Origin: a virus
Lineage: Duplodnaviria; Caudoviricetes
IMG/VR virus record: IMGVR_UViG_3300044611_001018
Length of the DNA: 64,000 bases
Strand: one strand, 5' to 3'
This document shows, piece after piece, positions 1 through 64,000 of the stretch. The notes under the pieces were generated by a model. That model had not been told where the DNA came from. It made no database searches and was given only the letters and a program-made list of their open reading frames with translations. How positions within the stretch are numbered: the first letter of the stretch is position 1; every line of letters begins with the position of its first letter. The translations under genes were made by a program, and so were the position numbers.

Positions 1-348
1 AGAAGTTACAAGTCCTCCTGGATAATAACCCCACTCAAACTCATCAAGTTCTTGAATGATGTTTTCTACCTCTTGAATGTTCTCTGGATTAGTGTAGATG
101 CGTCCGTATCCTTTGTAAGTGAAGGCAGTCATTTCAGTTCTCCTCTTGATGATGGAATACTTTAGCAAACTCTTCTGCTGCCTCAAATGCAAGTTCAGCA
201 CCGAACTTAAAGATTTCCCTTCGTTCTTGTTCCGTAGCACTTTGCATATTAGAACAAGTTTTCAACCACTCAACATAGAGTGTTTGTCCTAAATCAACAA
301 ATCGTTCTTGAGAGAAGTCAGTCATCAGGTGTTTGTTTCTATGAGAGT

Positions 349-404
349 ATTATAAGGCAAAAGAGCACCCTGTGGGATGCTCCTGGGCCAGTTCGTCAAG
401 TGTC
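349..404 (-). promoter_or_regulatory. Early-type promoter: GACACTT-N4-AACTGG box 39 nt upstream of TATAAT
   Basis: Minus strand reads GACACTTGACGAACTGGCCCAGGAGCATCCCACAGGGTGCTCTTTTGCCTTATAAT. Same architecture at five other sites. Confidence 0.75.
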
Positions 405-959
405 TACCCAACGGAAACCCAAAAGTTTATTCATAAAGAACCGAACAATCGCAGTCGGTTTCTTATCCATATAATACTTCAAATACCCATTTCCAAAGGT
501 ATAATACCCAACTTCTTTACCACCTGATTTAATCACAAAACTGGAAGTAATATTACCACCAGTCGCAGTAAGTTTAGAGTAATCTAATGTAAGTTTGAGT
601 GGAAATCTTCCATTCTCACGAGCATACTCAATATCCTCAATAATCTTGGTAATCTTTTTACTAAACTGATACTCTTGATAATATTTGAGTTGTGCGAACT
701 TGTATTCTACATCCTCAATCTGTTTATCAATCTTCTCATCAAACTCTTGTGAGATTTCTTCTAATGACTTGCGTGGTAATTCAAATTTGATTTCTTGTGG
801 CTCATTCGGGATCGTGAAGTATTCTTTGAGAAGTTCATATTGTTCGTTGTCTTCTTCGGCAGAAGCATACAAGTTCATACACTCAAAGACATTTTTTATA
901 TCTTTGATGGTTTTGATTTTACTTATATCAAGTTTGTGATTTAATCGTTTTTCAGTCAT
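396..959 (-). CDS. Hypothetical protein, 187 aa
   Basis: Long ORF coupled to its upstream neighbour by ATGA; no motif recognised. Confidence 0.7.
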   Translation of the reverse strand: MTEKRLNHKLDISKIKTIKDIKNVFECMNLYASAEEDNEQYELLKEYFTIPNEPQEIKFELPRKSLEEISQEFDEKIDKQIEDVEYKFAQLKYYQEYQFSKKITKIIEDIEYARENGRFPLKLTLDYSKLTATGGNITSSFVIKSGGKEVGYYTFGNGYLKYYMDKKPTAIVRFFMNKLLGFRWVDT

Positions 960-1558
960 TCTTCATCTTCCACATTTCCCCAACGATTTAATGCCTCACG
1001 AATAGTGTTTCTAACTTCGGGATAAAGACTGTAATACCCTCCAATCTCATCCCAGAGTTCATCAATTTGTTCGTCAGTTGGTTCAGTCATTTTTCTTATA
1101 AAACTCTATTTTAAGTTGAGTAATGAGTAAATCAACTTTATCTTCAATACGAGTAAGTCGTTCCTCAATTGTGTCTATACGATACTCATCAATTGCTTCT
1201 TTTTTAACTGAATACGGGTCAATCGTAGCCATAGTTCCTTGTAGTGAATTGAGTAGTTGTTCGTCAGTCATTTTTTGTTTCCCTTTGAATAATCTCTTTG
1301 ACTACATTATACTTGATTTTATCAATTTCTTCATTCACCCACTTCTTCACACCCTCATTCATACTTTTGAGTGTGGTTTCCCATTCTTCGTCAGTCATCG
1401 TTCAGCAACCACGATAAAGTCATTCATAGAAATACTCCTCTTACTTTTAGCAAGAATACCTTGATTTGGAAAATAAGGAACTGCCACAAGATTATAGAAT
1501 GGTCTTAACTGCTCATAGAGAGTATAAAGGTGTCCGTCTTTCTTGTATCGGTAGAGTT

Positions 1559-2374
1559 TCATAGTGCCTCCAATTCATCAGCAAGTTCATAAAGCAATCG
1601 AGCATCAACTACCATATCTTCTATATCCTGGTCTCTACAACACTGATAGTATTGATGTTCATTCACAATAGCACGAATAACAGCAACAACTCCATCTTTT
1701 GGAAAGTTGTAAGTATCCTCTGCTTCGTATGCTTTCATAATCTTTTGTGCTCGTTCAGTCATAGTGCCTCCACATTATAGGAAAGACGATTTAGATAATC
1801 TACATCAGGGTCAAAATAAAGTTGGTCAGCAATCTCACGGATAGCAGTAGCAAGTGCTTCTTTCATATCATCTGTGGGTTCAACAATCAATTCACCTTTG
1901 AATGCTTCCCAAACTTTGTATGCTGCGTCAGTCATCATAGTTTCTCCAGTTCCTCACACAATTCTAACACATCAGCACACATAATCACACCAGGACTTTG
2001 TTGGAGTTGGTTGATTGTCTCACGAAGAACAGAAGCAATAATTTTTCTACTATCCTTATCCAAATAAGTAGAAAAGTTCTCCACAGGAGTCATTAGTGCT
2101 TCTGAATATCCGTTGATGTAAGTATCCCAGATTTTTTGTGCTCTTTCAGTCATAGCAACTCCAATTCATCACAAATACCATCAATCTCTTTGAGACATTC
2201 ATCCCATCCAGCATTAAACATCACATCCAGTTCATCAGTAAAATCAACCTTATTAGTTCCTGATAGTTGCTTACGAAGATGTTGTAGAACTTCTTGAAGC
2301 ATCCAAGCAGTATTGTGTGCTTCACTTTTACAAATAACTTTTAGGAGTTCTTCTGCTCGTTGTTGGTTAGTCAT
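1559..2374 (-). CDS. Four tandem related small ORFs (2150..2374, 1935..2153, 1759..1938, 1559..1762)
   Basis: N-termini MTERAQKI (x2), MMTDAAYKVW, MTNQQRAE; C-termini ELEAL, ELEKL, ELELL, VEAL. 1759..1938 (59 aa) translated manually. Confidence 0.7.
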
Positions 2375-4696
2375 TTTAGTTTCTCTTTGAGTTCCTCAAT
2401 TTTCTTGGACATCATACCAATGGTTTCATAACACCATTCTCTGTCTTTTTCCAAATCCTCAATCACCAAACGAGCAACTAAGGGCCATTCGTCCTTTGAG
2501 TTCTGCCACCAATCCTTATAATCTTTCGGCATAACTTTCGAGAGTTCCTCATCGTATGCTTGTAGTCGTTCAAGGTCAGTCATTCTTCCCACCCATCAAA
2601 GTATTCTGTGAAAAAGTTGAAACTCAATCCAACATCACCAAACTGAAAATCTGCTCCAAAAAGAGAAGAAGAAGTAAAAAATGAGAGCATGATGTGAAAT
2701 CCACCATTACTATGGACTAAACTACTGGGATTTTCATAATTCACCCAAAGTAATGAACGATTGTTGATGACACCGAACTGCCAAGTGCGGTCAGTTTCAT
2801 CATTATCCCAAACTTTTTTATCGTGTTGAAAGAGTTTCACTGTGGGTCTCCAATAAGTCCAGTAGGTCCAAAAGTATCAAATGTAGTATCTTCCATCCAT
2901 TCCCTCAAATCAACGATTTCATACCAATCATTACTATACTTATCTTTAGATAGTTCTTCCCATTTTTCTTTTGCTTCTTCTTCGGTAGAATAACAAGCAA
3001 CCCAATCACCAGTATAAGCAGAAGGGTAATAGTTGTCCCCAACAATCAAAAGATAAGGTTTAGTCATCGGTCAAAGTATCCAGAAGGTTTGTAATCACTA
3101 ATGTATTGAGTTTTTAGTTGAACATCAAAGGGGTCAATATCGGGGTATTTTTCTTTGAGGTAGGTTTTGCATTCATCACGGGTAGAAAATGCACAAAGAA
3201 TATTTCCGTGATAGAGTGCGACTTCAATTGCTTCAATCATTCTTCATCCTCCTCCTCTTCATCACCCTCCCAGTCAATCTCAACAGTTTCAAACTGTTCT
3301 ACATTAGTATAAGGCATAGGATTTGCAGGTCCTCCCATCTCATAATGGATTTTATCAAACAATTCATTAAGCACTAAACTCTCAAATCCTTCTTGGTCTG
3401 GATAATCCTCCCAGTCTTCAAACATTTCAGTTGTGGGAGCAACTGTGAGAGTTCTGGTGTATGTAACTGTGATTGCTTTGAGTTGGATTTTAGTCATTCT
3501 TCATCCTCACAAGGGAACATTTCGTCGTATGCTTCAGCAGTCAGCACAAGATACTCTACATTTTTAGCATCTTTGTGGTCTTCGTAATACACCATACGAT
3601 AATGGTTGAAGTCGTTGAGGTCTGTGCTGCCGTATTCTACGACACCATCAACAAGGCAGAGGTAGTTCATTTCAGTTTTTGCAGTTGGTAAATGAGATGG
3701 TTGATGTCGTCAGCATCTACATAAGTTCCAGAATAACCACAGTCCTCCTCATCACAACTTTCGTGCTCATAAGCAAGGTTATCCAGCAGATACTGAAGAG
3801 TAGCAATACATACACGAGCACGATCACCTGTTTTGGGTCGTAGAGTGTATTCTTCTGTGACCTTGATTAGCGTCTCTGCGTGTGTTTTTTGTGGTAATGA
3901 TTTAGTCATGGTTTCACAGTTTGAATGAGAATTCGTTCTTTGGTAGTGTCCCGTGCTTTTGCAAGTTGTTCAATCGCCTCTTGATTTCGTTTGGGCAACT
4001 GATCCCATTCTACTTGCTTTTCAATATAAGGTGATGGGAGAAATTTATCAATCTTATGACATACTTTATCCAGAGAGTTGGAAATAAACTCTGCCGTTGC
4101 TTGTGCAATCGCAAACGGACCAAGCACAATCAACCGAATTGCAACAAAATGTGGAATGTATTTGAGGTAGGGATAGGTTTTAGTCATTGGAATGAAGAAT
4201 AGAGAGCATTTGTTGATGGTAGGCATCTGCTTCAACCTCACATTGATGAGATTCAGTTGGATCATCAATATGGTATTGTTTCATATCCAGAGTGTGCATC
4301 ACCTCACCAAGAAGATCAACGAGTGCATCAATCTTTTGTGCGTCAGTCATTTACCTGTAAGATAGTTGAGGTCACTTACGATGCGTTGTGCTTCTTCTGG
4401 TGAGTTACATTCCTCTACAATGTAACTAAATCCATTTGAGAATGTTCGGCGGATTTTGTTACCTTCAGCAAAATAAGTTCCATAGCGAGCAGGGAACTGA
4501 TTTAGGATTGCTCTGATCATCGAATATACAAATACTTTTTGTTTTTAATCATGTGGTCTAAGACCATGGCAATCTTCTGTTCATATGTGGGATTATTGTG
4601 CTTCATACACTCCACATAAGCATCATGTAGACGAGCATAAAGATCATCCCAGTGTTGTTTGTTGATAGGGGTCATCGGTTTGTTGTGTATGAAGTC

Positions 4697-4754
4697 ATTA
4701 TACGGCAAAAAGGGCACCTATGGAGATGCCCTTGTACCAGTTCTTCAAGTGTCC
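4697..4754 (-). promoter_or_regulatory. Early-type promoter, second copy
   Basis: GGACACTTGAAGAACTGGTACAAGGGCATCTCCATAGGTGCCCTTTTTGCCGTATAAT; AACTG lies 40 nt before TATAAT. Confidence 0.75.
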
Positions 4755-5445
4755 TTGTATTTCTCCTCTACTTCCTGAACCCGTTCCATAAAAGTATCAT
4801 CACCGTGATCACCACTATAAAGATAATCAATATGCCTCATAATCTCTGACATCTTACGCATCTTTGGCAGTTGTTCTTTCAGATACTCAATCACTTCTGG
4901 TTCGTGGTTAGGATACCACTCATAACCATAAGTTCGGTCCTCATTTCTCTCCTTACCGTTGTTGAGAATTTCTTCTTCCAACTCATCAGCAAATTGTCCC
5001 ACCTTGTAGTAATCGTAACCACAATCTCCAAAGTGCCCGCCGCTCATTTCTTACCCTCCAGAATGTCAAGTTTTTCGTGAATAAAATCAGTGATATCAAT
5101 GGTATTCGCATCCACACCTTCTTCTTGGCAGTCAAGAATAAACTCCATGAATGCACTAAGAATCAAGCAGGTGCGACGATGATCGTGCTCTGTGATGGTA
5201 GTATGCGGATCGGCAACATACTTGACGATGTAACCATAGAGTTCGTCGTAAGTCATTGTTGTGCTTCAATAATAGATTTGATAGTTTTGAGATCTTCTAA
5301 TCGTGCTTTGTGTTCATCATACTGCTCACAGAAGTCATCCATTCGTTCTTGATGTCCTTCATCATCATAGTTGGTTTCTTCACGGATTTCCCATTCAATA
5401 TCAGAAAGATATGCTTGAGTATCATCAATGAAGTATTCAAGAGTG

Positions 5446-5715
5446 TCAAGGAGTGGCATTTTCGGGAACGGGAGGAGGTGGTGTTGGAGCGGGAAGTGAT
5501 GTTGGTTGAACGATAGGTGCTGGAAGATTAATTGGTGGTGGAGCAACTTGTGGTTCTTGTACTTCTTTAAGTTTCTTCTCCAGTTCCATAACCTTTTGAT
5601 CTAATGGACTCAAAGGAACTTCTTTTTGAGAATCTGCTAGTTTCCAACCAGTAGCACCAGCAGCAAAAATACTTGCAAGTGCAGCAAAAACAGAAACAGT
5701 CTTAGAAAAACTCAT
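5446..5715 (-). CDS. Small membrane-anchored protein with Pro-rich C-terminus
   Basis: Hydrophobic N-terminus (VSVFAALASIFAAGA), short coiled coil, PAPTPPPP tail. Confidence 0.65.
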   Translation of the reverse strand: MSFSKTVSVFAALASIFAAGATGWKLADSQKEVPLSPLDQKVMELEKKLKEVQEPQVAPPPINLPAPIVQPTSLPAPTPPPPVPENATP

Positions 5716-5927
5716 TCAACAACCTCCCAATGTGCGTCAGATTTGTCACCGAAACGATTAACACCAATACGAGTGCTAACCCAGAAAAAGTATTTACGAT
5801 TTTCGGAAGCAAGAAACAATTCACCGCCAGTATCCTGCTCTACAATACAAACAGGATTGTTGTCCATAGTATTAGCAAGACGATTCTTCGCTTTGCTGCT
5901 TTTGGGTTTGACTGTTACTCGACGCAT
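5712..5927 (-). CDS. Hypothetical protein, paralog of 8570..8764
   Basis: MRRVTVKPKSSKAKNRLANTMDNNPVCIVEQD vs MRRVTVRPKSKKAKNRLANMMDNNPICIVEQD. Confidence 0.8.
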   Translation of the reverse strand: MRRVTVKPKSSKAKNRLANTMDNNPVCIVEQDTGGELFLASENRKYFFWVSTRIGVNRFGDKSDAHWEVVE

Positions 5928-6319
5928 TGATCTTTCTCATCAGTCAGGACAGTTCCCATAGGGCCTTTTTTAAGTCGTGCCCACTCTGCTTCTGCTTCTC
6001 GCATATCATCAAACTTCTTCTTCAAGTCCTCACCCAAAGTCAGTTCAAACTCATCGGCAACCTTACGCATATCTTCTTGACTTCTCTCTTCACCAAATGC
6101 AAGACCACAACCACCTTTCATAATGTTGATTTCACTGTGACCCATTGCACGGGCAACAGTTGCGAAGAAGCGAAACAGTTGATAAATGTTAAGGTCTTCG
6201 GCAGGAACCTGAAAAGTATAATGCTCTTCGGGGAGCACTGTATCATCAAAACCACTACTGTAATTGGTGGAAGTCCATTCAGAATCAAACTGAACTTTCA
6301 GGGTTGCTTTGTAGGTCAT
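5915..6319 (-). CDS. Hypothetical protein (start revised to MTYKATLKV)
   Basis: The ORF-track extension overlaps the upstream gene and promoter; ATG at 6319. Confidence 0.65.
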   Translation of the reverse strand: MTYKATLKVQFDSEWTSTNYSSGFDDTVLPEEHYTFQVPAEDLNIYQLFRFFATVARAMGHSEINIMKGGCGLAFGEERSQEDMRKVADEFELTLGEDLKKKFDDMREAEAEWARLKKGPMGTVLTDEKDQCVE

Positions 6320-6470
6320 AATTGAGTTCAACAAGAGGTTTTTTGTCTGTGATGTAATCATACAGCATCTGGGCGAACCCGTACTGGGGTCTTGTGCCAG
6401 TTTCAATACTGGTTGATGTGGCAACAGTCCACATTATATCCAGTTCTTTCTTATCAGGTAGTGGTTTCAT
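6285..6470 (-). CDS. Small hypothetical protein, paralog of 8941..9141
   Basis: LPDKKELDIMWTVATSTSIETGTRPQYGFAQMLYDY; start revised to ATG at 6470. Confidence 0.7.
   Translation of the reverse strand: MKPLPDKKELDIMWTVATSTSIETGTRPQYGFAQMLYDYITDKKPLVELNYDLQSNPESSV
6344..6445. repeat. 102-bp direct repeat, copy 1 (copy 2 at 9015..9116); 6 mismatches, 61-bp perfect core (6385..6445 = 9056..9116)
   Basis: Direct base-by-base comparison. Confidence 0.95.
6357..6413 (-). promoter_or_regulatory. Early-type promoter embedded in coding sequence
   Basis: CCAGTATTGAAACTGGCACAAG box; AACTG lies 40 nt before TGCTG-TATGAT. Confidence 0.6.
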
Positions 6471-6632
6471 CAAAGTCAAAGTATTCATAGATTGAAGACA
6501 TAACCTGCTCCTCAATATGTTCACAGATTGATTCTTCAGTTGGATTTTCTACATGTTTGTGTGCGTGACGATAACCGTAACGAACACCTTCATCAATTGC
6601 CTGTTCCAAGATAACACGGAACTTAGGTTTCA

Positions 6633-7043
6633 TCATTTGTTCATTTGAAGAGTAGGAACAGGCATACCACCTTCAGTTGGCACATAAACAGTTACGTTAC
6701 CTTTGTTAGAACCTTCTTCCAATCCAGTGATATACAGATACTGAAGATACTCACGGTTGTCTTTCAGCGAATCACCGATGATTTGGTTTGCTTTAGCAAC
6801 ACCACCAGCACGAATAACCTCTGCCTCAGCAAGTTGTTGGGCACTATCTTTCTTTGCTTGTGCCTCAAGAACTGCTACCTGACGAGTGTATTCTGCCTTC
6901 TGGAGTTCTGCTTTACCAGCTAGCGATTGTTGCCACACGTTGTATTGAGGACCCCCGATGAATACGATGGCAGCAAACACACCCACACCAAGCACAATCC
7001 AAGCAACAGCGGGGTCAATAGAACCAGAATTACGATTAGTCAT
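6633..7043 (-). CDS. Membrane-anchored coiled-coil protein (possibly SPFH/band-7-like)
   Basis: N-terminal TM helix, Ala/Glu-rich helix AEAEVIRAGGVAKANQII, C-terminal VYVPTEGG. Confidence 0.55.
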   Translation of the reverse strand: MTNRNSGSIDPAVAWIVLGVGVFAAIVFIGGPQYNVWQQSLAGKAELQKAEYTRQVAVLEAQAKKDSAQQLAEAEVIRAGGVAKANQIIGDSLKDNREYLQYLYITGLEEGSNKGNVTVYVPTEGGMPVPTLQMNK

Positions 7044-7290
7044 TTTGTAGAAACGTTAGATTTAAAAATAAGATTAGCAAGGAAGATGATAGCAAAGTTC
7101 TGCCAGAAGGACAAGGATACACCAAACCAAGACAGAATCAATCCAAGCAACCATGCTTCAAAGAATAGTCCCGCAACAGCAAGGACAATTACACCAAAAG
7201 CAACACCAAGAGCAGTAGAAGTTTTCATTAACAATTTTCCTCGATAGTAGAGAGCATAAATTCAGTCAAACATGTGTTTGGACCGAAGTT

Positions 7291-7347
7291 ATTATAAACC
7301 ATAAATTTAATTGATGTGGCACCAGTGGACAGTTTATCAACTGTTCC
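7291..7347 (-). promoter_or_regulatory. Early-type promoter with near-palindromic box
   Basis: GGAACAGTTGATAAACTGTCCAC; AACTG lies 38 nt before TATAAT. Confidence 0.75.
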
Positions 7348-8173
7348 AGACAGCAAGCAATTCCTTAACTTTTTCTCTTGAGTTTTTGTTTGCAGCAATT
7401 GTTCTAGAAACATCAATAGTCGTTAGAGATGCTGAGGAATATAATTCCCGTGCTGCTGGAGTGTCATGATTGCTAACAATAACACGAGCACCACGATTAG
7501 CAAGATTTAGAACTAAATCACGCAAACGAACTTGATCAGCATAATTAAAACCACATGATGCATAATCAGTGAAGTATGCAGTATCATTAATAGGCAGATA
7601 TGGTGGATCAAAATAGACCACTGTGTTGGAATCTATATTTTGATACAATTCATCTGCAGCAAAGTCATATGCAGTCATACGAACAGATTGATTTTGCTTG
7701 AATACTTCTTTGAAGTTTTCCATTTCTTTACGGGGGAAGTATGGAGAACTATACTTACCAAAAGGAACATTGAACTGTCCCTTTTTGTTATAACGAGTCA
7801 ACCCATTAAAACAATGACGATTCAAATAGATGAATAAAATCGCTTTATGACGAGAATCTGAGGTTGTATTGAAAATATCACGATACTGATAAAAAACTTC
7901 TTGGTTATTGCTATCAGCACACACTTTCTCACAATCATCAACAAACTCTTCGTCATTCATTACATAACGATAAAGAGAAATCAAATCACTATTAAAATCA
8001 TTCAACACCATACAATCAGATGCTACGTTAAGTGCAACTGCCATTGAACCAGAGAATGGTTCAATGTATTGTTTGGGAGAACCAATCAACGGCAAGATAT
8101 GAGGCAGAACACGATACTTGCTACCTGCCCATTTTAAAAATGGTTTATTAGTCACAGAGAAATTCCTCAACAA
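7337..8173 (-). CDS. dam: DNA adenine methyltransferase, Dam/D12 family
   Basis: KWAGSK, YIEPFSGS (motif I), YLNRHCFNGLTRYNKKGQFNVPFGKY (Dam-like recognition hairpin), FDPPY (motif IV). Confidence 0.93.
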   Translation of the reverse strand: MLRNFSVTNKPFLKWAGSKYRVLPHILPLIGSPKQYIEPFSGSMAVALNVASDCMVLNDFNSDLISLYRYVMNDEEFVDDCEKVCADSNNQEVFYQYRDIFNTTSDSRHKAILFIYLNRHCFNGLTRYNKKGQFNVPFGKYSSPYFPRKEMENFKEVFKQNQSVRMTAYDFAADELYQNIDSNTVVYFDPPYLPINDTAYFTDYASCGFNYADQVRLRDLVLNLANRGARVIVSNHDTPAARELYSSASLTTIDVSRTIAANKNSREKVKELLAVWNS

Positions 8174-8585
8174 ATTGTTCGTGTGAAATAATGCGTACAG
8201 TTGGGTAAATCTTCTTCATATCACTTTGAAACTGTTCACCCAAATAATAATCCTTCCACTTCCAAGCTTTATCGGGACCAGCAAGAACAAGAATAGCAGA
8301 GTCATATCCATAATCAACACAAGTGTGATGCAATTTCATAATTTCAAAAGGAACCTTTTCTTCAGCAGTTCCTTGAACACGTTGATACTTGAGACTCAAC
8401 AATATATCTCCATTAAGGAGTATATCTACATAATGCTTGCCACCATTACGCTTCAGACCAACATTAACTTGTGATTGAAATTCATGACTAGTGTATTGCT
8501 CCAATAAACTTTCAATTTCTTTTTCATATGTTGTGCCAGTGGTAGTATCCCGCGATGCAGTAGTAGACATTAAATAACCTCCCAA
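8148..8585 (-). CDS. PD-(D/E)xK-fold nuclease-like protein
   Basis: GTTYEKEI...YVDILL...SLKYQRVQGTAEEKVPFE; overlaps the dam start. Confidence 0.65.
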   Translation of the reverse strand: MGGYLMSTTASRDTTTGTTYEKEIESLLEQYTSHEFQSQVNVGLKRNGGKHYVDILLNGDILLSLKYQRVQGTAEEKVPFEIMKLHHTCVDYGYDSAILVLAGPDKAWKWKDYYLGEQFQSDMKKIYPTVRIISHEQFVEEFLCD

Positions 8586-8764
8586 TCACATTCCCAAAAA
8601 TCGTTAATATTCACCCAGAAAAAGTATTTCTGGTTCTCTGATGCAAGAAACATCATACCATCACCTTTGTCCTGCTCTACAATGCAGATAGGATTGTTGT
8701 CCATCATATTCGCAAGGCGGTTTTTAGCCTTCTTGCTTTTGGGTCTGACTGTTACTCTTCTCAT
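8570..8764 (-). CDS. Hypothetical protein, paralog of 5712..5927
   Basis: Near-identical N-terminal 35 aa. Confidence 0.8.
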   Translation of the reverse strand: MRRVTVRPKSKKAKNRLANMMDNNPICIVEQDKGDGMMFLASENQKYFFWVNINDFWECDWEVI

Positions 8765-8981
8765 TTTGAATCTCCAGTTTCAGTTTGCGAATACCAGTAA
8801 CAAAGTAAGCAAAGTCACGGGTTTCAGTGATAGGTTTGGTTTCACCACATACACCACATTTTGCTTCATAAACAGAGGAGCATCCTACAGAATATACTCC
8901 ATACTTCTTCCCACAATCAAAACAAGTATTGTAAGCAGTCTCAAGTTTCTTGAGTAGTGCCTTCTTCTCTTTGAGGTCCAT
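8724..8981 (-). CDS. Small Zn-ribbon protein (start revised to MDLKEKK)
   Basis: CFDCG...CGVCG (two CxxC). Confidence 0.6.
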   Translation of the reverse strand: MDLKEKKALLKKLETAYNTCFDCGKKYGVYSVGCSSVYEAKCGVCGETKPITETRDFAYFVTGIRKLKLEIQNEKSNSQTQKQEG

Positions 8982-9141
8982 CGTAAAGTTCAACTCCGTA
9001 TTTGTTTTTGAGGTTGTCTGTGAGGTAATCATACAGCAGGTCGGCAAACCCGTAATGGGGTCTTGTGCCAGTTTCAATACTGGTTGATGTGGCAACAGTC
9101 CACATTATATCCAGTTGTAGTTTATCTGGTAAATTCTTCAT
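8941..9141 (-). CDS. Small hypothetical protein, paralog of 6285..6470
   Basis: LPDKLQLDIMWTVATSTSIETGTRPHYGFADLLYDY. Confidence 0.7.
   Translation of the reverse strand: MKNLPDKLQLDIMWTVATSTSIETGTRPHYGFADLLYDYLTDNLKNKYGVELYDGPQREEGTTQET
9015..9116. repeat. 102-bp direct repeat, copy 2
   Basis: Matches 6344..6445. Confidence 0.95.
9028..9084 (-). promoter_or_regulatory. Early-type promoter embedded in coding sequence (second embedded copy)
   Basis: AACTGGCACAAG lies 40 nt before TGCTG-TATGAT. Confidence 0.6.
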
Positions 9142-11199
9142 CCAATTTCTCCAAACATTCAAAATTCCAAGTGCGTGATAGTATATCAAGATCAAATCCA
9201 AATTTATGCACCCAAAATAGAATGCTAAAAAAACCATTAGAACCAAAACAAATTTGAAAATAAGGCCATCCAGAAGAATCATTCCAACTGATTGACAACT
9301 GAATCAATGAATAGTTTTTAATAAATTTTGGAAAGTGTCTTCCAGTGTTTAGAATTTGTACATACCAATCATGTCCAAAATCCTCTCTATAATTAAATTT
9401 AATTAAGTTCATCGTCCAACTCCACGTCTTCAGTAAGGTCCTTTAATCTATTAAAAAAGTCTTCATCTAATGGAATAAGTTTTTCTTTTCCAGTCTCAAT
9501 ATCATCTACCATTTGCATTAGATGTTCAAGAAACTCTTTTGGATATGTATCATCTTCACCAAGAGATGTCCAAAACCATTCAAGACATTCTTGTTCTGGG
9601 TCTTCTACGGTTCTTGGCAAAGCATAATCGGTATAGTTGGAAGTCATAAGGTCTGCCCAGATTCGGAATGCTCCACGAATACTTTGCCATCCTGTCATCC
9701 AACAATGTCCAATCCAATATTCCCACCAGTTCATGGTGGTTCGGTTTTTCTTTGGTGCGGTTCCTCTTACTAGTGTACTATGCATATCTTACTTTCTCAA
9801 AACGTTCCGTATTATGAACTACTTCTTCTATAATACCATACCTAAAAAATATTTTGCAACTTGGATAGGGTGAATATTTGCAATCCCATACAGAAGGATA
9901 TACCTCTACAACACCATAGTGATAAACTGGTCTAACTTTACCATGAATTCCATTTGGAACCCAAATAAAGTTTAAAAATAATCTATCAGGATTATATCCA
10001 TCATCACCTTCTTTTAATTCAACAAAATCAGCAGTATGTGAATCGTCAATCAAAAATAATCTACCCAATGGATCAATCCAATATTGATTCATTAGAGAAT
10101 CTAGGTCTTTTGTTTGCAATTCTTTTTGATATCCTGGACCAAGATCGTAAGAGCTTTTAATTGTGTCAAACATTCCCATAGATTTATTCTCCTATTTTTG
10201 GATCTTCATTTAGGTAATATCCTCTCCAATCTGCTACTCTAATGCACTCATCAATATCCCATGCAAGTTTTTTATTTGCAGACGTAGAGTTACGTGGTTT
10301 GTAAACAATACCAGTATTCATGTCAATAAAACAATGTGTCTTTGGAGTATCAGTATCAGTTAATTGAAGAACTCTATAATACTTTTTATTATCATCATCT
10401 ATTACAAAAGATCCAATATCTAAGTTATTATCAAGTTCTCTTCTTTTATATTTAATTTCTATTGTTTCACCCTCACTTAACTCTCTTCTACTTAAAATAT
10501 AACGAGTTTCCCTAAAATAATCTTCAGTCAACTTAAGACAAAGCAGACCAGTTTTAAGAAGAATCATGTTTTTAACACGACTCTTTTCTTCTAGTCTGCT
10601 TTTGTAGTCTATATCTATATCTTCTTTTGTTTTTATACCTTTTTTGTATAATTCAAGTAAATCAGAATCCATTTTAGCTGAGATAAGATATATTATCTAT
10701 AATCTTATGCCCCCATCTCCCTCATACTACGAACAAGATATTCCGTAAATTGTTCCATTTTTTCTGGATGAACTGTAGCTGGATTAGTATTGATTGCATT
10801 TCTAAGAGCGATCATCTCCTGCCATTCGGCGTCAGTGAGTTTGTTGTCCTTAGAAGAAAATGTCATGCTGGGGTGCTCCCGTAATTTGTCAGCATATTCT
10901 AACAATATTTAACCATAAAGTGTTATTTCTTAATATTATCTTTAGAGTGTTGTAACATATCTTTACGAACCAAAGGGTCCCCACGTTCCCTTATCACCTT
11001 CCATTCTCTGCTCCAATTTATCTAGAAGACCATCAAAACTCATGATATGGTCAATATCTACAATTAACTTTGAGATTGCATTACAAACCACTGGACGTTC
11101 CTGACGAGCAGCATAAGACAGAGCATTACGAAGAGAAGATTCTGCTTCCTTCAAACTTGTTTCAACAGATTGAGAGAGTGCCATAGAATTAAGTAACAA
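9122..11199 (-). other. Run of hypothetical ORFs (9122..9412, 9399..9785, 9778..10179, 10184..10672, 10705..10905, 10963..11199)
   Basis: Co-oriented, abutting ORFs. 10184..10672 ends in an HCFIDMNTGIVYKP motif of a kind common in phage hypotheticals. Confidence 0.7.
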
Positions 11200-11207
11200 C
11201 TATTGAT

Positions 11208-11236
11208 AATATATCAGCAAGTACAACCCATGTCAA
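11208..11236 (-). promoter_or_regulatory. Sigma70-type promoter
   Basis: TTGACA-N17-TATATT. Confidence 0.65.
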
Positions 11237-12387
11237 GTAAACCAAGTAACAATTGAATAACGTGTTCCTTTGACGACAGGCATAACCTCATGAGGGTACA
11301 TAAAGTTTGATGGGAATACAATTACAGACCCTGGTCTTGTTCTAATTTGCATTTCTCTATCAAAGAATGCAAATTCACCACCAACATAGTCATCATTTAA
11401 ATTAAATGACATTGAAATCGTTCTTGGTTGTGTTTTAAAACTATCAGTGTGTTGAATATAATATCCACCCTCTTGATATCTTAAAAGGTCATATCCACTA
11501 TCGGACTGTAAAAAACAATCTGGGAAGTCTACAATATACTTTTTTGCTGCATCTGCAGACTTGTTAAAAAGAATATCATCTATTTTCTTCCTCACATCTT
11601 GATTTGAAGCAATTACATGACCAAGAGATATGTTAATAATATCGCAGTTCCTAACAGAAGTATTTTGATTACCATTAACACCTATCTCAGATGTTCTCCA
11701 CTCTGCTGCATCTTTATATTCTGATATGATATAATCACACTCTTCCTTTGTAAGAATGTCATCATAAATTTTGATATAACTTGCAAGACTATTCAAACTT
11801 TTTGTCACAACTGGTTTAGTTTCAACTGGTTTAATCGCATCTTCGGTTATTCTATGGTCTTTATCAAAATAACTAGAAAAATAAGGACCACGACTTCTCA
11901 CATAATGCAAAAATACTTGATTACAATAAGTTCCCTTAAATGGTTCTCTCCAATGAGGACCTTCTATTCCCAGATACAACATTGCATCTCCAGGATTCAA
12001 GATAACTTCCTTTTTAACCTTTTTAGGAGTCTCAATCCATATTGCCCACGGTTGATCGCAATCTAAATTAATAGTTAAAGATATCTCACAATGAGACTTG
12101 TCAATATGGGGTTTTAATTCATTACCGTGTTGATAAATTCTAGCATAAGAATACGTGGGAACCACAGTCTCTCCAATTAACTGAGACACTGTGGTTGTTT
12201 TTTCACACAATAACTCTACAAAAGAAATATAATCATATTTACTTTTACATCCAGATACTTGAGAATCATCTTTCAAGTCATAAGTATCTGCATATTCTTT
12301 AAATTCTTCTGCTAATTGTTTTGCTTTTTCCGATGATATAAAATTAGGGACAACAACATAGTTGTCCTCAAATAATTTAGAGATCAT
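11233..12387 (-). CDS. Tandem double-domain 2OG-Fe(II) oxygenase (prolyl-4-hydroxylase-like)
   Basis: Domain 1: ARIY...HIDK...HWRE. Domain 2: LRYQEGGYYIQHTD...GGEF...HEVMPV...RYSIVTW. Confidence 0.88.
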   Translation of the reverse strand: MISKLFEDNYVVVPNFISSEKAKQLAEEFKEYADTYDLKDDSQVSGCKSKYDYISFVELLCEKTTTVSQLIGETVVPTYSYARIYQHGNELKPHIDKSHCEISLTINLDCDQPWAIWIETPKKVKKEVILNPGDAMLYLGIEGPHWREPFKGTYCNQVFLHYVRSRGPYFSSYFDKDHRITEDAIKPVETKPVVTKSLNSLASYIKIYDDILTKEECDYIISEYKDAAEWRTSEIGVNGNQNTSVRNCDIINISLGHVIASNQDVRKKIDDILFNKSADAAKKYIVDFPDCFLQSDSGYDLLRYQEGGYYIQHTDSFKTQPRTISMSFNLNDDYVGGEFAFFDREMQIRTRPGSVIVFPSNFMYPHEVMPVVKGTRYSIVTWFT

Positions 12388-13184
12388 TTAGTAGTGGAAT
12401 CCTCCTCATTTTCAACTTCTTCAATCAGTTCTTCAATTTCATTTACAACTTGCTCGGTTGGATCTTCTTCAAATAATAACTCAAGATTAAATTCACTATC
12501 CAGTACACTTAAGTCAATATTTGAAAAGTCTTTAATTATATCATCTGGTTTTGTTTGAATATCGTAAGTACCAAGCAAAGATTCCGTTCCTTTATCATCA
12601 AAGAATGATTCATCTACAGAATCATCAAATAGAGATGGATCTACACTACCATCAAAAATCGTGATATTATCATATCCACGCTCGGACTGAAATGCAGTCT
12701 TACTCTCCTCAATGTTATCTTGAAGGGTATTTGAAGAGTAAAAGAGATTCTCGTGTGCTTCTGCTACACGTTCATGAACTTTTTGTATTTGATAATCATG
12801 GTCTTCCTTCATAGACTCAATGTTTTCTTCATGCCTCTTTTGCATTTCCTCCATTTGCTCTTCCAATTCTTTCATAGCATCTTGCCAAGAAAGAACTTTT
12901 TTACCTTCTTCTTCCTCTCTTTCTCTCTTTATAATCATTTGACGCTCATACTCAGCATCAAAATGCTCAACATACTGTTTGAGGTCTTTACGAGTGCATG
13001 GAGTATTAGGAACGGGCGAATCATATTCAATCCACCCATTACCATCCTCTGTGCCATCATCCCTCCATTGAATCGCCCAAAGATGTTCTATATCGACAAA
13101 AGGCCATTTATCTCCATCAAAGAAGATACCAACATCATCAATACCAATGTATCGATCCTGTTCAATTAATGTAAATTTTTTCAT
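12384..13184 (-). CDS. Hypothetical protein, possibly fibre-assembly associated; acidic C-terminus
   Basis: LWAIQW...GWIEY N-domain, coiled coil; downstream of the fibre-like genes. Confidence 0.45.
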   Translation of the reverse strand: MKKFTLIEQDRYIGIDDVGIFFDGDKWPFVDIEHLWAIQWRDDGTEDGNGWIEYDSPVPNTPCTRKDLKQYVEHFDAEYERQMIIKREREEEEGKKVLSWQDAMKELEEQMEEMQKRHEENIESMKEDHDYQIQKVHERVAEAHENLFYSSNTLQDNIEESKTAFQSERGYDNITIFDGSVDPSLFDDSVDESFFDDKGTESLLGTYDIQTKPDDIIKDFSNIDLSVLDSEFNLELLFEEDPTEQVVNEIEELIEEVENEEDSTTK

Positions 13185-13516
13185 TATTCTGTTACCTCTT
13201 GTACGTTAGCAGTTAGAACTTTACTCTCTCTTGCATGTTGTAGCATTTGAGCAGCAGCAGACAAAACATTAATATTACTTTCATTTGCTTTAACCATTTC
13301 ATTCCTAAACGATTCAACTGCTGCACCAGTTGAGCGTTGTTGTTGAGAATTTTCAATCATCAACATTGGCAACCAATTAATTGCACATGCCCATTCATCC
13401 ACAGGTTCACCTGTATTTGGATTAGAACCTCTTATTTGAGTATACCAAGAACATTCAAGTCCCTTACAATCTGATTGAATTAGGGGGCAAAAGTTTCCAG
13501 GTTTAATTTGAGCCAT
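13184..13516 (-). CDS. Cys-rich hypothetical protein
   Basis: CPLIQSDCKGLECSW...CAINWLPMLMIENSQQQR. Confidence 0.6.
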   Translation of the reverse strand: MAQIKPGNFCPLIQSDCKGLECSWYTQIRGSNPNTGEPVDEWACAINWLPMLMIENSQQQRSTGAAVESFRNEMVKANESNINVLSAAAQMLQHARESKVLTANVQEVTE

Positions 13517-13551
13517 AATTAAGTCAAAATAGTAATTGTATTATAACATAT

Positions 13552-14127
13552 TTAGTTTAATGAGCAAATTATAGTATCTACATATTGAACTGCTAAATTT
13601 AACGAATATGCCCTAGTTTCATTCATAGATGCAGATCCACTAAATGGGTGAGTATGAGACCCACCTCCAGAATTTTCATTCATTCCACCAGTTCCACTTG
13701 TTCCAGAAACAAGAAAAGAACCACCAAAACTAAATGGAGTTGCACCAGAACCTCCAAGTCCTCCTGTTAATCCTACGTGAGTATGATCTGGTAATTGTGA
13801 TAATGCTAACGTAGTATTACCAACATTTTGAACTGTAGTGGGTGCTAATCCAACTGGAAATGTACTGTTAACATTTACAGAAAAGTTACCACTCGTTGAG
13901 GATAATACCGTTGTAAAATTTACTGCACCACCAGATCCACCACCAGTCCCAGAAACAACTCTTAGTGCTTTATTATTTTGGGTAGAAAGTCTTGTCCATC
14001 CTGTAGGTGCAGTTGCTTGATAAAATACCTTTATAGTCCCAGCAGGATATATCCAGTAAAAACTATTAATAGAATTTGCTGTATCTGCAATGTTAAATAA
14101 AATTCCAGTAGAAGTTAGTCTTGCCAT
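13552..14127 (-). CDS. Short Gly/Ser/Thr-rich tail-fibre/collar-like protein
   Basis: FYQATAPTGW...KALRVVSGTGG, LPDHTH, GSHTHPFSG; paralog of 14129..14692. Confidence 0.7.
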   Translation of the reverse strand: MARLTSTGILFNIADTANSINSFYWIYPAGTIKVFYQATAPTGWTRLSTQNNKALRVVSGTGGGSGGAVNFTTVLSSTSGNFSVNVNSTFPVGLAPTTVQNVGNTTLALSQLPDHTHVGLTGGLGGSGATPFSFGGSFLVSGTSGTGGMNENSGGGSHTHPFSGSASMNETRAYSLNLAVQYVDTIICSLN

Positions 14128-14128
14128 A

Positions 14129-14692
14129 TCAATCAAAAGAGCAGAGAATAACGTCAATATATTGTAGTCTTAAATCAACAGAACCACTACCAGTTGCAGT
14201 AAAATTTATATTACCACTAAACGGGTGATTATGTGATCCACCAGTGCCTCCAGGAGACACAACACCTCCAGTATTATTTGAACCACTTACCAAGAAATTA
14301 GATCCTCCACTTGAAGCACTTCCACTTCCACCAGTTAAAGAATTGTGAGTATGATTTGGTATTTGTGAAGTTGTTAGTGTTGTATTTCCAACAGTGCCCG
14401 TAACAGGAACATTTGCACTAAAACTAACACTCACTGGAGAAGTGCTACTTGGAAATACTGTACTAAAAGACAGTCCACCAGCACCAGATACTCCACCAAA
14501 TCCAAAGTTACCACCAGTTCCAGACACGACTCTTAGTGCTTTATCATTATGAGTAGTAGATTTTGTCCATCCAGTAGGTGCTGCCGCTTGGAAGAATACC
14601 GATACTGTTCCTTGTGCCAAAACTCCATACTTTGAATTTAATGAAGTTCCATCATCAAAAGTTAAACCAGTAGCGGTTAATGTTGCTGCCAT
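14129..14692 (-). CDS. Short Gly/Ser/Thr-rich tail-fibre/collar-like protein
   Basis: FFQAAAPTGW...KALRVVSGTGG, IPNHTH, GSHNHPFSG, YIDVILCS. Confidence 0.7.
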   Translation of the reverse strand: MAATLTATGLTFDDGTSLNSKYGVLAQGTVSVFFQAAAPTGWTKSTTHNDKALRVVSGTGGNFGFGGVSGAGGLSFSTVFPSSTSPVSVSFSANVPVTGTVGNTTLTTSQIPNHTHNSLTGGSGSASSGGSNFLVSGSNNTGGVVSPGGTGGSHNHPFSGNINFTATGSGSVDLRLQYIDVILCSFD

Positions 14693-14711
14693 CTTACAAT
14701 AATATTTCTTT

Positions 14712-14725
14712 TATTTACTTATTTA
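14712..14725 (-). promoter_or_regulatory. Late-type promoter (two TAAATA boxes)
   Basis: TAAATAAGTAAATA just upstream of the fibre-like gene; T4-like late consensus. Confidence 0.5.
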
Positions 14726-15060
14726 TCCTTTATCCAAAATCCATCCCCAGTCATAGTCCAACCTTCTGCAACCATTTCATCATAAGTCATAGAAGGAAGT
14801 TTCTTCATAATAAAAGAACCATCTCCATTATCAACCCACTCAATATTATCTCCTGCTTTTAAATTAGCAGCATCAAGCAAATCATCAGGGAGACTAATAA
14901 AGTATTCTTCATGTACTTTTTCAACTTCCAAAATCCAAGTCTTTTTAGGATCTTTTGCCATAACTTTATTAAAATCAGATTCTTTAACTTCTTGCCAACC
15001 AAGAAATTCTCTTTCTCTAATAGTCTCTCCTTTATCAGGAGATTCATAAATTTTTGCCAT
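14719..15060 (-). CDS. AbrB/MazE/SpoVT-like swapped-hairpin DNA-binding protein
   Basis: YFISLPDDLLDAANLKAGDNIEWVDNGDGSFIMKK. Confidence 0.6.
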   Translation of the reverse strand: MAKIYESPDKGETIREREFLGWQEVKESDFNKVMAKDPKKTWILEVEKVHEEYFISLPDDLLDAANLKAGDNIEWVDNGDGSFIMKKLPSMTYDEMVAEGWTMTGDGFWIKDK

Positions 15061-15172
15061 GATTACTTGTAAATGAAAGGATCTTCTTTGCTAAGTTGTT
15101 TAGCTAATTTTTTGCTTTTTTGATTTTCAAGATATTCTACAAATAAATTGTATATCTTTCTAATATATTTAA

Positions 15173-15958
15173 TCATAACTTCAAAAATTTGTAAATGTTT
15201 TGTGCGGTTAATTTATTAGATTTTATGCCAGGATGACTCATATCTCTAGCATAATCATCTGGTATTGGTTTATGCAAATCACAACCTAATAATTTTGATG
15301 TTGTTGGAAAAAAAGAGAATTCATAATATTGAGTCTTTCCTTCCCACAAATTCCTAATTAACTCAACATTTATAAGATTAAATGGAACCAAATGATCTAC
15401 AAATTTACTATTATTTTCACAATCAAGTTTTAACTCTACGCGATTTCTTTGATACATCAAATATCTTGTAATACCTGGCATACAATAAATCACACATTTT
15501 GGAGTTCCATATTTTTTATAAAGCATTAATGAATTATGTAAAGCAAACTGTATTGATGAACCTCCCATTCCCAAATTAATTACAGGTATTTCATAAAGTT
15601 CTTCCAAAAATGCAGGTATTGTATGAGAATCATCTATACCAGTTCCAAAAATATACGAACAACCAAAAATAACTATTGAATTTGACCAATTGATATCATT
15701 AAACTCTTTGGTTCTATATCCATGAGAATTTAAAGTATATTTTACTTTATTTTTTCGATAGTACCAGTCGGGAGATTGGAGTTGTAAATTTAACTGATAT
15801 TTATCGCAATCATCAGAACCAAAAAAATCCCAACTACCACATATATCAAATTTATCACCATTTTTTATGGATTGTCCAAAATTTTGAACTGTTGTATTTG
15901 GTAGTGGAATAAACTCTTGATTATTGATTGAACGTATTATATTTGGATTGACCTTCAC
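15173..15958 (-). CDS. SGNH/GDSL-hydrolase-like protein
   Basis: NSHGYR, IVIFGCSYIFGTG (Ser block), NLGMGGSS, ARDMSHPG (DxxH). Confidence 0.65.
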   Translation of the reverse strand: MKVNPNIIRSINNQEFIPLPNTTVQNFGQSIKNGDKFDICGSWDFFGSDDCDKYQLNLQLQSPDWYYRKNKVKYTLNSHGYRTKEFNDINWSNSIVIFGCSYIFGTGIDDSHTIPAFLEELYEIPVINLGMGGSSIQFALHNSLMLYKKYGTPKCVIYCMPGITRYLMYQRNRVELKLDCENNSKFVDHLVPFNLINVELIRNLWEGKTQYYEFSFFPTTSKLLGCDLHKPIPDDYARDMSHPGIKSNKLTAQNIYKFLKL

Positions 15959-16127
15959 TGATCTTTAAGATATTGCTTCTTTGCTTTTTTAAGTTCTTTC
16001 AGTTCTGATTTAATCTCTTTATATGCTGTTTGAGCATCAATTTTATCACCCATTTCAAGAGCACAAATAATATCAACTCTTGTTCCAAAATGTGCTAATG
16101 CTTTTTCAAAATCATCCAATTCGTACA

Positions 16128-16436
16128 TTACTTATCTCCCAATGTATATTGCTTCATATTATATATTGGTGGGCAGTGAGCATCAATTTGTGCTTGAAGA
16201 CGGTTCTCCATTTCATACAAAGAGTTTGTAGTCTCTATATTTTCTATTTCTAACCTCTTAATATCCTCAAGTGCTCCTTTATATTTTTGTTCAAGATATT
16301 CCACCCGTGTCTCTAAAGATTGAATTAAATCAAGTAAAGTAAATTTACTTCCAATAAAACCATCAGCACAATCTACGATTACTTTCTTTTCTTTGTCGGA
16401 TACAAAGAACCAGTTAATAAAGTTTTTAATGTTCAC
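16128..16436 (-). CDS. Coiled-coil hypothetical protein
   Basis: Heptad-like LETRVEYLEQKY...LEIENIE. Confidence 0.55.
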   Translation of the reverse strand: MNIKNFINWFFVSDKEKKVIVDCADGFIGSKFTLLDLIQSLETRVEYLEQKYKGALEDIKRLEIENIETTNSLYEMENRLQAQIDAHCPPIYNMKQYTLGDK

Positions 16437-16981
16437 AATACACCTACCGATTTTAAATAACGTCGATATGCAGCAAATCTACCTAAAGATGGTTGTCCAA
16501 TAACATTTAATTGGTGACAAATTTCACAATAACATAACCACTCATACCAAGGTGTTGTTGGATCTAACACATGATATGGATATTCTTTAGAGTTTTCCAC
16601 CTACTTCACCTTCATAAGTTCTGGTCTCAGTCCAACCTTCCTGCCGTCCTTTAAGATAAAAACGGGTTGCTTGAATACACGACTGCTCAGTGAGAGAGGT
16701 GATAAGTCCATTACCTTCTTCGTCTGTGGAATACCAAAGTCCATACTTTTTTTGATCTACGTAAAAACATCCGTCAATTAACTTTTTATCTTCTGTCATT
16801 TTTTCACAGGTTTTGGTTTTAGAGTTTTATTTTCATTTACTTGTTTTACTGTATTATGAAGTTGCTTTAATGCTTCAATAGTCTCTGGTGTCTCTTCCCA
16901 ACTCCAGTCATTTGAATTTGTGTCAGAAAATGTACGGATTGCCATGTCCTCTATAGCATCTGGTGTAATGATAACACATTA

Positions 16982-17770
16982 TCAAGCAACTTGCAATCCT
17001 AATCCTTGTATTATTCTTCCCGCTATAATTTTATTTGTTAATTTTCCTTGATGGGCAACATAAGACCCTGATTTTTGTTTTACTAAATCACGAGCAGAAT
17101 CTATTTGATTTACATATTCACAATTTAATATTTTAGCAGTATCATAAAATAAACTTAAATCAAAATAATTAGTCTTATTTTTCCAAAATTCTTGGAAAGT
17201 CATCGCATTTAACTTTAAATGTGTGATTGCATTATTCTTATCAATATTCCAATAATAACCAATTTTAAATCTATCATAATTCCAATTTCCACAATGCATC
17301 ACGCGATCTTCAGTATAATATGGAAGTCTATATGGAGAAGTCCAAATACTAACAACTGCCTTTGGAGTTGGATATGACTCATTTAACAGTATAGAATTAT
17401 GTAAAGTGAATAAAGAGGATGACCCAGTAGAACCTAAATTAATCACTGAGCAATTTGTCATACTTTCTAATTGTCCAGATATAGTATCTTCCTCTGAAGT
17501 TCCAACACCAAATACATGAGAACATCCAAAAATCACGATTGATTTTGACCAATTTATTTGATTGAAATCTTTTGTTCTATATCCAGCACTATTTAAATTA
17601 TATTCAACTTTATTAACCCGATAATACCAATCATCAGGTTGTTCTTTTAGATTTGTTTTATAAAGTTCCTTAGTATCTTGGTCAAACCATTCATGATTAC
17701 CAGTGATTAGTTCTTGATTTGGAAGAAGTAATTTTTGTTCAAATCTTTCAGATAATTTTAAAAATGTCAT
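16982..17770 (-). CDS. SGNH/GDSL-hydrolase-like protein, paralog of 15173..15958
   Basis: NSAGYR, IVIFGCSHVFGVG, NLGSTGSS, ARDL...AHQG. Confidence 0.65.
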   Translation of the reverse strand: MTFLKLSERFEQKLLLPNQELITGNHEWFDQDTKELYKTNLKEQPDDWYYRVNKVEYNLNSAGYRTKDFNQINWSKSIVIFGCSHVFGVGTSEEDTISGQLESMTNCSVINLGSTGSSSLFTLHNSILLNESYPTPKAVVSIWTSPYRLPYYTEDRVMHCGNWNYDRFKIGYYWNIDKNNAITHLKLNAMTFQEFWKNKTNYFDLSLFYDTAKILNCEYVNQIDSARDLVKQKSGSYVAHQGKLTNKIIAGRIIQGLGLQVA

Positions 17771-19191
17771 GAGAATATTTGAATATTATAGCGTCTAGAC
17801 CACTTATCACAATCCCTCTCATCATTTAACATCGGTTGCCCTTTAATATTTAAACTAGTATTTAAAAGCATGGGATGACCAGTTTTTGCTTTCCATTGAT
17901 ATAGTAAATTATAAAGTCTAGGAGCATCACTTTTTTTAACAGTTTGCAATCTACTTGTTCCATCAACATGAACAATTCCAGGGAACTTTTCTGGATATTT
18001 ACATCTAACGGTGTGTTGCATAAATGGACTTTCTATCAAATCCTGATGCATATCAAAATAAGTATTGGCAAACTCTATAGGAACAACTGGAGAGAATGGT
18101 CTATAAGATTCTCTATTTTTGATTTTATTAACTCTATCTTTTATTTCTGGATCAGATGGGTCTGCTATTAAACTCCTTGCACCCAATGCTCTTGGACCAA
18201 ACTCCGATCTACCTCTCGCAAGTCCACACACTTTATGCTCATACAAATATTTTACAATCTCAGTGTTTGTATGTTTATGTTGCAGATAATATCCAAGATA
18301 GGGTGTGAATTTGATATGAATTTTCTTGTGCGCCAATACAGCACCAATCGCAGATCCACTGTCTCCAGGTGCTGGCATTATCCACACATTTTTAAAATGA
18401 TTATAAGCATGTTTATTTGCTACGCAATTTAAAGCACAACCCCCCATCAATACAAGGTTATTAGTTGGCACCAATTTTTTAGCAAGTCTCAGTGCATTAT
18501 TAAAAAGAATCTCATACACTTCTTGAGTTGCCGCAGCAATATCTTCTTTTGATTCTTCTGGTCTCCAATCTTTACATCCCTGATGTAAATTTAACTTACA
18601 TTTAAAATCTTCTGTTATGAAATCATCAAAAATAGCATCTTTTAATTTATGTTTATCTCCCAATGCAGATAAAGCCATCAAAATATATTCTTCTTCATTC
18701 GGTTTTAAACCACACCGCTGAGTCATTGCAGAATACAGTAATCCCACACTATTTGGATACTTTAATTCATACTTTAACTTTAAATTATTGCCACTTGCTT
18801 CCCAAATTGTAAGTGTTTGAAATTCTCCAATAGCATCTATGACTAAAATAACAGCATGTTTAAATTTACTAGTAAAATAACCACCACATGCATGGGTATA
18901 GTGATGGTTAAAAAATTTGTGCTTGCACTCATAATATCTTTCAAAATTATTCACAAATGGACCTTGACCTGCATAAATTTGTCTCATCCTCTTTTTTAAA
19001 GGATTTTCATACCAACAAATTAATTCTGGTTTTCCATATCTTAAAGCATAGTTTAATAAAGAATCTGAAATATATGGATCATTTTTAATTTTACTAAAAC
19101 GTTCACTCTCACTGGCGAATACCAATTCGTCTTTTACAAATACTGACAATGCAGCATTATGACTATTAGATGATATCCCCCATGTTATCAT
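17767..19191 (-). CDS. Carbamoyltransferase, NodU/CmcH/TobZ family (both domains)
   Basis: SHNAAL...ERFSKIK, HHYTHA, IDAIGE, GGCALNC, PAPGDSGSAIG, GRSEFGPRALGARS, RPFSP, HVDGTSRLQTV, LNTSLN. Confidence 0.93.
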   Translation of the reverse strand: MITWGISSNSHNAALSVFVKDELVFASESERFSKIKNDPYISDSLLNYALRYGKPELICWYENPLKKRMRQIYAGQGPFVNNFERYYECKHKFFNHHYTHACGGYFTSKFKHAVILVIDAIGEFQTLTIWEASGNNLKLKYELKYPNSVGLLYSAMTQRCGLKPNEEEYILMALSALGDKHKLKDAIFDDFITEDFKCKLNLHQGCKDWRPEESKEDIAAATQEVYEILFNNALRLAKKLVPTNNLVLMGGCALNCVANKHAYNHFKNVWIMPAPGDSGSAIGAVLAHKKIHIKFTPYLGYYLQHKHTNTEIVKYLYEHKVCGLARGRSEFGPRALGARSLIADPSDPEIKDRVNKIKNRESYRPFSPVVPIEFANTYFDMHQDLIESPFMQHTVRCKYPEKFPGIVHVDGTSRLQTVKKSDAPRLYNLLYQWKAKTGHPMLLNTSLNIKGQPMLNDERDCDKWSRRYNIQIFS

Positions 19192-20017
19192 ATTTTTTCT
19201 CCCAATAACTTACTGGTAGTGTTGGATCTTCTTTTACAAAATTTTTATCCTTATTTGCAGGACACATTGAACAATATGACTCATCTTCTTTGTTTAAAAA
19301 CTTTTCCAGCTCATCATCACTACAATCTGGTTCTAATGGTTGATATTTAAGATATACATTCCATTTATCGCTTAAATTATATTTTTTAGATTGCATTGGT
19401 AAATAAGCCAATGCTGGACACTTCCACAATTTATTTTCATGTAGTTGGATAGCATGTTTAGATAAACACTTTTCCCAACTTTGCCTAGGATTATTATGCT
19501 CATAAGGCATCATATTATTTCCAAACCCAGTATATTGTGGTGTCCAATATTCATTAGTATAATCCCAAAATTCTACATGCACTCCAAGATCATGTCTCCA
19601 TTGCTTAGCAAGAGTATATCCACGTTTAAACTTTTTTACATAGTTTTTATGAGTGGTGCTGTGTATAGATATTGCTAAATTTGTCTGAGTTGCTATCAGT
19701 GCTTTTGGGAGTTTTGGATGATTATGTAAAAAACTAGCATTAGATACAAGGTCAATTTGTGTATATGGATCAGGATAAATCATCCTCACCAAATATACAA
19801 TATCAGTAAGTTCTTTATTTAAAGTTGGTTCACCACCAAGAATAACAAAAGTTTTTGGTCTTATTCTTTGACCCCAAATATATAGCCAATCTTTTATAGT
19901 TTCTAGGGTTAATGTCCCAGAATGACCGTGATTTGAATAATGAGAGCATCCCTCACAAGTAAAATTGCAAGTATGAGTTACATGCAGTTCTATTTGTTTA
20001 GTATCAAATTGTTTCAT
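19166..20017 (-). CDS. Radical SAM protein with C-terminal Cys-containing extension
   Basis: CNFTCEGC (CxxxCxxC), LGGEPTL, then KC...WKCP...CSMCP. Confidence 0.9.
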   Translation of the reverse strand: MKQFDTKQIELHVTHTCNFTCEGCSHYSNHGHSGTLTLETIKDWLYIWGQRIRPKTFVILGGEPTLNKELTDIVYLVRMIYPDPYTQIDLVSNASFLHNHPKLPKALIATQTNLAISIHSTTHKNYVKKFKRGYTLAKQWRHDLGVHVEFWDYTNEYWTPQYTGFGNNMMPYEHNNPRQSWEKCLSKHAIQLHENKLWKCPALAYLPMQSKKYNLSDKWNVYLKYQPLEPDCSDDELEKFLNKEDESYCSMCPANKDKNFVKEDPTLPVSYWEKKYDNMGDII

Positions 20018-20565
20018 TCATCAATATATCCAGTTTCTTTCAACATTTCCACTGCCTCATCAAAAGACTTATAAAGAATTTGCAAACAAATTGCTTTACG
20101 ATCAGGAAGACCTGCTTCCATTGGAAATACCGAGTGTGGTTTAGATACATCAAGCAAATAAGCATCTCCAGGATGTGCCATAAACCTGACAGACTTTCTC
20201 AAATAACCCTCATGAAAGATTGCTCCGTCTGTTTGATTTGCGACTTTAGTTGTAGGTGTTTCTCCTGGAGGATAATAGAACTGTGTTACACATCTATCAG
20301 TCTTAATATAAAAGTTTACAATAGCCTCAATATTACTATCAGTATGTGGAGGAATTTTATAATTCAGCTCCATTAATGACAGAGTACAATTATCTCTATA
20401 AGATTCTGGTATTACTTGAAGCAAATCAGTTTCATTCTCTGATTTAATATATGAATATTTAATACCAGCAAATCCATATGGAGTATCCATTCCATATTCT
20501 ATTTTTCTACCAGTCTTATTATAGTTGTTTATAAAAAACTGCTTGTTTAATTTACGAAAAAACAT
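20014..20565 (-). CDS. Putative 2OG-Fe(II)/cupin oxygenase
   Basis: IPPHTD (HxD)...YLLDVSKPHSV...RKAICLQ. Confidence 0.6.
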   Translation of the reverse strand: MFFRKLNKQFFINNYNKTGRKIEYGMDTPYGFAGIKYSYIKSENETDLLQVIPESYRDNCTLSLMELNYKIPPHTDSNIEAIVNFYIKTDRCVTQFYYPPGETPTTKVANQTDGAIFHEGYLRKSVRFMAHPGDAYLLDVSKPHSVFPMEAGLPDRKAICLQILYKSFDEAVEMLKETGYIDE

Positions 20566-21027
20566 TTAAAAATCTCCTTTTGTTTGACCACAATCAAATA
20601 CCCATATACCCCTTTTCACCCACATATCAACAACTCTTTTACGGTCTTCAAAAACACACAATATATTATACTTCTTTTCCAAAAAATCCACAAACTCACC
20701 CTTTACTACAGAATCATCTCTACGGTCATTCTGTTTTCTCATATACAATTCATCATATTCAATTGCATTTTTATTTAACCACAATTCAGTTTCATCCTTA
20801 TAATTATCCGTTCTTCCAGTAAGAATGACCATTTTTAATTTGGAATATGTATTTTTCAAAGACTTAAAAACAACTCCAACAGGAACATTTATACTGTCTT
20901 GTAGAATACCAGCATTCCAAGCATCCCAATTTCTTGGGTGAGTTGCAATAAATTGCTGTCTATGTTTTACATTGCATAATGTGCCATCTAAATCAAAAAT
21001 TACACAAGGATTACGAAGTTTATTCAT
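20566..21027 (-). CDS. HAD-family phosphatase resembling the 3'-phosphatase domain of T4 PseT (no kinase domain)
   Basis: IFDLDGTL, LTGR, LYMRKQNDRRDDSVVK, FEDRKRVVDMW; start revised. Confidence 0.85.
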   Translation of the reverse strand: MNKLRNPCVIFDLDGTLCNVKHRQQFIATHPRNWDAWNAGILQDSINVPVGVVFKSLKNTYSKLKMVILTGRTDNYKDETELWLNKNAIEYDELYMRKQNDRRDDSVVKGEFVDFLEKKYNILCVFEDRKRVVDMWVKRGIWVFDCGQTKGDF

Positions 21028-21496
21028 ATGAATATTCTCTCCACTCAGGAACATTACAATTAGCAAGATCAAACGCAACTTTATTCCAAGGTGCTCTTGG
21101 TTGACGAATCAATCTCATATTAGTATGTTCTAATAATTTATTTCCTTTTTTAGTATTACAAGAAGAACATGCAACCACTAAATTTTCCCAAGAGTCATCT
21201 CCACCTTTACTACGAGGGAGCACATGGTCTATGGTCAGTCTAGTAGTAGAACCGCAATATTGACAAGTATTACGATCTCTTTTATAAACCATTGCTCTAG
21301 ATGGTTTACATTTTGCAGCATAATTAATTGGAACTTTAATATAATTTAGTAATCGAATAACTCTTTCAGATATAACCTGAACTTTTTCTTTTAGAACTAA
21401 AATTACAGCTCGTCTCCAATTAGTAAAATTAATTGGTTCGTAACTAGAATTTAAAACTAAAATTGTTTGGTATGGTTTAATTTTTAAGTGTTCCAT
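21020..21496 (-). CDS. HNH endonuclease (McrA-like)
   Basis: LVLNSSYEP, RDRNTCQYCG...TIDHVLPRSKGG...WENLVVACSSCNTKKGN. Confidence 0.92.
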   Translation of the reverse strand: MEHLKIKPYQTILVLNSSYEPINFTNWRRAVILVLKEKVQVISERVIRLLNYIKVPINYAAKCKPSRAMVYKRDRNTCQYCGSTTRLTIDHVLPRSKGGDDSWENLVVACSSCNTKKGNKLLEHTNMRLIRQPRAPWNKVAFDLANCNVPEWREYSYE

Positions 21497-21501
21497 AGAA
21501 G

Positions 21502-22242
21502 TTAACTTTTTTTCTGCAAGTATGCTTCCGATTTAATATAAAACATGTGCCCACTATCAAACCTAACTACCACACCTTCGGCATCTTGTTGATTTTTAAT
21601 TTCATCAATATATTGAGAAATTTCATAGTAGTTGACACACATTTTATTTACCACAGGAATTTTTAAATTAACTGCAAGTTTGCGAAGGAACATATATTTG
21701 CAATACACTCCTGTTTTAATATTACGCAATCCAGTTAATACTAAGTTTTCTTCTGGATATTCTACCACAATTTTATCGTTTGGAGAACACCACTCAAAAA
21801 TGGGCGTACAGTTTTTTGCTAAGCATATTTTTATAAACTCATTATAATAAGTTTTATTTGCTATAAAAACTTCAGCATTGAATGATGTAGAATTAATTCC
21901 ATTTTTTGTAGTTAGTCTGTATCCGTAAGGGGTCGGAACAGGATATACCATTACACCATCTAATTTTTCCAAAAAAACATTAAGATTTTTAAGTTTTTTT
22001 ATAATCTTATCGAAATTAGTTTCAAAACTTTGGTCTAACGTAAATGCTTGATGGTATGGTCTAGCAATTATATTACCTTCAAGATTAAATGCAAGTCCTC
22101 TTATTTCTCTCAACAAAGGAGTTTCGCTACTACTACAATTTACTATGCAAAACTCATCTTGATTGATGATGTTATGATCTTCTTTTTTTAGTTCTTTAAG
22201 TATTTGAGAAATATTGTAGATTACAGGAAAAGAATAATCCAT
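21502..22242 (-). CDS. rnlA: RNA ligase 1 (T4 RnlA-like) nucleotidyltransferase domain
   Basis: EIRGLAF...ARPYH, EKLDG (motif I Lys), FEWCSP, LTGLRN, EGVVVRF, YIKS. Confidence 0.8.
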   Translation of the reverse strand: MDYSFPVIYNISQILKELKKEDHNIINQDEFCIVNCSSSETPLLREIRGLAFNLEGNIIARPYHQAFTLDQSFETNFDKIIKKLKNLNVFLEKLDGVMVYPVPTPYGYRLTTKNGINSTSFNAEVFIANKTYYNEFIKICLAKNCTPIFEWCSPNDKIVVEYPEENLVLTGLRNIKTGVYCKYMFLRKLAVNLKIPVVNKMCVNYYEISQYIDEIKNQQDAEGVVVRFDSGHMFYIKSEAYLQKKS

Positions 22243-22686
22243 ACTCAGTCATAAACATTTTGCTCTTGTTGTATTCTATCTAAATGATGATAGATATTTT
22301 CTTTTGAATATTGAAATTCTGAAAATCTTCTAGGATTGTTTTTTTCCATTTTATGAAGCATATTAATCCAATCATATCTTTTGTCTACAACCCACCCGTA
22401 ACGACGTTCGTCGTGCATCATGTCAAAGATAGAATGCATTGTTCAATATAGTAGATATTATCAATTATATCATCGATACATTCGGTCTGACAAGTCCAAA
22501 TCAAACAAAATTTCTTCAATCGTATTTTTGTTGCCGACAGTAGCATTCATAATATCATTCTTTTGTTTATGTTTTCTAATTTCAGAAATTAAATTTGGAT
22601 GATATTTTAACCAATCATATTCATCTTCTGTTAAGTCTGATATTCTTTTTTTATTAATTTTTTGAGTTATACTTGCGTATTTAATT

Positions 22687-23340
22687 CTATCTTCTGCGTT
22701 CATAGTAATCTACTTTTGAAGGATGCATAAAATCAACCACAATTACACACCTATAGTATTCTTTTGCCACAATAGGTGGTGGCATAACTGGTTGATGATT
22801 AACATGAGAATGATGTATTAATAAAGAATTTTCATCTCCTGGAATGATGATTTCTCTATCTTTATTCTCAATTAGAGTTCCATATATTCTAGAGGGATTT
22901 TTAAGATAATAAATCATACCAAGATCAAAATTATCATGACTATGACTATTACCATAGTTTATATACAATTCATTCCCATAGTTCTCCTCTGTTGTCCCCC
23001 TCATCCGTTTTGCCCAATATGATTGGACTTTATACTCTTTTATTCTTGGGTCATTAGTGATTTCTGAATAAGTATAAAGATGTTTTTTAACTAATTTAAA
23101 AAAGTTTGTCCAACTTTTTTTATACCACAACTTACGTTGAGACAATCTATTAGTTGCTTCAACAGATAAATCCCATTTATCTTCACAAACTTCTAATTCA
23201 TTATCAATCTCTTCTAAGAGATTTTTCATATCATATTTACTTAGAAGATTATATGCCCTGTAGATTTCATTGCCACAAAAATCAAAGTGCTCTACATCTC
23301 TAGGATCTTCTGGATAGACTGGACCAATATCAAGTGTCAT
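22687..23340 (-). CDS. Putative 2OG-Fe(II) oxygenase (HxH type)
   Basis: SYW...NSHSH...GMIYYL...HQP. Confidence 0.55.
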   Translation of the reverse strand: MTLDIGPVYPEDPRDVEHFDFCGNEIYRAYNLLSKYDMKNLLEEIDNELEVCEDKWDLSVEATNRLSQRKLWYKKSWTNFFKLVKKHLYTYSEITNDPRIKEYKVQSYWAKRMRGTTEENYGNELYINYGNSHSHDNFDLGMIYYLKNPSRIYGTLIENKDREIIIPGDENSLLIHHSHVNHQPVMPPPIVAKEYYRCVIVVDFMHPSKVDYYERRR

Positions 23341-24148
23341 ATAACTTTTTCCAATAACTTACTGGTAAGAGTGGATTTTTAGGAATAAAATACTCTTCTT
23401 TGGCAGGACACATAGAGCAATAAGATTCTTCCTTACGAGTAAAAAAGTCTTTTAATTCTTCATCCGTACAGGTATGCTCTAATGGTGTATATTTAAGATA
23501 TGGTTCCCACTTTTCAGATAGATTATATTTATTTGCTTGCATTGGAAGATATGCAAGAGCGGGACACTTCCAAAGTTTTCCTTCATGCAATTGAACACAC
23601 AACTTTGATACACAATACTTCCAACTTAACTTTGGATTATCATCTTCAAATGGTTCCATTTTATCACCAAACCCTTTATATTGTCTAATCCAATGAATAA
23701 TTGATGGACGCATTTCAACTGGCGCTCCTTTTGCAATCCATTCTCTCATTAGATTATAAACTGGTTCAAACTTCTGCCTATATTCTGGGTCACCATCAGA
23801 ATGAACAGATACACCAAGAGTTGTTCTTGTTTTTTTTAATGCTTCCCAAAGATTTGGATGTTTATACAGATAAAATCCATTAGAAATTAAATCCAAATAT
23901 GAATTTGACCACTTTTCTCTTGCCAAATATACAAATTCAGTCAAATCTGGATGTAAAGCAGGCTCTCCACCCATCAATGTGAACCTTTGAGGTATGATTC
24001 TTTTACTCCAGTTTTCCATCCACTCTGATGCCTGTTCAAGAGATACAGAACCAGAGTGACCTTGATTCATATAATGAGTGCATCCCTCACAAGTTAAATT
24101 GCAAGAGTGAGTAACGTGTAATTGTATCTCGTGAGGTACTTTTAACAT
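23330..24148 (-). CDS. Radical SAM protein, paralog of 19166..20017
   Basis: CNLTCEGC, MGGEPAL, QLHEGKLWKCPALAYLPMQ, CSMCP. Confidence 0.9.
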   Translation of the reverse strand: MLKVPHEIQLHVTHSCNLTCEGCTHYMNQGHSGSVSLEQASEWMENWSKRIIPQRFTLMGGEPALHPDLTEFVYLAREKWSNSYLDLISNGFYLYKHPNLWEALKKTRTTLGVSVHSDGDPEYRQKFEPVYNLMREWIAKGAPVEMRPSIIHWIRQYKGFGDKMEPFEDDNPKLSWKYCVSKLCVQLHEGKLWKCPALAYLPMQANKYNLSEKWEPYLKYTPLEHTCTDEELKDFFTRKEESYCSMCPAKEEYFIPKNPLLPVSYWKKLYDT

Positions 24149-24332
24149 ATCAGTTAAATTCTTCTATTCTTTTTAGGTCCAAGTATGTAAGTATTTCTTT
24201 CCTCCATTCCATCAACTCATAATAACACTGTTGCTCATGGGCAATTTCACGCAACTCATAATCTGGTTTTAAGACGCTCTCATAAAAAAGATTAAATGCA
24301 TCGCGCCTTTTTTGATGTTTTTCCATAATTTC

Positions 24333-24818
24333 CTACTTGGTTCTTAACCCACCAACAAGAACTCTTTTAGATTCAGAGTATTCTGCAGAATGAGGTATGT
24401 GAGAAGAAAATAGTAACACTTTATTTTTTTCTGGAATAATCTTATATTGATTATCATCAATATAAATCATGGTTTCACCATCATTACAAGAATTTAAGTA
24501 AAGTATAAAACTATAATCTTCATTGTGGTTGTGCTTATGCACATTCATTTTACCACCATTTTGATAATCAATCATATGAATATAAAAATATTTTAATTTT
24601 AAATTTAAAATATCCTCACACAATAATTTAACTTTATCAATATAGTTATAAAAGATTTTTGAGTTAATATTATCCAAAAGATTTAACGTGTAAAAACAAT
24701 TTCCACTTAAAGAACTTTGTTTTTTATCCTTAAAAGTCTCTGGATAATTAGAAACAAAATTAAGTAGAAGATTGAAGTAATCACTTACCTCATCTTCTAC
24801 AAAAAACTCTTTAAACAT
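24333..24818 (-). CDS. Putative 2OG-Fe(II) oxygenase (HxH type)
   Basis: MNVHKH...FILYLN...GET...LLFSSHIPHSA...RVLVG; start revised to MFKEFF. Confidence 0.7.
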   Translation of the reverse strand: MFKEFFVEDEVSDYFNLLLNFVSNYPETFKDKKQSSLSGNCFYTLNLLDNINSKIFYNYIDKVKLLCEDILNLKLKYFYIHMIDYQNGGKMNVHKHNHNEDYSFILYLNSCNDGETMIYIDDNQYKIIPEKNKVLLFSSHIPHSAEYSESKRVLVGGLRTK

Positions 24819-25555
24819 CAACCATTCCAACAAATTCAATATCTTCAAATTGATCTGATGTAATTTCGTGAGGTCCAATACGATACCAATATTCACCTTC
24901 CTTCTCACCAAGATATTCAATATCATCACATTGATGCTCACGCAACCATGCTTGAAGACGTTGATGCTTAAGTTCAGATTGTGAAATCTTCATCGGAATA
25001 AACCTCCTTGTATTTTTCAATAAGACGATCTCTCATGTCATGATATGGAGTGAGATCCAAGTCATACTCATCACCAAAATTCCAATCTTCACCATATCTG
25101 ATAGCGCAGATAGCTGCCTGAATCATTGTTTTCAGTCCTTCTCTGTCAACTGTAATTTTAACCAAAGCAGTTGGGTCTGAAGTTGGTTCCATTTTCATTT
25201 TTCAATTCTCCAATTAGGATCTGATACTTTATCTACCCAAAAATAACAAGTTTTATTTAATGATTCGACATAATATCGGTCATTATCTTCATTTTTAACT
25301 CTACAAGAATGGAATTGTAGCATATCAAGAGTAAACTGAGTTTTTGCTTCCTTACTGATTGGAGTCAGACAAATAAATTTTGTTTTCATTTTACAAATAC
25401 CGTTCCAGATTGAGGTTGTGTGCGATGTTTTTTAATAAAATTGTGAGCTGAGTTGACAGTTCTACAAACTTGCAGTTGCTCTCCATTATAGATGATCATA
25501 AGTTGATTTCCAAATGGAACTGCGGCATAACCGTCATTTGTAATAAATCCTTCTT

Positions 25556-26794
25556 TCATCGTTTAATAGTAGCAATAGCAGGTTGACCTTCAACAAACAC
25601 AGTATCTACAACGTTCTGAAGGCGTTTGACCGTTGCAATGCCCACGTTGTTGTAAACGGGAACATGAACAAAACCAAAAGATTTGGTGTACTCCTGGAGA
25701 TTACCAGGAGTAAGAGTGCCTTGTTGAATACGCTTTACATCATCAAGATGAAGACGAATCACACGACCAACAGATTGGCACATCTCAATAACATTCATTT
25801 GACGCATCATAATCAAAGAAGTAAGACCAGGAACAGAGATACCTTCACTCAGAATAGAATAGTGCAGAACAATAAACTTTTTGTCAGGATCTGCACCATA
25901 CTCACGTACAAGATTAAAAAACTGCTCACGGGTAATTTTCTGGTCATTAAGGAATGCACCATGCTTGCTGGTAATCCAAAGGAGATCGTATCCCATGGAT
26001 TGAACTTCCTCCATAAAGGCAGTCTCAGCAAGCATACGGATCATCACTTTGGTATTAGGAGCAGCGATTAGAACCTTCTCCATGTGCTCTTCATTGGATA
26101 GGGTATCCAGAAGGGTCATACAGTCCCTCTCTGCCGCTTCCTCGCCCTTCAAACGAATGCTACCGACATTGATGGCGTTAATCTTAGGAGGAAGAATGGA
26201 ACCGTTACTAACAAGACGCGGAGCAGGAACATTGTAAATAATGCCACCGTAGACACTAGCATCATTCATTCCAGGTTTTGAAGCAGTGGCAGAATACTTA
26301 GGAGTAGCAGTGAAGAAATAACTGCGGTTAGCAACAGAAGAGAAATACTTGACGGAAGAGAAATAACTTTTTTTAACTGAATTGTGCGCTTCATCATAGT
26401 AAATCGTATCTACAGCAATGTTTGCTTCCTGAATGCGATGCAGAGACTGATAAGTAGTAAAGATCAACTTATTACCTTTAGTGTGATAGCACCAGGAAAA
26501 GATTTGATTTGGTTTAGTCGTTGTAAAGTAAGGAAGATCGCCACCAGAATGAACATGCATAATGGATGCATTGGTGATGTGCTCAGTAAACTCAGCAGAC
26601 AACTGACGAGCGAGCATCAACCTAGGAGCAACGACTACAATAGTTTTGTCACCAGTCATAAACTGACGAACAGCATCCATAATAGCAATCAGGGACTTAC
26701 CACCGCCAGTGGGAACCACAATCATCCCCTTAAGGATGCGGTCCATGATGTCAAGTGCTTCGGATTGATGAGGACGGAGTTGCATGGGTGTCAT
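25556..26794 (-). CDS. Superfamily-2 (DExH) helicase/ATPase, type III-restriction Res-like
   Basis: LRPHQ, PTGGGKS (Walker A), DEAH, TAT, LSEGISVP, QSVGRVIR. Start revised because the -10 box overlaps the ORF-track start. Confidence 0.88.
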   Translation of the reverse strand: MTPMQLRPHQSEALDIMDRILKGMIVVPTGGGKSLIAIMDAVRQFMTGDKTIVVVAPRLMLARQLSAEFTEHITNASIMHVHSGGDLPYFTTTKPNQIFSWCYHTKGNKLIFTTYQSLHRIQEANIAVDTIYYDEAHNSVKKSYFSSVKYFSSVANRSYFFTATPKYSATASKPGMNDASVYGGIIYNVPAPRLVSNGSILPPKINAINVGSIRLKGEEAAERDCMTLLDTLSNEEHMEKVLIAAPNTKVMIRMLAETAFMEEVQSMGYDLLWITSKHGAFLNDQKITREQFFNLVREYGADPDKKFIVLHYSILSEGISVPGLTSLIMMRQMNVIEMCQSVGRVIRLHLDDVKRIQQGTLTPGNLQEYTKSFGFVHVPVYNNVGIATVKRLQNVVDTVFVEGQPAIATIKR

Positions 26795-26806
26795 AACGAT
26801 AGAAAT

Positions 26807-26864
26807 ATTATACAGCAAAAGTTACCAACCATCATCGGGAGAGTGGTCAGTTAAAAAATTGGTC
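26807..26864 (-). promoter_or_regulatory. Early-type promoter upstream of the helicase
   Basis: GACCAATTTTTTAACTGACCAC; AACTG lies 40 nt before TTTTGCTG-TATAAT. Confidence 0.7.
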
Positions 26865-27266
26865 TAAGGTGGGATGACCTATTGTACCATCAAATCGGTA
26901 ATGATATTCAAGTGCATCTGAACAAACATAATGTGGATGAGTTGTGGGAATTCCAAGTCTCTTACATAATTCACGATGATTATCCTCCATTAACTCAACA
27001 GCATACAACATATTGTTTATTACATGGTCCTCATCATGATATCTGCATAATTTATTTTTTAATTCTACTATAAAATTACCATTTCCAGCAGAATTATCAA
27101 GGAATTTTGAATCGGGATTTTTGAACAAACTTTGATCCATACACTCAATCAATTCATTAACCAAATCTGGTGGAGTAAAAACTTCTCCAGTCTCAGAAAT
27201 TCTCTGGTCTGACCTTTCAACTTCAGACCCTAAAGACTCATTATGTTTATTTTTATTGGATGACAT
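26847..27266 (-). CDS. SAM-binding half of an N6-adenine DNA methyltransferase (motifs X, I, II, III)
   Basis: ETGEVFTP, FLDNSAGNGNF, YAVEL, VCSDAL; no NPPY. Confidence 0.8.
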   Translation of the reverse strand: MSSNKNKHNESLGSEVERSDQRISETGEVFTPPDLVNELIECMDQSLFKNPDSKFLDNSAGNGNFIVELKNKLCRYHDEDHVINNMLYAVELMEDNHRELCKRLGIPTTHPHYVCSDALEYHYRFDGTIGHPTLDQFFN

Positions 27267-28101
27267 TTTTATCTCTCAAATACTCTATTTCTTCAGATGT
27301 AAAATCAAATTGTTGATGCACATCATTAAAATCCTTTATAAGAGGAACTTCTGCATTTTTAACTGCTGCAGCGAATCCAGCAGTAGTTTTATAGTTTTCA
27401 ACAAACAACTTAATTAAAGGAATATCAAATATAGTTGATAATAATTTACCTCCCTCTTCATCTTTGATAGGGCACCATGAGTTTAACATACCGATGTATC
27501 CATTTGTGATAAATCTGTCAGTATATGAACAAGAATATGGCACTACAAATTTTAGTAAGTCTCCCGTAGTCGGAAGAACATTAGTTCTTTTTATATTTTT
27601 TCCTGAGGCGTAAACTTCGTACTTTCCATCATCACAGTACTCATCTTTTGGAATGTCCTGCCCAATCTTAAGAGGTATCCTTGGATGATTTGAATTTGCA
27701 ATTTTATTAAAAATAGCATGTAATAATTTTTCTTCTCCAAACAAAGGGAGTCCATCTCTCAAATCCAAATAATGGATTCCAGTCTCATGTATAACTTTTG
27801 TAACTCCTTTATATGGTTCTTTTTTTAAAATCCATGAACAAATAGACACACCTTCAGTAAAATACTTATCGGAAGTATAATCAATTTGAATTAGGTTATA
27901 AATTGTTTGACATTTTTGAAAGAACTTTTTGCCAAATCCAGTTGTTCCAATAAAAGATGATGGCGTAACCTTTGCCATGGTTGCGCCATTTTGAAGAAGA
28001 TTGATGTCCAATTCAATAAACTTATACCAAAGTTTATTATTTTTTGCTTTATTATTATCTTGATATGGTGGGTTTGATAATATAGTAAAATTCATAACCA
28101 C
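27253..28101 (-). CDS. Catalytic/TRD half of an N6-adenine DNA methyltransferase (Eco57I/TaqI-like)
   Basis: ILSNPPYQ at the extreme N-terminus, LWYKFIE, VTPSSF, C-terminal FDFTSEEIEYL; no motif I. Confidence 0.75.
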   Translation of the reverse strand: MVMNFTILSNPPYQDNNKAKNNKLWYKFIELDINLLQNGATMAKVTPSSFIGTTGFGKKFFQKCQTIYNLIQIDYTSDKYFTEGVSICSWILKKEPYKGVTKVIHETGIHYLDLRDGLPLFGEEKLLHAIFNKIANSNHPRIPLKIGQDIPKDEYCDDGKYEVYASGKNIKRTNVLPTTGDLLKFVVPYSCSYTDRFITNGYIGMLNSWCPIKDEEGGKLLSTIFDIPLIKLFVENYKTTAGFAAAVKNAEVPLIKDFNDVHQQFDFTSEEIEYLRDKNVIQ

Positions 28102-28117
28102 TTACAATCATAATCAG

Positions 28118-28146
28118 ATATTACTAGGTGTTTTTTAATTTGTCAA
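28118..28146 (-). promoter_or_regulatory. Sigma70-type promoter for the methyltransferase pair
   Basis: TTGACA-N17-TAATAT, inside the 3' end of the fibre gene. Confidence 0.55.
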
Positions 28147-31100
28147 CCTCTCTTCTTAACTCATCAATTTGTCCCTGCTGCTCCTTGATAGCCTCAATCA
28201 AAACTGCAACCATGTTCTGATATGCAACAGATTTAGTACCATCAGGAGCTTCATATACTAATTCAGGTAGTACTTTCTCAATCTCTTGTGCAATAACACC
28301 AATCTCACGTTCAGGTTGACCAATACGGTTAAAGTAAACACCTCTCAAATCAAGAACTTTATTAAGAGCATTACCAATACCAACAACATTTTCTTTCAGT
28401 TTCTCGTCAGAGTTTGCTGTAACTGTTCCTGAGAATGTTGCATTACCAGCATTGTTGAGTCTGAGTCGTTCTTGTGGTGCAGAAGGACCAGAACCTTGGG
28501 TTCCAAAGATAATAGCAAATTGACCTGAGGTTCCTTCAGATACACCTTTGATGTATCCACGCTCACCATCATTACCAATATCTCTACCTTCAAACTTCAA
28601 TCCACCATAAAAATACGAAGCATTAAGTGCCTGGTCAGTTTGCTGGAATCTCAAATAATTACCATCAATATCACCAGTTGTGTCTGGATTTGTTGTAATT
28701 AAAACGTCATTTCTAAAGGTTGAAATACCAGTTACCCTTAAGGTATTAAGATTAACTTGTTGGTTAAAGGTACTAATACCTGTATTAACTAAGAATCCAT
28801 TGGTAATATTCCAAGTTAGCGATGAGGCTCTAAATTCAACGTTATTTTCAAATAATGTTTGACCAGCAACATAAAGGGAATAACCAGCTTTTGCAGAAGT
28901 AGTCTCAATACCGACATTGGTTGTTGTTGAAATACCAACTCCATCAAATACCCAAACGTCAGATACGTTACTTAATCCAGAACCATCTCCCTTAAATGCT
29001 CCACTCCATAAACCAACATAATAATTATCACCACCAGATTGAATAGGTCCAAACTTTTTCCAATTATTATCATTGGTATAAACCCATCCAATTTCTCCAC
29101 CTGATGGTGGTTCTGCATCATATACAACGTTGCCAACGTTCCCTGCAATTAATGGCGTACCAATGCCTGTGGTATACTCTCTAGCAATAATTTGATCACC
29201 CTGAATAAGCAAACTATTTGCTTCAACAGAATTATTAATTGTTACTTTTTCATTAAATACTGCTGGACCATTAAATTCCGAGATAATATTATTGTCCTTT
29301 CCACCATCAACCTTTAATCCCCTATTAATAGTTAATTGTTCAGTAGAACCAACATCAAATCCAATAGCATCACTATTGCTTGTAAGGTCCTCTCCTCTTA
29401 CTGTTGGAATTGGAGCATTAGTAATTAAATCTTGTCCAGTAGCACCACTTGTAAATTTAGTTACTGTATATGCATTACCCTTATCATCCAATCCATTATA
29501 AAATGGAGTACCACCATTATCAGATACTGATTGTGATAGAATTCTTTCAACACTTCTAAACTGTCTATCTTGTCTCTCTGGTAAAGCAGTTGAATAGTTA
29601 CCAGGTCCAAATCCAAGATATTCAAAAGTGTGTCCAGATGCACGAATAATAGAGTTTCTTCTAAATTCTACTGGTTTAAATCTAACTTTTCTAATAACAG
29701 ACCCAACAACGTGAGTTTGTTTTTGAGTTCCAAATAATCCACGGAAGACATCAATTGCAGTATTAGAAGTAATTGACTCACTAATACGCATAATTTCATT
29801 ATCTAGAACCAGATAATCACCAATATCCCAACCCATATGAGTGGCATTGGTGACAGTCAAAGTATTAATTGTAGGATCAGTTAAAGCAACATTTAAAGTT
29901 GTAGTGATACCAGCGTACTGATAAACAAGTCTTGAAGATGCTGCTTCATCAGCAAAATCAATTGCACTATTTTGAGCACTAAATCCTATTGGATAAACTC
30001 TTCCAGATCCAGATGCAATTGCAGTTGTTGTACCTACTCCAACCTTTACAGCAAAACTACTTACATTATAAACTTCTGTTATTGTAAATTCACCGTTGTA
30101 AATATTCTGGTTGAATCCACCAAATTTAATTCTATTACCAACCAAGAATCCATGAGAATTTGAAGTGATAACACTTGCAATTCCAGTCACATTATTATAA
30201 TTTAACGAAGAGATTCCAACAGACTCACCAGTGACGTAGGCAGTAACGTCAGAAAGAACAGTAGCATTAACGTTACTCAGTCCATTAGTGTTAATACCAG
30301 TAATTGGTTGTGGACCAAGGAATTGATCTCTAGCATAAACTGTTGACGCAGATGATACTCTAACATTTTGATCATCACCAGTTGCAATACTCTCAATTTT
30401 ATAAACATTATTGTAATCAGTAAAACGACTGTCACGAATACCATCAATTTTAATTACATCACCAACGCTATTATGAATATTTAAAACTGTTACATAACCA
30501 GGAACCCATCCAGTAGTAGTTCCTACACCAACAACTGCTAATGTATTACCAATTCCAAAAGCAGAACCACCGTCTACAATTTTAATTCCAGTAATCGCAC
30601 CTGCAGAATCAATTTCAATGTTTGCAGTAGCATATTTTCCAGTTGTAGAACCAGCAAATCCTACCAGTCTTGCATTATACAACGTTTGAATGCTTCCAGA
30701 TCCATCACCATAATTTACACCAGCACTAGTAATTCCAACTCTAGTAATATAATTTAATCCATGATCTTTTTGAGTTGTAAGTGTGTGAGATATTCCAGAA
30801 CTTGAATGTATCTCAACAATTCCAAATCCAACAACAAAATCACGAATATTCTTATTAATAACCTCTTTTGTAATACTATTCTGTGGGTTATTAATCTCAG
30901 TTAGTCCAAGTGGTGTTGGTAGAGCAAACGTTCTAGTCTGATCTGGATCGGAATCTGGATTATCTCTATCAAGTTGTGGGTATAAATTTTTAACTGGTTG
31001 AGAGAATCTAAGATTTTGGAATGGAGATACTTGAGGTGAAGATGATGAATCAAGAATAGTTAAATGATAAACTCCATCTTTTGCATTTGGAACATATTCC

Positions 31101-33952
31101 TGGACTGCTTCCTTTCTATAAATGTAGAACGTATTACTAAATTCTTTTCTCTCATATCTGGGCAGATTTGTTGTTCTCTGATTAATATTATTAGAGAATG
31201 TTCCTGGATTGGTAGTAATACCAACTGTAAATTCTCTCCGTGTAGGACTTGATACAACAGTATAAACGCCATTAAATCCAGTATTTCCTAATCCACTTGT
31301 GTTTGCTGTTGATACAATGTTAAAAACTTGAACTTTAGAACCAACAGACAGTTCATGTGGTGTATCTGTCGTAAACGTCGCTAATCCAACAATTCCGTCC
31401 CAGGTAGCACCCGAAATAAATCTAGGATTTCTTAATTCTGAAGTATTAGATAGGACAGCTGGCGCAATACTTTTAAACTTAGCAACCTCTGCATTAGTAA
31501 ATCCAGTTGTATTGCTGGACTCCTGCATAATAAATGCATCTTCTGGAGGTCTACCAAGAACACTTGAATCTCTTGGAATTACATACCTTACTTTGTAAAT
31601 TCGATCTTCAAGAGCTCTATTATCAGGAGTTCTAGTAATAAATGTTTTTGGAGTTGCCCTACCAAGGGATGCTGTTCCAAGACCAACAATCGTACTATAA
31701 ATTGAGTTATTAGTAGAACTTACCGTAATAAACCATTGACCAATAGCACTATCATATTGTATTGGGTGCCCAACGTCACCAGACTTTTTATCAGATACTC
31801 TAGATTCAATCTGAAGAATACCACCTTTACTATTAACAGTGATAGCAGACAAACTTACAGTGTCATTAAATGTTTGTGCTAATTTAATCTGATCACTATT
31901 AATTCCAGCAGTAATTGCATAATAAAGTTGATTGTGCCTCAAACCATCAGGAAGTTCACCATCATCACTTAAAATACGTACAGATTCACCATTAATAAAT
32001 TGGTGAGGTTGAGTTGCTGTAAAGATATTAGAGGTAATACTATTAATACCAATTGCTGTTCTACCTACAGTAGATAATTTTGTAGCAGATACCTCATAAT
32101 TACCAGTTCCCTGTGTCTCTGGCATTACAATTACAGATTCTTTGGTAACACCAATGTTACCAATATTAATAACAACTTTTAATTTGTCCTGATTTTTCGC
32201 ACCAATTCGATATCCTTCTAATACTGATTTTGGTGGTATATTTCTATTGGTCTCATTATAAAGATAAAGTCTAGAAGTATTACCTACAGAAATTGTTTTC
32301 TCAACGTCAATAGGAGCAAATTCAATAGTTATTTCATTATTATCAACTCTTTGTGGTGGTAAAATATGGGTAATATATCCAGTATCATCTCTTGGGAAAG
32401 CGTCATTTCTGAATCCTCTACAAACAATTGCCTTTGCACCAAAGTTTGAGTTGGAGTTTGTAATCGAATGGTCTCCACCAGATTCTGCAACAAAGTGATT
32501 TGCATATCCAATAGCAAACACAGAAACTAGTTGAAGGAATGCATCATTTGATGCTTTAATATGGAAGTTTTCGTATGCTGGTTTATATACTGCAGAAGAA
32601 TTGGTATGAAGGTTTGAAACAGCAGTAGAATCTTCATAAACACCAGATACTGCATTATATTTTACAAATGCATTATCGTCTTTCTGTAGTCCAATACCAG
32701 TGAACTGAGCAACCACCATGGATTTAAATCCATCAGCTTTGCTACCATCCGCATGAAGTCCACACATTCCATAAACGGAACGTAAAGAACAATTGAAGAT
32801 ATATGGAGATGCAGAAGTAACACTGTCAACTACAATATTAAGAGTTGGAGCACCTGATACAATAGCAGGAAGAGGATTTACAGGTGCTGTAGAAACCTCA
32901 TAAGTAACCCGAGTTGTAGATTCTACAGTTTTTACAACATAAGAACCATTGTATCCACCACTAGGAATACCTTCAATTCTAATCGGAGTATCTACATCCA
33001 ATCCATCAACAGATTCAACAAGATCTACTGTAATTTTCTTACTGGAAGTTACACCATCACCTGCTCTGATACTAGAAATTCCAATATTTTGACCTTTAGA
33101 ACCAACAATTCGGAATTCATCAATTTTTGATTGAACATCAATTGCAGCACTTGGATAATCAGGTGAAATAGATCTTCCACTAGAAGGACCATATACTAAA
33201 CCGATTTTTTCATAATAAATGTCAAGGTCGGTTCTAGTCGTATTGTAATTTAAATAAGTATCATTAAATTTTACAGGATTTACACCATCCGCATATTCAA
33301 AACAAGTTAGTTTATGGTGAGAGAAGTTGGGAACAAACTTTGATGTGCCATAATCTTTATATACATTTGAGTTTGGATCCGCATCAAAAAATGTAAACTG
33401 ATAAAAATAACAAGTACCAGTTACTCGAAATAAACAAGTTGAATCAACTGTATTGTCTTGAGGACTTGGAACAAACCTTGGACGAATCTTTGTTTTACGA
33501 AGATCCATACCAACGATTGATGTGCCACGAGGAATGATAACTCCACCATAAACGGAGTTCATTTTATAAAGATCATTCTCTGGAGAATCAATGTCAAAAT
33601 CAGAATTTAAAGTAAATTCTGTGAGGTCATTAGAAGATGCACCACTTCTAGTTAACCAATTATTACCAGAAATAGGAGCGTCATGTACAGGAATCCATCC
33701 TGGTCTATTGTCGATTACATGTTCGCCAGGATAAACAATGATAGTTGTTCTACTAAATCTATCATTATCAAATCCTTTTTGATATGAGAATCTTGCTGCC
33801 TCAATCAGTGCCCTTTGAATTGTTTTAAAAGGTCTAACTAATGAGTTACCTTGGTTTTCAATACTATCTGTAGAGTCTATACTGGAAGGATCGACGTATA
33901 GAATATCGCCTCTACTATTTTTCAGAAAATTATCTAAGCGACTAAGACCCAT
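28124..33952 (-). CDS. Large virion fibre/structural protein, 1942 aa, with C-terminal S74 intramolecular chaperone
   Basis: Cyanophage-type N-terminus (MGLSRLDNFLKN...RPFKTIQRAL), beta-rich Gly/Ser/Thr body, SDEKLKEN...IGVIAQEIEKVLPELV, terminal coiled coil. Confidence 0.88.
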   Translation of the reverse strand: MGLSRLDNFLKNSRGDILYVDPSSIDSTDSIENQGNSLVRPFKTIQRALIEAARFSYQKGFDNDRFSRTTIIVYPGEHVIDNRPGWIPVHDAPISGNNWLTRSGASSNDLTEFTLNSDFDIDSPENDLYKMNSVYGGVIIPRGTSIVGMDLRKTKIRPRFVPSPQDNTVDSTCLFRVTGTCYFYQFTFFDADPNSNVYKDYGTSKFVPNFSHHKLTCFEYADGVNPVKFNDTYLNYNTTRTDLDIYYEKIGLVYGPSSGRSISPDYPSAAIDVQSKIDEFRIVGSKGQNIGISSIRAGDGVTSSKKITVDLVESVDGLDVDTPIRIEGIPSGGYNGSYVVKTVESTTRVTYEVSTAPVNPLPAIVSGAPTLNIVVDSVTSASPYIFNCSLRSVYGMCGLHADGSKADGFKSMVVAQFTGIGLQKDDNAFVKYNAVSGVYEDSTAVSNLHTNSSAVYKPAYENFHIKASNDAFLQLVSVFAIGYANHFVAESGGDHSITNSNSNFGAKAIVCRGFRNDAFPRDDTGYITHILPPQRVDNNEITIEFAPIDVEKTISVGNTSRLYLYNETNRNIPPKSVLEGYRIGAKNQDKLKVVINIGNIGVTKESVIVMPETQGTGNYEVSATKLSTVGRTAIGINSITSNIFTATQPHQFINGESVRILSDDGELPDGLRHNQLYYAITAGINSDQIKLAQTFNDTVSLSAITVNSKGGILQIESRVSDKKSGDVGHPIQYDSAIGQWFITVSSTNNSIYSTIVGLGTASLGRATPKTFITRTPDNRALEDRIYKVRYVIPRDSSVLGRPPEDAFIMQESSNTTGFTNAEVAKFKSIAPAVLSNTSELRNPRFISGATWDGIVGLATFTTDTPHELSVGSKVQVFNIVSTANTSGLGNTGFNGVYTVVSSPTRREFTVGITTNPGTFSNNINQRTTNLPRYERKEFSNTFYIYRKEAVQEYVPNAKDGVYHLTILDSSSSPQVSPFQNLRFSQPVKNLYPQLDRDNPDSDPDQTRTFALPTPLGLTEINNPQNSITKEVINKNIRDFVVGFGIVEIHSSSGISHTLTTQKDHGLNYITRVGITSAGVNYGDGSGSIQTLYNARLVGFAGSTTGKYATANIEIDSAGAITGIKIVDGGSAFGIGNTLAVVGVGTTTGWVPGYVTVLNIHNSVGDVIKIDGIRDSRFTDYNNVYKIESIATGDDQNVRVSSASTVYARDQFLGPQPITGINTNGLSNVNATVLSDVTAYVTGESVGISSLNYNNVTGIASVITSNSHGFLVGNRIKFGGFNQNIYNGEFTITEVYNVSSFAVKVGVGTTTAIASGSGRVYPIGFSAQNSAIDFADEAASSRLVYQYAGITTTLNVALTDPTINTLTVTNATHMGWDIGDYLVLDNEIMRISESITSNTAIDVFRGLFGTQKQTHVVGSVIRKVRFKPVEFRRNSIIRASGHTFEYLGFGPGNYSTALPERQDRQFRSVERILSQSVSDNGGTPFYNGLDDKGNAYTVTKFTSGATGQDLITNAPIPTVRGEDLTSNSDAIGFDVGSTEQLTINRGLKVDGGKDNNIISEFNGPAVFNEKVTINNSVEANSLLIQGDQIIAREYTTGIGTPLIAGNVGNVVYDAEPPSGGEIGWVYTNDNNWKKFGPIQSGGDNYYVGLWSGAFKGDGSGLSNVSDVWVFDGVGISTTTNVGIETTSAKAGYSLYVAGQTLFENNVEFRASSLTWNITNGFLVNTGISTFNQQVNLNTLRVTGISTFRNDVLITTNPDTTGDIDGNYLRFQQTDQALNASYFYGGLKFEGRDIGNDGERGYIKGVSEGTSGQFAIIFGTQGSGPSAPQERLRLNNAGNATFSGTVTANSDEKLKENVVGIGNALNKVLDLRGVYFNRIGQPEREIGVIAQEIEKVLPELVYEAPDGTKSVAYQNMVAVLIEAIKEQQGQIDELRREVDKLKNT

Positions 33953-33981
33953 TTTATTACTCTAGGATGGCTACTATGATT

Positions 33982-33987
33982 TATTTA
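33982..33987 (-). promoter_or_regulatory. Late-type promoter TAAATA for the fibre gene, within an 8-bp inverted repeat (33972..33996)
   Basis: TACTATGA-ATAAATAAA-TCATAGTA. Confidence 0.55.
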
Positions 33988-34016
33988 TTCATAGTAAAAA
34001 CCATAAACAGAGGGTA

Positions 34017-34178
34017 TTATTTTGCTAACATATACTCAACAGTATTTGCAACATCGTTCATAGCATCACGTAAATCAGGTCTTTGACCAGATTCTTGTCT
34101 TAAAATAGGTCGGGAATCATCAACAAGGGTCCAACGCCATTGACCCATTTCTTTGCAGTGCCAAAGATTAATTTTCAT
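34017..34178 (-). CDS. Small hypothetical protein, 53 aa (not in ORF track)
   Basis: MKINLWHCKEMGQWRWTLVDD...AMNDVANTVEYMLAK; overlaps the upstream stop. Confidence 0.65.
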   Translation of the reverse strand: MKINLWHCKEMGQWRWTLVDDSRPILRQESGQRPDLRDAMNDVANTVEYMLAK

Positions 34179-35274
34179 ATGCAGGATTACTCCAATCGTT
34201 AGTAAAAGATCTAAGATATTCTATTTTTTCTAACATTTCTTGACTATCAAGAACAAATTCTTCATTAGCAAAATGAAGTTTGCAGTTGTGTTCTAATGCA
34301 AGATTCATTATATATGTTCTTCTGGATTTGTCATCAGGTAAAGAAAAAATACTAAACAAAATGATATGATCTAAATTTGTATGTTTTATAGAATACTCTA
34401 AAAATGAGTGATTTCTTCCTTCATTATCTCCAGTTTGATGTGGAAATTTATAACCCATCCTAGAACAATACTCCCTAACAGTTAATGTCTGAAAGTATAA
34501 ATCAATATGTTTGGTTTTAAATCCTTCATATTCTGCATAGGTTACCACATTTTCATGTGGTAAAATTTCAATCTTGCGAGACTGAATATCTGTATCATGC
34601 AATCTTCTAAAGTATGCCCCTGGCCATTTTCGATGAGGTTGTCCATCTCTTAGTAATAATCTTACATCAATACTCATTCTAGTTTTTCCAGTTCTATTTG
34701 GTACTCCACCATGAATATTTTCTTGAGTAAAAAGTAAAAATGTTCCAGGAGACATATTTACTGGATAACATTCTTGAGTACAAACCTCTTCTAGTTTTTC
34801 ATGAGACCATTTTTCTTTCTCAGACATACGAGTAATTTCTCTACTCTTATCAATTCCAATAATTTGGAGTGAATTTGTATCAAAAGTTTCTGTAAAAGGT
34901 AACCAAACAGTTCTTAATCCGAGACCATTACCAACCCATCTACCTTGATGGAATGGAAGAACAGTCCCATTCTTATCTTGATTGGGAATTGTTGCCCTAA
35001 TATTACCAAATTTTTGTATAAGAATATCAGTATTTAACTGCGGAACAACATATTCTTCTACCATCCTATCAAATAAAATATAAAAATCAGTATCAACAAG
35101 ATCTTTAGTTAAATGTTTTACTAGTTCTCCAATAGAATTTGAAGATACATGTTCATGGAGATATTGAAGATCTTTTACTTCTGGGTAATATTTTTGAACT
35201 AGAGATAACAAAATATCCCCAAAAGGATATTTGTTCATATCATATTGATTGTGAGTAGCGTCAAATATAAGCAT
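34168..35274 (-). CDS. StrG/PhyH-like 2OG-Fe(II) oxygenase-fold domain with HxG site, fused to a C-terminal flavodoxin/resolvase-like domain
   Basis: PFHQG (H109, G111), TVWLPF, NIHGG (H188), R199-x-S. C-domain QTLTVREYC...IILFSIFSLP...CKLHFANE. Confidence 0.7.
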   Translation of the reverse strand: MLIFDATHNQYDMNKYPFGDILLSLVQKYYPEVKDLQYLHEHVSSNSIGELVKHLTKDLVDTDFYILFDRMVEEYVVPQLNTDILIQKFGNIRATIPNQDKNGTVLPFHQGRWVGNGLGLRTVWLPFTETFDTNSLQIIGIDKSREITRMSEKEKWSHEKLEEVCTQECYPVNMSPGTFLLFTQENIHGGVPNRTGKTRMSIDVRLLLRDGQPHRKWPGAYFRRLHDTDIQSRKIEILPHENVVTYAEYEGFKTKHIDLYFQTLTVREYCSRMGYKFPHQTGDNEGRNHSFLEYSIKHTNLDHIILFSIFSLPDDKSRRTYIMNLALEHNCKLHFANEEFVLDSQEMLEKIEYLRSFTNDWSNPAYEN

Positions 35275-35290
35275 ATCTATTCTTAGTCTA

Positions 35291-35362
35291 AGCCCCCGAC
35301 TGGATTTGAACCAGCGACCAACGGTTTACAAAACCGTTGCTCTACCACTGAGCTACAAGGGC
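35291..35362 (-). tRNA. trnT: tRNA-Thr(UGU)
   Basis: GCCCTTGTAGCTCAGTGGTAGAGC...TT-TGT-AA...GGTTCAAATCC...GGGGGCT; CCA not encoded. Confidence 0.95.
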
Positions 35363-35363
35363 A

Positions 35364-35651
35364 TTAATAATCATCTAGTTCTGCTAAAACCTCAGGATTT
35401 TCTAAATCCATTTCAAAAAAACACGGATGTGCTTCTTCCATTATTAAGTATGCAGAAGCTCTGAATAAATCTTCTGCAGTATATGTAAGGTTATTATTAG
35501 CTTCAATAATAGTAGATGGGTCTGCTTCTTCCTCTTCGGTTAAATCATCCCAAGTGAACGGTATAGAATTAACAAAGTACATCATAACAACGTTCTTTAT
35601 ATTTATTTCTGGAGAATGCCAGCAATAAGCTTTGGTGATTCTAAGCTTCAT
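35364..35651 (-). CDS. Hypothetical protein between tRNAs
   Basis: 95-aa ORF preceded by TAAATA (35671..35676). Confidence 0.6.
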   Translation of the reverse strand: MKLRITKAYCWHSPEINIKNVVMMYFVNSIPFTWDDLTEEEEADPSTIIEANNNLTYTAEDLFRASAYLIMEEAHPCFFEMDLENPEVLAELDDY

Positions 35652-35726
35652 TCTCTACACCGTTTCTTTATATTTAGTTTAAGGAAGGCGGAGAGTTATA
35701 CTCAATCCCTTTAATATTCCTTCCAG

Positions 35727-35809
35727 TAGGAGCGGGGGGACTTGAACCCCCACAGGCAATGCCCGACAGATTTTAAGTCTGGTGTGTCTACCGATTCCAC
35801 CACGCTCCC
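35727..35809 (-). tRNA. trnL: tRNA-Leu(UAA)
   Basis: GGGAGCGTGGTGGAATCGGTAGACAC...CT-TAA-AA, long variable arm, GGTTCAAGTCC; no intron. Confidence 0.95.
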
Positions 35810-35817
35810 ATAAGAAC

Positions 35818-36021
35818 TTACACCTTGTAAGTGGGTGGATGATACTTCAAATATTCCCTAAAAGTCATTTTCATTTCTTTTTGGGTCATACCACAGTGTT
35901 TTGCTGCAGCAGGAAGTGTCATCGTACAATTGAAGAGACCTTTGTTTGCTTCCTTGACATTCTCTGGAGTTGTCTTTACAGGCATTTCAAATAGGTCAAT
36001 ATAAAGTGGTTTTGTTTTCAT
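35818..36021 (-). CDS. Small hypothetical protein (possible helix-turn-helix)
   Basis: TLPAAAKHCGMTQKEMKMTF. Confidence 0.55.
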   Translation of the reverse strand: MKTKPLYIDLFEMPVKTTPENVKEANKGLFNCTMTLPAAAKHCGMTQKEMKMTFREYLKYHPPTYKV

Positions 36022-36055
36022 AAGTATTAAGTTTGTAAATCCCCAATTAAGGGGA

Positions 36056-36126
36056 AGCGAATGACGGGGATCGAACCCGTGACACCAACTTGGAAGGATG
36101 GGATGTTACCGCTACACCACATTCGC
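36056..36126 (-). tRNA. trnG: tRNA-Gly(UCC)
   Basis: GCGAATGTGGTGTAGCGGTAAC...CT-TCC-AA...GGTTCGATCCC...ATTCGCT. Confidence 0.95.
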
Positions 36127-36188
36127 AGATGTAATCATTAAGAGATCTAAACTGAGATTTGGGCGACCCCTCAACTGATTACCCTTAT

Positions 36189-36217
36189 ATTATAGGGCAT
36201 TGGTTCTGAGGTGTCAA
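36189..36217 (-). promoter_or_regulatory. Consensus sigma70 promoter driving the tRNA cluster
   Basis: TTGACA-N17-TATAAT, perfect match. Confidence 0.85.
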
Positions 36218-36223
36218 CCCCCC

Positions 36224-36976
36224 CTACCAAGGTCCACCGTATGCTGGATCATTGGCATAACCAAGAGCCTCATTGAGTTCGGTTAATCTTTCAATATTTT
36301 CTTGCAGTTGCCTGTTAAGACCCCAAACTTGCAATTCATATTCTCCTTTTATCTTTTGTGTTGCTGTAGCAATACTATTCTGAGAAGACACTGTACCAAT
36401 TCCAGAATTATATTGAGATATAAGAGAACTTACATCTACTGCAGGACCAATAATATCAAACACCTTTCCTAACTCAGATCCACCATTTTGAAATAGTCTT
36501 GTGCTTACACCAAGTCCAACATTAGAAGATGTAACAGTGACATATCCCTCTCCATTAAATGGATAGTCGGACCCATAATTTCCTCCAGAAATTTTTGGGT
36601 AATCATAAGATTTAAGAACATCTGCTGTAATTGTCCCATATGCAATAATTACAGACCCCAATCCAACAATACCTAAAGATGAAGCAGTAGCAGTTCCTAC
36701 TCCAGATACAACACTTCCATATTGAGAGCTAATATTTGCCGTACTAGAACCATATCTTGTCGTTAATAAACCAGTATTCCCACCAATAGCAACAATTTGG
36801 ACTTTAATTGCATTTGCAGCATTTACAGTATTTAAACTTTGCTGAGCAGCATTTGCAGATGGTCCATTAAAAGCATCTCTTAAAGAAGAGGCAATAGAAA
36901 TTCTTTGTGGCAATATTTGATTTTGCCTTAAAAGAGTTTCCTTATCTTCTTGTAATTTAGTTACAACAATTCCCAT
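36224..36976 (-). CDS. Probable virion structural protein
   Basis: Gly/Ser/Ala-rich with coiled-coil ends; TAAATA at 36999..37004. Confidence 0.55.
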   Translation of the reverse strand: MGIVVTKLQEDKETLLRQNQILPQRISIASSLRDAFNGPSANAAQQSLNTVNAANAIKVQIVAIGGNTGLLTTRYGSSTANISSQYGSVVSGVGTATASSLGIVGLGSVIIAYGTITADVLKSYDYPKISGGNYGSDYPFNGEGYVTVTSSNVGLGVSTRLFQNGGSELGKVFDIIGPAVDVSSLISQYNSGIGTVSSQNSIATATQKIKGEYELQVWGLNRQLQENIERLTELNEALGYANDPAYGGPW

Positions 36977-37006
36977 AAATCATTATATGTATTTTCTATA
37001 TTTATT

Positions 37007-37747
37007 GTGAAAGTTGCTCTATTATTAACTGGATATATGAGGAATTGGGAGAACCACTTCCAAAACATAAAAACCAATATTATTGACAAATATTCAACTG
37101 ATGTATACATCAGTTCTTACAGTTATTCTGAACTTTACATGGGTTCTGATATAGTTCAGATAGATGTAGATGACATAATAAAGAAATATAATCCAAAAAA
37201 TTATTTGTTTAGAGATAAAGAAACTCTTCCAGAATTTAAATTCAAATCAAATGGATTAGAGATAAATGGAAGAGAATGGTCATATAGAATATTAAGACAA
37301 TGGTATACAAATTATCTGGGATTACGAATATTTGATCCTAGAGAATATAATATTGTAATTAAATGCAGAGCAGACTTCTCTATAAAAAACTTTCACCTTC
37401 AAACAAATAAAGACTTGGTTTTGCCTGTGTGGAAGGTTCATCCAGGTCCATGCAATCCAGAAGATTCATATGTGGATTACTTTGCACATGGAAATGGATA
37501 TTGGATGAAAAAATATCTTAAATTGTATGAAAAAACAAAAGAGATGCATGATAATGATTGGGGTGATGTCTCCTTGGGAGAAACCCTAATCAAATCATAC
37601 ATCGATAGGTATATTGGTTCTGAACATATCACATTAGATTATGATATGGATTGGAAGATGAGAGATGAACCTTGGATGTCTGAGGTCCAGAACATTTATA
37701 AAAAACACGACCCTCTCAAAGTTGTAACCATTGAGAAGGATGTGTAG
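37007..37747 (+). CDS. Putative glycosyltransferase-like (GT-A-type) protein
   Basis: KVALLLTGYMR...YNIVIKCRADF...DYFAHG...GETLI pattern; isolated plus-strand gene, GTG start. Confidence 0.5.
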   Translation: MKVALLLTGYMRNWENHFQNIKTNIIDKYSTDVYISSYSYSELYMGSDIVQIDVDDIIKKYNPKNYLFRDKETLPEFKFKSNGLEINGREWSYRILRQWYTNYLGLRIFDPREYNIVIKCRADFSIKNFHLQTNKDLVLPVWKVHPGPCNPEDSYVDYFAHGNGYWMKKYLKLYEKTKEMHDNDWGDVSLGETLIKSYIDRYIGSEHITLDYDMDWKMRDEPWMSEVQNIYKKHDPLKVVTIEKDV

Positions 37748-38390
37748 AACCCTGATGGTAATCTGGATTTTGTGGTTTTAAAGTAACACGAATATCACCA
37801 GGAATCACAAGACGTTCACCCTTTCTCTCAGTAAACTTTTGAGTAAAGTGCCCAATTTTACTTGGAAAAATTACTACACTACCCTCGATAGGGGTAATAC
37901 TATAAACATTACAATTATAACGATTATATCCAGTGATTAAATTCTTTTGTAGTGCCTCAGTGAACATATCACCAACACATTCATTAGGATTTTTTTCTTG
38001 TGCTACGCAAAATTTATCAGAAGTCTCATCAGTTTTAACATAATAAACAAAACTCAAATCTGATGCATTATGATTATGGGGTTTAATTGATGGTGTATCA
38101 TCATCTTTATGGTATCCAACCCAAGACTTGATGATATGATAATCAAGTTTTGAATAGTCCACATTAAGATATCCAAAATAATTATCTACATGACTGCGAA
38201 GTTCTTCAAAAAATGGACGATAAATCTCATTTTGGTGTGCAAAAATCCTACCAGAATACTCTGGACTTTCGTTTTGATAACCATCAAACCAATAATCACG
38301 AAGTTCTTCCAAGTAAATCTTAATTTTATCCTGGGACTCCACCATTCCCTGATAAACAATCAGAGGGAATGCTTCATGTACTCGGTGCAT
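37716..38390 (-). CDS. Putative 2OG-Fe(II) oxygenase (HxH type)
   Basis: KSW...IKPHNH...LSFVYYV...EGSVVIFPSKIGHF...RLVI. Confidence 0.75.
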   Translation of the reverse strand: MHRVHEAFPLIVYQGMVESQDKIKIYLEELRDYWFDGYQNESPEYSGRIFAHQNEIYRPFFEELRSHVDNYFGYLNVDYSKLDYHIIKSWVGYHKDDDTPSIKPHNHNASDLSFVYYVKTDETSDKFCVAQEKNPNECVGDMFTEALQKNLITGYNRYNCNVYSITPIEGSVVIFPSKIGHFTQKFTERKGERLVIPGDIRVTLKPQNPDYHQGSTHPSQWLQL

Positions 38391-39043
38391 TACTTACCGT
38401 TAATATTGTACTCTCTATTATCACCTGGATAGTCTGCTGGTGTCAAGCCACGATACTCAGAAATATTTTTGGTGGTGTCAATCCGTTCACCAAAAACAAC
38501 ATAATCACAATTAATAGCAGTTCCTGCATTATTCTTAACGTATATTCTATCTCCCCATTCAATCCTATCAACAAACAATTCTTGCCAGTGTCCATTAGGA
38601 GTTAAATTGATAACTAAAGTTTCCATATCAACAAAATCTTTCCAATAATCTGGCAATTGGATGTAAGACTCATTGACAAGTTTACCTTTTAAATAAACAT
38701 CTGCAGTAGGACCTTCAAGACAAATATATCTGAGACGATGGTCTTGTTTAGTTGGATGTTGAATATCAAAAGATTTCTTAGCATCCCAAACAGCAGCTTT
38801 TGCATTTAAAGACCCGACAGATGCTGTTTTAACGTCTTGTCCCTGAACAAGAGCATCTGCTTTTAGGTTACCAACTTTAACATTATAATGTATCCAAGGG
38901 GTACATGCTTCTACTGGATAATCTGGGTCACCAGTTGTTGACTTCAAAATATAATCATATTTTGAAGAAAATGGTCCTGTAATACCCTCGTCTTTACAAT
39001 TTGATTTATTCGTATTCTTTAAAATAAACTTTTCATCTGCCAT
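38390..39043 (-). CDS. Tail-associated protein with intramolecular-chaperone-like C-domain
   Basis: AKKSFDIQHPTK...LRYICLEGP...IQLPDYW...LTPNG. Confidence 0.6.
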   Translation of the reverse strand: MADEKFILKNTNKSNCKDEGITGPFSSKYDYILKSTTGDPDYPVEACTPWIHYNVKVGNLKADALVQGQDVKTASVGSLNAKAAVWDAKKSFDIQHPTKQDHRLRYICLEGPTADVYLKGKLVNESYIQLPDYWKDFVDMETLVINLTPNGHWQELFVDRIEWGDRIYVKNNAGTAINCDYVVFGERIDTTKNISEYRGLTPADYPGDNREYNINGK

Positions 39044-39045
39044 AA

Positions 39046-39816
39046 TTACCTCTTCGTATCATAGTGATATCCAGATACAGAATACTCATCATTATTACCA
39101 GGATAATCTGCAGGAGTTTGACCTTGATATTCTGGTATCAATCTCTCACCATCTTTGCGTTCACCAAAAACATGATAATGACAATCAATTGGTTTTGCAG
39201 CGTGAAGATATATTTTATTATCTTCTATCTTCTGAACAATAATACTTTGATGAGATCCAACTGGAGTAATAGAAACTGTAATTGAATCAACATCTACCAA
39301 TTCTCTCCAATAATCTGGAAGATCAATTATATTTAAATTCTTTAATTTACCTCTTATGTATACATCATTAGATGGGCCTTCTGGGCAAGTGTGGCGAAGT
39401 CTCCATCCATCTTTTGTAGGATGAGGGATATCAAAATTCTTTTTAGCGGAAAGAATATGTCCACCACAACGAGACATAACCTCACCTTGAGTAATTAAAT
39501 TGCCACCAACATTTACATTAGCGTTTGTATCAACAACGCCTAAAAATGCAGTTGATCCAGTAACAGCAAGAGAATATGGATTATTAATTCCTGTACACAA
39601 TGCCCCAGGTATTAATGGTGGTTTAAACAAATCAGAATTATTGCATTTTCCAATCATTACTGTAGCAGTAAGGAATGATGGAATTGCGCCAAAAACAGAA
39701 GGACCTTCCATAAATGAACCACCTCTAATTTGAAGCGGTCCTTTACCCAAAACAAGGGAAGGATCTCCTACACCAACATATAATGTTTTTTTAACTTCTA
39801 AATCAGGTACTTTCAT
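39046..39816 (-). CDS. Tail-associated protein with intramolecular-chaperone-like C-domain (paralogous domain)
   Basis: AKKNFDIPHPTK...LRHTCPEGP...IDLPDYW...ITPVG. Confidence 0.6.
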   Translation of the reverse strand: MKVPDLEVKKTLYVGVGDPSLVLGKGPLQIRGGSFMEGPSVFGAIPSFLTATVMIGKCNNSDLFKPPLIPGALCTGINNPYSLAVTGSTAFLGVVDTNANVNVGGNLITQGEVMSRCGGHILSAKKNFDIPHPTKDGWRLRHTCPEGPSNDVYIRGKLKNLNIIDLPDYWRELVDVDSITVSITPVGSHQSIIVQKIEDNKIYLHAAKPIDCHYHVFGERKDGERLIPEYQGQTPADYPGNNDEYSVSGYHYDTKR

Positions 39817-40403
39817 TAAATAAATCCTCCACCTTTTTGTTGTTCCTCAAAATCAGATATACCTTTAGATTTTTTCAATGTTGTACAAGAATCTGCACAA
39901 TCAATCAATCCACCATAAAAGTTTAGTGTTCCATTACCAACTATTTCCATTACGCCAGAAGAAAGGAATTTTGCTACAGAATCTCCATTTACTTCTATAT
40001 TTTTTGATCTAATATTAATTTTTTCATTTGATTCAATATTAATATATCCACTTTTATTGCCACTACCATTAGCAATCATATCAATATTTTTAGCTTCAAA
40101 CCTAATTCTGCCTAAAGGAGCAGCAATAACAATATCACCATCAGAAGCTCTTAAAATAAAAGAAGTATTATCTACTGGTTTTTCACCACACATAATTTGA
40201 TAAACACCAGGACAACGATTAATCGTAGATCCCGTCATTTTTCCAGAAGACATAAACATCATATAATGTTCTGATGGTTGTCCAGGATGACCATTTCTCA
40301 ACATAACACCAGCATAGGTGTTATTCATATTAATATGACCTAGTTTTAAATGCCCGTAATTGCTTCCCAATTCTATTGGGTTATGAAGTTGTGGTTTTCC
40401 CAT
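39816..40403 (-). CDS. Probable gp5 C-terminal beta-helix/spike-like protein
   Basis: Repeating short beta strands (NIDMIA, INIES, NIEVNG), directly after gp5. Confidence 0.5.
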   Translation of the reverse strand: MGKPQLHNPIELGSNYGHLKLGHINMNNTYAGVMLRNGHPGQPSEHYMMFMSSGKMTGSTINRCPGVYQIMCGEKPVDNTSFILRASDGDIVIAAPLGRIRFEAKNIDMIANGSGNKSGYINIESNEKINIRSKNIEVNGDSVAKFLSSGVMEIVGNGTLNFYGGLIDCADSCTTLKKSKGISDFEEQQKGGGFI

Positions 40404-42769
40404 TAATCAACTCTTCCTACACAATCGACAATTCTGATAACTTTAAACTTTTGCTCATCTGTTAATGTCCCTTCGGTGTCATCCCCAATTCTTCTTACAC
40501 AAAAAACTGGTGTAATAACAGCATTATATCCTGTCTCAGATTTAATGTAAATCTCTGGTCTTTCTACAAATCCATTTCCAGAATTAATAATTCTCAAAGA
40601 GGTTAAAACACCAAATGGTCCAAATGTAGCTTCAATTTCTGCACCAGAATTTGGTTCAATAACAACTTTATCTCCTGAAGAATAGTTAATTCCAGCATTT
40701 TCAATAACCAAATCACAAATATACAAGATTGCTGGATAACTTCCAATATTAATTACTGGGAATGCATCAAGTTCTGTTGCACCATTAGTACCTGTTCCAG
40801 GTATTGCTGTGATTCCAGTAGCATTTCCAATTTGATTTTCTGGAGGCAACCCAGCATCATTTTGATTATCACCACCAAATCCAGGAGGAGTAAGTCCAAT
40901 CACAGGCGCTACACCTTCCAATATTTGCTTATCTTCTGGTCTAATTACAACATCACCTTCTCTTTGAGGAATTTCTGTTCCTGGTGGATATTGTTCCCAT
41001 CTTCCATCGGGAGTCCTAATCACAGTATTTTCAGCTGGTGCCCAGACCCTACCATCACCACCCAAATCTCCATTAGGTCTTGTTGGATAATCTGCTCCAG
41101 GACTAGGAACAGCAACATTAACAACTTGATAAGTTGGTTGTCCAGTATTTGGATCTGTTCCTCCATCTGGTGCAATAATTGGAGTTGCATACGCCCCAGA
41201 ACCTTTACCACAATTATCACTAATGTCTATAAAAGGAGCTTTAGTATAACCAGATCCCCCAGCAATAATATCAACTCCTAAAATGTCTCCTGTTGCACTT
41301 AGGATTGCATTTCCTCTTGCACCACTTCCACCACCACCCCAAAAAGTAACAGTTGGAGGACCACAAAAAACAGGACCAACATTACACCCACTTGTTGCAC
41401 TAATTGCACTATTAATTAATCCACTAAAATCAACTGCTGCTGCAATAGTATCAACTACACCAGTCGCACTACCAACCAATCCACTAACTTGAGATGCTAT
41501 TCCTTGAGCAGAATTAATAATGGAATTAATATCAAAAATTGCTGCTGGTTTCCCACCTTCAAAAATATTCCATTCTTTTGTTTCTGGACACTCCTGTTCT
41601 TCTTCACAAGCAAAAAATCCAGCCAATGCTTTTAAAAGATTTAAAATTGAATTAGCAATACTGAATGCTCCTCCAATTAAACCAGATACAGAACTAATAA
41701 TAGAATCAACAGCACCTGCGATTCTTCCAATTGTATTTCCTAATAAGTCGGCAACAAAATTTTGAACAGCACAAGCAGGAACATTGATATAACGATTAAA
41801 GATTTGATTAAGAAAATTACCAATCATCTTAAAAAGATTTGAAATCAATTTATTAAATAGACAAGTAATCAACTCCATGAGGGCATCATGCCCTTTTTTG
41901 GCTTTGTCTCTATCGGGTGGATTTATATTCTCATATAATTTTTTAGTTTCTTTATTAATTTTCTCTTCGACAAATTTACGGATTTCTTTAAATACCCATT
42001 TTAAACCTTCAGCAATAAACTCTTGTGCTTTTTGAGTTTTTTCCTGAATCCATTTTTGCTTATCAGAAATCCATCCTTGAGCAGAAGATTCCCACTCTGA
42101 TAATTGTTTTTGAGCCTTTTCAATCTTTTGAATCAACTCCTGCATAGACTTCATAATTCCAGTTAATGGAATTTTTTCACAGTCTGTAGGGGATGCAACA
42201 CCAAAAGTATATTCTTGAACAACAGATTTATCGCTTATTCCCCAAAGGTTTGCATTAAATGTTGTTTCTAGTGGAAGACCTTTTACTAATGGAACATTAA
42301 AAGCTGCTACAATATCTTTTTCTCCATACCCACTATAAGATTCAAATCCATTCTGACCTTGAGTTCTTTTAATAGGAACTTCTTCGTTATTCCCTAAAGT
42401 ACCTAAAATTATAGGATTATTTAATTTTGAAATATCTCCCCAAATACCATAAACTCTAGACCCCTGAGTTATTCCACCAATTAAACCAGCTCCTTGATGA
42501 CCACTTCCAGCAGACCCCATTCTAACCTCTGCCCATGGAAGTTGATCATCTGGGAGAAGTTTTTTATCAGCTGGATGAACATTTTGTATCCTGACTTTTA
42601 CTCTTTTTCCCCAATTTTCAAGTTGTTTAGGATTTGTAATTCCTTTTTCTTGAGAATCAGTGCTCCATGTTTCTCTTGGCGCAACAATACCTTCCCACCA
42701 ATATTTTACAAGTGGATCTTTAAGAAAGTTGTAAGGTACATCTAAAGCAGCAGAATGTGAAAATGTCAT
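40403..42769 (-). CDS. gp5: Baseplate hub subunit gp5-like (OB-fold N-terminus, no T4 lysozyme domain seen)
   Basis: WWEGIV...GKRVKVRI...DDQLPWAEV...GSRVYGIW; later GxGY structural repeats. Confidence 0.75.
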   Translation of the reverse strand: MTFSHSAALDVPYNFLKDPLVKYWWEGIVAPRETWSTDSQEKGITNPKQLENWGKRVKVRIQNVHPADKKLLPDDQLPWAEVRMGSAGSGHQGAGLIGGITQGSRVYGIWGDISKLNNPIILGTLGNNEEVPIKRTQGQNGFESYSGYGEKDIVAAFNVPLVKGLPLETTFNANLWGISDKSVVQEYTFGVASPTDCEKIPLTGIMKSMQELIQKIEKAQKQLSEWESSAQGWISDKQKWIQEKTQKAQEFIAEGLKWVFKEIRKFVEEKINKETKKLYENINPPDRDKAKKGHDALMELITCLFNKLISNLFKMIGNFLNQIFNRYINVPACAVQNFVADLLGNTIGRIAGAVDSIISSVSGLIGGAFSIANSILNLLKALAGFFACEEEQECPETKEWNIFEGGKPAAIFDINSIINSAQGIASQVSGLVGSATGVVDTIAAAVDFSGLINSAISATSGCNVGPVFCGPPTVTFWGGGGSGARGNAILSATGDILGVDIIAGGSGYTKAPFIDISDNCGKGSGAYATPIIAPDGGTDPNTGQPTYQVVNVAVPSPGADYPTRPNGDLGGDGRVWAPAENTVIRTPDGRWEQYPPGTEIPQREGDVVIRPEDKQILEGVAPVIGLTPPGFGGDNQNDAGLPPENQIGNATGITAIPGTGTNGATELDAFPVINIGSYPAILYICDLVIENAGINYSSGDKVVIEPNSGAEIEATFGPFGVLTSLRIINSGNGFVERPEIYIKSETGYNAVITPVFCVRRIGDDTEGTLTDEQKFKVIRIVDCVGRVD

Positions 42770-42773
42770 CTAT

Positions 42774-42986
42774 TCAATCATCATATACTTTACATTCTAA
42801 TGCATGTGGATGAGAGTCACAATATAATTCCAATGATGTAGGATCATGGTCATCTTCTGGGTGACGTTGTTGATATGCCTCTAGATCCCTCAATTCTTCC
42901 TCAGTATGGCGACGCCTTTGTGGAGAAATAGTAGGATCATCAAGAATCATTTTATCATTGTCAATATGTTGTTGAATGTTATCCAT
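42774..42986 (-). CDS. cp12: CP12 Calvin-cycle inhibitor
   Basis: SPQRRRHTEEELRDLE...PTSLELYCDSHPHALECKVYDD (C-terminal Cys-x8-Cys). Confidence 0.9.
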   Translation of the reverse strand: MDNIQQHIDNDKMILDDPTISPQRRRHTEEELRDLEAYQQRHPEDDHDPTSLELYCDSHPHALECKVYDD

Positions 42987-42995
42987 TTAATTAAC

Positions 42996-44297
42996 CTATC
43001 TTGGTTTTCTACCGTAAGAATCTCTAACTAATGTCATTTTAGTTAAACATGCCTTAGGTGTCAAGTAATGACATATATCTGATATGATATATATGCCACT
43101 TAATTCTTTATTTGCTATCATTTCTTTCTTTCCAGATTGCTCTGGAAAATCACAATGTACAATTTGACCTGCCCTTAAACTAAAATCTCCTGGGATACTT
43201 ATCTCAACAGACAAAGTAAACAGTTTATTATAAGTCATTCCAGATTGAACTATTGTTCTTGCTGACTCCAAATTTTCTTCCTTTCTTTTTTCAAGTTGCC
43301 TTCCTTTATTTCCAGATGGCGTTTGTCCTACATCCATTCTATGGCTATACCTTCTAGTATATTCACCATAAACACTAAAGTCTGAAGAAATTTTGGGGAA
43401 TTCTTGCCCACCTCTTGGTTTTTGATCCTCATTACCAACTTCTTTTGCTTTTGGACTAAAGGATTGTGTATATGGATTAAAAGTTTCTAGTCTGCCACCA
43501 TATGCTCCAGAATCCAAATTCTTTTGAACATCTATTGTTTTTAACGATTTATAGTTAATAATTTTAGAATCATATCCTTGTGGTAATAATGTTGAATCGT
43601 TGTAGATGAATTTTTTCTTAGGACTTCCAGCAAATAATTTATCAATCGCTCTAAAATTAAATCCATCATAAGTTTCAAAGATTAGATATCCAGCAGAAGA
43701 CTTCGCTCCTTGAGGAACTCCCATTGTTCCAACTTCCGCTATCAAATCAAATGGTTTTTTACCAGACCCATAAAAATTATATTTGTTTTCTGTAGGGTCA
43801 CTTATAATATTTTTTTTAGTTTTTAAAATTTCTTTTAAAATAATACTAACTGATTGTGAGATTTCACCATCAAATCTCTGATATACTTCTGACTTTAAAA
43901 AATCATTTGCTAAAATTTCTTTTGAGCAAAGATCAATTGTATAAATCATCTGCTCAGATGATGATAATATATTTGAAATTTTGCTAATGTAAAGTGCGTT
44001 ATTTCCAGTAAATTTTAATGTGTTGTTATCATTATCATTAAAAGTTACTTCAACCCTTTCAAATCCAGATAATTTAAGTTTATATAAAATTGCAATATCA
44101 TCAGATTTTCCTTCATTATGTCCAGAATCCAAAACTATCAAAGAAAATCTAACAGAATTATCCAATATACTTTCAAAATATGAAAAATCCACAATACCGC
44201 CAGATATATCAGCAGTCCCACTGCCTCTATTAGAATGAATGAGACATTTTGATATATTACCTGATTCTGCTTTTGTATTTGGAGTATTACCAGCCAT
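42996..44297 (-). CDS. Baseplate hub protein, gp27/late-control-D-like
   Basis: DFSYFESIL, FYGSGKKPF, LIFETYDGFNF, IPGDFSLRAGQIV...SGIYIISDICH. Confidence 0.65.
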   Translation of the reverse strand: MAGNTPNTKAESGNISKCLIHSNRGSGTADISGGIVDFSYFESILDNSVRFSLIVLDSGHNEGKSDDIAILYKLKLSGFERVEVTFNDNDNNTLKFTGNNALYISKISNILSSSEQMIYTIDLCSKEILANDFLKSEVYQRFDGEISQSVSIILKEILKTKKNIISDPTENKYNFYGSGKKPFDLIAEVGTMGVPQGAKSSAGYLIFETYDGFNFRAIDKLFAGSPKKKFIYNDSTLLPQGYDSKIINYKSLKTIDVQKNLDSGAYGGRLETFNPYTQSFSPKAKEVGNEDQKPRGGQEFPKISSDFSVYGEYTRRYSHRMDVGQTPSGNKGRQLEKRKEENLESARTIVQSGMTYNKLFTLSVEISIPGDFSLRAGQIVHCDFPEQSGKKEMIANKELSGIYIISDICHYLTPKACLTKMTLVRDSYGRKPR

Positions 44298-44319
44298 TTT
44301 TGAAAGTTATATTTACTAT

Positions 44320-47300
44320 TTAACCAACTTCTACAATAAAAATATGAGTTGTCCCATCAGTATCATATGAAGCACGTTGGTTTAATGCCGCAATATTACC
44401 AGAATTTGGTCTATTTGTTGATATTGACGCTTGTGTTCCAAAAGCAGATGGGTGATTTTTTTTAACGGCATCATAATATGCTTTATCAACAGGTTTTCCA
44501 TTTTTAAAATATTTTCCACCTTCCCTTTCAGTGTAAGTTGTACCCCCAACATTGCTAGAACGTATCACTCTTCCCAACTGTGCTGGTTGAGATCTTGGTG
44601 GTTGAGATGAAGTTCCTATTCCCAGAACTCTTCTGACTTCCGCACTAAATTGTTTTTCCCCTGAAGAATTATCTGAATATCCTTTTTGAACTCCACCACC
44701 ACTAGGTTTATAAAGAGGAACATCAATTGCAAGATTTGAACCATGATAACCACGGTCTCCAGGTCTATATTCACTACCAATCTCAAATCCAGCTGCTCTT
44801 AATGCTGATTTTGCTCTCTCTTTATCCGCTTCTGTTCTAAATGCAATATGTTCATGATATTTAAGTCCCCCGTGACCACCTGGGTCATAATTTGACCCTT
44901 GAGTAGAATCACCAGTAATATATTCAACAGCATTAAAAAGTCCAGGTGTTGGTGGTTTATATCCAGATGAACTAGCTGTAGGATAAACAACAACCTGACC
45001 AGATCTGCGTCCAATATCAGGATTTCTTCCTGTTATATCAGCAATAAATTGTTTATTTAGATTCTCGTGTGCATTATTTGGATCATAAGCATTACCTTTA
45101 ACTGGTTTGCTATGAGCACCTCTTTCAAATTTATTATAAAAAATACTTGCCGCTTCTTCTGGACTTGAGGCAGACTTTAATTCTCCAGCGATTCCATGAT
45201 TGTTAATATCTATTGCAATATATTGTGCCTGAACATTTCTATTATAGGGGTCTAATCCTCTATCTTGCGCCCATTTTACAAATTTAGGCCATCTATGATT
45301 CCTATCCCATTGAACCATTCCTTCATAACTAGGATTATCAGGGGTTGCAGTTCTATACCCACTCTCTCGTCTTATATTTGCAACAATACCAATTGCTGCA
45401 TTTTTTCCATAAATTGCTGCAAAATAATCTAACAAGTCCGCTTCTATTTGGGCATTAGACCCACCACGAAGTCTTGCTCCAGGGGCACCTCCTCCAGGTT
45501 GAGTTGGATCTGTACGAGGAGTGGTTTTAATATTTAAAATAGCATTTAATACACTTAAATCTCTAGAAAGAGCATTTTCAATACCCTTCATCAATCCAAG
45601 TATAGATTCATTCTTTCGTTTTATATCTCTATTATCACTTAAAACTTCACCACCAGATGATAATGCTTGAATTGCTCTTGCAATTTCATTAGATATAGAA
45701 TTGGAAGATGAATCTTGTACAGAAGCAAACAAACTCGCAAATGCTTTTGCAACATTTCTTTGACTTGTTTTAGATGGTCTATGTCCCAACATTAAATCAA
45801 TACCCATTGACATAATCTTAGAAAAAACTGATGTCTTGGGTTGTTTTAATTTTTCAGCAGCAGATACTAAATTACGAACTGGTTGTTTATTAAAATCTGT
45901 TGTAGCATATAAATCTTTTATTTTTTTCTGACCAGTTGTTAATCCTGGTGTAGTTTTATCAACTTTTAATTTTGTAATTGGTACTGCTTTACTTTTTTTC
46001 TTTTTTCCATATTTTAATCCTGGATCACGTCTACTTTTATCTCCTACTCTACCACCTCTTGCTCTGCCTTCAATCTTATCTGGAGACGATTTTGTAATTA
46101 CATTATAAAGACTAGCTCCAATTTGGTCGCCAATCAATCCACCAATAATTCCACCAATTGTAGCACCAGCAGCTCCTCCAATTAAATTACCAACTACTGG
46201 AACCACAGATCCAGCAACAGTTCCAACAGTTCCACCCAACCAAGCACCAAGAGCCTGTCCAACACCAGCACCTACTGCACCTGCTGCAGCTTTACCTAGA
46301 GGTTCTTTAAAAACTAAAGACCTAATACCAAAATCAATTAGTGGTCCTACAATTGGAATTCTTCCAGCAATTCTTCCAACATTTTTACCAGCAATTTTAG
46401 TCGCTCCACGCTGAACTAATCTTTGGTCTAGTCCTTGAGTAGGTCTGGGTGTTTGACCCCTAAGTTTTCTTAAATTCCTATTACCAAATCTATCTCCATA
46501 TTGATTATCACCAAACCTTCTTCTATATCTCTCTTGTGTTCTTGCATTAACCCTTCTACCAGACCTATCAAAACCTCGTCTTTCTGGTCCCTTAAATCTT
46601 TTATCTTTAAGTGGGTCTTCGCCACCCATAGATGCCATTCCCGCAATAATTGCGAGATTCATAAACTTAGTAAAAGTACTTGTAAACTCAGTAAACTTTT
46701 TCTCACCATCATCACCAAATAATTCTTTAATTTTAGATTGAGCCCCATCTACAAGTTTATATCCAAGATCTATTGTCGTAACAAACTTATCAAACATTCC
46801 TTTAACAAAATCTTCTATAAATGCAGTTACTGGTTTTATATAATCCAAAAACTCAACCAACTTTGGCAGTAATCTGAATATTCTTAAGACTAAAAATCCT
46901 GTAAAGATAGTTCCCAAAAACTGCTTTATTCTATCAATAATACTCATTCCTGGGATAGGAATATTTGGTAGTCCTGGTCCCCTTTTCTTTTCTTTTTTTT
47001 GTTCTAACTTATCTTCTTGTTCTTTTCTCTTTTTATTTTCATCTTGTTTTGCACGAAGTTGTACTTTTTTAACGTTAATTTTAATTGTTTTCTTAAGTAT
47101 ATCTTCTATCTTAACTACTTTTTCACGTATAACTTTAATATCTTCAACAACTTGCCTTTCAGGATCGGACAAATCTTCATTATTAATTTGTTGCGATAAA
47201 TCTACAGTTTGCTTATATTCTGTATTCTTAACAGGGACCAAAAACATTTTTGGTTGAGAAACCTTTGCAACCCTTCCACCTTCATCTGATGCATTTAATA

Positions 47301-47325
47301 ATTTTTTAGCGTCAATAAATGCCAT
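44320..47325 (-). CDS. Tail tape-measure/hub-like protein with Phage_lysozyme2-like and M15-like (H-x6-D) domains
   Basis: Coiled-coil/Gly-rich N-half; GIVANIRRESG...GMVQW...FYNKFER; GYHGSNLAIDVP. Confidence 0.65.
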   Translation of the reverse strand: MAFIDAKKLLNASDEGGRVAKVSQPKMFLVPVKNTEYKQTVDLSQQINNEDLSDPERQVVEDIKVIREKVVKIEDILKKTIKINVKKVQLRAKQDENKKRKEQEDKLEQKKEKKRGPGLPNIPIPGMSIIDRIKQFLGTIFTGFLVLRIFRLLPKLVEFLDYIKPVTAFIEDFVKGMFDKFVTTIDLGYKLVDGAQSKIKELFGDDGEKKFTEFTSTFTKFMNLAIIAGMASMGGEDPLKDKRFKGPERRGFDRSGRRVNARTQERYRRRFGDNQYGDRFGNRNLRKLRGQTPRPTQGLDQRLVQRGATKIAGKNVGRIAGRIPIVGPLIDFGIRSLVFKEPLGKAAAGAVGAGVGQALGAWLGGTVGTVAGSVVPVVGNLIGGAAGATIGGIIGGLIGDQIGASLYNVITKSSPDKIEGRARGGRVGDKSRRDPGLKYGKKKKSKAVPITKLKVDKTTPGLTTGQKKIKDLYATTDFNKQPVRNLVSAAEKLKQPKTSVFSKIMSMGIDLMLGHRPSKTSQRNVAKAFASLFASVQDSSSNSISNEIARAIQALSSGGEVLSDNRDIKRKNESILGLMKGIENALSRDLSVLNAILNIKTTPRTDPTQPGGGAPGARLRGGSNAQIEADLLDYFAAIYGKNAAIGIVANIRRESGYRTATPDNPSYEGMVQWDRNHRWPKFVKWAQDRGLDPYNRNVQAQYIAIDINNHGIAGELKSASSPEEAASIFYNKFERGAHSKPVKGNAYDPNNAHENLNKQFIADITGRNPDIGRRSGQVVVYPTASSSGYKPPTPGLFNAVEYITGDSTQGSNYDPGGHGGLKYHEHIAFRTEADKERAKSALRAAGFEIGSEYRPGDRGYHGSNLAIDVPLYKPSGGGVQKGYSDNSSGEKQFSAEVRRVLGIGTSSQPPRSQPAQLGRVIRSSNVGGTTYTEREGGKYFKNGKPVDKAYYDAVKKNHPSAFGTQASISTNRPNSGNIAALNQRASYDTDGTTHIFIVEVG

Positions 47326-47326
47326 C

Positions 47327-49711
47327 TTATGCTATCCCTCTTATACCATAAGTCATTATATTTTTAGTACGAGTTGTACTATTGTAAGTTCCAGGGAAAG
47401 ATGTATCAAGGTCACGAGAACCAACCCCATGTTGTGCTTTAATTTGTTTTTTAGCTTTATTAATTGTTGTAGAAGTAATTTCAATTCTTCTTGTTGGTGG
47501 TGAAATATTTGATGCAACTTCAATGTTTTTATTTGGTAGAACTCTAGATTGTGGTCCAATAACTGGTTGTCCACGGAGATTTACATATCCATCTGGTTCA
47601 TATCCCATTTGTCTCATCATTATTTCTTGGCGTCTTGCGGCACCTTTTATAGTCTGAACATTTTTTCCAAAATTTTTAAACGCCCCACCAACAAATGAAC
47701 CAGATTGTATTGGTCTTGGTTTTGGAAAACTTACCTGAACTGGGTCATAAGGACTCCAATCTCGTATCATACCTGCTGCCGAAGGAGATTGATTATATCT
47801 CTGAACCTGTTGTGGTGAGAATTGCTTTCCAGGAATTTGTGGAAGTCTAACTCGATTAAGATTTAATCCAAGAAATTTATTCCGATATCCCATATCAGCG
47901 TATCTTGGTGCCATTACTCTACCAGTTCCAGGCAGTCCAAGATTTCCCAAAAAGTCCAAAGCATTGCCAATAAGACCACCACCAGATGCAAGTTGAATAT
48001 TATTAACCATTTTAGGAACGTTGGTTCCTCCGCCAGATTTGTTTAATCTTAAGAAAAAGTTTGCTCCATACTTATTAACTGCCTCTTTTGAAATAACAAT
48101 TTCTCCAGGTCTTGCTGCAATCAATTGTGTATCTTTTCCTGCTCCCGTTATCCTTTGTCCAGAATCTTCAGTTACTTGTGCTCCCCCAGCAAATGCATCT
48201 GCTTTTATCGGTTCTTCTTTTACTCTACGAGATAAAATTCTACCACCACCACTTGCGCCTTGAAGAGACCCAAATTGAGTTGTTGGTCCCAAATTACCCA
48301 CACTAGGGGTTTTATCACCCATAGTATCAGTTCCCTGAACTCCTAAACCTTCTCCTCTTTGTGCTCTTGCTTTATTATCTGCTTGAACAGATGCTGCTTG
48401 ACGTTGCCCAGTAACCTCATTTGCGGCAATTGCCAATCCAGTGACTGCTAAAGCACCAGCAACATATGGATTTTTCTTTAAAAAGTTCAACAGCATAGGA
48501 ATTCCCTTCCTTGCCATTGTAAATGTTAATTTGGTTAAAGTACCAATGACTGTTCTAATTAATTTACCAGCAGAAGTTCCAAATAGTAAAAATCCAGCAA
48601 GTAAAGCAGGCCACCAATCTTTTATAAATCGAAGAATTGTATCTACTTTATTTTTGTTTTCTGGATTTGCAAACCACCTAAACAATTTTAATACCAAATG
48701 TCCAACAAGAACCGTGGTTAAAAATTGAATAATTTTATCTAAAAGACTCTGCACTGGTGATAACATTTTTTTAGCAAGTGCTAAAGCTGCTTTTCCACCT
48801 TTTTCTAACAGATTTTCCTTATCTTGTCTCTTCTTCCCTTCCTTTAGTCTCCTATCTTTCTCTAACTCCTTTCTAATCATAGAAATTTGTTGAGACATTA
48901 AATCTGCAATAGACTCAACAGTTTTTCTAATCGCAGCAATATCATCAGCAATTGCTGCAAGACCAACTAATTTTTTATCACCTTCTTCTTTTTCTGGAAA
49001 TGCTACTTTTTGAGCAACAAAAAATGAACCTGTTCTAATTGCTAAAGGACCTCCACCAAATCCTCCAGTATTAACAGTTTTTCTTTTAATTCTAAATCTA
49101 CCAACTTTACCCTTTACTCGCTTCCACTCATTTGTTAACAACTCTGCTTCTTCTGTTGGTATATTATTACCCGTCATTCTAGCAGCAGCCATTCTCTCCC
49201 TTAATAAAGAGAGGTATGTTGCATAATCAATGTCGAAGACATTATCGATCCCTAATAATTTTAATACCCTTTCATCAATATCTTCATCAACAAGGTCTTC
49301 TTCATTAACACCTTCATATAATCTTTCTTTACCTGGGGGTTCTTGTTGTGAACCATTAGTTTTATCAGTAGGAACTAATGCACCAGTATCCTTTTCTTTT
49401 GGTAATTTTTTCTTAGTTCCTAGATTTTCTACATAATATTCCCACAAGTATAAAATATAACTATTAAACGACTCCCATTCTTTTGAATTTTGTGGTCTAG
49501 CATATTTTGGTGACGGATAATCTTTTGTAGATTTGTCCCAAGCACTTAAAAAGATATCTTTAACTCTATCTGCATTTACATTATATGTGTTTGCAATCAA
49601 AAATTTAGCAAAGTCCATTCTTTCTGCAAGAATGGATCTCCACAGTCCACGCTTTGCCTGAACAGAAGAATAAGATATAAACTTTTCTACATACTTGGGT
49701 TTATCCGCCAT
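47327..49711 (-). CDS. Large helical tail/hub (tape-measure-like) protein
   Basis: Coiled coils, amphipathic helices, DTQLIAARPGEIVI motif; lies between gp51 and the hydrolase-bearing protein. Confidence 0.55.
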   Translation of the reverse strand: MADKPKYVEKFISYSSVQAKRGLWRSILAERMDFAKFLIANTYNVNADRVKDIFLSAWDKSTKDYPSPKYARPQNSKEWESFNSYILYLWEYYVENLGTKKKLPKEKDTGALVPTDKTNGSQQEPPGKERLYEGVNEEDLVDEDIDERVLKLLGIDNVFDIDYATYLSLLRERMAAARMTGNNIPTEEAELLTNEWKRVKGKVGRFRIKRKTVNTGGFGGGPLAIRTGSFFVAQKVAFPEKEEGDKKLVGLAAIADDIAAIRKTVESIADLMSQQISMIRKELEKDRRLKEGKKRQDKENLLEKGGKAALALAKKMLSPVQSLLDKIIQFLTTVLVGHLVLKLFRWFANPENKNKVDTILRFIKDWWPALLAGFLLFGTSAGKLIRTVIGTLTKLTFTMARKGIPMLLNFLKKNPYVAGALAVTGLAIAANEVTGQRQAASVQADNKARAQRGEGLGVQGTDTMGDKTPSVGNLGPTTQFGSLQGASGGGRILSRRVKEEPIKADAFAGGAQVTEDSGQRITGAGKDTQLIAARPGEIVISKEAVNKYGANFFLRLNKSGGGTNVPKMVNNIQLASGGGLIGNALDFLGNLGLPGTGRVMAPRYADMGYRNKFLGLNLNRVRLPQIPGKQFSPQQVQRYNQSPSAAGMIRDWSPYDPVQVSFPKPRPIQSGSFVGGAFKNFGKNVQTIKGAARRQEIMMRQMGYEPDGYVNLRGQPVIGPQSRVLPNKNIEVASNISPPTRRIEITSTTINKAKKQIKAQHGVGSRDLDTSFPGTYNSTTRTKNIMTYGIRGIA

Positions 49712-49868
49712 TTTGTTGTTGCTTTAATTTCTCTTCTTCTAAGTGAGCCTTCAACAGAGCAACATAAACATCTCGCTCCCATGGCATTAGATTTTCAATT
49801 TCAGTTAATGAATATTTATGATACTGCATTAACGCAAAATTTAATTTATAATAATTCTCCAAGTCCAT
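49701..49868 (-). CDS. gp51: Baseplate hub assembly catalyst gp51 (55 aa, not in ORF track)
   Basis: MDLENYYKLNFALMQYHKYSLTEIENLMPWERDVYVALL. Confidence 0.88.
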   Translation of the reverse strand: MDLENYYKLNFALMQYHKYSLTEIENLMPWERDVYVALLKAHLEEEKLKQQQNGG

Positions 49869-49879
49869 GTGAGAGAGGG

Positions 49880-50599
49880 CTATGCGAAAAAACTTGATAG
49901 TCCCTCCAGAACTACAGTACTTTCAACTCCAGTTTTAGGATTCTTAACTGCAATTTCATGAGATAATTTTGGCATAGTCTCAAAGAACTTTTCAATTTGT
50001 TTAAATTGAGATGAATTCATTTGATCTAAAAACTCAACAACTTCTTTTTTAGTTAAATCTGAAGTTGCCCAGGATTCCTCTTCGGTATAAATTTGATCAA
50101 TACAAGTAGCAATAAGGTCAAAAGATTGTTCAACTGTACCACCAGAGGCAAAATCAAAATTATTTTTAATAAATTGGTCTAATGATGGATACTTCATTTC
50201 CATCATAATACTATCATCAACTTTAATTTGTTTATTATGTTCTTCGTTCTTTTTAACACTAATATCATCAATATTAATTTTAACTGGCACTAATGTTTCT
50301 TCATCATCTGGACAAATCACATTAACTTCTAAATCTTCACCTACAGACTTTCCTCTAATATTAAGAAATAAATATTCAATATCAAATGTAGGCAATTCTT
50401 CTACTTTAATGCTTTTTGTTAAAACACAGTTTTTAATTACGGTTTTGATTGCCGTAGTAATTTGCTTAGTATCTTCACTTTCTAAAGCAAGAACAAGAAG
50501 TTTTTCCTCTCTTACCAAAAAAGGTCTATATTGAATTGTTTTACCAGTTGATGGCAATTCAAGTTCATAAGTTGGTGTAGATATCTTAGGTAAAGGCAT
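49880..50599 (-). CDS. gp26: Baseplate hub subunit gp26
   Basis: MPLPKI...YRPFLVREEKLL...FDIEYLFLNIRGKSVGE...FFETMPKL...LEGLSSFF. Confidence 0.93.
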   Translation of the reverse strand: MPLPKISTPTYELELPSTGKTIQYRPFLVREEKLLVLALESEDTKQITTAIKTVIKNCVLTKSIKVEELPTFDIEYLFLNIRGKSVGEDLEVNVICPDDEETLVPVKINIDDISVKKNEEHNKQIKVDDSIMMEMKYPSLDQFIKNNFDFASGGTVEQSFDLIATCIDQIYTEEESWATSDLTKKEVVEFLDQMNSSQFKQIEKFFETMPKLSHEIAVKNPKTGVESTVVLEGLSSFFA

Positions 50600-50633
50600 G
50601 ATATTCTGATATAAGTTTCAGTATGTTTATTTA

Positions 50634-51533
50634 TCAGGCATTTCCGCCCCCAGTTGTTGTTCTATTATTAGTAGTTCCCCAATTTGAACCAAATCCCCTT
50701 AAATTAAATGGTTGCGTTCTAGAGTCATTACTAATATTTCTTTGCAATTCTTGCGATCTTAACTCTGAAGTAACATTATTTTGGGGATTTAATGTGCCAA
50801 GAGCACCAGCAGAAGGAACTTCTGGGTTACCTGGAGAGTTTTGATTGCGTTCTTGATTAGCAGATGTTGCTGTTAGTTGCCTATCCACATAATAACGACT
50901 GTAAGTAAAAGATACTGTTACTTTTAATAGATCAGACGCATCATAGGATACTGGAATGGAATTTATTGATTTAGGATAAGCATCAACAAAGTTGTAAATC
51001 AAAAGAGGTACACCTCCTACAGAAAATCTACTACCTAAATTTTTCTCAAATTTAACCACTTGAAGTGTACCTTTATATTCAGAAGGATACCTTGCTCTAG
51101 CATAAAAGGTACTTTGATTCAATCTAGAACTATCCTCTCTAACAATATATCTAAGCCATGCATCAAAGAATCTAATTTGCTGATAATTACTATCCTGAGT
51201 TACTAAAAAAGTAAAGTCTATTGTATCATCATACAATCTTCTATAGGCATGTTTTTCAGTAACTCCCATATAGTCAAGAGTTTCTATTGTAGCAAGACTA
51301 GACCCTGGAAGATTTGCTTCTGTGCATGTCAGTTCCATCAATGACAAATCGTAAATAATTCCAAATTCAGATCTTATATAATTTGCTAAAGTTGGTTCTC
51401 CGTCATTATTTCCTTGAGAAGACCCTTGAGGGGGATATATCATAACTGAATAATGAGAAGTTAAAGCAGGATTAAGAATCCTACTCTTCAAAGTATTCAT
51501 CGTAACTCCAGAAGATATTGGAGGCGTTGCCAT
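50634..51533 (-). CDS. gp54: Tail tube initiator gp54-like (gp19-fold)
   Basis: ANLPGSSLAT, AYRRLYDD, FFDAW, AYPKSINSIPVSY, VTVSFTYSRY. Confidence 0.75.
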   Translation of the reverse strand: MATPPISSGVTMNTLKSRILNPALTSHYSVMIYPPQGSSQGNNDGEPTLANYIRSEFGIIYDLSLMELTCTEANLPGSSLATIETLDYMGVTEKHAYRRLYDDTIDFTFLVTQDSNYQQIRFFDAWLRYIVREDSSRLNQSTFYARARYPSEYKGTLQVVKFEKNLGSRFSVGGVPLLIYNFVDAYPKSINSIPVSYDASDLLKVTVSFTYSRYYVDRQLTATSANQERNQNSPGNPEVPSAGALGTLNPQNNVTSELRSQELQRNISNDSRTQPFNLRGFGSNWGTTNNRTTTGGGNA

Positions 51534-51574
51534 CTAAATAAAGTTAACTGTTTATATTATATGTAGTACACTTA

Positions 51575-52018
51575 ATGAACGAAAGTATAAAGAGCAAGTA
51601 CAAACCATCCTATCCCCAAAAATATAAAGGAAATCCCAACAATATTATTTGCAGAAGCAGTTGGGAACGAAAATTTTGTGCTTGGTGTGATTTGAATGAA
51701 AATATAATTGAATGGGCAAGCGAAGAATTTTATATCCCTTACATATCACCATTAGATAAAAAAATTCATCGATACTTTCCAGATTTTATTATAAAAGTAA
51801 AAGAATCGACAGGACATATTAAAACTTACGTAGTTGAAGTGAAACCAAAGAGACAGACAGTTCCACCAACAAGAAAGTCAAGGGTTACAAAATCTTTTAT
51901 TTACGAAGCAAAAACATATGAAGTAAATAAAGCAAAATGGAGAGCTGCAGAAGAATGGTGTAAAGACCGAAGATTAGAGTTTAAAATTATTACAGAAGAC
52001 GAACTAGGAATCAAGTAA
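51575..52018 (+). CDS. gp4: Head completion nuclease gp4
   Basis: PQKYKG, RSSWERKFC, RYFPDF, VEVKP, NKAKWRAA, FKIITE. Confidence 0.93.
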   Translation: MNESIKSKYKPSYPQKYKGNPNNIICRSSWERKFCAWCDLNENIIEWASEEFYIPYISPLDKKIHRYFPDFIIKVKESTGHIKTYVVEVKPKRQTVPPTRKSRVTKSFIYEAKTYEVNKAKWRAAEEWCKDRRLEFKIITEDELGIK

Positions 52019-52665
52019 TGTCTAAAAAAACTCTTTTTGAGGAACTAAAAGAAGAAGTAGAAGTAGAAGAAGGTAGATCACCTTTCTTTTATAGAAGAGC
52101 ATTTCGCAGATTAACAAGACAATATTTGAATAATCCCAAAAAATTTATTCTAGATGAGAGAAGAGATTCTGCTCAGGAAGACCCTGAAGATCAAGACGAA
52201 AATTTATTAAGAAGAGTTCCTCGTCAAGGTCACATTTATATGTTTGAATATAACCCACCATTTAAAAAAGATGTTAAGGTATTTGATCCATTTCCTTTAG
52301 TATATGTAATATCTTTTGATGGAAAATCTTTTATGGGATGTAATTTACATTACATTCACCCAATCAAAAGAAAGATGGTTCTTGACAATCTAAAAGATGG
52401 AAAATTAACATTACCTTATAGTTCAATATCTAAATATATAATAAGTCAAATTGATGGACTACTTTTAGATATTGCATTTAATGAGTGGACTGTCGCCGCC
52501 AACTTACCTATAGAAGGATTTGTTTCTATTACAAAAGGTGAGCAAAAAGATTTAATGTTAGAAGATATTTGGAAACAAACTAACAAATCTTTTAGGAATA
52601 TGTTGCGGGGATCAAGAATATATAAAAGTTATGGTCAAAACGATCAGGATTTTAAAGGAAAGTAA
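52018..52665 (+). CDS. gp2: DNA end protector gp2-like
   Basis: GHIYMFEY...FDPFPLV...GCNLHY. Confidence 0.75.
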   Translation: MSKKTLFEELKEEVEVEEGRSPFFYRRAFRRLTRQYLNNPKKFILDERRDSAQEDPEDQDENLLRRVPRQGHIYMFEYNPPFKKDVKVFDPFPLVYVISFDGKSFMGCNLHYIHPIKRKMVLDNLKDGKLTLPYSSISKYIISQIDGLLLDIAFNEWTVAANLPIEGFVSITKGEQKDLMLEDIWKQTNKSFRNMLRGSRIYKSYGQNDQDFKGK

Positions 52666-52667
52666 AA

Positions 52668-54197
52668 ATGTCTAGAGCTACAAGACAACCAGGTTCAGTC
52701 ATATCGAATACTAATCCAGCTCTAGCTAATTCTGACGTTATAATTGGCGGAACTCAAAGATTACAATATCAAGGTCAACTAGACACAAATCAAAATTATA
52801 GAGTAGTTTATGTTCCATCAACCAGAGAAACAATAGTCGTATTGCAGACATTCAATCCTCTTGGTGCTGCAAACACACTAGATGCTAATCAAAGAATAGC
52901 TACTTTAGGTCCAAATAATAGATGGATTCCTTCAGAATATGCAAACACTTTAGGTGGACAACCTTTAGTAGATGCAATAAACCGTAATGGCACAACTGCA
53001 AATAATTTTACACAGTCGGCAAGAATTGCCATAAATCAAGACTCTGTAGATAGAACTGGAAGACAATTAACTTCCCAACAAATGTCTACAGCTCAAACTT
53101 CTGCTAATTCCAAATCACCATCATTAACAACCAATTCAAATGTTTTAGGTTCCTCTGCAACAGGTGCTCAACAGCAGCAACAACCACCACAGCAAGGTAA
53201 TTCAACTCAACCAGATGGAACAGTACCTCCAGGTGGAACTCCACCAGACCCTCAACAACAAACAACAGATGCTCGTGGGTCTGGTAGTGTAGTTGGAAAC
53301 AGATCTGCTGCAGCAGATGCGGTGTCTACCGTAGTGAGCATAGATTCTTTAACTGGTTCTGGGCAAGCAGCAACAGGAGGAGCAGGTGCAATAGAGTATC
53401 CATTAGCTTTTCCACCTAATATGGATTATATTAAATTTACTGAAAAAAATTACGGGAAGAAAACATTTAGTTCAGAAAATCTATCTTTTAATTCAAGAGC
53501 AAATACTGCAACTGGTAATAGTGTTAAATTACCAATACAAACTGGAATTAGTGATGCCAATACTGTTGGATGGAATGAAGAAACATTTAATCCTGCTCAG
53601 ATAGCTGGTTCTCAATTAGCAATTGGTGGAATACGTGATGGTATGGATGGATTTGTTGGTCAGATTGGAAATGTTGTTGATAAAATGAAAAGTGCAAATA
53701 CAGATATTGAAAAAGCAATCATTGCATACTTTACCGAACAAGCAGTAGGTGTTCAAATTTTACCTAAGATTGGTGGTGCAATTTTTAACCCAAATACAGA
53801 ATTATTATTCCAAGGACCTCAATTAAGATCATTTAATTTCTCATTTAGATTTACTCCAAGGTCAAAAGACGAGAGTATAAGAGTGAAGCAAATATTAAGA
53901 TTTTTTAAATCAAGTATGGCAGCACAAACCTCAGAAAAAGAATTATTCTTAAAAGCACCAAGAGTTTTTGGGATAGAGTTTTATCATGGAGGAAGTGGAA
54001 AACAACATTCTGGTATAGGTAAGATAAAAGATTGTGCATTACAGGCATGTAATGTTGATTACACACCAGATGGAAGTTACATGTCTTTTAAAGACGGTGG
54101 TATGGTTTCTTATACTGTGAATTTACAATTCATGGAGCTAGAACCAATTTATGCTAAAGACTATAACGAATCAGACAACCACCCAATAGGATATTGA
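52668..54197 (+). CDS. gp48: Baseplate tail-tube cap gp48
   Basis: NPNTELLFQGPQLRSFNFSF...FFKSSM...CNVDYTPDG...LQFMELEPI; long low-complexity N-half. Confidence 0.85.
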   Translation: MSRATRQPGSVISNTNPALANSDVIIGGTQRLQYQGQLDTNQNYRVVYVPSTRETIVVLQTFNPLGAANTLDANQRIATLGPNNRWIPSEYANTLGGQPLVDAINRNGTTANNFTQSARIAINQDSVDRTGRQLTSQQMSTAQTSANSKSPSLTTNSNVLGSSATGAQQQQQPPQQGNSTQPDGTVPPGGTPPDPQQQTTDARGSGSVVGNRSAAADAVSTVVSIDSLTGSGQAATGGAGAIEYPLAFPPNMDYIKFTEKNYGKKTFSSENLSFNSRANTATGNSVKLPIQTGISDANTVGWNEETFNPAQIAGSQLAIGGIRDGMDGFVGQIGNVVDKMKSANTDIEKAIIAYFTEQAVGVQILPKIGGAIFNPNTELLFQGPQLRSFNFSFRFTPRSKDESIRVKQILRFFKSSMAAQTSEKELFLKAPRVFGIEFYHGGSGKQHSGIGKIKDCALQACNVDYTPDGSYMSFKDGGMVSYTVNLQFMELEPIYAKDYNESDNHPIGY

Positions 54198-54201
54198 TAA
54201 G

Positions 54202-56583
54202 ATGACGCAAGAATATTTTAAAAAAGTACCTAATTTTGAATACATTTCTAGAGGATTAAATAAAAATTCTCTATCAGATTATACTACTGTCAAGAATTTG
54301 TTCAAAAGAGCAAAAATAAGAGATGATATTTTTAAAAATGTCTCCTACTTTCAAAAGTATACTATAATTGGAGAAGAGAGACCCGATCAAGTAGCTGATA
54401 AATTTTACAATGACCCCACATTAGATTGGTTAGTTTTATTGGCGAATAACGTCAATAATGTTTATGATGAGTGGCCAAAGACACAATATGCATTCAATGA
54501 CTATGTTCTACAAAAATACGGAAGTTACGAAAATTTATATTCTGGAATTCATCATTATGAAACTTCTGAGGTTAGGACAAGAGAAGGGTACATAATTGTA
54601 GAAGGTGGAAAAGAAGTCAATGAAGGATTTTTCAAAGCACCAGAATATGAAATAGAGCTAGACCCTAACGTTCAATTACCATCGGTTATTCCTGGTATTT
54701 TTGCAGCAGGATCAGCATCGGTTGATGCAGTCTCAGGAACAGTTACTCAACTAGCGATTACAAATCCTGGGGCAGGATATACTGGAATTGGATCTGTAAC
54801 AATTACTCCACCACCAAATCCAAGAAAAGGTACAATATCTGTAGAACTTAATAATCCACCAGATGATAGAGAAGTTGGTTTAATTACAATTATTGATAAT
54901 GGAACTGGTTATACGTTCCAACCACAAATTACATTTAGTCCTCCACCACCTACAATTACAGCAACATTAACACCTGTTATTGGTGCTGGAGGAACTATAA
55001 GATCTATAACGATTAGTAATCCTGGAGATGGATATACTTTTACACCAATAGTTACAATAGATCCACCTCCAGATGTTATCAGTAGTGCATTGTTTATTAC
55101 CGATTCAAACTTTACAGTAGAAGATGGATTTGAAGGATTCTTTATGGATGCTCTAGGTGTAAGAATATACACATGTCACGGAGCAAATACTTATACTAGT
55201 GGAGTTATTGAGCATTATGAATTATCATCACCTTACAATATAGCAAGTGGGACTAAGATTGCAACTCGAACTCTAAATTTTGGTGGAGTATCCTTCATAT
55301 ATCTAACTGGTATTGAATTTAAACCAGATGGATCGAGAATGTATGTCTCTGGTTTAACTGGATCTGGTTTTAAAATTGCACAATATGATTTATCAACAGA
55401 TTGGGATATAAGCACAGCAACTGTAGCTGGTGCGATTAGTATGCCCACATCATCAGGAATTAGAATGCAGGATGATGGGTTTTACTTGTATATTATTGAA
55501 ACTCAAGATCCAGATACAATCAAAAAATACGAATTACTTGTAGACTGGAATATTACAACATTAAAACCATTACCAACACAACAAGTTAACATACAATCAT
55601 TAACTGGAGAAACTTCTGTACGTGGTTTTGCGTTTAAAGACGATGGAACAAAATTATATGTCTCTGGAACAGATACAAAACAAATGCACGTATTAGAATT
55701 AGGTGCAAATTGGGATTTAGATAGTTTTACACTACTAGGTTCTCGTAATATTCAAACGGATAGTGGTGACACAATTCCTATGGATGCGTATGCTAATCCA
55801 ACAGAGACACTATTCATCGTTGGTGGTTCTAGTAATAGAAAATTATACCGTTATAGTACAGACATTACTGCAACAGCAACTGCAACTGTGGGTGTTGGAA
55901 CTACAACAACAGAAAAAATTGTCAATATCACGGTTACAAAAGCTGGAGCAGGATACACTACAAGTAATCCACCGAACATTTTTATTCAATCACCAATTCC
56001 ACACAGAACAGCAACTGGTTATGTTTTAATTAAAAATGGTGGTGTTGATGAAGTCATTATGGTAGACCGTGGTTATAACTACAGAACCCCTCCAACTGCT
56101 GTAATTGAAAATCCATTGCCACCAATTACAGCAAAAGCAGTTGTAAAAACAGAATCTGGTGAGGTTAAAGAAATAACATTAACAAATCCAGGAAGAGGAT
56201 ACAATTCTCCTCCAGATTTAATTTTTAGTAAACCTGGGAATCTATATGAACCTCAAGTTAATGAAATTTTTGAAAGAAGTGGACAAGAATGGAAGTATGA
56301 TGGATTCAACTGGAGAAAGAGACTTACTTATGGAACTGTTTATTTCGACACCAGAGCAGGAGAACTATTAGAGATAGTTGGTAAAGAATCTTGTGTTCCT
56401 GTAACAAATTATCAGTATGAAGAAAACCTCGAAAACAAAAAAAGAAATATTTACATTCTAAAACCAGAATTTTTAAGTATAGTTTTAGATGATATTGAAG
56501 GTATTATGGAATATAAAGAAGGTTCTGAACAGTATGTGTCCAGAACCATTAAGAGAGGAGATAATCCTCGTTTATATGAATAA
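54202..56583 (+). CDS. gp53: Baseplate wedge gp53 with ~570-aa internal insertion
   Basis: LFKRAK, ERPDQVA...LDWLVLLAN (LysM-like), HHYET; C-terminal VTNYQYE...KRNIYILKP. Confidence 0.82.
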   Translation: MTQEYFKKVPNFEYISRGLNKNSLSDYTTVKNLFKRAKIRDDIFKNVSYFQKYTIIGEERPDQVADKFYNDPTLDWLVLLANNVNNVYDEWPKTQYAFNDYVLQKYGSYENLYSGIHHYETSEVRTREGYIIVEGGKEVNEGFFKAPEYEIELDPNVQLPSVIPGIFAAGSASVDAVSGTVTQLAITNPGAGYTGIGSVTITPPPNPRKGTISVELNNPPDDREVGLITIIDNGTGYTFQPQITFSPPPPTITATLTPVIGAGGTIRSITISNPGDGYTFTPIVTIDPPPDVISSALFITDSNFTVEDGFEGFFMDALGVRIYTCHGANTYTSGVIEHYELSSPYNIASGTKIATRTLNFGGVSFIYLTGIEFKPDGSRMYVSGLTGSGFKIAQYDLSTDWDISTATVAGAISMPTSSGIRMQDDGFYLYIIETQDPDTIKKYELLVDWNITTLKPLPTQQVNIQSLTGETSVRGFAFKDDGTKLYVSGTDTKQMHVLELGANWDLDSFTLLGSRNIQTDSGDTIPMDAYANPTETLFIVGGSSNRKLYRYSTDITATATATVGVGTTTTEKIVNITVTKAGAGYTTSNPPNIFIQSPIPHRTATGYVLIKNGGVDEVIMVDRGYNYRTPPTAVIENPLPPITAKAVVKTESGEVKEITLTNPGRGYNSPPDLIFSKPGNLYEPQVNEIFERSGQEWKYDGFNWRKRLTYGTVYFDTRAGELLEIVGKESCVPVTNYQYEENLENKKRNIYILKPEFLSIVLDDIEGIMEYKEGSEQYVSRTIKRGDNPRLYE

Positions 56584-56591
56584 CTACTTAA

Positions 56592-57539
56592 TCAACTTTC
56601 AGCAAGGCGCTGGAAGTAACTAAGGGCGTCATCATCCTCATCATTAGAAGAAGATGAAGAAGTCAACGATTCAAGTTGAGAACTCAACTCTTCTGGAAGT
56701 TGACTCTCTTGAGTTTGACGTGAACCGAAGTCTGGTTTGAAGGAACCACGAGTGGTATCTTCCTCTTCATATTCATCAGAATCTTGATACTTAGGAGTTC
56801 CCTTCTTACCAAGAACATAGTCAAGACGTTTTTGAAGTTCTTCAAAAGTTTTAAACTCAGAAGGAGAAACCAAAGTTTGTAGAGAATATTCTTTCTTCCA
56901 TACACCCTCTAGAGCATCATCGTCTTCAAGAAGAGGTGCTTGACGATCAAACTCGGACTTATCATAGTTCCAATAACCATCAACCTTACGAATCTTCAGT
57001 TTGAAGTTCGCACCCTGCCAGAAGTCAAAGGGATTGATGGGTTCTTCATCTTCAAACTCAGGTTGCATTGCTGCCATTACCTTATCAAAGATTTTAGCAC
57101 CATATTTGAAGAGGAATACTTTACCCTCATTCGCAGGATTTGTGGGGTCCTTTACAATATAGATGTTAGAATAATAAGACAGTTTACGCTTCTGCTTACG
57201 GACAGTTTCCTTATCCTTTTCGTTACCGCTATTCCAAAGTCCACGATTATATTCGGACACTGGATCCTTTTGTCCAATAGTAGTCAGGGAGTTTTCAATA
57301 TACCAACCACCAGGACCTTGGAATCCGTGGGAGTACATTTTTACCCAAGGAAGGTCTTCTCCTTCAGGAGCAGGGAGAAAACGAATAACTGCATAACCAT
57401 TACCAGTTTTGTCCATTTCTGGTTTCCAAAGGCGCTCATCTGCACCATTAGAACTTGTGTTCATCTTCTCAACTTCTTTTACCAACTTTTGAGTAAGAGA
57501 ACCAAGCGAAGATTGCTTTTTAAGATCTGCGAAAGACAT
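56592..57539 (-). CDS. gp32: Single-stranded DNA-binding protein gp32
   Basis: GNGYAVIRFLP, HGFQGPGGWYIENSLTT, FDFWQGANFKLK, NYDKSEF, acidic tail; start MSFADLKK. Confidence 0.96.
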   Translation of the reverse strand: MSFADLKKQSSLGSLTQKLVKEVEKMNTSSNGADERLWKPEMDKTGNGYAVIRFLPAPEGEDLPWVKMYSHGFQGPGGWYIENSLTTIGQKDPVSEYNRGLWNSGNEKDKETVRKQKRKLSYYSNIYIVKDPTNPANEGKVFLFKYGAKIFDKVMAAMQPEFEDEEPINPFDFWQGANFKLKIRKVDGYWNYDKSEFDRQAPLLEDDDALEGVWKKEYSLQTLVSPSEFKTFEELQKRLDYVLGKKGTPKYQDSDEYEEEDTTRGSFKPDFGSRQTQESQLPEELSSQLESLTSSSSSNDEDDDALSYFQRLAES

Positions 57540-57607
57540 TAGATTACCTCGTATTTTTGAGATTCGGCTTGTGTGTGTCCTTTGGGGACTTGCGGTGGAC
57601 ACTTACC

Positions 57608-57636
57608 AGTATAGTGCAAGTCCCCTAGTGCGTCAA
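57608..57636 (-). promoter_or_regulatory. Sigma70-type promoter of gp32
   Basis: TTGACG-N17-TATACT. Confidence 0.75.
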
Positions 57637-57971
57637 CCCTCTGTTTTGTTGACCTGATCCTTCATTTGTTGAATCAGTTTTTCCATATTTGAAAAAATAA
57701 TATTCATGTCCATTCCTTCTGGAAGTCCCATTGCCATTGCAGATTTAGATATATTTTCCTTCATCTTTTTTGCCTCTGGATCATCCGACAGAGACAATCT
57801 TGTATATAATACTTTTTGCTTCTCAAGCAAATCTTGGAGTACATTTACATGTTCAAGTTTTCCTTCCCTATCCATCTTAAAAAACTTGAACATATTATCG
57901 TATAGTTTTTCCTGAAGTTCGTTAATATGTGCAATTTCGGAGCGAACAACTTCAGAATCAAAAAAACTCAT
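57633..57971 (-). CDS. Conserved cyanophage protein (DUF1825-like)
   Basis: FFDSEVVR...LLEKQKVLYTRLSLSDDPEAK. Confidence 0.7.
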   Translation of the reverse strand: MSFFDSEVVRSEIAHINELQEKLYDNMFKFFKMDREGKLEHVNVLQDLLEKQKVLYTRLSLSDDPEAKKMKENISKSAMAMGLPEGMDMNIIFSNMEKLIQQMKDQVNKTEG

Positions 57972-58555
57972 AATACACACTCCTTTAAAATTTTCTTATA
58001 CTTGAATATATCAATATTTAGGAAGGAATTGTATTTTTTGATATTTTTTGAGACCAATTGCCAAACTGGATCTATCAATTTTTTATCAAAATCATTCCCA
58101 AAGAGAAATATTCTGTCATATATGACCATAGTTTCTATGCTAATTTTGCCATTTAAGAATTTTTTAAGTAAAGGTGGATGTCCCTTTGAGCAATCAAAAA
58201 CTTCTTTAAACTTATGCTCTGTAAACAAATCGGTAGTCTCTTCTTTAAAGATATATGCCAAAGACTCTTTTTTCTTCTTCCAATTGTTATACACAGATTC
58301 ACCTTCTCTAATTATTTGACCAATCCAAAGAGAATCTGCGTCTCCAGAGGAAACAAAATTAGCAACAAAAAAATCAATAATCTCTTTATCATTTTTTTGC
58401 CTACCTAACTTCTCAAACCAATATCTATCCTTCCTTTTATAAAAGGATTGCAAAGAGGCACGAGTTTTACCACAATACTTATGATAATCGTAATTATCTT
58501 TTGTAAAGTGATTTTTTAACGAAAGATATGTCTTATATACGTCAAACGGAGTCAT
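57968..58555 (-). CDS. gp59: Helicase loader gp59
   Basis: FDVYKTYLSLKNHF, YDYHKY, RKDRYWFEKL, ISIETMVI. Confidence 0.92.
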   Translation of the reverse strand: MTPFDVYKTYLSLKNHFTKDNYDYHKYCGKTRASLQSFYKRKDRYWFEKLGRQKNDKEIIDFFVANFVSSGDADSLWIGQIIREGESVYNNWKKKKESLAYIFKEETTDLFTEHKFKEVFDCSKGHPPLLKKFLNGKISIETMVIYDRIFLFGNDFDKKLIDPVWQLVSKNIKKYNSFLNIDIFKYKKILKECVL

Positions 58556-58615
58556 AATTTTAGAAGGGGGGTTTTCAAAATTTTCCCCGCGATGTTTTTT
58601 TCGACTTTTTTTGAA

Positions 58616-58885
58616 TCAAAAAACCAATTTTGCTCTAGAAGTCCTCTTTAAGAAGTTTAATTCCATCGCATCATACTTAATCTTTTCCTTTAAAGGTTTT
58701 GATATAAGTTTCGGAACTGATTCTAAATCAATACTATTCTTTTCACAGAAATGAATAATAGCATCAATATAATTCATATCTTTGTTATTTTTAACTAGAA
58801 CCTCAATCTCTTGAGCAAATTTTGTCGGGCAAAAAAACTTCTTCTCTAATACCCTTTCAAACTCGTCTTCTAGTTTAACTGGCAT
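58616..58885 (-). CDS. gp33: Late-transcription coactivator gp33
   Basis: FAQEIE...NYIDAI...LISKPLKEKIKYDAMELNFLK; start revised. Confidence 0.92.
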   Translation of the reverse strand: MPVKLEDEFERVLEKKFFCPTKFAQEIEVLVKNNKDMNYIDAIIHFCEKNSIDLESVPKLISKPLKEKIKYDAMELNFLKRTSRAKLVF

Positions 58886-59555
58886 AGCTTTCCAATTTGT
58901 AGTTAAGAAACTCTCTAGTGTATTCCATGAGTAGTTTAATGTATTTTGTTTTGTCGTATTCTTCATAAACAACGCATTCTCCATTTTCACATGCCATAAT
59001 AATGACAAGTTTTTTTACTTGTAGTCCTGTCAATTCGTACAGCATACATCCATACGCCATACACTGTACAAAATAATGTTCAATCCACTCTACTGGTTTA
59101 GGTTTTTTTGATGTCTTGAAATCAATGATGGCAAGTTCCCCATCAAACTCAGCGATACAGTCTACAGTTCCAGCAATTCCTAGAACCTTGCTGTACATTG
59201 AACCTTCAAGTGCATGAATATTATTTATTCGATTTAGATCTGGTTGTGCAATTTTGAATAAAAATTCCGACAGTGGTTGAACCTTTGGAAGTTCTTCGTT
59301 TTTGAGATGATGCTCTGTCAAAAGGTGCATGTCAGTTCCACGACTTGTTGCTTGTCGTGTAATTTTATCTGCCTTCTCTGCACCAATTTTTTTACGCCAG
59401 TCCGCAAAGAACTGGCGATTTTTGTGACTAGTAACAGAAGTGATAGAGACTAGTTTTAATAGTTCGTTCTCTTCAGGAACAAAATAATATCGAACACCAT
59501 CTATAGTCTCCCTCTTAAGTTGAGGGAGTTTCAAATCAACGTGATTAAACATCAA
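58875..59555 (-). CDS. PD-(D/E)xK exonuclease (cyanophage exonuclease A-like)
   Basis: SITSV, RGTDMH, AGTVDCIAE, IIDFKTS, YFVQ. Confidence 0.85.
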   Translation of the reverse strand: MMFNHVDLKLPQLKRETIDGVRYYFVPEENELLKLVSITSVTSHKNRQFFADWRKKIGAEKADKITRQATSRGTDMHLLTEHHLKNEELPKVQPLSEFLFKIAQPDLNRINNIHALEGSMYSKVLGIAGTVDCIAEFDGELAIIDFKTSKKPKPVEWIEHYFVQCMAYGCMLYELTGLQVKKLVIIMACENGECVVYEEYDKTKYIKLLMEYTREFLNYKLESYAS

Positions 59556-60307
59556 AATCCCAATTCGTGTTTTGCAATTAAGTATTCTTTACAGAGACCA
59601 GAACGAACGATATCCTCAAGACCAAACTCAACAATATCAAACGAAGGCATAACTCTAAGAATTTTCATAAAGTCAATAATACCATTTCTTTCATTGGTTT
59701 TTTGCAAGTCGGATTGAGTTGCATCACCACAGAAACAAATTTTAGTATTCTCACCAGACCTTGTAATTATACTATCAAGTTCATGGAAATTCAAGTTTTG
59801 GAATTCATCTACAATAATAATTGCTTTGTCTAACGTAGTTCCTCTAAGGAATGAAGTAGACCAAAAACTAACCGTGCCCTGAGTCTTTAGGTTGCCATAA
59901 AGCATTTCAAAATCAGCATCTGTTGCCATCTGGAACATGTATTTGACCATGTTCTTGTATGGAATCTGATAGATATCTGCTTTATCCTCATGTGTACCAG
60001 GAAGGAATCCGATTTCTCTAGTGGCAACAAGAGATCTTACGATATAAATTTTTTCATACGGTGTTGATTCATCAAGAACATCCTTCAAAGCGTTATAAAA
60101 AGTGATGAATGTCTTTCCAGTTCCAGCGGCACCATATGCAACTAAATTCTTATCATTATCAAACGTCTCAAACAATTTAGATTGATTATCGTTGAGAGGT
60201 TCAATATCAAGAAGAAAATCCATATTAATTGGTTTTCTTCTTTTCATTTGCTTAGCAGTCATGCCAACACCAATTGGTTGTAAATCGGGTCTTCTCTTTC
60301 TTGCCAT
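59552..60307 (-). CDS. phoH: PhoH-family ATPase
   Basis: GAAGTGKT, RSLV, IGFLPG, FLRGTTL, IVDEFQN, GDATQSDL; start revised to MARKRR. Confidence 0.95.
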   Translation of the reverse strand: MARKRRPDLQPIGVGMTAKQMKRRKPINMDFLLDIEPLNDNQSKLFETFDNDKNLVAYGAAGTGKTFITFYNALKDVLDESTPYEKIYIVRSLVATREIGFLPGTHEDKADIYQIPYKNMVKYMFQMATDADFEMLYGNLKTQGTVSFWSTSFLRGTTLDKAIIIVDEFQNLNFHELDSIITRSGENTKICFCGDATQSDLQKTNERNGIIDFMKILRVMPSFDIVEFGLEDIVRSGLCKEYLIAKHELGF

Positions 60308-60333
60308 AAGAATTTTAAAATTAATAGGGTTTA

Positions 60334-61446
60334 TTATCCACCAAGAAATAAATTCTTTAATGGATACTTTGTTTTTTTGTTTAGGAGATGATGCCAAACA
60401 TATTTGGCACCACCAACAGCAGTTCCACCATCATGAGATAATGGGTCAACATAAAAATTGACATTTGGAAATGCTTTAATATACTCATAATTATTAACAC
60501 AGTTTAAAAAGTAACCACCAGATAAAACAATGTTATTTGTTTGAACTTTATCAAGTAACATCTGTATTAGTCTAATAGTATGCTCTTTAGTTTCATTCTG
60601 TAGTTTTTTTGCAAGATTTGAATTTTGTTCAAAAGTTGGGTTTTTTAAAAAAGATTCATCAAAATTAGGATTTACATCATCATTTTCATAAATCTTTCTA
60701 ATAGTATTTAATACATTTTTATTGTTAGTATACCATCGATCCGTTTTTTGATCATAATCAAACCAAACATCATTATCAAGTTCACTTGAATTACCATAAG
60801 GTGCTAACCCCATAATCTTACCAGCAGAATGTAGTCTAGTAACTGCAGCAATAGAGTTAAACAACCAACCACAACTTCCAGTTGAAGATAAAATTTTATT
60901 ATCCTCAATTTCAAATGGTGGATCAAAGTAAGTAATACAACTTGGAGTAAAAACTTGACTAATCAATTCACACTTTCCAGTCTCTGAAAAGTAAAACATA
61001 GATTCAGATTCTCTATTGCGTATGTAATCTCTAACATATGCACCACCACCATCTAAAACTAATGCAGCCGCCTCATTAAATTCTGACCCATAAAAAGCAC
61101 TACATGCATGATACAAATGATGTTCCAGATAATAATGCTCTTCTCCGTAAGTTATTGTCCATTGAGATAATTGTTTTTTAACCTCCTCAATCATCTCCTT
61201 ATCAGATTCTTCAGCATAAAAATCTTCTGTATAACTATCACCTCTACAAAAGGATACAAAGATAATGTGGTCAAGATGTTTTGTATACTTTAAAATATCA
61301 GTGATAGAACGAATATAACTTTTTAACGTCCATGGTTCTTCCTTTCTTTTGTTCCATCTATCATCTTCCAAATAATATATGAGTTCTCCATCTTTAAGAA
61401 GAGCAAGAGATGGATGGTGTGATATGTTAACTCCAAGGATGTACAT
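60334..61446 (-). CDS. Carbamoyltransferase N-terminal (Kae1-like) domain as a standalone gene
   Basis: ILGVNISHHPS, HHLYHACSA, LDGGG, GKIMGLAPYG, LSGGYFLNC, HDGGTAVG. Confidence 0.88.
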   Translation of the reverse strand: MYILGVNISHHPSLALLKDGELIYYLEDDRWNKRKEEPWTLKSYIRSITDILKYTKHLDHIIFVSFCRGDSYTEDFYAEESDKEMIEEVKKQLSQWTITYGEEHYYLEHHLYHACSAFYGSEFNEAAALVLDGGGAYVRDYIRNRESESMFYFSETGKCELISQVFTPSCITYFDPPFEIEDNKILSSTGSCGWLFNSIAAVTRLHSAGKIMGLAPYGNSSELDNDVWFDYDQKTDRWYTNNKNVLNTIRKIYENDDVNPNFDESFLKNPTFEQNSNLAKKLQNETKEHTIRLIQMLLDKVQTNNIVLSGGYFLNCVNNYEYIKAFPNVNFYVDPLSHDGGTAVGGAKYVWHHLLNKKTKYPLKNLFLGG

Positions 61447-61448
61447 AA

Positions 61449-62033
61449 TCAGTCATTTAAACAAGTGTATAATTTATTTTCTTCTGGAAGATAAAGATAC
61501 TCTATACGACTATTAGAGATAGTGGTAAGAGCATCATAAAGAGTATGGCAAATTACTTCTCCCGCAAGATTAAACGAAGTATTAAACAACATTGGAATGT
61601 TTGTTCTACTATAAAAGGTTTTAATTAAATTATAGTAGTGATAATTTTGTTCTTCAGTTACAGTTTGAATTCTGCAAGTATCGTCAACATGAAGAACTCC
61701 TGGAATTAATTCTTTTTTTTCTTCTTTAACTGGAATTGCATACATCATAAACGGAGATTCTTTTATAGTCAACATTTCAAACCATTCATGAGCATGTTCA
61801 AGTAAGACTGAGGCAGCAAATGGTCTCCACCACTCTCTTCTTTTTACCGAATTAACAAATTCTTTAGCATCAGAATCTCTAGGGTCATAAAGAATAGACC
61901 TATTACCTAAAGCTCTTGGTCCTGCTTCAGTTTTACCTTGAAAGATTGAAACAATATTTTTTTTATCTATTAGATCTACAATGTCTGAGTACGTAACATT
62001 ATATTGTTCCGTTGTTTTATCATTCCCAACCAT
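61449..62033 (-). CDS. Carbamoyltransferase C-terminal (YrdC-like) domain as a standalone gene
   Basis: FQGKTEAGPRALGNRSIL, KRREWWRPFA, HVDDTCRIQTV, FNTSFNLAGE. Confidence 0.9.
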   Translation of the reverse strand: MVGNDKTTEQYNVTYSDIVDLIDKKNIVSIFQGKTEAGPRALGNRSILYDPRDSDAKEFVNSVKRREWWRPFAASVLLEHAHEWFEMLTIKESPFMMYAIPVKEEKKELIPGVLHVDDTCRIQTVTEEQNYHYYNLIKTFYSRTNIPMLFNTSFNLAGEVICHTLYDALTTISNSRIEYLYLPEENKLYTCLND

Positions 62034-62035
62034 GA

Positions 62036-62278
62036 TTAAATCTTTTTCACATTAGATTTTGGTGCTCTAGATGCCTTCTCAAGAACATCATTCCACCCAG
62101 GGTGCTTTTTAATCAATTGGTCTTTCCATTCACCAACCTCACCAGTAGAAGCACAACCTTCAGACCAATCTCGTCTCCATTCTGGGTTATCTTTATACCA
62201 CTGCATAATATCATTAACACTCATTTCAACGACCTTTTTTTCTCCAGTCTCAACATGAATAATAGGATAAATTGCCAT
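62036..62278 (-). CDS. Conserved T4-like cyanophage hypothetical protein
   Basis: MAIYP...ETGE...W...NP.W...GWNDVL pattern, usual between thyX and phoH. Confidence 0.6.
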   Translation of the reverse strand: MAIYPIIHVETGEKKVVEMSVNDIMQWYKDNPEWRRDWSEGCASTGEVGEWKDQLIKKHPGWNDVLEKASRAPKSNVKKI

Positions 62279-62303
62279 AACTTCTATAATAAAGATAACT
62301 TAT

Positions 62304-63020
62304 TTATTGGATGATAATAGATGGGGCATCAATACATTCTGGACAGTTCTCTGGTTCCCAACCAAGTGCTTTAGCAATATCAGGGAACTGACAGATAAAG
62401 ACGCAACGTGCTGCTTCTGCGATGTCCATATGCTCCTTCTGAGTGCCGTGAGCAGAGCGTAGGTCAATATAATGGATCCATGACCTTACAGAACCCTTCA
62501 TGTAGATTCTGGTGGGGGTTGCGAGTGGAAGCACAAACCTTGCACATTCCTTTGCAACACCTGCATCAAGCATCTTATCGTAAAGGCGTTGTGATTCTTC
62601 AAAGTGCTGTTCAATCATTCCCTCAAACTTTTCCCTTACATGTTCATCCAAATCATTAGTTGAGTTCTGACGATTCTTTTCGTCTTGCCTGCGAAGTTCA
62701 GGAACCTCAGGAAGATCAGTAAGTAGTTTTGTATCTGCGTAACGTTGTGAAAATTCCTGATATGTGAAGGACCTATGACGAAGCACTTGAGCTGCGATAC
62801 CACGAGTCGTATTGATTTCAAGAGTCATATCTGCTTGCTCGAAGATAGACCAATGATTTTGCTTAATACAATAACGAAGAAGTCCAGCAGCAGTATCAAA
62901 TTTAAGTTGATTACTTGGATTGCTTACACGAGCATTGTATGTAATTACTTCCTGTGCAGACTTTCCAGCAAGTTCTCCTGCACCTTGAGTAACAGCAATC
63001 AATTTAACAATATTAGACAT
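62304..63020 (-). CDS. thyX: Flavin-dependent thymidylate synthase
   Basis: ARVS, HWSIFEQ, QVLRHRSFTYQEFSQRY, ECARFVLP, RSWIHY. Confidence 0.96.
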   Translation of the reverse strand: MSNIVKLIAVTQGAGELAGKSAQEVITYNARVSNPSNQLKFDTAAGLLRYCIKQNHWSIFEQADMTLEINTTRGIAAQVLRHRSFTYQEFSQRYADTKLLTDLPEVPELRRQDEKNRQNSTNDLDEHVREKFEGMIEQHFEESQRLYDKMLDAGVAKECARFVLPLATPTRIYMKGSVRSWIHYIDLRSAHGTQKEHMDIAEAARCVFICQFPDIAKALGWEPENCPECIDAPSIIIQ

Positions 63021-63596
63021 TTAACTCTCCAAATAATTTTTAAAAATTTCTAAAGCAGAATCCCAGTGTATAAACTGTCCCGCTTGGTTGACTGGAACAA
63101 AGCATAACGTCCATCTACCATGCGGTGTGGGATTATTTGTACCGTGCAAAACACCCACGTTAACTAAACTAGGTCGATTTGTATTTGCCTCATAAAGAAG
63201 TTCAGAATCTTCCTCATTTGCCCAAAGATTATCATGGTATTCATCGGTGCTACCCTGATAACCATTCAGTTGCATTCTTTTAGTTTTATCAGACTTCCAC
63301 CATTGTATCACACCTTCTTCAGGTCCCCAAGACATATTAATCTTGGCATGATTTGTATAGTGACCATGATCGGTATGAATCGGAATCTTAGAGAATGGTG
63401 GGGTATAAAATACTTCTTTAAGATGAAGAGTCAATCCAAGGTCAACAAAAAATTCTTCCATTGGATAGAATGGATAATCATTAATATAAAAATGTCTGAT
63501 TTGATTACCCTGTTCCTTAAATAACGGAAGAGGACCAATAGTGAAAGGTAAGTTAAGGTATCTATGATAGGTATTAATCGCAGTATCCATCGTCAT
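63021..63596 (-). CDS. Putative 2OG-Fe(II)/cupin oxygenase
   Basis: IPIHTD (HxD)...LVNVGVLHGT...RWTLCF. Confidence 0.6.
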   Translation of the reverse strand: MTMDTAINTYHRYLNLPFTIGPLPLFKEQGNQIRHFYINDYPFYPMEEFFVDLGLTLHLKEVFYTPPFSKIPIHTDHGHYTNHAKINMSWGPEEGVIQWWKSDKTKRMQLNGYQGSTDEYHDNLWANEEDSELLYEANTNRPSLVNVGVLHGTNNPTPHGRWTLCFVPVNQAGQFIHWDSALEIFKNYLES

Positions 63597-63756
63597 CCTC
63601 AAAGACTTCATCGTAATCGGTTATACTATAATCATATTCTTGTACATAACTTTCTGTATCTGAAAGAACTTCAGATTCTATTTCTTCAATAAGTTGTTTA
63701 AGAGTATTAATTAATAGCTTTAGCTTTTCTCTATCCATTTTTATTAACCTCAACAA
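63574..63756 (-). CDS. Small acidic hypothetical protein
   Basis: 60-aa ORF directly downstream of a promoter. Confidence 0.6.
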   Translation of the reverse strand: MLRLIKMDREKLKLLINTLKQLIEEIESEVLSDTESYVQEYDYSITDYDEVFEDDDGYCD

Positions 63757-63761
63757 AGGTA

Positions 63762-63790
63762 ATTATAGATAAAAAAAAGAGGGGAGTCAA
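63762..63790 (-). promoter_or_regulatory. Sigma70 promoter overlapping a terminator
   Basis: TTGACT-N17-TATAAT. Confidence 0.75.
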
Positions 63791-63801
63791 GTCCCCTCTT
63801 T
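63771..63801 (-). terminator. Intrinsic terminator
   Basis: AAAGAGGGGA-CTTGAC-TCCCCTCTTT followed by further T residues. Confidence 0.8.
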
Positions 63802-64000
63802 ATATTAAGCAATTTGTGGTTGTTTTGCCATATTTAACTGTGCAGCTTTAAGAAGACTTTCCTTCTTTGCTTTTTTCTTGAGGTAACGAACGAAGTAAGT
63901 ATTCATTTTACATTACCTCCCTTTGACTTTTCCATAGAGAATTTGTTTCCATTTTCATCCACCCAGAACATTGTTCCGCGATAGATTTCTACATGAGGTT

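Follow-up and report, generated by a model that had tools for sequence, protein, structure and literature searches.

A conserved micro-gene of freshwater T4-like cyanophages appears to carry an in-frame, promoter-type motif within its coding sequence

The stretch of viral DNA analysed here (64,000 nucleotides, hereafter the window) carries on its minus strand two micro-ORFs, at 6285-6470 (copy 1) and 8941-9141 (copy 2), each followed by a different gene and by one of two phrog_1653 paralogs that close the respective cassettes. Copy 2 occupies the position that is usual for this gene, behind the F2/F5 genes, and its first 129 nt are identical to the single copy present in G001, a relative with 98% identity, in which the block containing copy 1 is missing; this block is an indel relative to G001. 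The gene belongs to freshwater (lake) T4-like cyanophages, namely Kyanoviridae near S-SRM01. Its homologs were found in 279 protein clusters (51-69 aa) and 162 viral contigs, and the family comprises 136 distinct ORFs of 45-71 aa, the distant members standing at 30-50% identity. The features of the locus are the following.

6285..6470, minus strand: micro-ORF copy 1, 61 aa, MKPLPDKKELDIMWTV..., from the ORF list
8941..9141, minus strand: micro-ORF copy 2, 66 aa, MKNLPDKLQLDIMWTV..., from the ORF list
5915..6319, minus strand: gene after copy 1, phrog_6458, MTYKATL...
8724..8981, minus strand: gene after copy 2, Cys-rich and zinc-ribbon-like, MDLKEKK...
5712..5927, minus strand: phrog_1653 paralog closing cassette 1, with 79% nucleotide identity to 8570-8764 over the repeat
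8570..8764, minus strand: phrog_1653 paralog closing cassette 2
5446..6472, minus strand: four-gene block of micro-ORF 1, phrog_6458, phrog_1653 and F8, absent from the 98%-identical G001
6385..6445 = 9056..9116, minus strand: exact 61-nt run AACTGG...GACCCCA, in both copies
6391..6412, minus strand: upstream box CCAGT-ATTGAA-ACTGGCACAAG, in frame, copy 1; palindrome at 6397-6412, core box ACTGGCACAAG at 6391-6401
9062..9083, minus strand: the corresponding box of copy 2; palindrome at 9068-9083, core box at 9062-9072
6330..6365, minus strand: -10-like CTG-TATGAT, then TACATCACAGAC AAAAAACC, copy 1; hexamer at 6357-6362
9001..9036, minus strand: -10-like CTG-TATGAT and downstream region, copy 2; hexamer at 9028-9033

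Both micro-ORFs lie within a repeat (family D2, 6343-6474 versus 9014-9145) that shows 87% identity across 132 nt. An earlier note on this DNA had reported 61 bp identical in both copies between diverged flanks, and this is borne out: the exact run encodes (E/Q)LDIMWTVATSTSIETGTRP in both ORFs, and the ORF flanks outside it differ at 17 of 68 aligned nucleotides, by synonymous and non-synonymous changes alike. The palindrome CCAGTATTGAAACTGG has its only exact matches in the window at 6397-6412 and 9068-9083, and its one-mismatch count in the window was reached by none of 100 shuffles; CTGTATGAT occurs at 6357-6365 and 9028-9036. The same note had placed TGCTG-TATGAT exactly 40 nt downstream of the palindromic box. 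The spacing is indeed equal in the two copies, but it amounts to 28 nt from the end of ACTGGCACAAG and to 34 nt from that of the palindrome. The ATG of the following gene lies 37 nt after the hexamer in copy 1 and 46 nt after it in copy 2.

The identity of the 61-nt core is unusual. Among the pairs of distinct homologous ORFs with comparably diverged flanks (at least 15 differences, n = 870), the median core divergence is 9 differences, and only two pairs (about 0.2%) share an identical core. The core haplotype of the window copies is also found with other flanks in another locus, L055, and the micro-ORF family is strongly mosaic; four-gamete and Rm analyses gave no information on breakpoints because they are saturated by recurrent synonymous change. 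The earlier note had argued from the identity itself to selection on the DNA. That argument fails: codons 10-19, with the TATAAT that they contain, vary freely at synonymous sites in homologs, and S-SRM01 carries six synonymous changes within the run. Since the 5' half of the run varies freely in homologs and so few comparable pairs share the core, the 61-nt identity is best explained, as judged from these comparisons, not by base-by-base selection but by recombination; the note itself had allowed duplication or gene conversion as an alternative.

Selection on the DNA nevertheless found support in other codons of the gene. Synonymous conservation across homologs, the check that the note had proposed, is absent from the 5' half of the run but marks two islands, CCAGT-N6-ACTGGCACAAG and CTGTATGAT-TACCTCACAGAC-AAAAAACC, which resist synonymous change and retain rare codons. 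Codons 20-28 show a synonymous diversity (pS) of 0.19 and codons 36-43 one of 0.27, whereas the codons next to them reach 0.60 and 0.59. Several codons of low usage in the genome (GGC 4%, CTG 5%, ACC 9% and CTC 4%) are kept in the islands, where GGC is found in 56 of 58 homologs, ACC in 39 of 39 and CTG in 52 of 58, and CTC, TAC and GAC are fixed as well. The hexamer codons are also conserved (TAT 58/58, GAT 57/57); as both are the preferred codons of the genome (83% and 82%), the hexamer is by itself weak evidence. Clustering of the constrained codons in a permutation test was modest (p about 0.02). The box encodes residues 20-27 of the product, which in the model described below close helix 1 and form the loop. 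Antisense ORFs cross the box, and the constraint is restricted to the box. The element singled out by these data is ACTGGCACAAG with TATGAT and the bases after the hexamer, not the palindrome as such.

The constrained bases resemble a motif that is widespread between genes in the Kyanoviridae: GACACTTGAAGA-ACTGGCACAGG, a spacer of 27-28 nt, TATAAT, then an ATG 21-26 nt after the hexamer. We collected 74 distinct intergenic instances of the box followed after 26-29 nt by this hexamer, which is TATAAT in 73 of them; a run of at least four T is present in the spacer of 32, and the instances also have common flanks outside the search pattern. The motif is strand-specific at the scale of whole genomes, with 13 forward and no reverse occurrences in S-SRM01 and seven and none in S-PM2, the controls giving 0-1. 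The window itself contains two canonical copies, in both of which the T-run is paired with a GC hairpin; upstream of the first, the stop of the preceding gene is the TGA in CTTGAAG.

4676..4755, minus strand: canonical intergenic motif copy, GGACACTTGAAGA-ACTGGTACAAG-hairpin+TTTTT-TATAAT-GACTTCATACAC...ATG, matrix (PWM) score 60.1
325..406, minus strand: second canonical intergenic motif copy, matrix (PWM) score 54.5

When both strands of the window were scored with a matrix trained on intergenic instances only, from which all micro-ORFs were left out, the two micro-ORF copies ranked third and fourth (26.3 and 23.3) and shuffles reached at most 7. It is to be noted that the box part of these scores is partly circular, since the intergenic instances had first been found with the micro-ORF's own box. 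Defined as ACTGGCACA(A/G)G, a 26-29-nt spacer, TAnnAT and then a conserved TcA.A.ACAaa.aaCC, the motif is present in both embedded copies, with an exact box, a spacer of 28 nt, TATGAT and the orientation of the genes, and the similarity to the intergenic instances continues beyond the hexamer into TcA.A.ACAaa.aaCC. The segment 6330-6365 corresponds, by consensus comparison, to the start-site region and 5'UTR of the motif. Variants with Asn in place of Asp yield a perfect TATAAT (L083, DSL-LC02). In the family, scores for the embedded motif are bimodal, separating 77 ORFs from 59; a separate canonical motif lies just downstream in 7 of the 59 box-less relatives versus 1 of 76, and the micro-ORF of S-SRM01 has a degraded box (score 8.7). 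The comparison suggests that the constrained bases are an in-frame copy of the intergenic motif. The "promoter in disguise" of the earlier note is to this extent supported by comparison: what is conserved resembles a promoter for the downstream gene.

Neither the embedded nor the intergenic version has a -35-like hexamer 17 nt upstream of the -10; a conserved box stands instead at about -50 to -40, where a -35 is expected. A generic sigma-70 scan gave hits at chance level between 5000 and 10000, and the TATGAT site is not among them; one of the hits, TTTACC-18-TATAAT, is confined to copy 2, and the TATAAT concerned is not conserved (ATA in 14 of 58 homologs). A sigma-54 promoter (TGGCAC-N5-TTGC) was rejected: TGGCAC occurs, yet the place of TTGC is taken by CCCA or GGGC. 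Cyanobacteria are not known to possess sigma-54. An NtcA site (GTA-N8-TAC, centred near -41.5) is absent from both the embedded and the canonical consensus. The micro-protein is itself unlikely to be the factor that binds the box, because S-PM2 has the motif without a detectable homolog of the protein and because the charge of the protein is near-neutral.

Could recent gene conversion or crossover account for the locus alone, with no DNA-level function overlapping the coding sequence? The synonymous freedom of the 5' half of the run, the six changes in S-SRM01 and the exceptional core identity within a mosaic family all fit such a reading. Recombination accounts for the identity of the two copies, however, and not for very rare codons fixed in 58-136 distinct homologs, and it leaves unexplained both the threefold drop of pS in the two islands and their match to the intergenic motif at equal spacing; we therefore consider it unlikely to be the whole account.

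The box could alternatively act in RNA, in which case the CCAGU-N6-ACUGG hairpin, together with the region downstream of it, would be a signal for processing, stability or translational coupling in a polycistronic mRNA. Its inverted repeat of 5 bp is perfect, with a loop that varies among homologs (ATTGAA, ATCGAA, TTAGAA...) between invariant arms, and the genes here overlap and are probably co-transcribed. However, folding of the region does not surpass that of shuffled sequences (z -1.4 and -0.3), predicted structures use the hairpin inconsistently, no compensatory changes were seen and no Rfam match was obtained. The intergenic relatives, moreover, retain ACTGGCACA without the left arm, and in them it is paired with a TATAAT whose distance to the ATG is fixed; taken together, these observations make an RNA-level signal improbable.

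It is still less probable that the ATG inside TATGAT is the true start of the downstream gene, read in another frame. This ATG is in frame with the open next gene in both window copies and at many zinc-ribbon-type loci, but about 60% of distinct loci have a stop in this frame after 3-13 codons, L083, DSL-LC02 and 28 other ORFs have TATAAT and hence no ATG, and DSL-LC02 has an AAGAGG-ATG start of its own.

The micro-ORF is a real protein-coding gene. The overall pN/pS of the family is 0.27, codons 10-19 keep invariant residues while their synonymous sites change freely, and its start codon shows a conserved overlap with the stop of the gene upstream. According to the AlphaFold model, the product is a two-helix hairpin of about 45 residues with a variable tail (helix 7-24, loop 25-27, helix 28-40; pLDDT above 90 over residues 1-40). 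The tail is merely the start of the next gene read out of frame: the last 12 or so codons of copy 1 are an out-of-frame reading of the 5' end of the gene that follows. Searches of Pfam and PHROG with the micro-ORF gave no match, nor did a fold search with the model at E <1, and these results, together with the very short ORF, are what an untranslated promoter-bearing spacer, open by chance, would give; such a spacer is nonetheless highly improbable, given residues that are invariant under saturated synonymous change in codons 10-19 and 29-33, the conserved start/stop overlap, the confident fold prediction and the protein kept in relatives without the box. The box is absent from 59 of the 136 family members, so that the protein does not need it.

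We propose that a conserved micro-gene, an in-frame promoter-type cassette and a 61-nt identity derived from recombination together explain the locus, a reading that we hold to be probable without being secure. In one large branch of the family, to which both window copies belong, the latter half of the coding sequence would double as a promoter-type cassette made up of the upstream box, a spacer of 27-28 nt, the -10 hexamer and a conserved start-site and leader region. The hexamer is TATGAT here and TATAAT between genes because it must read Tyr-Asp. Host RNA polymerase would initiate about 7 nt past the hexamer, probably assisted by a putative factor at the box. Expression from copy 1 would then take in phrog_6458 and phrog_1653 and run on to the terminator/promoter cassette at about 4755-4690; from copy 2 it would take in the zinc-ribbon-like gene, phrog_1653, the PD-(D/E)XK nuclease and dam. 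Gene order makes it plausible that the nuclease and dam depend on copy 2, as the earlier note had suggested. At least 20 unrelated gene families are found downstream of the micro-ORF, 37, 44 or 46 nt from the hexamer. As the module is conserved and its neighbours are not, it may also act as a homology patch for cassette exchange, in the manner of the PeSLs discussed below, and the 61-nt identity would be the footprint of such a crossover or short gene conversion. One short stretch thus appears to serve as protein code, probably as transcription start, and as recombination joint. A further and more tentative possibility is that ACTGGCACA(A/G)G placed 27-28 nt before the -10, in replacement of a -35, defines a promoter class specific to cyanomyoviruses that was written into a micro-protein in one lineage. 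The class would be read by a putative phage or host factor, and the promoter would occupy the loop and second helix of the protein.

The closest known kind of element is the PeSL, a promoter/terminator cassette of T4-like phages in which TATAAT follows a hairpin and T-run at a fixed short distance before the start codon. These promoter-early stem-loops were described in RB49/phi1, T4/PST and KVP40/nt-1 (Arbiol et al. 2010, PMC2839356; Comeau et al. 2014, PMC4122927), with promoter and terminator activity established by reporter assays in RB49/phi1 and mini-circles detected by inverse PCR (PMC2839356). As with PeSLs, we find short conserved cassettes of putative promoter(+terminator) type in gene orientation, clustered in a variable early region, and adjoining indels or gene replacements between close relatives, where they may provide homology patches for cassette exchange: the copy-1 block is missing from G001 and the genes after the module belong to many families. 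The canonical copies at 4755-4676 and 406-325 also have the hairpin, T-run and TATAAT just before a start codon. In contrast to the intergenic PeSLs, the embedded copies lie wholly inside, and in frame with, a conserved gene, and instead of a terminator stem-loop they have a 5-bp inverted repeat with no T-run and a fold not above shuffles. PeSLs moreover carry -35 and -10 elements at N17, whereas here the -10 is present without a recognisable -35 and the box ends 27-28 nt before the hexamer; the 64-kb window holds 4-5 motif copies rather than dozens. A study of S-PM2 considered PeSLs unlikely mediators of ORF acquisition in its variable region (PMC4503421). The S-PM2 genome has the same box motif at seven sites.

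In T4, some early and middle promoters are located inside the coding part of the preceding gene. The likeness is that a tightly packed upstream ORF holds the promoter of the gene after it, but in the present case the cassette is translated in full, from box to leader, and is conserved with a dedicated micro-protein in over 70 distinct homologs. Early promoter motifs of sigma-70-like type are reported to precede early genes of S-PM2 and Syn9 (PMC2984593), in the same virus family, at intergenic sites of the early region and with a TATAAT-type -10; the review gives a sigma-70-like sequence and makes no mention of a box at about -45 (PMC2984593).

T4-like cyanophages direct early and middle transcription in the absence of MotA/AsiA (PMC2984593). 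The motif described here is sharply defined, strand-specific and common to freshwater phages and the marine S-PM2, and with a conserved box where the -35 should be, the question of how cyanophage genes are transcribed becomes testable. The embedded copy would be a clear-cut example of dual coding in nature, in which some 85 nucleotides are constrained at once as protein, as regulatory signal and as recombination joint, with the upstream box falling in a tolerant loop of the protein. If this is true, the module is a portable gene, promoter and recombination linker that brings in new genes already fitted for expression, and the PeSL idea of mobile regulatory linkers would extend to cyanophages.

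The minus strand carries every gene in this part of the window, whose DNA derives from a T4-like cyanomyovirus. Among cultured phages it is closest to S-SRM01, a freshwater Synechococcus phage of the Kyanoviridae (~80-87% identity, in patches), and an uncultured IMG/VR fragment, G001, is ~98% identical across most of the region. Two micro-ORFs constitute the repeat family D2, with 87% identity across 132 nt:

6285-6470 (-), micro-ORF copy 1, 61 aa
8941-9141 (-), micro-ORF copy 2, 66 aa
6385-6445 = 9056-9116 (-), identical 61-nt run inside repeat family D2

Outside this run, the first 129 nt of the two ORFs align at 68 further positions, of which 17 differ, confirming the identity with diverged flanks described in the earlier note. 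Palindrome CCAGTATTGAAACTGG and CTGTATGAT occur in both copies at identical spacing; the distance to TATGAT, previously given as 40 nt, is 28 nt when counted from ACTGGCACAAG.

The micro-ORF is a real gene. Homologs, every one of 51-69 aa, were found in 162 viral contigs and 279 protein clusters, and more distant members, to ~30% identity, came from a profile search against 1.8 billion representatives; after three more locus searches the set comprised 136 distinct ORF sequences. The conserved part is the first ~42 residues (MK.LPDK..LDIMWTVATS.SIETGTRP.YGFA..LYDYL.D). Family pN/pS is 0.27 overall, and third positions are near saturation at codons 10-19 (pS 0.60) and 29-33 (pS 0.59). The AlphaFold2 model consists of a helix (7-24), a loop (25-27) and a second helix (28-40), with pLDDT >90 up to residue 40 and a disordered C-terminal tail. 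This tail is the next gene's first codons read out of frame (e.g. YDLQSNPESSV* from ATGACCTACAAAGCAACC...). Pfam, PHROG and fold searches with the micro-ORF protein gave no match.

As judged from synonymous sites across homologs, the comparison proposed in the earlier note, two islands are indeed constrained at the DNA level, with pS of 0.19 and 0.27 vs 0.60 outside. Island 1 (codons 20-26, ACC AGT ATY GAA ACT GGC ACA) varies only at loop codon 22, the other counts including AGT 58/58, ACT 57/58, GGC 56/58, ACA 50/50 and ACC 39/39. Island 2 comprises codons 36-44 (CTG TAT GAT TAC CTC ACA GAC AAA AAA). Codons that are rare in the genome's long genes are fixed in these islands (GGC 4%, CTG 5%, CTC 4%, ACC 9%, TAC 17%, GAC 18%), and clustering of the constrained codons is modestly supported (permutation test, p ~0.02). 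The hexamer by itself proves little because TAT and GAT are preferred codons.

The box also occurs outside micro-ORFs, in ~80 contexts among all fetched loci; some box-less relatives have the micro-ORF followed by a ~120-nt spacer containing ...CTTGAAGAACTGGCACAAGG...TATAAT...ATG. A stricter pattern yielded 74 distinct instances of common architecture, with the consensus agGaCAcTTgaa.A-ACTGGCACAgg, N26-29, TATAAT, then a...TcATA.acAaa.aaacc. The spacer is 27 or 28 nt in 68/74 and contains a T-run of at least 4 in 32/74; TATAAT is present in 73/74, the start codon lies 21-26 nt past the hexamer in 60/74, and in 25 instances CTTGAAG supplies the TGA that stops the upstream gene. Whole genomes display strand specificity (13 forward and 0 reverse matches in S-SRM01, 7 and 0 in marine S-PM2), and reversed-pattern controls gave 0-1 matches. 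A matrix trained exclusively on non-micro-ORF instances was used to scan both strands of the window, and its top five matches all lie on the gene strand:

4755-4676 (-), canonical intergenic copy; GC hairpin and T-run in spacer, upstream gene's stop (in CTTGAAG or CTTGACG in the two canonical copies) inside the motif; match at 4755, score 60.1
406-325 (-), canonical intergenic copy; GC hairpin and T-run in spacer, upstream gene's stop inside the motif; match at 406, score 54.5
9086 (-), micro-ORF copy 2; score 26.3
6415 (-), micro-ORF copy 1; score 23.3
7280-7347 (-), weaker site, ACTGTCCACTG...TATAAT, 3' end of dam; match at 7347, score 17.0

Shuffles scored at most 7. The weaker site lies ~60 nt upstream of a small membrane-protein gene starting at 7228. 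In the micro-ORF the box is exact, 28 nt separate it from TATGAT, and the post-hexamer consensus TcA.a.ACAaa.aaCC, which was absent from the search pattern, is matched too. There is some circularity in the box half of the matrix, since the motif was found by searching with the box of the micro-ORF; the number of instances, narrow spacing, extra conserved flanks, strand bias and the post-hexamer match provide independent support. A replacement of Asp38 by Asn creates a perfect TATAAT in 28 ORFs besides the related locus L083 and the DSL-LC02 homolog, which is 45% identical.

The distribution of embedded-motif scores is bimodal, with 77 distinct ORFs at 15 or above, constituting the [TSG]S[IL]ETGT branch, vs 59 below 15, which include the SAIETRE and SAIEGQG types, whose Ala21 codon varies freely. 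The existence of these box-less ORFs indicates that the protein does not need the box, which lies over the last residues of helix 1 and the loop joining the two helices, a stretch that differs in residues from branch to branch; the -10-like hexamer and putative leader lie over the last part of helix 2 and the residues after it. A separate canonical motif lies just downstream of 7/59 box-less ORFs vs 1/76 of the embedded branch.

The micro-ORF occupies a joint between genes, the usual order being F4-F14-F2-F5-[micro-ORF]-X-phrog_1653-F8-F10 (F numbers denote neighbour gene families). X and subsequent genes are highly variable; at least 20 unrelated families start 37, 44 or 46 nt past the hexamer. 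Codons 5-7 (CCTGATAA; 6454-6470 and 9122-9141 (-)) provide both other frames with a stop (TGA and TAA), and the upstream gene, whichever it is, stops at the CCTGATAA TGA in 45/61 distinct loci.

The 61-nt identity is best explained as the footprint of recombination, left by a crossover within the module or by conversion of a short tract. Of 870 homolog pairs matched to the window's pair for flank divergence, only 2 have an identical core (median 9 differences). The single micro-ORF of G001 is copy 2, identical across 129 nt; the sequence missing from G001 coincides exactly with the block 6472-5446 and its four genes (micro-ORF 1, phrog_6458, phrog_1653, F8), identity falling to 95% and 88% in the flanks of this block. 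Another related locus, L055, has the same 61-nt haplotype with other flanks, and copies 1 and 2 have different tail and flank types, each occurring singly in other phages. The earlier note had attributed the identity to selection on the DNA, which holds for the two islands but not for the whole run: the synonymous sites of codons 10-19 vary freely among 58 distinct close homologs, ATA of the GAT-ATA-ATG that provides the window's TATAAT there is found in only 14/58, and S-SRM01 has 6 synonymous changes and 1 replacement within the run. Of its alternative, duplication or gene conversion, recent duplication of the whole cassette is excluded since the remainder of both cassettes is only ~75-79% identical.

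GAATACTT (Glu-Tyr-Phe in F4 and F10) lies at both sides of the block missing from G001 (window ~6480 and ~5425 (-); G001 97365-97420) and may be microhomology or coincidence. In S-SRM01 (locus L001, 4496-5032), the micro-ORF is separated from the phrog_6458 gene by an 81-aa ORF and a gene for an HNH endonuclease; local gene conversion could be driven by such a free-standing homing endonuclease at the joint. Upstream of dam, the PD-(D/E)XK nuclease gene (8148-8573) is replaced in G001 by unrelated sequence (~590 nt, 94681-95272), dam being kept. Of the other loci fetched, L173 (IMGVR_UViG_3300032221_000316) alone has two copies of the micro-ORF; these are of the box-less SAIEGQG type and ~750 nt apart.

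In S-PM2 (NC_006820), motif sites occur on one strand only (8588, 9868, 11362, 21502, 22944, 90523), mostly in the variable 'ORFanage' region; S-PM2p035 is annotated to start (9900) within a motif spacer, 11 codons before the ATG that comes after the motif. A stem-loop noted at 11369-11391 (PMC4503421) falls within one of our matches. A review describes the early motifs of S-PM2 and Syn9 as sigma-70-like only (PMC2984593). The closest known kind to the embedded cassette is the PeSL, an intergenic early-promoter/stem-loop cassette that mediates modular shuffling in T4-like phages and for which experiments have shown promoter activity, terminator activity and the formation of mini-circles (PMC2839356, PMC4122927); in S-PM2, PeSLs were judged an unlikely route for acquiring variable-region ORFs (PMC4503421). 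The window's canonical intergenic copies resemble PeSLs but have a conserved box in place of the -35. The embedded copies are neither intergenic nor terminator-bearing, which sets them apart from PeSL members as a variant.

Follow-up and report, generated by a model that had tools for sequence, protein, structure and literature searches.

A cyanophage adenine DNA methyltransferase predicted to be divided between two overlapping genes, with the catalytic half encoded ahead of the cofactor-binding half

The DNA analysed here, hereafter the window, is a 64,000-nucleotide stretch of a lake cyanophage (IMG/VR record IMGVR_UViG_3300044611_001018). In the window, a predicted DNA adenine methyltransferase is encoded by two overlapping minus-strand genes in different frames (Table 1). 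The upstream large gene encodes the catalytic and DNA-reading half, comprising motif IV and a target recognition domain (TRD), while the downstream small gene encodes the cofactor-binding half, comprising motifs X, I, II and III. Both ORFs lie where an initial annotation of the sequence had placed them, and its description of a split adenine methyltransferase with the halves in reverse order is upheld, as is the 14-nt overlap, in which the stop codon of the large gene meets the start codon of the small gene, an arrangement that suggests translational coupling. An assembly error is unlikely, since the nearest independent virus record (G001) contains the same two ORFs at 99–100% identity; two further loci (L010 and L011) also contain both ORFs, at 90% identity. 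The adjacent helicase gene (25556..26818) is a conserved downstream neighbour of the pair. A sigma-70-like promoter, TTGACA-17 nt-TAATAT, had also been proposed for the pair, and the motif is indeed present ~23 nt ahead of ATG 28095, where it overlaps the upstream 1942-aa gene at its 3′ end. It is not statistically unusual: the region contains five promoter-like matches versus a mean of 7.5 in shuffled sequence, with no excess over chance, and it is therefore counted as a motif only.

Table 1. Genes and sequence features of the two-gene methyltransferase locus
Feature	Position	Strand	Basis and remarks
Large subunit gene, catalytic half and TRD	27253..28101	minus	282 aa from GTG 28101; likely true start ATG 28095 (280 aa)
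Motif IV NPPY, residues 10–13, after strand β4	28063..28074	minus	Conservation and model alignment
C-terminal half of methyltransferase Rossmann-like fold, residues 1–122, β4 onward	27736..28101	minus	Structure comparison
Target recognition domain, residues ~138–260, type I S-subunit TRD fold	27322..27690	minus	Structure comparison
Overlap, large-gene stop and small-gene start	27253..27266	minus	14 nt; small-gene ATG 27264–27266
Small subunit gene, predicted AdoMet-binding half, motifs X, I, II and III	26847..27266	minus	139 aa; profile matches
Motif X GEVFTP, residues 27–32	27171..27188	minus	F30 invariant; E28, T31 and P32 nearly invariant
Motif I glycine loop, residues 55–65	27072..27104	minus	G61 and G63 invariant, F65 nearly; aligns to CamA motif I
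Motif II region (presumed), residues 88–96, β2 ending in E91, then D95-N96	26979..27005	minus	D95 invariant, N96 nearly
Motif III region, residues 113–119, with D117	26910..26930	minus	Alignments to CamA, homologues and canonical relatives
Vestigial β4/motif IV FDGTIGHP, residues 125–132	26871..26894	minus	His in the place of the catalytic Asn
Sigma-70-like promoter motif TTGACA-17 nt-TAATAT	28118..28146	minus	10 of 12 positions match

The small protein matches only the first halves of the N6_Mtase, CamA and type II methyltransferase profiles. Specifically, it covers positions 21–90 of the 311 of Pfam N6_Mtase (E 4e-4) and aligns to CamA residues 27–82, and a full-length match links it to the 134-aa stand-alone family phrog_4376 (E 3e-61). 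Stand-alone homologues outside cyanophages form roughly 100 clusters. The residue conservation of its motifs was scored across 24 stand-alone homologues. Residues 88–96 are presumably motif II, an assignment for which we draw on alignment to canonical relatives and on what is generally known of the fold. Motifs X, I, II and III are thus found in the small protein as the initial annotation had listed them, but that list was incomplete, because the protein also ends in a dead remnant of motif IV. This FDGTIGHP tail aligns by BLASTP to the β4-NPP segments of the canonical proteins P0051 (residues 108–116) and P0032 (residues 127–135), and HMMER gives a weak alignment to the corresponding stretch of CamA.

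The large protein is the complement of the small one, matching only the second halves of the Eco57I, PglX and CamA/M.TaqI profiles. Close homologues (P0189, P0190 and L010) begin at the position equivalent to ATG 28095, giving a protein of 280 aa. Across 38 homologues, N10, P11 and P12 of the NPPY motif are invariant and Y13 is nearly so, and in the window all family-invariant residues of both the large and the small protein are intact. Motif I is absent from the large protein, whose match to Pfam Eco57I is confined to positions 78–165 of 171 (E 1.7e-4). Its Eco57I score (22.2 bits) and the N6_Mtase score of the small protein (20.2 bits) fall below the curated Pfam cut-offs (25.3 and 20.4 bits, respectively), which is expected and little informative, since each protein represents about half a profile.

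The AlphaFold model of the large protein (mean pLDDT 90.1, pTM 0.81) is confident except for the first 20 residues, the part with β4 and NPPY, which the partner would bury. The model begins at the position of CamA residue 159 and M.TaqI residue 99, the start of β4, and its top Foldseek matches are CamA, M.TaqI, M.BseCI and BrxX. The whole model aligns to M.BseCI with a Z score of 11.8, to CamA with 11.7 and to M.TaqI with 9.4, while residues 1–122 align to type I M subunits (2okc, Z 9.1; 3ufb, Z 7.8; EcoKI M, Z 7.5) and residues 138–259 to type I S-subunit TRDs (1ydx, Z 8.1; 1yf2, Z 7.3; EcoKI S, Z 6.9); the sequence match of the TRD to 1ydx is weak (E 0.1). Profile and model comparison thus bear out the earlier statement that the upstream gene begins with NPPY, has a TRD-like region and lacks motif I, and the TRD lies C-terminal to the catalytic part, as the gamma class requires.

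NPPY enzymes include PrmC/HemK and rRNA m2G and m6A methylases. The motif by itself does not define the substrate, and weak fold matches to Trm11, TrmM and METTL5 (Z 4–5) appear low in the list, so that RNA or protein might be considered as the substrate. We regard this as very unlikely, given that the best matches are DNA enzymes and extend over most of the model (M.BseCI, CamA and M.TaqI), that the C-terminal domain has the DNA recognition fold of type I S subunits (Z 7–8), and that relatives of the large protein are fused to restriction-type motors.

Canonical single-chain relatives, 25–39% identical to the window proteins, cover both halves. In particular, residues 7–116 of the 411-aa protein P0051 align to the small protein (38% identity, E 3e-26) and residues 111–403 align to the entire large protein (25% identity, E 2e-13), which substantiates the earlier proposal that the downstream and upstream products, joined in that order, correspond to one canonical gamma-class enzyme. 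Rare single-chain relatives with the reordered layout also exist (P0012, P0028 and P0001-3), in which NPPY is at residues 8–9 and the X-I-III module is C-terminal, indicating that this order is able to make one enzyme. The AlphaFold model of the fused protein P0012 has a mean pLDDT of 60 and is confident at its two ends only.

The existence of these single chains, together with the overlap of the two window ORFs in different frames, raises the question of whether the pair is in fact one gene, either a permuted methylase that a frameshift, introduced in sequencing or assembly, has interrupted, or one expressed by programmed frameshifting as a single ~420-aa chain. The initial annotation had dismissed a frameshift on the grounds that it cannot explain the reversed order. 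The dismissal stands but the reasoning does not, since reordered single-chain relatives exist, so that a frameshift is still compatible with the order taken by itself. It is excluded instead by the comparison of homologous pairs, in which the overlap is 4, 8, 11, 14, 17, 20, 26 or 56 nt, the frame relation is not conserved, and all small genes have their own ATG and a conserved N-terminus. Moreover, the same ORFs recur in the independent record and in the 90%-identical homologues, and in phage ACG-2014f the small gene lies ~100 kb away from the β4-start gene. We therefore reject a frameshift or assembly artefact and consider the one-gene explanation exceedingly improbable.

The order of the two genes is kept among relatives. 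In distinct phage loci from IMG/VR with a readable upstream gene, an NPPY gene directly precedes the small gene in 68 of 79 cases, and in 40 of these 68 it begins at β4; these linkage counts are not phylogenetically independent. A separate small gene is present in the locus of 35 of 38 NPPY proteins in which no X-I-III module was detected, versus 4 of 19 with such a module (Fisher p 1e-7, uncorrected for shared ancestry). Homologues of the two halves are seldom found apart; the opposite, each half occurring mostly without the other, would have spoken against a functional pair. At least four unrelated TRD halves adjoin a conserved small gene, indicating that TRD halves can be exchanged in the course of evolution, and the swappable TRD subunit suggested earlier is supported to this extent. 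Genes starting at β4 with different TRDs occur in at least five further clusters (P0191, P0215, P0218, P0232 and the P-SSM2 type, whose protein has 193 aa).

Several other contexts of the small gene count against a simple two-subunit reading. Many relatives pair the small gene with an NPPY protein that keeps its own compact N-terminal half, with a conserved DPxGxH and an acidic β2 end; the small gene also sits within tandem arrays of complete methylases (L152, L155 and L156), and may thus have a role beyond simple complementation; and in ~31 of the closest 150 clusters the X-I-III module is fused to something lacking NPPY, with unrelated C-terminal extensions. Taken together, these contexts would fit a small protein that assists or regulates Eco57I-like methylases in general, such as a cofactor-binding or dimerising paralogue, rather than supplying the missing half, with the large protein being non-catalytic and serving, for example, in DNA binding through its TRD. 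We judge this unlikely, because NPPY is invariant in the truncated proteins, which are under strong constraint (dN/dS 0.064), because the permuted single-chain enzymes consist of these two parts and nothing else, and because a small gene is mostly missing next to proteins that themselves have a clear X-I-III module.

Motor-methylase proteins of ~1050 aa end in a 280-aa stretch that corresponds to the large gene, whose start falls precisely at β4. These long relatives carry an SF2/ResIII-type motor joined to the same methylase-TRD unit, and the long-form syntenic loci have the same succession of large gene, small gene and a helicase that is 71% identical to the window helicase (L049). Neither the window nor G001, of which only ~48% is present, contains a match to the N-terminal 810 aa of the long relatives, the motor part. 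The window helicase was considered as a detached motor and rejected, as it does not significantly resemble the long proteins in their N-terminal part. The correspondence with the long proteins and the missing motor part could mean that the large gene is a decaying remnant left by a deletion, with only the small gene and the helicase being functional. We consider this very unlikely: the ORF is intact and keeps all invariant residues, other clusters, truncated independently, are cut at this very domain boundary, and, since the split from the equally truncated L010, dN/dS is 0.064 for the large gene and 0.071 for the small gene at a dS of 0.74. Both genes are therefore under strong purifying selection despite the truncation of the large one.

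The initial annotation had also related the pair to a duplication and end-trimming route to circular permutation. An origin by duplication and trimming would agree with the dead β4/motif IV copy that the small protein carries; the immediate history at this locus, in contrast, is that of a truncated ~1050-aa fusion and not of a trimmed tandem duplicate. Second copies were found neither elsewhere in the window nor in G001, the latter being weak evidence at ~48% completeness. A tree of the X-I-III module, built on only 117 columns, is poorly resolved and gives no direction of events.

We propose that the pair is probably a gamma-type m6A DNA methyltransferase that needs both subunits and has its active site at their interface. 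The comparisons establish the anatomy of the genes, their homology to both halves of single-chain enzymes, a conserved linkage, purifying selection on both genes and, for the large half, the fold, while assembly, activity, target motif and biological role are what we infer for the pair. Specifically, one gamma-type N6-adenine DNA methyltransferase would be divided between motifs III and IV into two subunits. The small protein (β1–β3; motifs X, I, II and III) would bind S-adenosylmethionine, and the large protein (β4–β7, the NPPY loop and the type I S-like TRD) would flip and position the target adenine and read the DNA sequence. The halves would dock along the β1/β4 edge of the Rossmann-like sheet, so that the cofactor pocket and the catalytic loop would meet at the subunit interface, and each half alone is expected to be inactive. 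The overlapping stop and start codons may provide coupled, near-equal synthesis from one early-type transcript. Most likely, the enzyme would methylate phage DNA, with the TRD determining a short target motif, and thereby protect this DNA against host restriction. The β4-like tail of the small protein counts against this arrangement, in that the assembled enzyme would, judged by sequence, contain two β4 segments.

The pair shares all motifs (X, I, II, III and IV) with the gamma-class enzymes CamA (7lni), M.BseCI (7qw5) and M.TaqI (1aqi) and belongs to the same sequence family (N6_Mtase, PF02384; Eco57I, PF07669), with a catalytic half and TRD that match in fold (Z 9.4–11.8). Gamma-class enzymes, however, are one polypeptide with the order X-I-II-III-IV-TRD, whereas the window enzyme is cut between III and IV, with the second part encoded ahead of the first. 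Beta-class amino-methyltransferases (such as M.RsrI and M.PvuII; PF01555) have the linear order IV...TRD...X-I-III. This is the motif order along the DNA in the window, and P0012, P0028 and P0001-3 have a beta-like topology in one chain; the beta class is single-chain, whereas the window pair is two chains and gamma-like by sequence and fold, and neither window protein matches PF01555 at E values up to 1. M.AquI and M.EcoHK31I are natural C5 methyltransferases that need two polypeptides, split in or near the variable region with the gene order kept. The window pair resembles them as a DNA methyltransferase predicted to function as two separately translated polypeptides, but is of the N6-adenine type by its NPPY motif and structural relatives, is split inside the Rossmann-like core, and has the reversed order. 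The long relatives of the large gene, with a motor and a methylase-TRD unit, recall the type ISP enzymes LlaGI and LlaBIII (4xqk; Z 6.3 against the model), which combine nuclease, SF2 motor, complete methylase and TRD in one chain, whereas the window large protein has neither motor nor nuclease. Fragments of engineered split M.HhaI, M.SssI and M.MpeI reassemble into active enzyme, and permuted variants can work (PMC2836561, PMC3404938, PMC5944983); these are laboratory C5 constructs, whereas the arrangement in the window is natural, conserved and under purifying selection. BcgI-type Type IIB enzymes also distribute methylase function over two subunits, with the whole catalytic domain in A and the TRD in B (PMC3592466). 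BcgI thus parts the TRD from the catalytic domain, whereas the window pair keeps the TRD with the catalytic loop and has the cofactor half separate.

In a limited full-text literature search, neither these cyanophage genes nor any natural N6-adenine methylase divided between motifs III and IV turned up. Debate over the origin of permuted methyltransferase motif orders goes back to the late 1990s, with duplication and trimming set against fission and fusion, and the evidence so far has come mainly from sequence comparison and engineered C5 enzymes. The present family contains natural proteins of all three states, stand-alone, canonical-fused and permuted-fused, inside one homologous group. The window pair is its cleanest case, with intact genes of 280 and 139 aa, a catalytic subunit without a leftover cofactor half, and strong purifying selection, and it offers a natural and easily testable case of whether the active site of a Rossmann-type methyltransferase can function across two chains.

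A broader reading, possible but doubtful, is that the 139-aa protein serves as a portable cofactor subunit able to activate several different NPPY/TRD subunits, including unlinked ones, and that the family preserves living intermediates of circular permutation. If so, a cyanophage could change or multiply its methylation specificities by swapping the catalytic/TRD gene alone, and the intermediates would comprise the three forms, the duplication remnant and repeated fusions of the split halves. Cyanophage genomes annotate these genes as hypothetical or, wrongly, as restriction subunits, and the methylation capacity of phages is consequently undercounted.

The type of C-terminal tail of the small protein tracks the type of its partner (27/27 and 47/50), with the isolates MA01 and S-CAM7 0809CC03 as exceptions, and this tracking is probably a matter of co-inheritance.

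The large protein, encoded by the upstream gene of the pair, is read from a GTG, whereas in its closest homologues (P0189, P0190 and locus L010, whose pair is about 90% identical) the start corresponds to an ATG at 28095, two codons inside. At its N-terminus, a short hydrophobic strand leads into NPPY (motif IV) at residues 10–13, and only the second half of the Pfam Eco57I profile is matched (positions 78–165 of 171, E 1.7e-4), bearing out the initial annotation, in which this gene opens at NPPY. The protein also belongs with phrog_3689, a DNA methyltransferase family (PHROGs, E 1.5e-21). An AlphaFold model calculated from 38 homologues has a mean pLDDT of 90.1 and a pTM of 0.81, with lower confidence limited to the first 20 residues, which form β4 and NPPY. 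The model superimposes on M.BseCI (Z 11.8), on CamA from residue 159 (Z 11.7) and on M.TaqI from residue 99 (Z 9.4); from these starting points, the large protein begins where β4 begins in gamma-class adenine methylases. Specifically, modelled residues 1–122 resemble the second half of type I M subunits, while residues 138–259 resemble the recognition domains of type I S subunits (Z 7–8).

In the N6_Mtase profile, only an early stretch (positions 21–90 of 311) is matched by the small protein, which also aligns with CamA residues 27–82 and matches phrog_4376, a 134-aa stand-alone phage family, across its full length (E 3e-61), in agreement with the proposal of an overlapping downstream gene that carries the cofactor part only. 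Taken together, homology and the fold matches of the model indicate that the large protein combines the catalytic half with a putative DNA-reading domain, and that the small protein is the predicted cofactor half. The tail of the small protein (residues 125–132) aligns to β4-NPP of canonical relatives, with the catalytic Asn replaced by His, so that β4 is covered by both halves when they are placed on the canonical enzyme. Judged from these alignments, such double coverage would be the trace expected of duplication followed by trimming, not of a clean cut.

The canonical protein P0051 (411 aa) contains both halves in one chain, as the initial annotation had envisaged: residues 7–116 match the small protein (38% identity, E 3e-26), and residues 111–403 match the large protein end to end (25% identity, E 2e-13). 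An assembly error is ruled out as the cause of the split, since both ORFs recur at 99–100% identity in G001, the nearest independent virus record. A frameshift had been dismissed from the reversed order of the halves; that argument is insufficient by itself, since permuted single-chain proteins exist, but comparison of homologues leads to the same verdict. Pairs overlap by 4, 8, 11, 14, 17, 20, 26 or 56 nt, so the frame relation between the two genes is not conserved, every small gene compared starts at an ATG of its own and encodes a conserved N-terminus, and the two genes are unlinked in phage ACG-2014f. The promoter proposed upstream of the pair is present as a motif (28146..28118, 10 of 12 matches), but promoter-like matches in the surrounding AT-rich stretch are not enriched over shuffled sequence.

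Coordinates of the methylase pair, its neighbours and related phage genes
Feature	Sequence	Coordinates	Strand	Description
Large gene	window	28101..27253	minus	282 aa from GTG
Small gene	window	27266..26847	minus	139 aa; 14-nt overlap with large gene
Helicase	window	25556-26818	minus	420-aa SF2 (ResIII, DEAD, Helicase_C), directly downstream of small gene
Fibre-like gene	window	28124-33952	minus	1942 aa, abuts methylase pair
Radical-SAM-like and possible 2OG-oxygenase-like ORFs	window	23330-24941	minus
Long relative	L007 (phage MA01)	1028-4252		about 1000-1100 aa
Long relative	L016	87-3008		about 1000-1100 aa
Long relative	L049	221-3505		about 1000-1100 aa
Small gene gp051	L004 (ACG-2014f)	2498-2902
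gp191	L005 (ACG-2014f)	1486-2391		301 aa
Small-gene partner	L002 (S-CAM7 isolate 0809CC03)	1561-2514		317 aa; NFPF in NPPY position

An NPPY gene followed by a small gene is also found in the isolates P-SSM2 (PSSM2_036/037) and S-CAM7, with two pairs in one S-CAM7 isolate and a third variant in a second; the TRD halves of these pairs are unrelated, while the small proteins are 55–64% identical to that of the window. The order of the pair is kept more widely. Among 86 distinct IMG/VR loci with a small gene, the upstream gene was readable in 79, starting at β4 in 40 (mostly the 193-aa P-SSM2 type), having NPPY further in in 28, and lacking NPPY in 11, several of which are truncated by contig ends. 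In a reciprocal search with the large protein, NPPY proteins in which no X-I-III module was detectable had a small gene in the locus in 35 of 38 cases (directly downstream in 32), against only 4 of 19 for module-bearing proteins (Fisher p 1e-7, uncorrected for shared ancestry); thus, the halves do not occur mostly apart. In ACG-2014f, about 100 kb separate the small gene gp051 from gp191, the sole gene starting at β4; if the two pair, the cofactor subunit acts with an unlinked partner. At three loci (L152, L155 and L156), one stand-alone small gene sits within a tandem array of complete Eco57I-like methylase genes, two or three in number.

The class I methyltransferase sheet has the strand order 3-2-1-4-5-7-6, with the cofactor at the meeting point of β1 and β4. 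Cutting between motifs III and IV would separate the cofactor side of this sheet from its substrate side, and the two halves would then reassemble edge to edge. From the strand order and the position of the cut, we think it quite probable that the pair is an obligate heterodimer, in which the active site would span the interface, translational coupling would supply the subunits in matched amounts, and the TRD would determine the DNA motif in which adenine is methylated, probably to shield phage DNA against host restriction. Many relatives keep a compact N-terminal half yet have a small gene, and in some loci the small gene is placed among complete methylases; the role of the small protein may thus go beyond complementation, or the compact half may lack function.

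When the small protein was used for an exhaustive profile search, 1431 clusters were returned at E <= 0.001; the best 150 of these were assigned architectures by script. About 99 of these 150 are stand-alone modules (<= ~210 aa, no NPPY), 17 are canonical, with an N-terminal module followed directly by NPPY, and about 31 have other architectures. Five permuted single chains, with NPPY at residues 8–9 and the module C-terminal, were identified: P0012 (399 aa), P0028 (416 aa) and P0001-3 (~448 aa, from a Paludibacteraceae MAG and others), P0002 and P0003 coming from a separate search, outside the best 150. In a poorly resolved module tree (117 columns), permuted forms fall at at least three places within a clade rich in stand-alone modules, a scatter that fits repeated fusion of split pairs, with the direction not given. 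One clade (P0031, P0041, P0049, P0050, P0052 and P0055) joins the X-I-III module to a C-terminal extension of 200–350 aa, in which no NPPY or Pfam match was found.

By sequence and fold, the window pair groups with the gamma-class adenine methylases CamA, M.TaqI, M.BseCI and Eco57I-like enzymes, but it does not have their defining single chain in X-to-TRD order; with the beta class it shares the motif order along the DNA, not the sequence family. M.AquI and M.EcoHK31I are natural two-chain C5 methylases, but they are split at another place and are not reordered. In BcgI the separated part is the TRD (PMC3592466), whereas here it is the cofactor half. C5 enzymes have been engineered in split and permuted forms (PMC2836561, PMC3404938, PMC5944983), and a review takes methyltransferases as its example of permutation by duplication, and expects fission and fusion to be evidenced by independent halves in related species (PMC3320104). 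No published description of the split small/large family was found in the limited full-text collection searched.

The large protein is 55–60% identical to the last 280 residues of proteins of ~1043–1101 aa, and to the corresponding end of versions of 431–468 aa and 337–346 aa. The long relatives, named 'restriction subunit' in GenBank, carry an SF2/ResIII-type motor (ResIII match from isolate MA01, 22.1 bits, just below the cut-off of 22.5) and, directly before β4, an N-terminal half that is compact and conserved and has a DPxGxH-type loop and a strand with an acidic end. Synteny is kept across these loci, the long gene being followed by the small gene and then by a helicase, which in L049 is 71% identical to that of the window. 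The window helicase has no significant similarity to the motor carried by the long fusions; P-SSM2 and ACG-2014f, too, have helicases after the pair region. In the window, G001, L010 and L011 (another locus with a ~90% identical pair), everything upstream of β4 is lost and the fibre-like gene adjoins the pair; the motor part was found neither in the window nor in G001, which is ~48% complete. The fibre-like gene also precedes the pair in L010, where it is open at the locus end, and occupies the position of the relatives' motor part.

The large gene could be regarded as a decaying remnant of such a fusion. However, comparison of the window with L010 (dS 0.74) gives dN/dS values of 0.064 (large gene) and 0.071 (small gene), and both genes have been under strong constraint since the two diverged. 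Furthermore, the family-invariant residues are all intact in both genes, and starts at the β4 boundary recur with other TRDs (P0191, P0215, P0218, P0232, ACG-2014f gp191 and the P-SSM2 type), behaviour that contradicts decay. A Met two residues before β4, corresponding to the start point of the truncated genes, is conserved within many long and canonical proteins (P0021, P0051), where its role could be structural or that of an internal start site. The region downstream of the helicase block holds a 272-aa radical-SAM-like ORF, with CxxxCxxC near its N-terminus, and a possible 2OG-oxygenase-like ORF.

What the first reader, a model, noticed from the sequence alone, without database searches (positions are those of the whole stretch)
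34168..35274. Oxygenase-fold enzyme with a halogenase-type H-x-G iron site, fused to a second domain
Seen: the first metal motif reads P-F-H109-Q-G111 (codons CAT CAA GGT at 34942..34950), with distal H188 and an R199-x-S 2OG-binding motif. The other oxygenase domains here use HxD or HxH. Established: Fe(II)/2OG halogenases (SyrB2 HxA; WelO5 and BesD HxG) differ from hydroxylases by loss of this carboxylate, which frees a site for halide. Inference: this may be a phage-encoded non-heme-iron halogenase. The C-terminal domain resembles, from memory, the partner proteins of sporadic carbohydrate-cluster oxygenases, so the substrate could be a sugar or sugar nucleotide. The gene is adjacent to the fibre gene.
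Basis: partly seen in the sequence, partly recalled or inferred. Interest (0 to 1): 0.8.

Follow-up and report, generated by a model that had tools for sequence, protein, structure and literature searches.

The report
Phage sugar-pathway oxygenase lacking its iron carboxylate
An uncultured lake cyanophage carries a two-domain iron/2-oxoglutarate enzyme whose iron site has swapped the usual aspartate for glycine plus a coupled glutamine, which could make it a new kind of halogenase or an oxygenase with an unusual iron site; only an assay can tell.

Summary
The ORF at 34168..35274 (minus strand, 368 aa) reads H109-Q-G111, H188 and R199-x-S201. G111 aligns with the iron-binding Asp of the solved hydroxylase PtlH. 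HQG is invariant in 81 homologs, down to 33% identity.

The protein fuses two families that are separate neighbouring genes in bacterial "sporadic carbohydrate clusters". The N-terminal domain is a PhyH-fold Fe/2OG domain related to TIGR04324. The C-terminal domain is a TIGR04323 domain with a resolvase-like fold.

Curated TIGR04324 members and about half of the wider family keep HxD. The Gly state is tied to one other residue: Gln184, four residues before the distal His. It is Gln in 102 of 102 HxG proteins and in 3 of 104 HxD proteins. The tree needs at least five D/G switches. In the halogenase HctB this position lies next to the bound chloride.

Related phages and bacteria place the gene among sugar-nucleotide and glycan genes. 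In this phage lineage it is an insertion between tRNA-Thr and a small gene that travels with the tail fibre.

HxG alone does not prove halogenation: AspH is an HxG hydroxylase. I put about 0.45 on an oxygenase with a 2-His(+Gln) site and about 0.35 on a halogenase. I found no paper on these families.

The parts
34168..35274 (-). Whole gene, 368 aa plus stop: fusion of a Fe/2OG oxygenase domain and a TIGR04323 domain
   Evidence: AlphaFold2 model with mean pLDDT 95.4 and pTM 0.91
34579..35274 (-). N-terminal PhyH-fold Fe(II)/2OG domain (residues 1-232)
34942..34950 (-). H109-Q110-G111, the first metal motif; Gly sits where the family's Asp ligand should be
34723..34725 (-). Q184 (CAA), four residues before the distal His; invariant in HxG proteins and coupled to G111
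   Evidence: The equivalent HctB residue Glu223 lies beside the chloride (PMC6218459).
34711..34713 (-). H188, the distal iron ligand
   Evidence: 82 of 82 conserved
34672..34680 (-). R199-M-S201, the 2OG C5-carboxylate binding motif
   Evidence: R199 in 82 of 82, S201 in 74 of 82; aligns with the RMS motif of PtlH
34171..34563 (-). C-terminal TIGR04323 (LIC12192 family) domain, residues 238-368, with a resolvase-like alpha/beta fold
34017..34178 (-). 53-aa gene that overlaps the enzyme's stop by 11 nt; it travels with the fibre, not with the enzyme
28124..33952 (-). 1942-aa tail fibre with a Peptidase_S74 C-terminus; neighbour, probably not the substrate
35291..35362 (-). tRNA-Thr, 16 nt upstream of the start codon; it marks the insertion site

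Best explanation
The gene encodes a two-domain tailoring enzyme of a sugar or glycan pathway. The N-domain is a PhyH-fold Fe(II)/2-oxoglutarate enzyme with both His ligands and the 2OG-binding Arg/Ser intact. The C-domain is the TIGR04323 protein, which in bacteria is a separate partner gene; it probably binds or presents the substrate. The iron site has lost the usual Asp (G111), and in the same step the family gained Gln184 next to the vacated position. My best reading is that the enzyme is still an oxygenase, doing hydroxylation or a related oxidation of a modified sugar or sugar nucleotide. In this reading Gln184 completes a 2-His iron site, either directly or through a bound water. That would resemble the 2-His site of AspH or the 2-His-1-Gln site that I recall for methylphosphonate synthase. 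Shown: fold, motifs, domain identities, the G111/Q184 coupling and the gene contexts. Inferred: substrate class, the role of Gln184 and the reaction outcome.
Against: All characterised PhyH-like enzymes that I know with a conserved HxA/G are halogenases. Residue 184 is always Gln and never Glu, although Gln to Glu is one base change. This argues for a hydrogen-bond donor rather than a relocated metal ligand. I could not obtain model coordinates, so the distance from Gln184 to the iron is unmeasured. The coupling test is underpowered (sign test p 0.06-0.125). No family member has been assayed.
Confidence: 0.45

Rival explanations
1. The enzyme is a radical halogenase. G111 frees an iron coordination site for chloride or bromide. 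The Gln184 amide sits behind the halide and hydrogen-bonds to it. The ferryl abstracts a hydrogen atom from a sugar or sugar nucleotide and the halide rebounds, either as a final modification or as a cryptic leaving group.
For: HxG lies at the true Asp position and is invariant in the clade. The CurA and SyrB2 halogenases are among the Foldseek matches. In HctB, Val113 (His+2) and Glu223 (distal His-4) lie within 6 A of the Fe(IV)-oxo-chloride, Glu223 is next to the halide, and other halogenases have Ser or Lys at that position (PMC6218459). A polar donor at residue 184 therefore fits the halogenase pattern. Gln is never Glu, which would be expected if an anion binds there. In the lysine halogenase family D-to-G plus two second-sphere residues, one of them an Asn amide, are enough to switch the outcome (bioRxiv 10.1101/2024.09.19.613983). 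A two-residue natural switch is therefore plausible.
Confidence: 0.35
2. The enzyme modifies the adjacent tail fibre protein, or a glycan on it, for example by hydroxylating fibre residues.
For: The order enzyme, 53-aa gene, fibre is kept in about 50 viral contigs at 63-93% identity.
Against: Cultured cyanophages such as S-SM2 have the 53-aa gene and the fibre (57% and 49% identity) in the same place but no homolog of the enzyme. The 55%-identical phage group and the bacterial homologs have no fibre nearby; they sit in sugar-gene cassettes.
Confidence: 0.08
3. The N-domain catalyses a different Fe/2OG reaction such as desaturation, epimerisation or ring formation, or it has become a binding module with no turnover.
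For: PhyH-like relatives include an epimerase (SnoN), a carbocyclase (SnoK) and an endoperoxidase (FtmOx1), all among the matches. A 2-His site binds iron more weakly.
Against: Both His ligands, the Arg/Ser 2OG site and about 25 other positions are under strict conservation down to 33% identity. This argues for catalysis. Nothing points to a specific alternative reaction.
Confidence: 0.12

Closest known systems
TIGR04324 'sporadic carbohydrate cluster 2OG-Fe(II) oxygenase' together with TIGR04323 (LIC12192 family) partner proteins; both uncharacterised
   Same: The N-domain matches TIGR04324 and the C-domain matches TIGR04323. They share the PhyH-like core and the FxxxxxHG...TRxS motif, and they occur in carbohydrate-gene contexts.
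   Different: True TIGR04324 members (200-305 bits) are unfused proteins of about 250 aa with HxD and a small residue or His at distal His-4. The window protein scores 88 bits, is fused to the partner, and has HxG plus Gln.
PhyH-like Fe/2OG halogenases: SyrB2, CytC3, CurA Hal, HctB
   Same: Same fold clade. The carboxylate is missing at His+2. The distal His and the 2OG-binding Arg are present. There is a polar residue at distal His-4 next to the vacated site.
   Different: Sequence identity is only 12-17%, with no family-level sequence match. There is no carrier-protein partner. Residue 111 is always Gly, and the residue at distal His-4 is Gln rather than Ser, Lys or Glu. Halide use is untested.
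PtlH (1-deoxypentalenic acid 11-beta-hydroxylase, PDB 2rdn)
   Different: PtlH has FHQ-D and Ala at distal His-4. It has a terpenoid substrate and no second domain.
AspH (human Asp/Asn beta-hydroxylase), a natural HxG...H hydroxylase
   Same: It has a two-histidine iron site without a carboxylate and still hydroxylates (PMC10947486).
   Different: AspH belongs to a different 2OG subfamily, acts on a protein substrate and has no match here in Pfam or NCBIfam. I know of no coupled Gln in AspH.
Orthosomycin oxygenases EvdO1 and AviO1 (PhyH-like, acting on oligosaccharides)
   Different: Identity is only 11-14%. They work in antibiotic pathways. I did not check their metal ligands.

Membership tests
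Fe(II)/2OG radical halogenases | Double-stranded beta-helix (PhyH-like) fold with a distal His and a 2OG-binding Arg | tested here: met
   Model with pLDDT 95.4; PhyH-like matches; H188 and R199 invariant
Fe(II)/2OG radical halogenases | Ala or Gly in place of the Asp/Glu of HxD/E | tested here: met
   G111 aligns with Asp139 of PtlH; 81 of 81 homologs have Gly
Fe(II)/2OG radical halogenases | Halide bound to iron and halide-dependent C-X bond formation | not testable with these tools
   This needs an assay or a structure; the tools do not return model coordinates
Fe(II)/2OG radical halogenases | Second-sphere residues that favour halide rebound | tested here: inconclusive
   Q184 occupies the position of HctB Glu223, beside the halide, and is coupled to G111. 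It could equally serve as a ligand.
TIGR01762 chlorinating enzyme (SyrB2/CmaB type) | Score at or above the curated cutoff of 226.3 bits | tested here: not met
   12.5 bits, covering residues 168-201 only
TIGR04324 sporadic carbohydrate cluster 2OG-Fe(II) oxygenase | Score at or above the curated cutoff of 150 bits | tested here: not met
   88.3 bits. True members score 200-305 bits and carry HxD.
TIGR04323 LIC12192 family | Score at or above the curated cutoff of 55 bits | tested here: met
   58.8 bits over residues 245-354; the best AlphaFold DB cluster is a TIGR04323 protein, TM 0.74
Pfam PF05721 PhyH | Score at or above the gathering score of 22 bits | tested here: met
   24.4 bits, covering residues 150-200 only
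Serine recombinases (resolvase catalytic domain) | Resolvase-like alpha/beta fold | tested here: met
   TM 0.58-0.66 to TP901-1, gamma-delta and Bxb1 catalytic domains
Serine recombinases (resolvase catalytic domain) | Nucleophilic Ser with Arg after strand 1, plus a DNA-binding domain | tested here: not met
   No conserved Ser or Arg between strand 1 and helix 1; the conserved residues there are Y246 and Q262. The protein ends after the domain. No PF00239 match.

The most novel reading that the evidence does not exclude
A widespread clade in uncultured cyanophages, other marine and lake phages and marine bacteria consists of carrier-independent Fe/2OG halogenases that act on sugars or sugar nucleotides. 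These would be the first viral Fe/2OG halogenases and the first halogenation step in a glycan pathway. The family would also have switched naturally between hydroxylase and halogenase at least five times, each time by just two residues (Asp111 to Gly plus residue 184 to Gln).
Probability: 0.35. Interest if true: 0.9.

Novelty: new variant of a known kind. Interest (0 to 1): 0.62.

Why it matters
Either reading adds something new.

- **If it is a halogenase**, it would open a new substrate class (sugars) and a new source (viruses) for C-H halogenation. It would also supply natural pairs of hydroxylase and halogenase that differ at only two active-site residues, which is what enzyme engineers look for.
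- **If it is an oxygenase**, it would be a Fe/2OG enzyme whose third iron ligand has moved and changed chemistry (2-His plus Gln). The family would then record repeated natural exchange between two ways of building the iron site.

In both cases the result gives a first functional handle on the uncharacterised TIGR04323/TIGR04324 gene pair of bacterial surface-carbohydrate clusters. It also points to unknown sugar chemistry carried by abundant lake and ocean phages.

Tried and rejected
- **Cultured phages:** no homolog of the enzyme in 50,697 deposited phage genomes by tblastn. DNA similarity there was limited to the tRNAs.
- **Literature:** no paper mentions the TIGR04323/4 families or LIC12192/3. 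My recollections that SyrB2 Ser231 lines the chloride pocket and that methylphosphonate synthase has a 2-His-1-Gln site could not be confirmed in the library. The HctB paper served instead for the position of the residue at distal His-4.
- **Own genome:** the window's assembly is not held, and the nearest record is a half-complete fragment without the sugar genes of the second phage group. The window itself has no homologs of those genes.
- **Revertant contexts:** I compared the gene contexts of natural HxD revertants with their HxG sisters. The contigs are short or unrelated, so this says nothing.
- **E185 as a relocated carboxylate:** rejected as essential, because it is Gly, Ala, His or Cys in 8 of 102 HxG proteins.
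- **D203:** rejected as a compensating ligand, because PtlH has both HxD and the same RMSxD motif.
- **53-aa gene as a partner of the enzyme:** rejected, because it accompanies the fibre in phages that lack the enzyme.

Full report
**Observation.** The ORF at 34168..35274 on the minus strand encodes 368 residues. The start codon lies 16 nt after tRNA-Thr. The stop overlaps the start of a 53-codon gene by 11 nt.

**Domains.**
- Residues 32-206 match TIGR04324, the 'sporadic carbohydrate cluster 2OG-Fe(II) oxygenase', at 88.3 bits. This is below the curated cutoff of 150.
- Residues 245-354 match TIGR04323, the LIC12192 partner family, at 58.8 bits. This is above its cutoff of 55.
- Pfam sees only the C-terminal part of PhyH, at 24.4 bits.
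- An AlphaFold2 model built on 82 sequences is confident: pLDDT 95.4, pTM 0.91.
- The C-domain, modelled alone (pLDDT 88), has the fold of a serine-recombinase catalytic domain (TM about 0.6, about 12% identity). Its best AlphaFold DB cluster is a TIGR04323 protein (TM 0.74).
- The C-domain lacks the Ser/Arg motif and any DNA-binding part, so it is not a recombinase. Its conserved polar residues (Y246, Q262, C270, N284, E285, S308, S311, D314, R319, H334, N337, E338) follow strands or lie in helix 1 of the predicted fold. I read this as a possible ligand-binding or catalytic site, but I could not check how they cluster in three dimensions.

**Is HxG at the ligand position?** Yes. A profile of the N-domain matches PtlH (E 0.002). 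The alignment places query FHQ-G against PtlH FHQ-D-G and also aligns F-x5-H and R-M-S-x-D. HQG is present in 81 of 81 homologs that cover the site, down to 33% identity. H188, T198, R199 and D203 are invariant.

**The wider family.** An exhaustive profile search found 1266 relatives.
- Among 207 with both motifs, 102 are HxG and 104 are HxD.
- True TIGR04324 members (200-305 bits) are unfused HxD proteins.
- The C-domain fusion occurs with both states: 97 of 102 HxG proteins and 48 of 104 HxD proteins.

So two genes that are neighbours in bacterial clusters are fused here. This supports a joint function, and that function does not depend on the D/G state.

**A coupled residue.**
- Every HxG protein has Gln at position 184, four residues before the distal His (102 of 102). 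Only 3 of 104 HxD proteins do; they mostly have Pro, Ser or Ala.
- Among columns at least 85% conserved in HxG proteins, only columns 111 and 184 differ in HxD relatives.
- An IQ-TREE tree built without these two columns needs 9 D/G changes, at least 5 of them forced by well-supported branches, and 8 Gln/non-Gln changes.
- In five independent pairs Gln goes the same way in about 4.5 and never the opposite way. The sign test gives p 0.06-0.125, limited by the number of pairs.
- HxD forms nested within the HxG clade include P0091 (HKD, Ser at 184), P0099 (HCD, Pro), P0103 (HVD, Asn), P0092 (HQD, Met), P0095 (HSD, Glu) and P0098 (HND, Gln kept).

**Where is residue 184?** I could not read coordinates. 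In the crystal-structure-based model of the halogenase HctB, the iron ligands are His111 and His227. Val113 (His+2) and Glu223 (His-4) lie within 6 A of the Fe(IV)-oxo-chloride. [quoted passage not shown] CytC3 has Ser at this position, PtlH has Ala and EasH has Gly. Gln184 is therefore expected next to the site vacated by Asp to Gly.

**Mechanism.** Two readings remain.
- **(a) Halogenase.** Gly opens the site and the Gln amide hydrogen-bonds the halide. In favour:
  - Known PhyH-like HxA/G enzymes are halogenases.
  - A polar donor at this position is typical of them.
  - Residue 184 is never Glu, although that is one base change away.
  - In lysine halogenases D-to-G plus two second-sphere residues is enough to switch the outcome.
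- **(b) Oxygenase with a 2-His(+Gln or water) site.** In favour:
  - AspH is a natural HxG hydroxylase.
  - HalA I151N/N224V hydroxylates with an intact HxG site.
  - Gly plus Gln roughly conserves the volume of Asp plus a small residue.
  - Residue 111 is never Ala.
  - The state flipped at least five times with no other active-site change.
  - The nearest structures are hydroxylases.
  - I know of no halogenated sugar in glycans.

I put (b) at about 0.45 and (a) at about 0.35.

**Substrate.**
- In a second phage group (55% identity, 16 contigs) the gene follows GT1, DegT aminotransferase, SDR epimerase/dehydratase and a B12 radical SAM gene. Its start overlaps the stop of the radical SAM gene.
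- In Roseivirga the gene sits among GDP-mannose dehydratase, an epimerase, GT2, two fucosyltransferase-like genes and a sulfotransferase.
- In a Planctomycetota MAG (L003) it sits beside a canonical HTD PhyH gene and a large GT2/GT4 protein. In a Kiloniellaceae MAG (L004) it sits next to a Wza-like exporter.

A modified sugar or sugar nucleotide is the best guess.

**The fibre.** In about 50 viral contigs at 63-93% identity the order is a 95-aa gene, the enzyme, the 53-aa gene and then the fibre. The fibre has homologs of about 50% identity in cultured cyanophages, and those phages lack the enzyme. In S-SM2 the order is the 95-aa gene, tRNA-Thr, the 53-aa gene and the fibre. The enzyme is therefore an insertion beside the tRNA genes in an uncultured lineage. 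Its adjacency to the fibre is not evidence of function.

**Novelty.** I found no paper on these families and no viral Fe/2OG halogenase in the searched literature. Earlier scan notes call this genome a freshwater T4-like cyanophage with several sugar modules. I used that only as context.

Noticed in passing
34017..34178 (-): This 53-aa gene overlaps the enzyme's stop codon by 11 nt. It is conserved in about 50 viral contigs and in cultured S-SM2 (57% identity), always directly before the fibre gene. It has no Pfam family and may be a fibre assembly factor.
   Followed up: partly
34171..34563 (-): The TIGR04323 domain has the fold of a serine-recombinase catalytic domain (TM about 0.6) but lacks the Ser/Arg motif and any DNA-binding part. 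I found no description of this fold relationship for the uncharacterised family.
   Followed up: partly
L073 2943..9922; L092 4732..19754: A second phage group has a tight cassette of GT1, DegT, SDR and B12 radical SAM genes followed by the HQG enzyme. It is followed by GTP cyclohydrolase I, PTPS/QueD-like and radical SAM genes that resemble a 7-deazaguanine pathway.
   Followed up: partly
L003 7003..7923; L008 7088..7936: In Planctomycetota a canonical PhyH dioxygenase with an HTD motif lies directly upstream of the HQG fused gene, so an HxD and an HxG enzyme are paired.
   Followed up: no
window 1..64000: The octamer TATAAATA is absent from the window on both strands. Shuffles predict 8.0 +/- 2.6 occurrences.
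   Followed up: no
26847..27266 and 27253..28101 (-): Two overlapping ORFs carry the N-terminal (N6_Mtase) and C-terminal (Eco57I-like) parts of a DNA methyltransferase. This could be a split or frameshifted gene.
   Followed up: no
37007..37747 (+): This is the only plus-strand gene in a long minus-strand run (246 aa, phrog_13607, unknown function). It overlaps the end of a PF13759 2OG oxygenase gene (37716..38390) and is conserved with it in 15 related contigs. Both are absent at this place in S-SM2.
   Followed up: no
35291..36126 (-): Three tRNA genes (Thr-TGT, Leu-TAA, Gly-TCC) alternate with small conserved ORFs of 95 and 67 aa. The same tRNA and ORF pattern occurs in S-SM2, and accessory genes appear to insert here.
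   Followed up: partly
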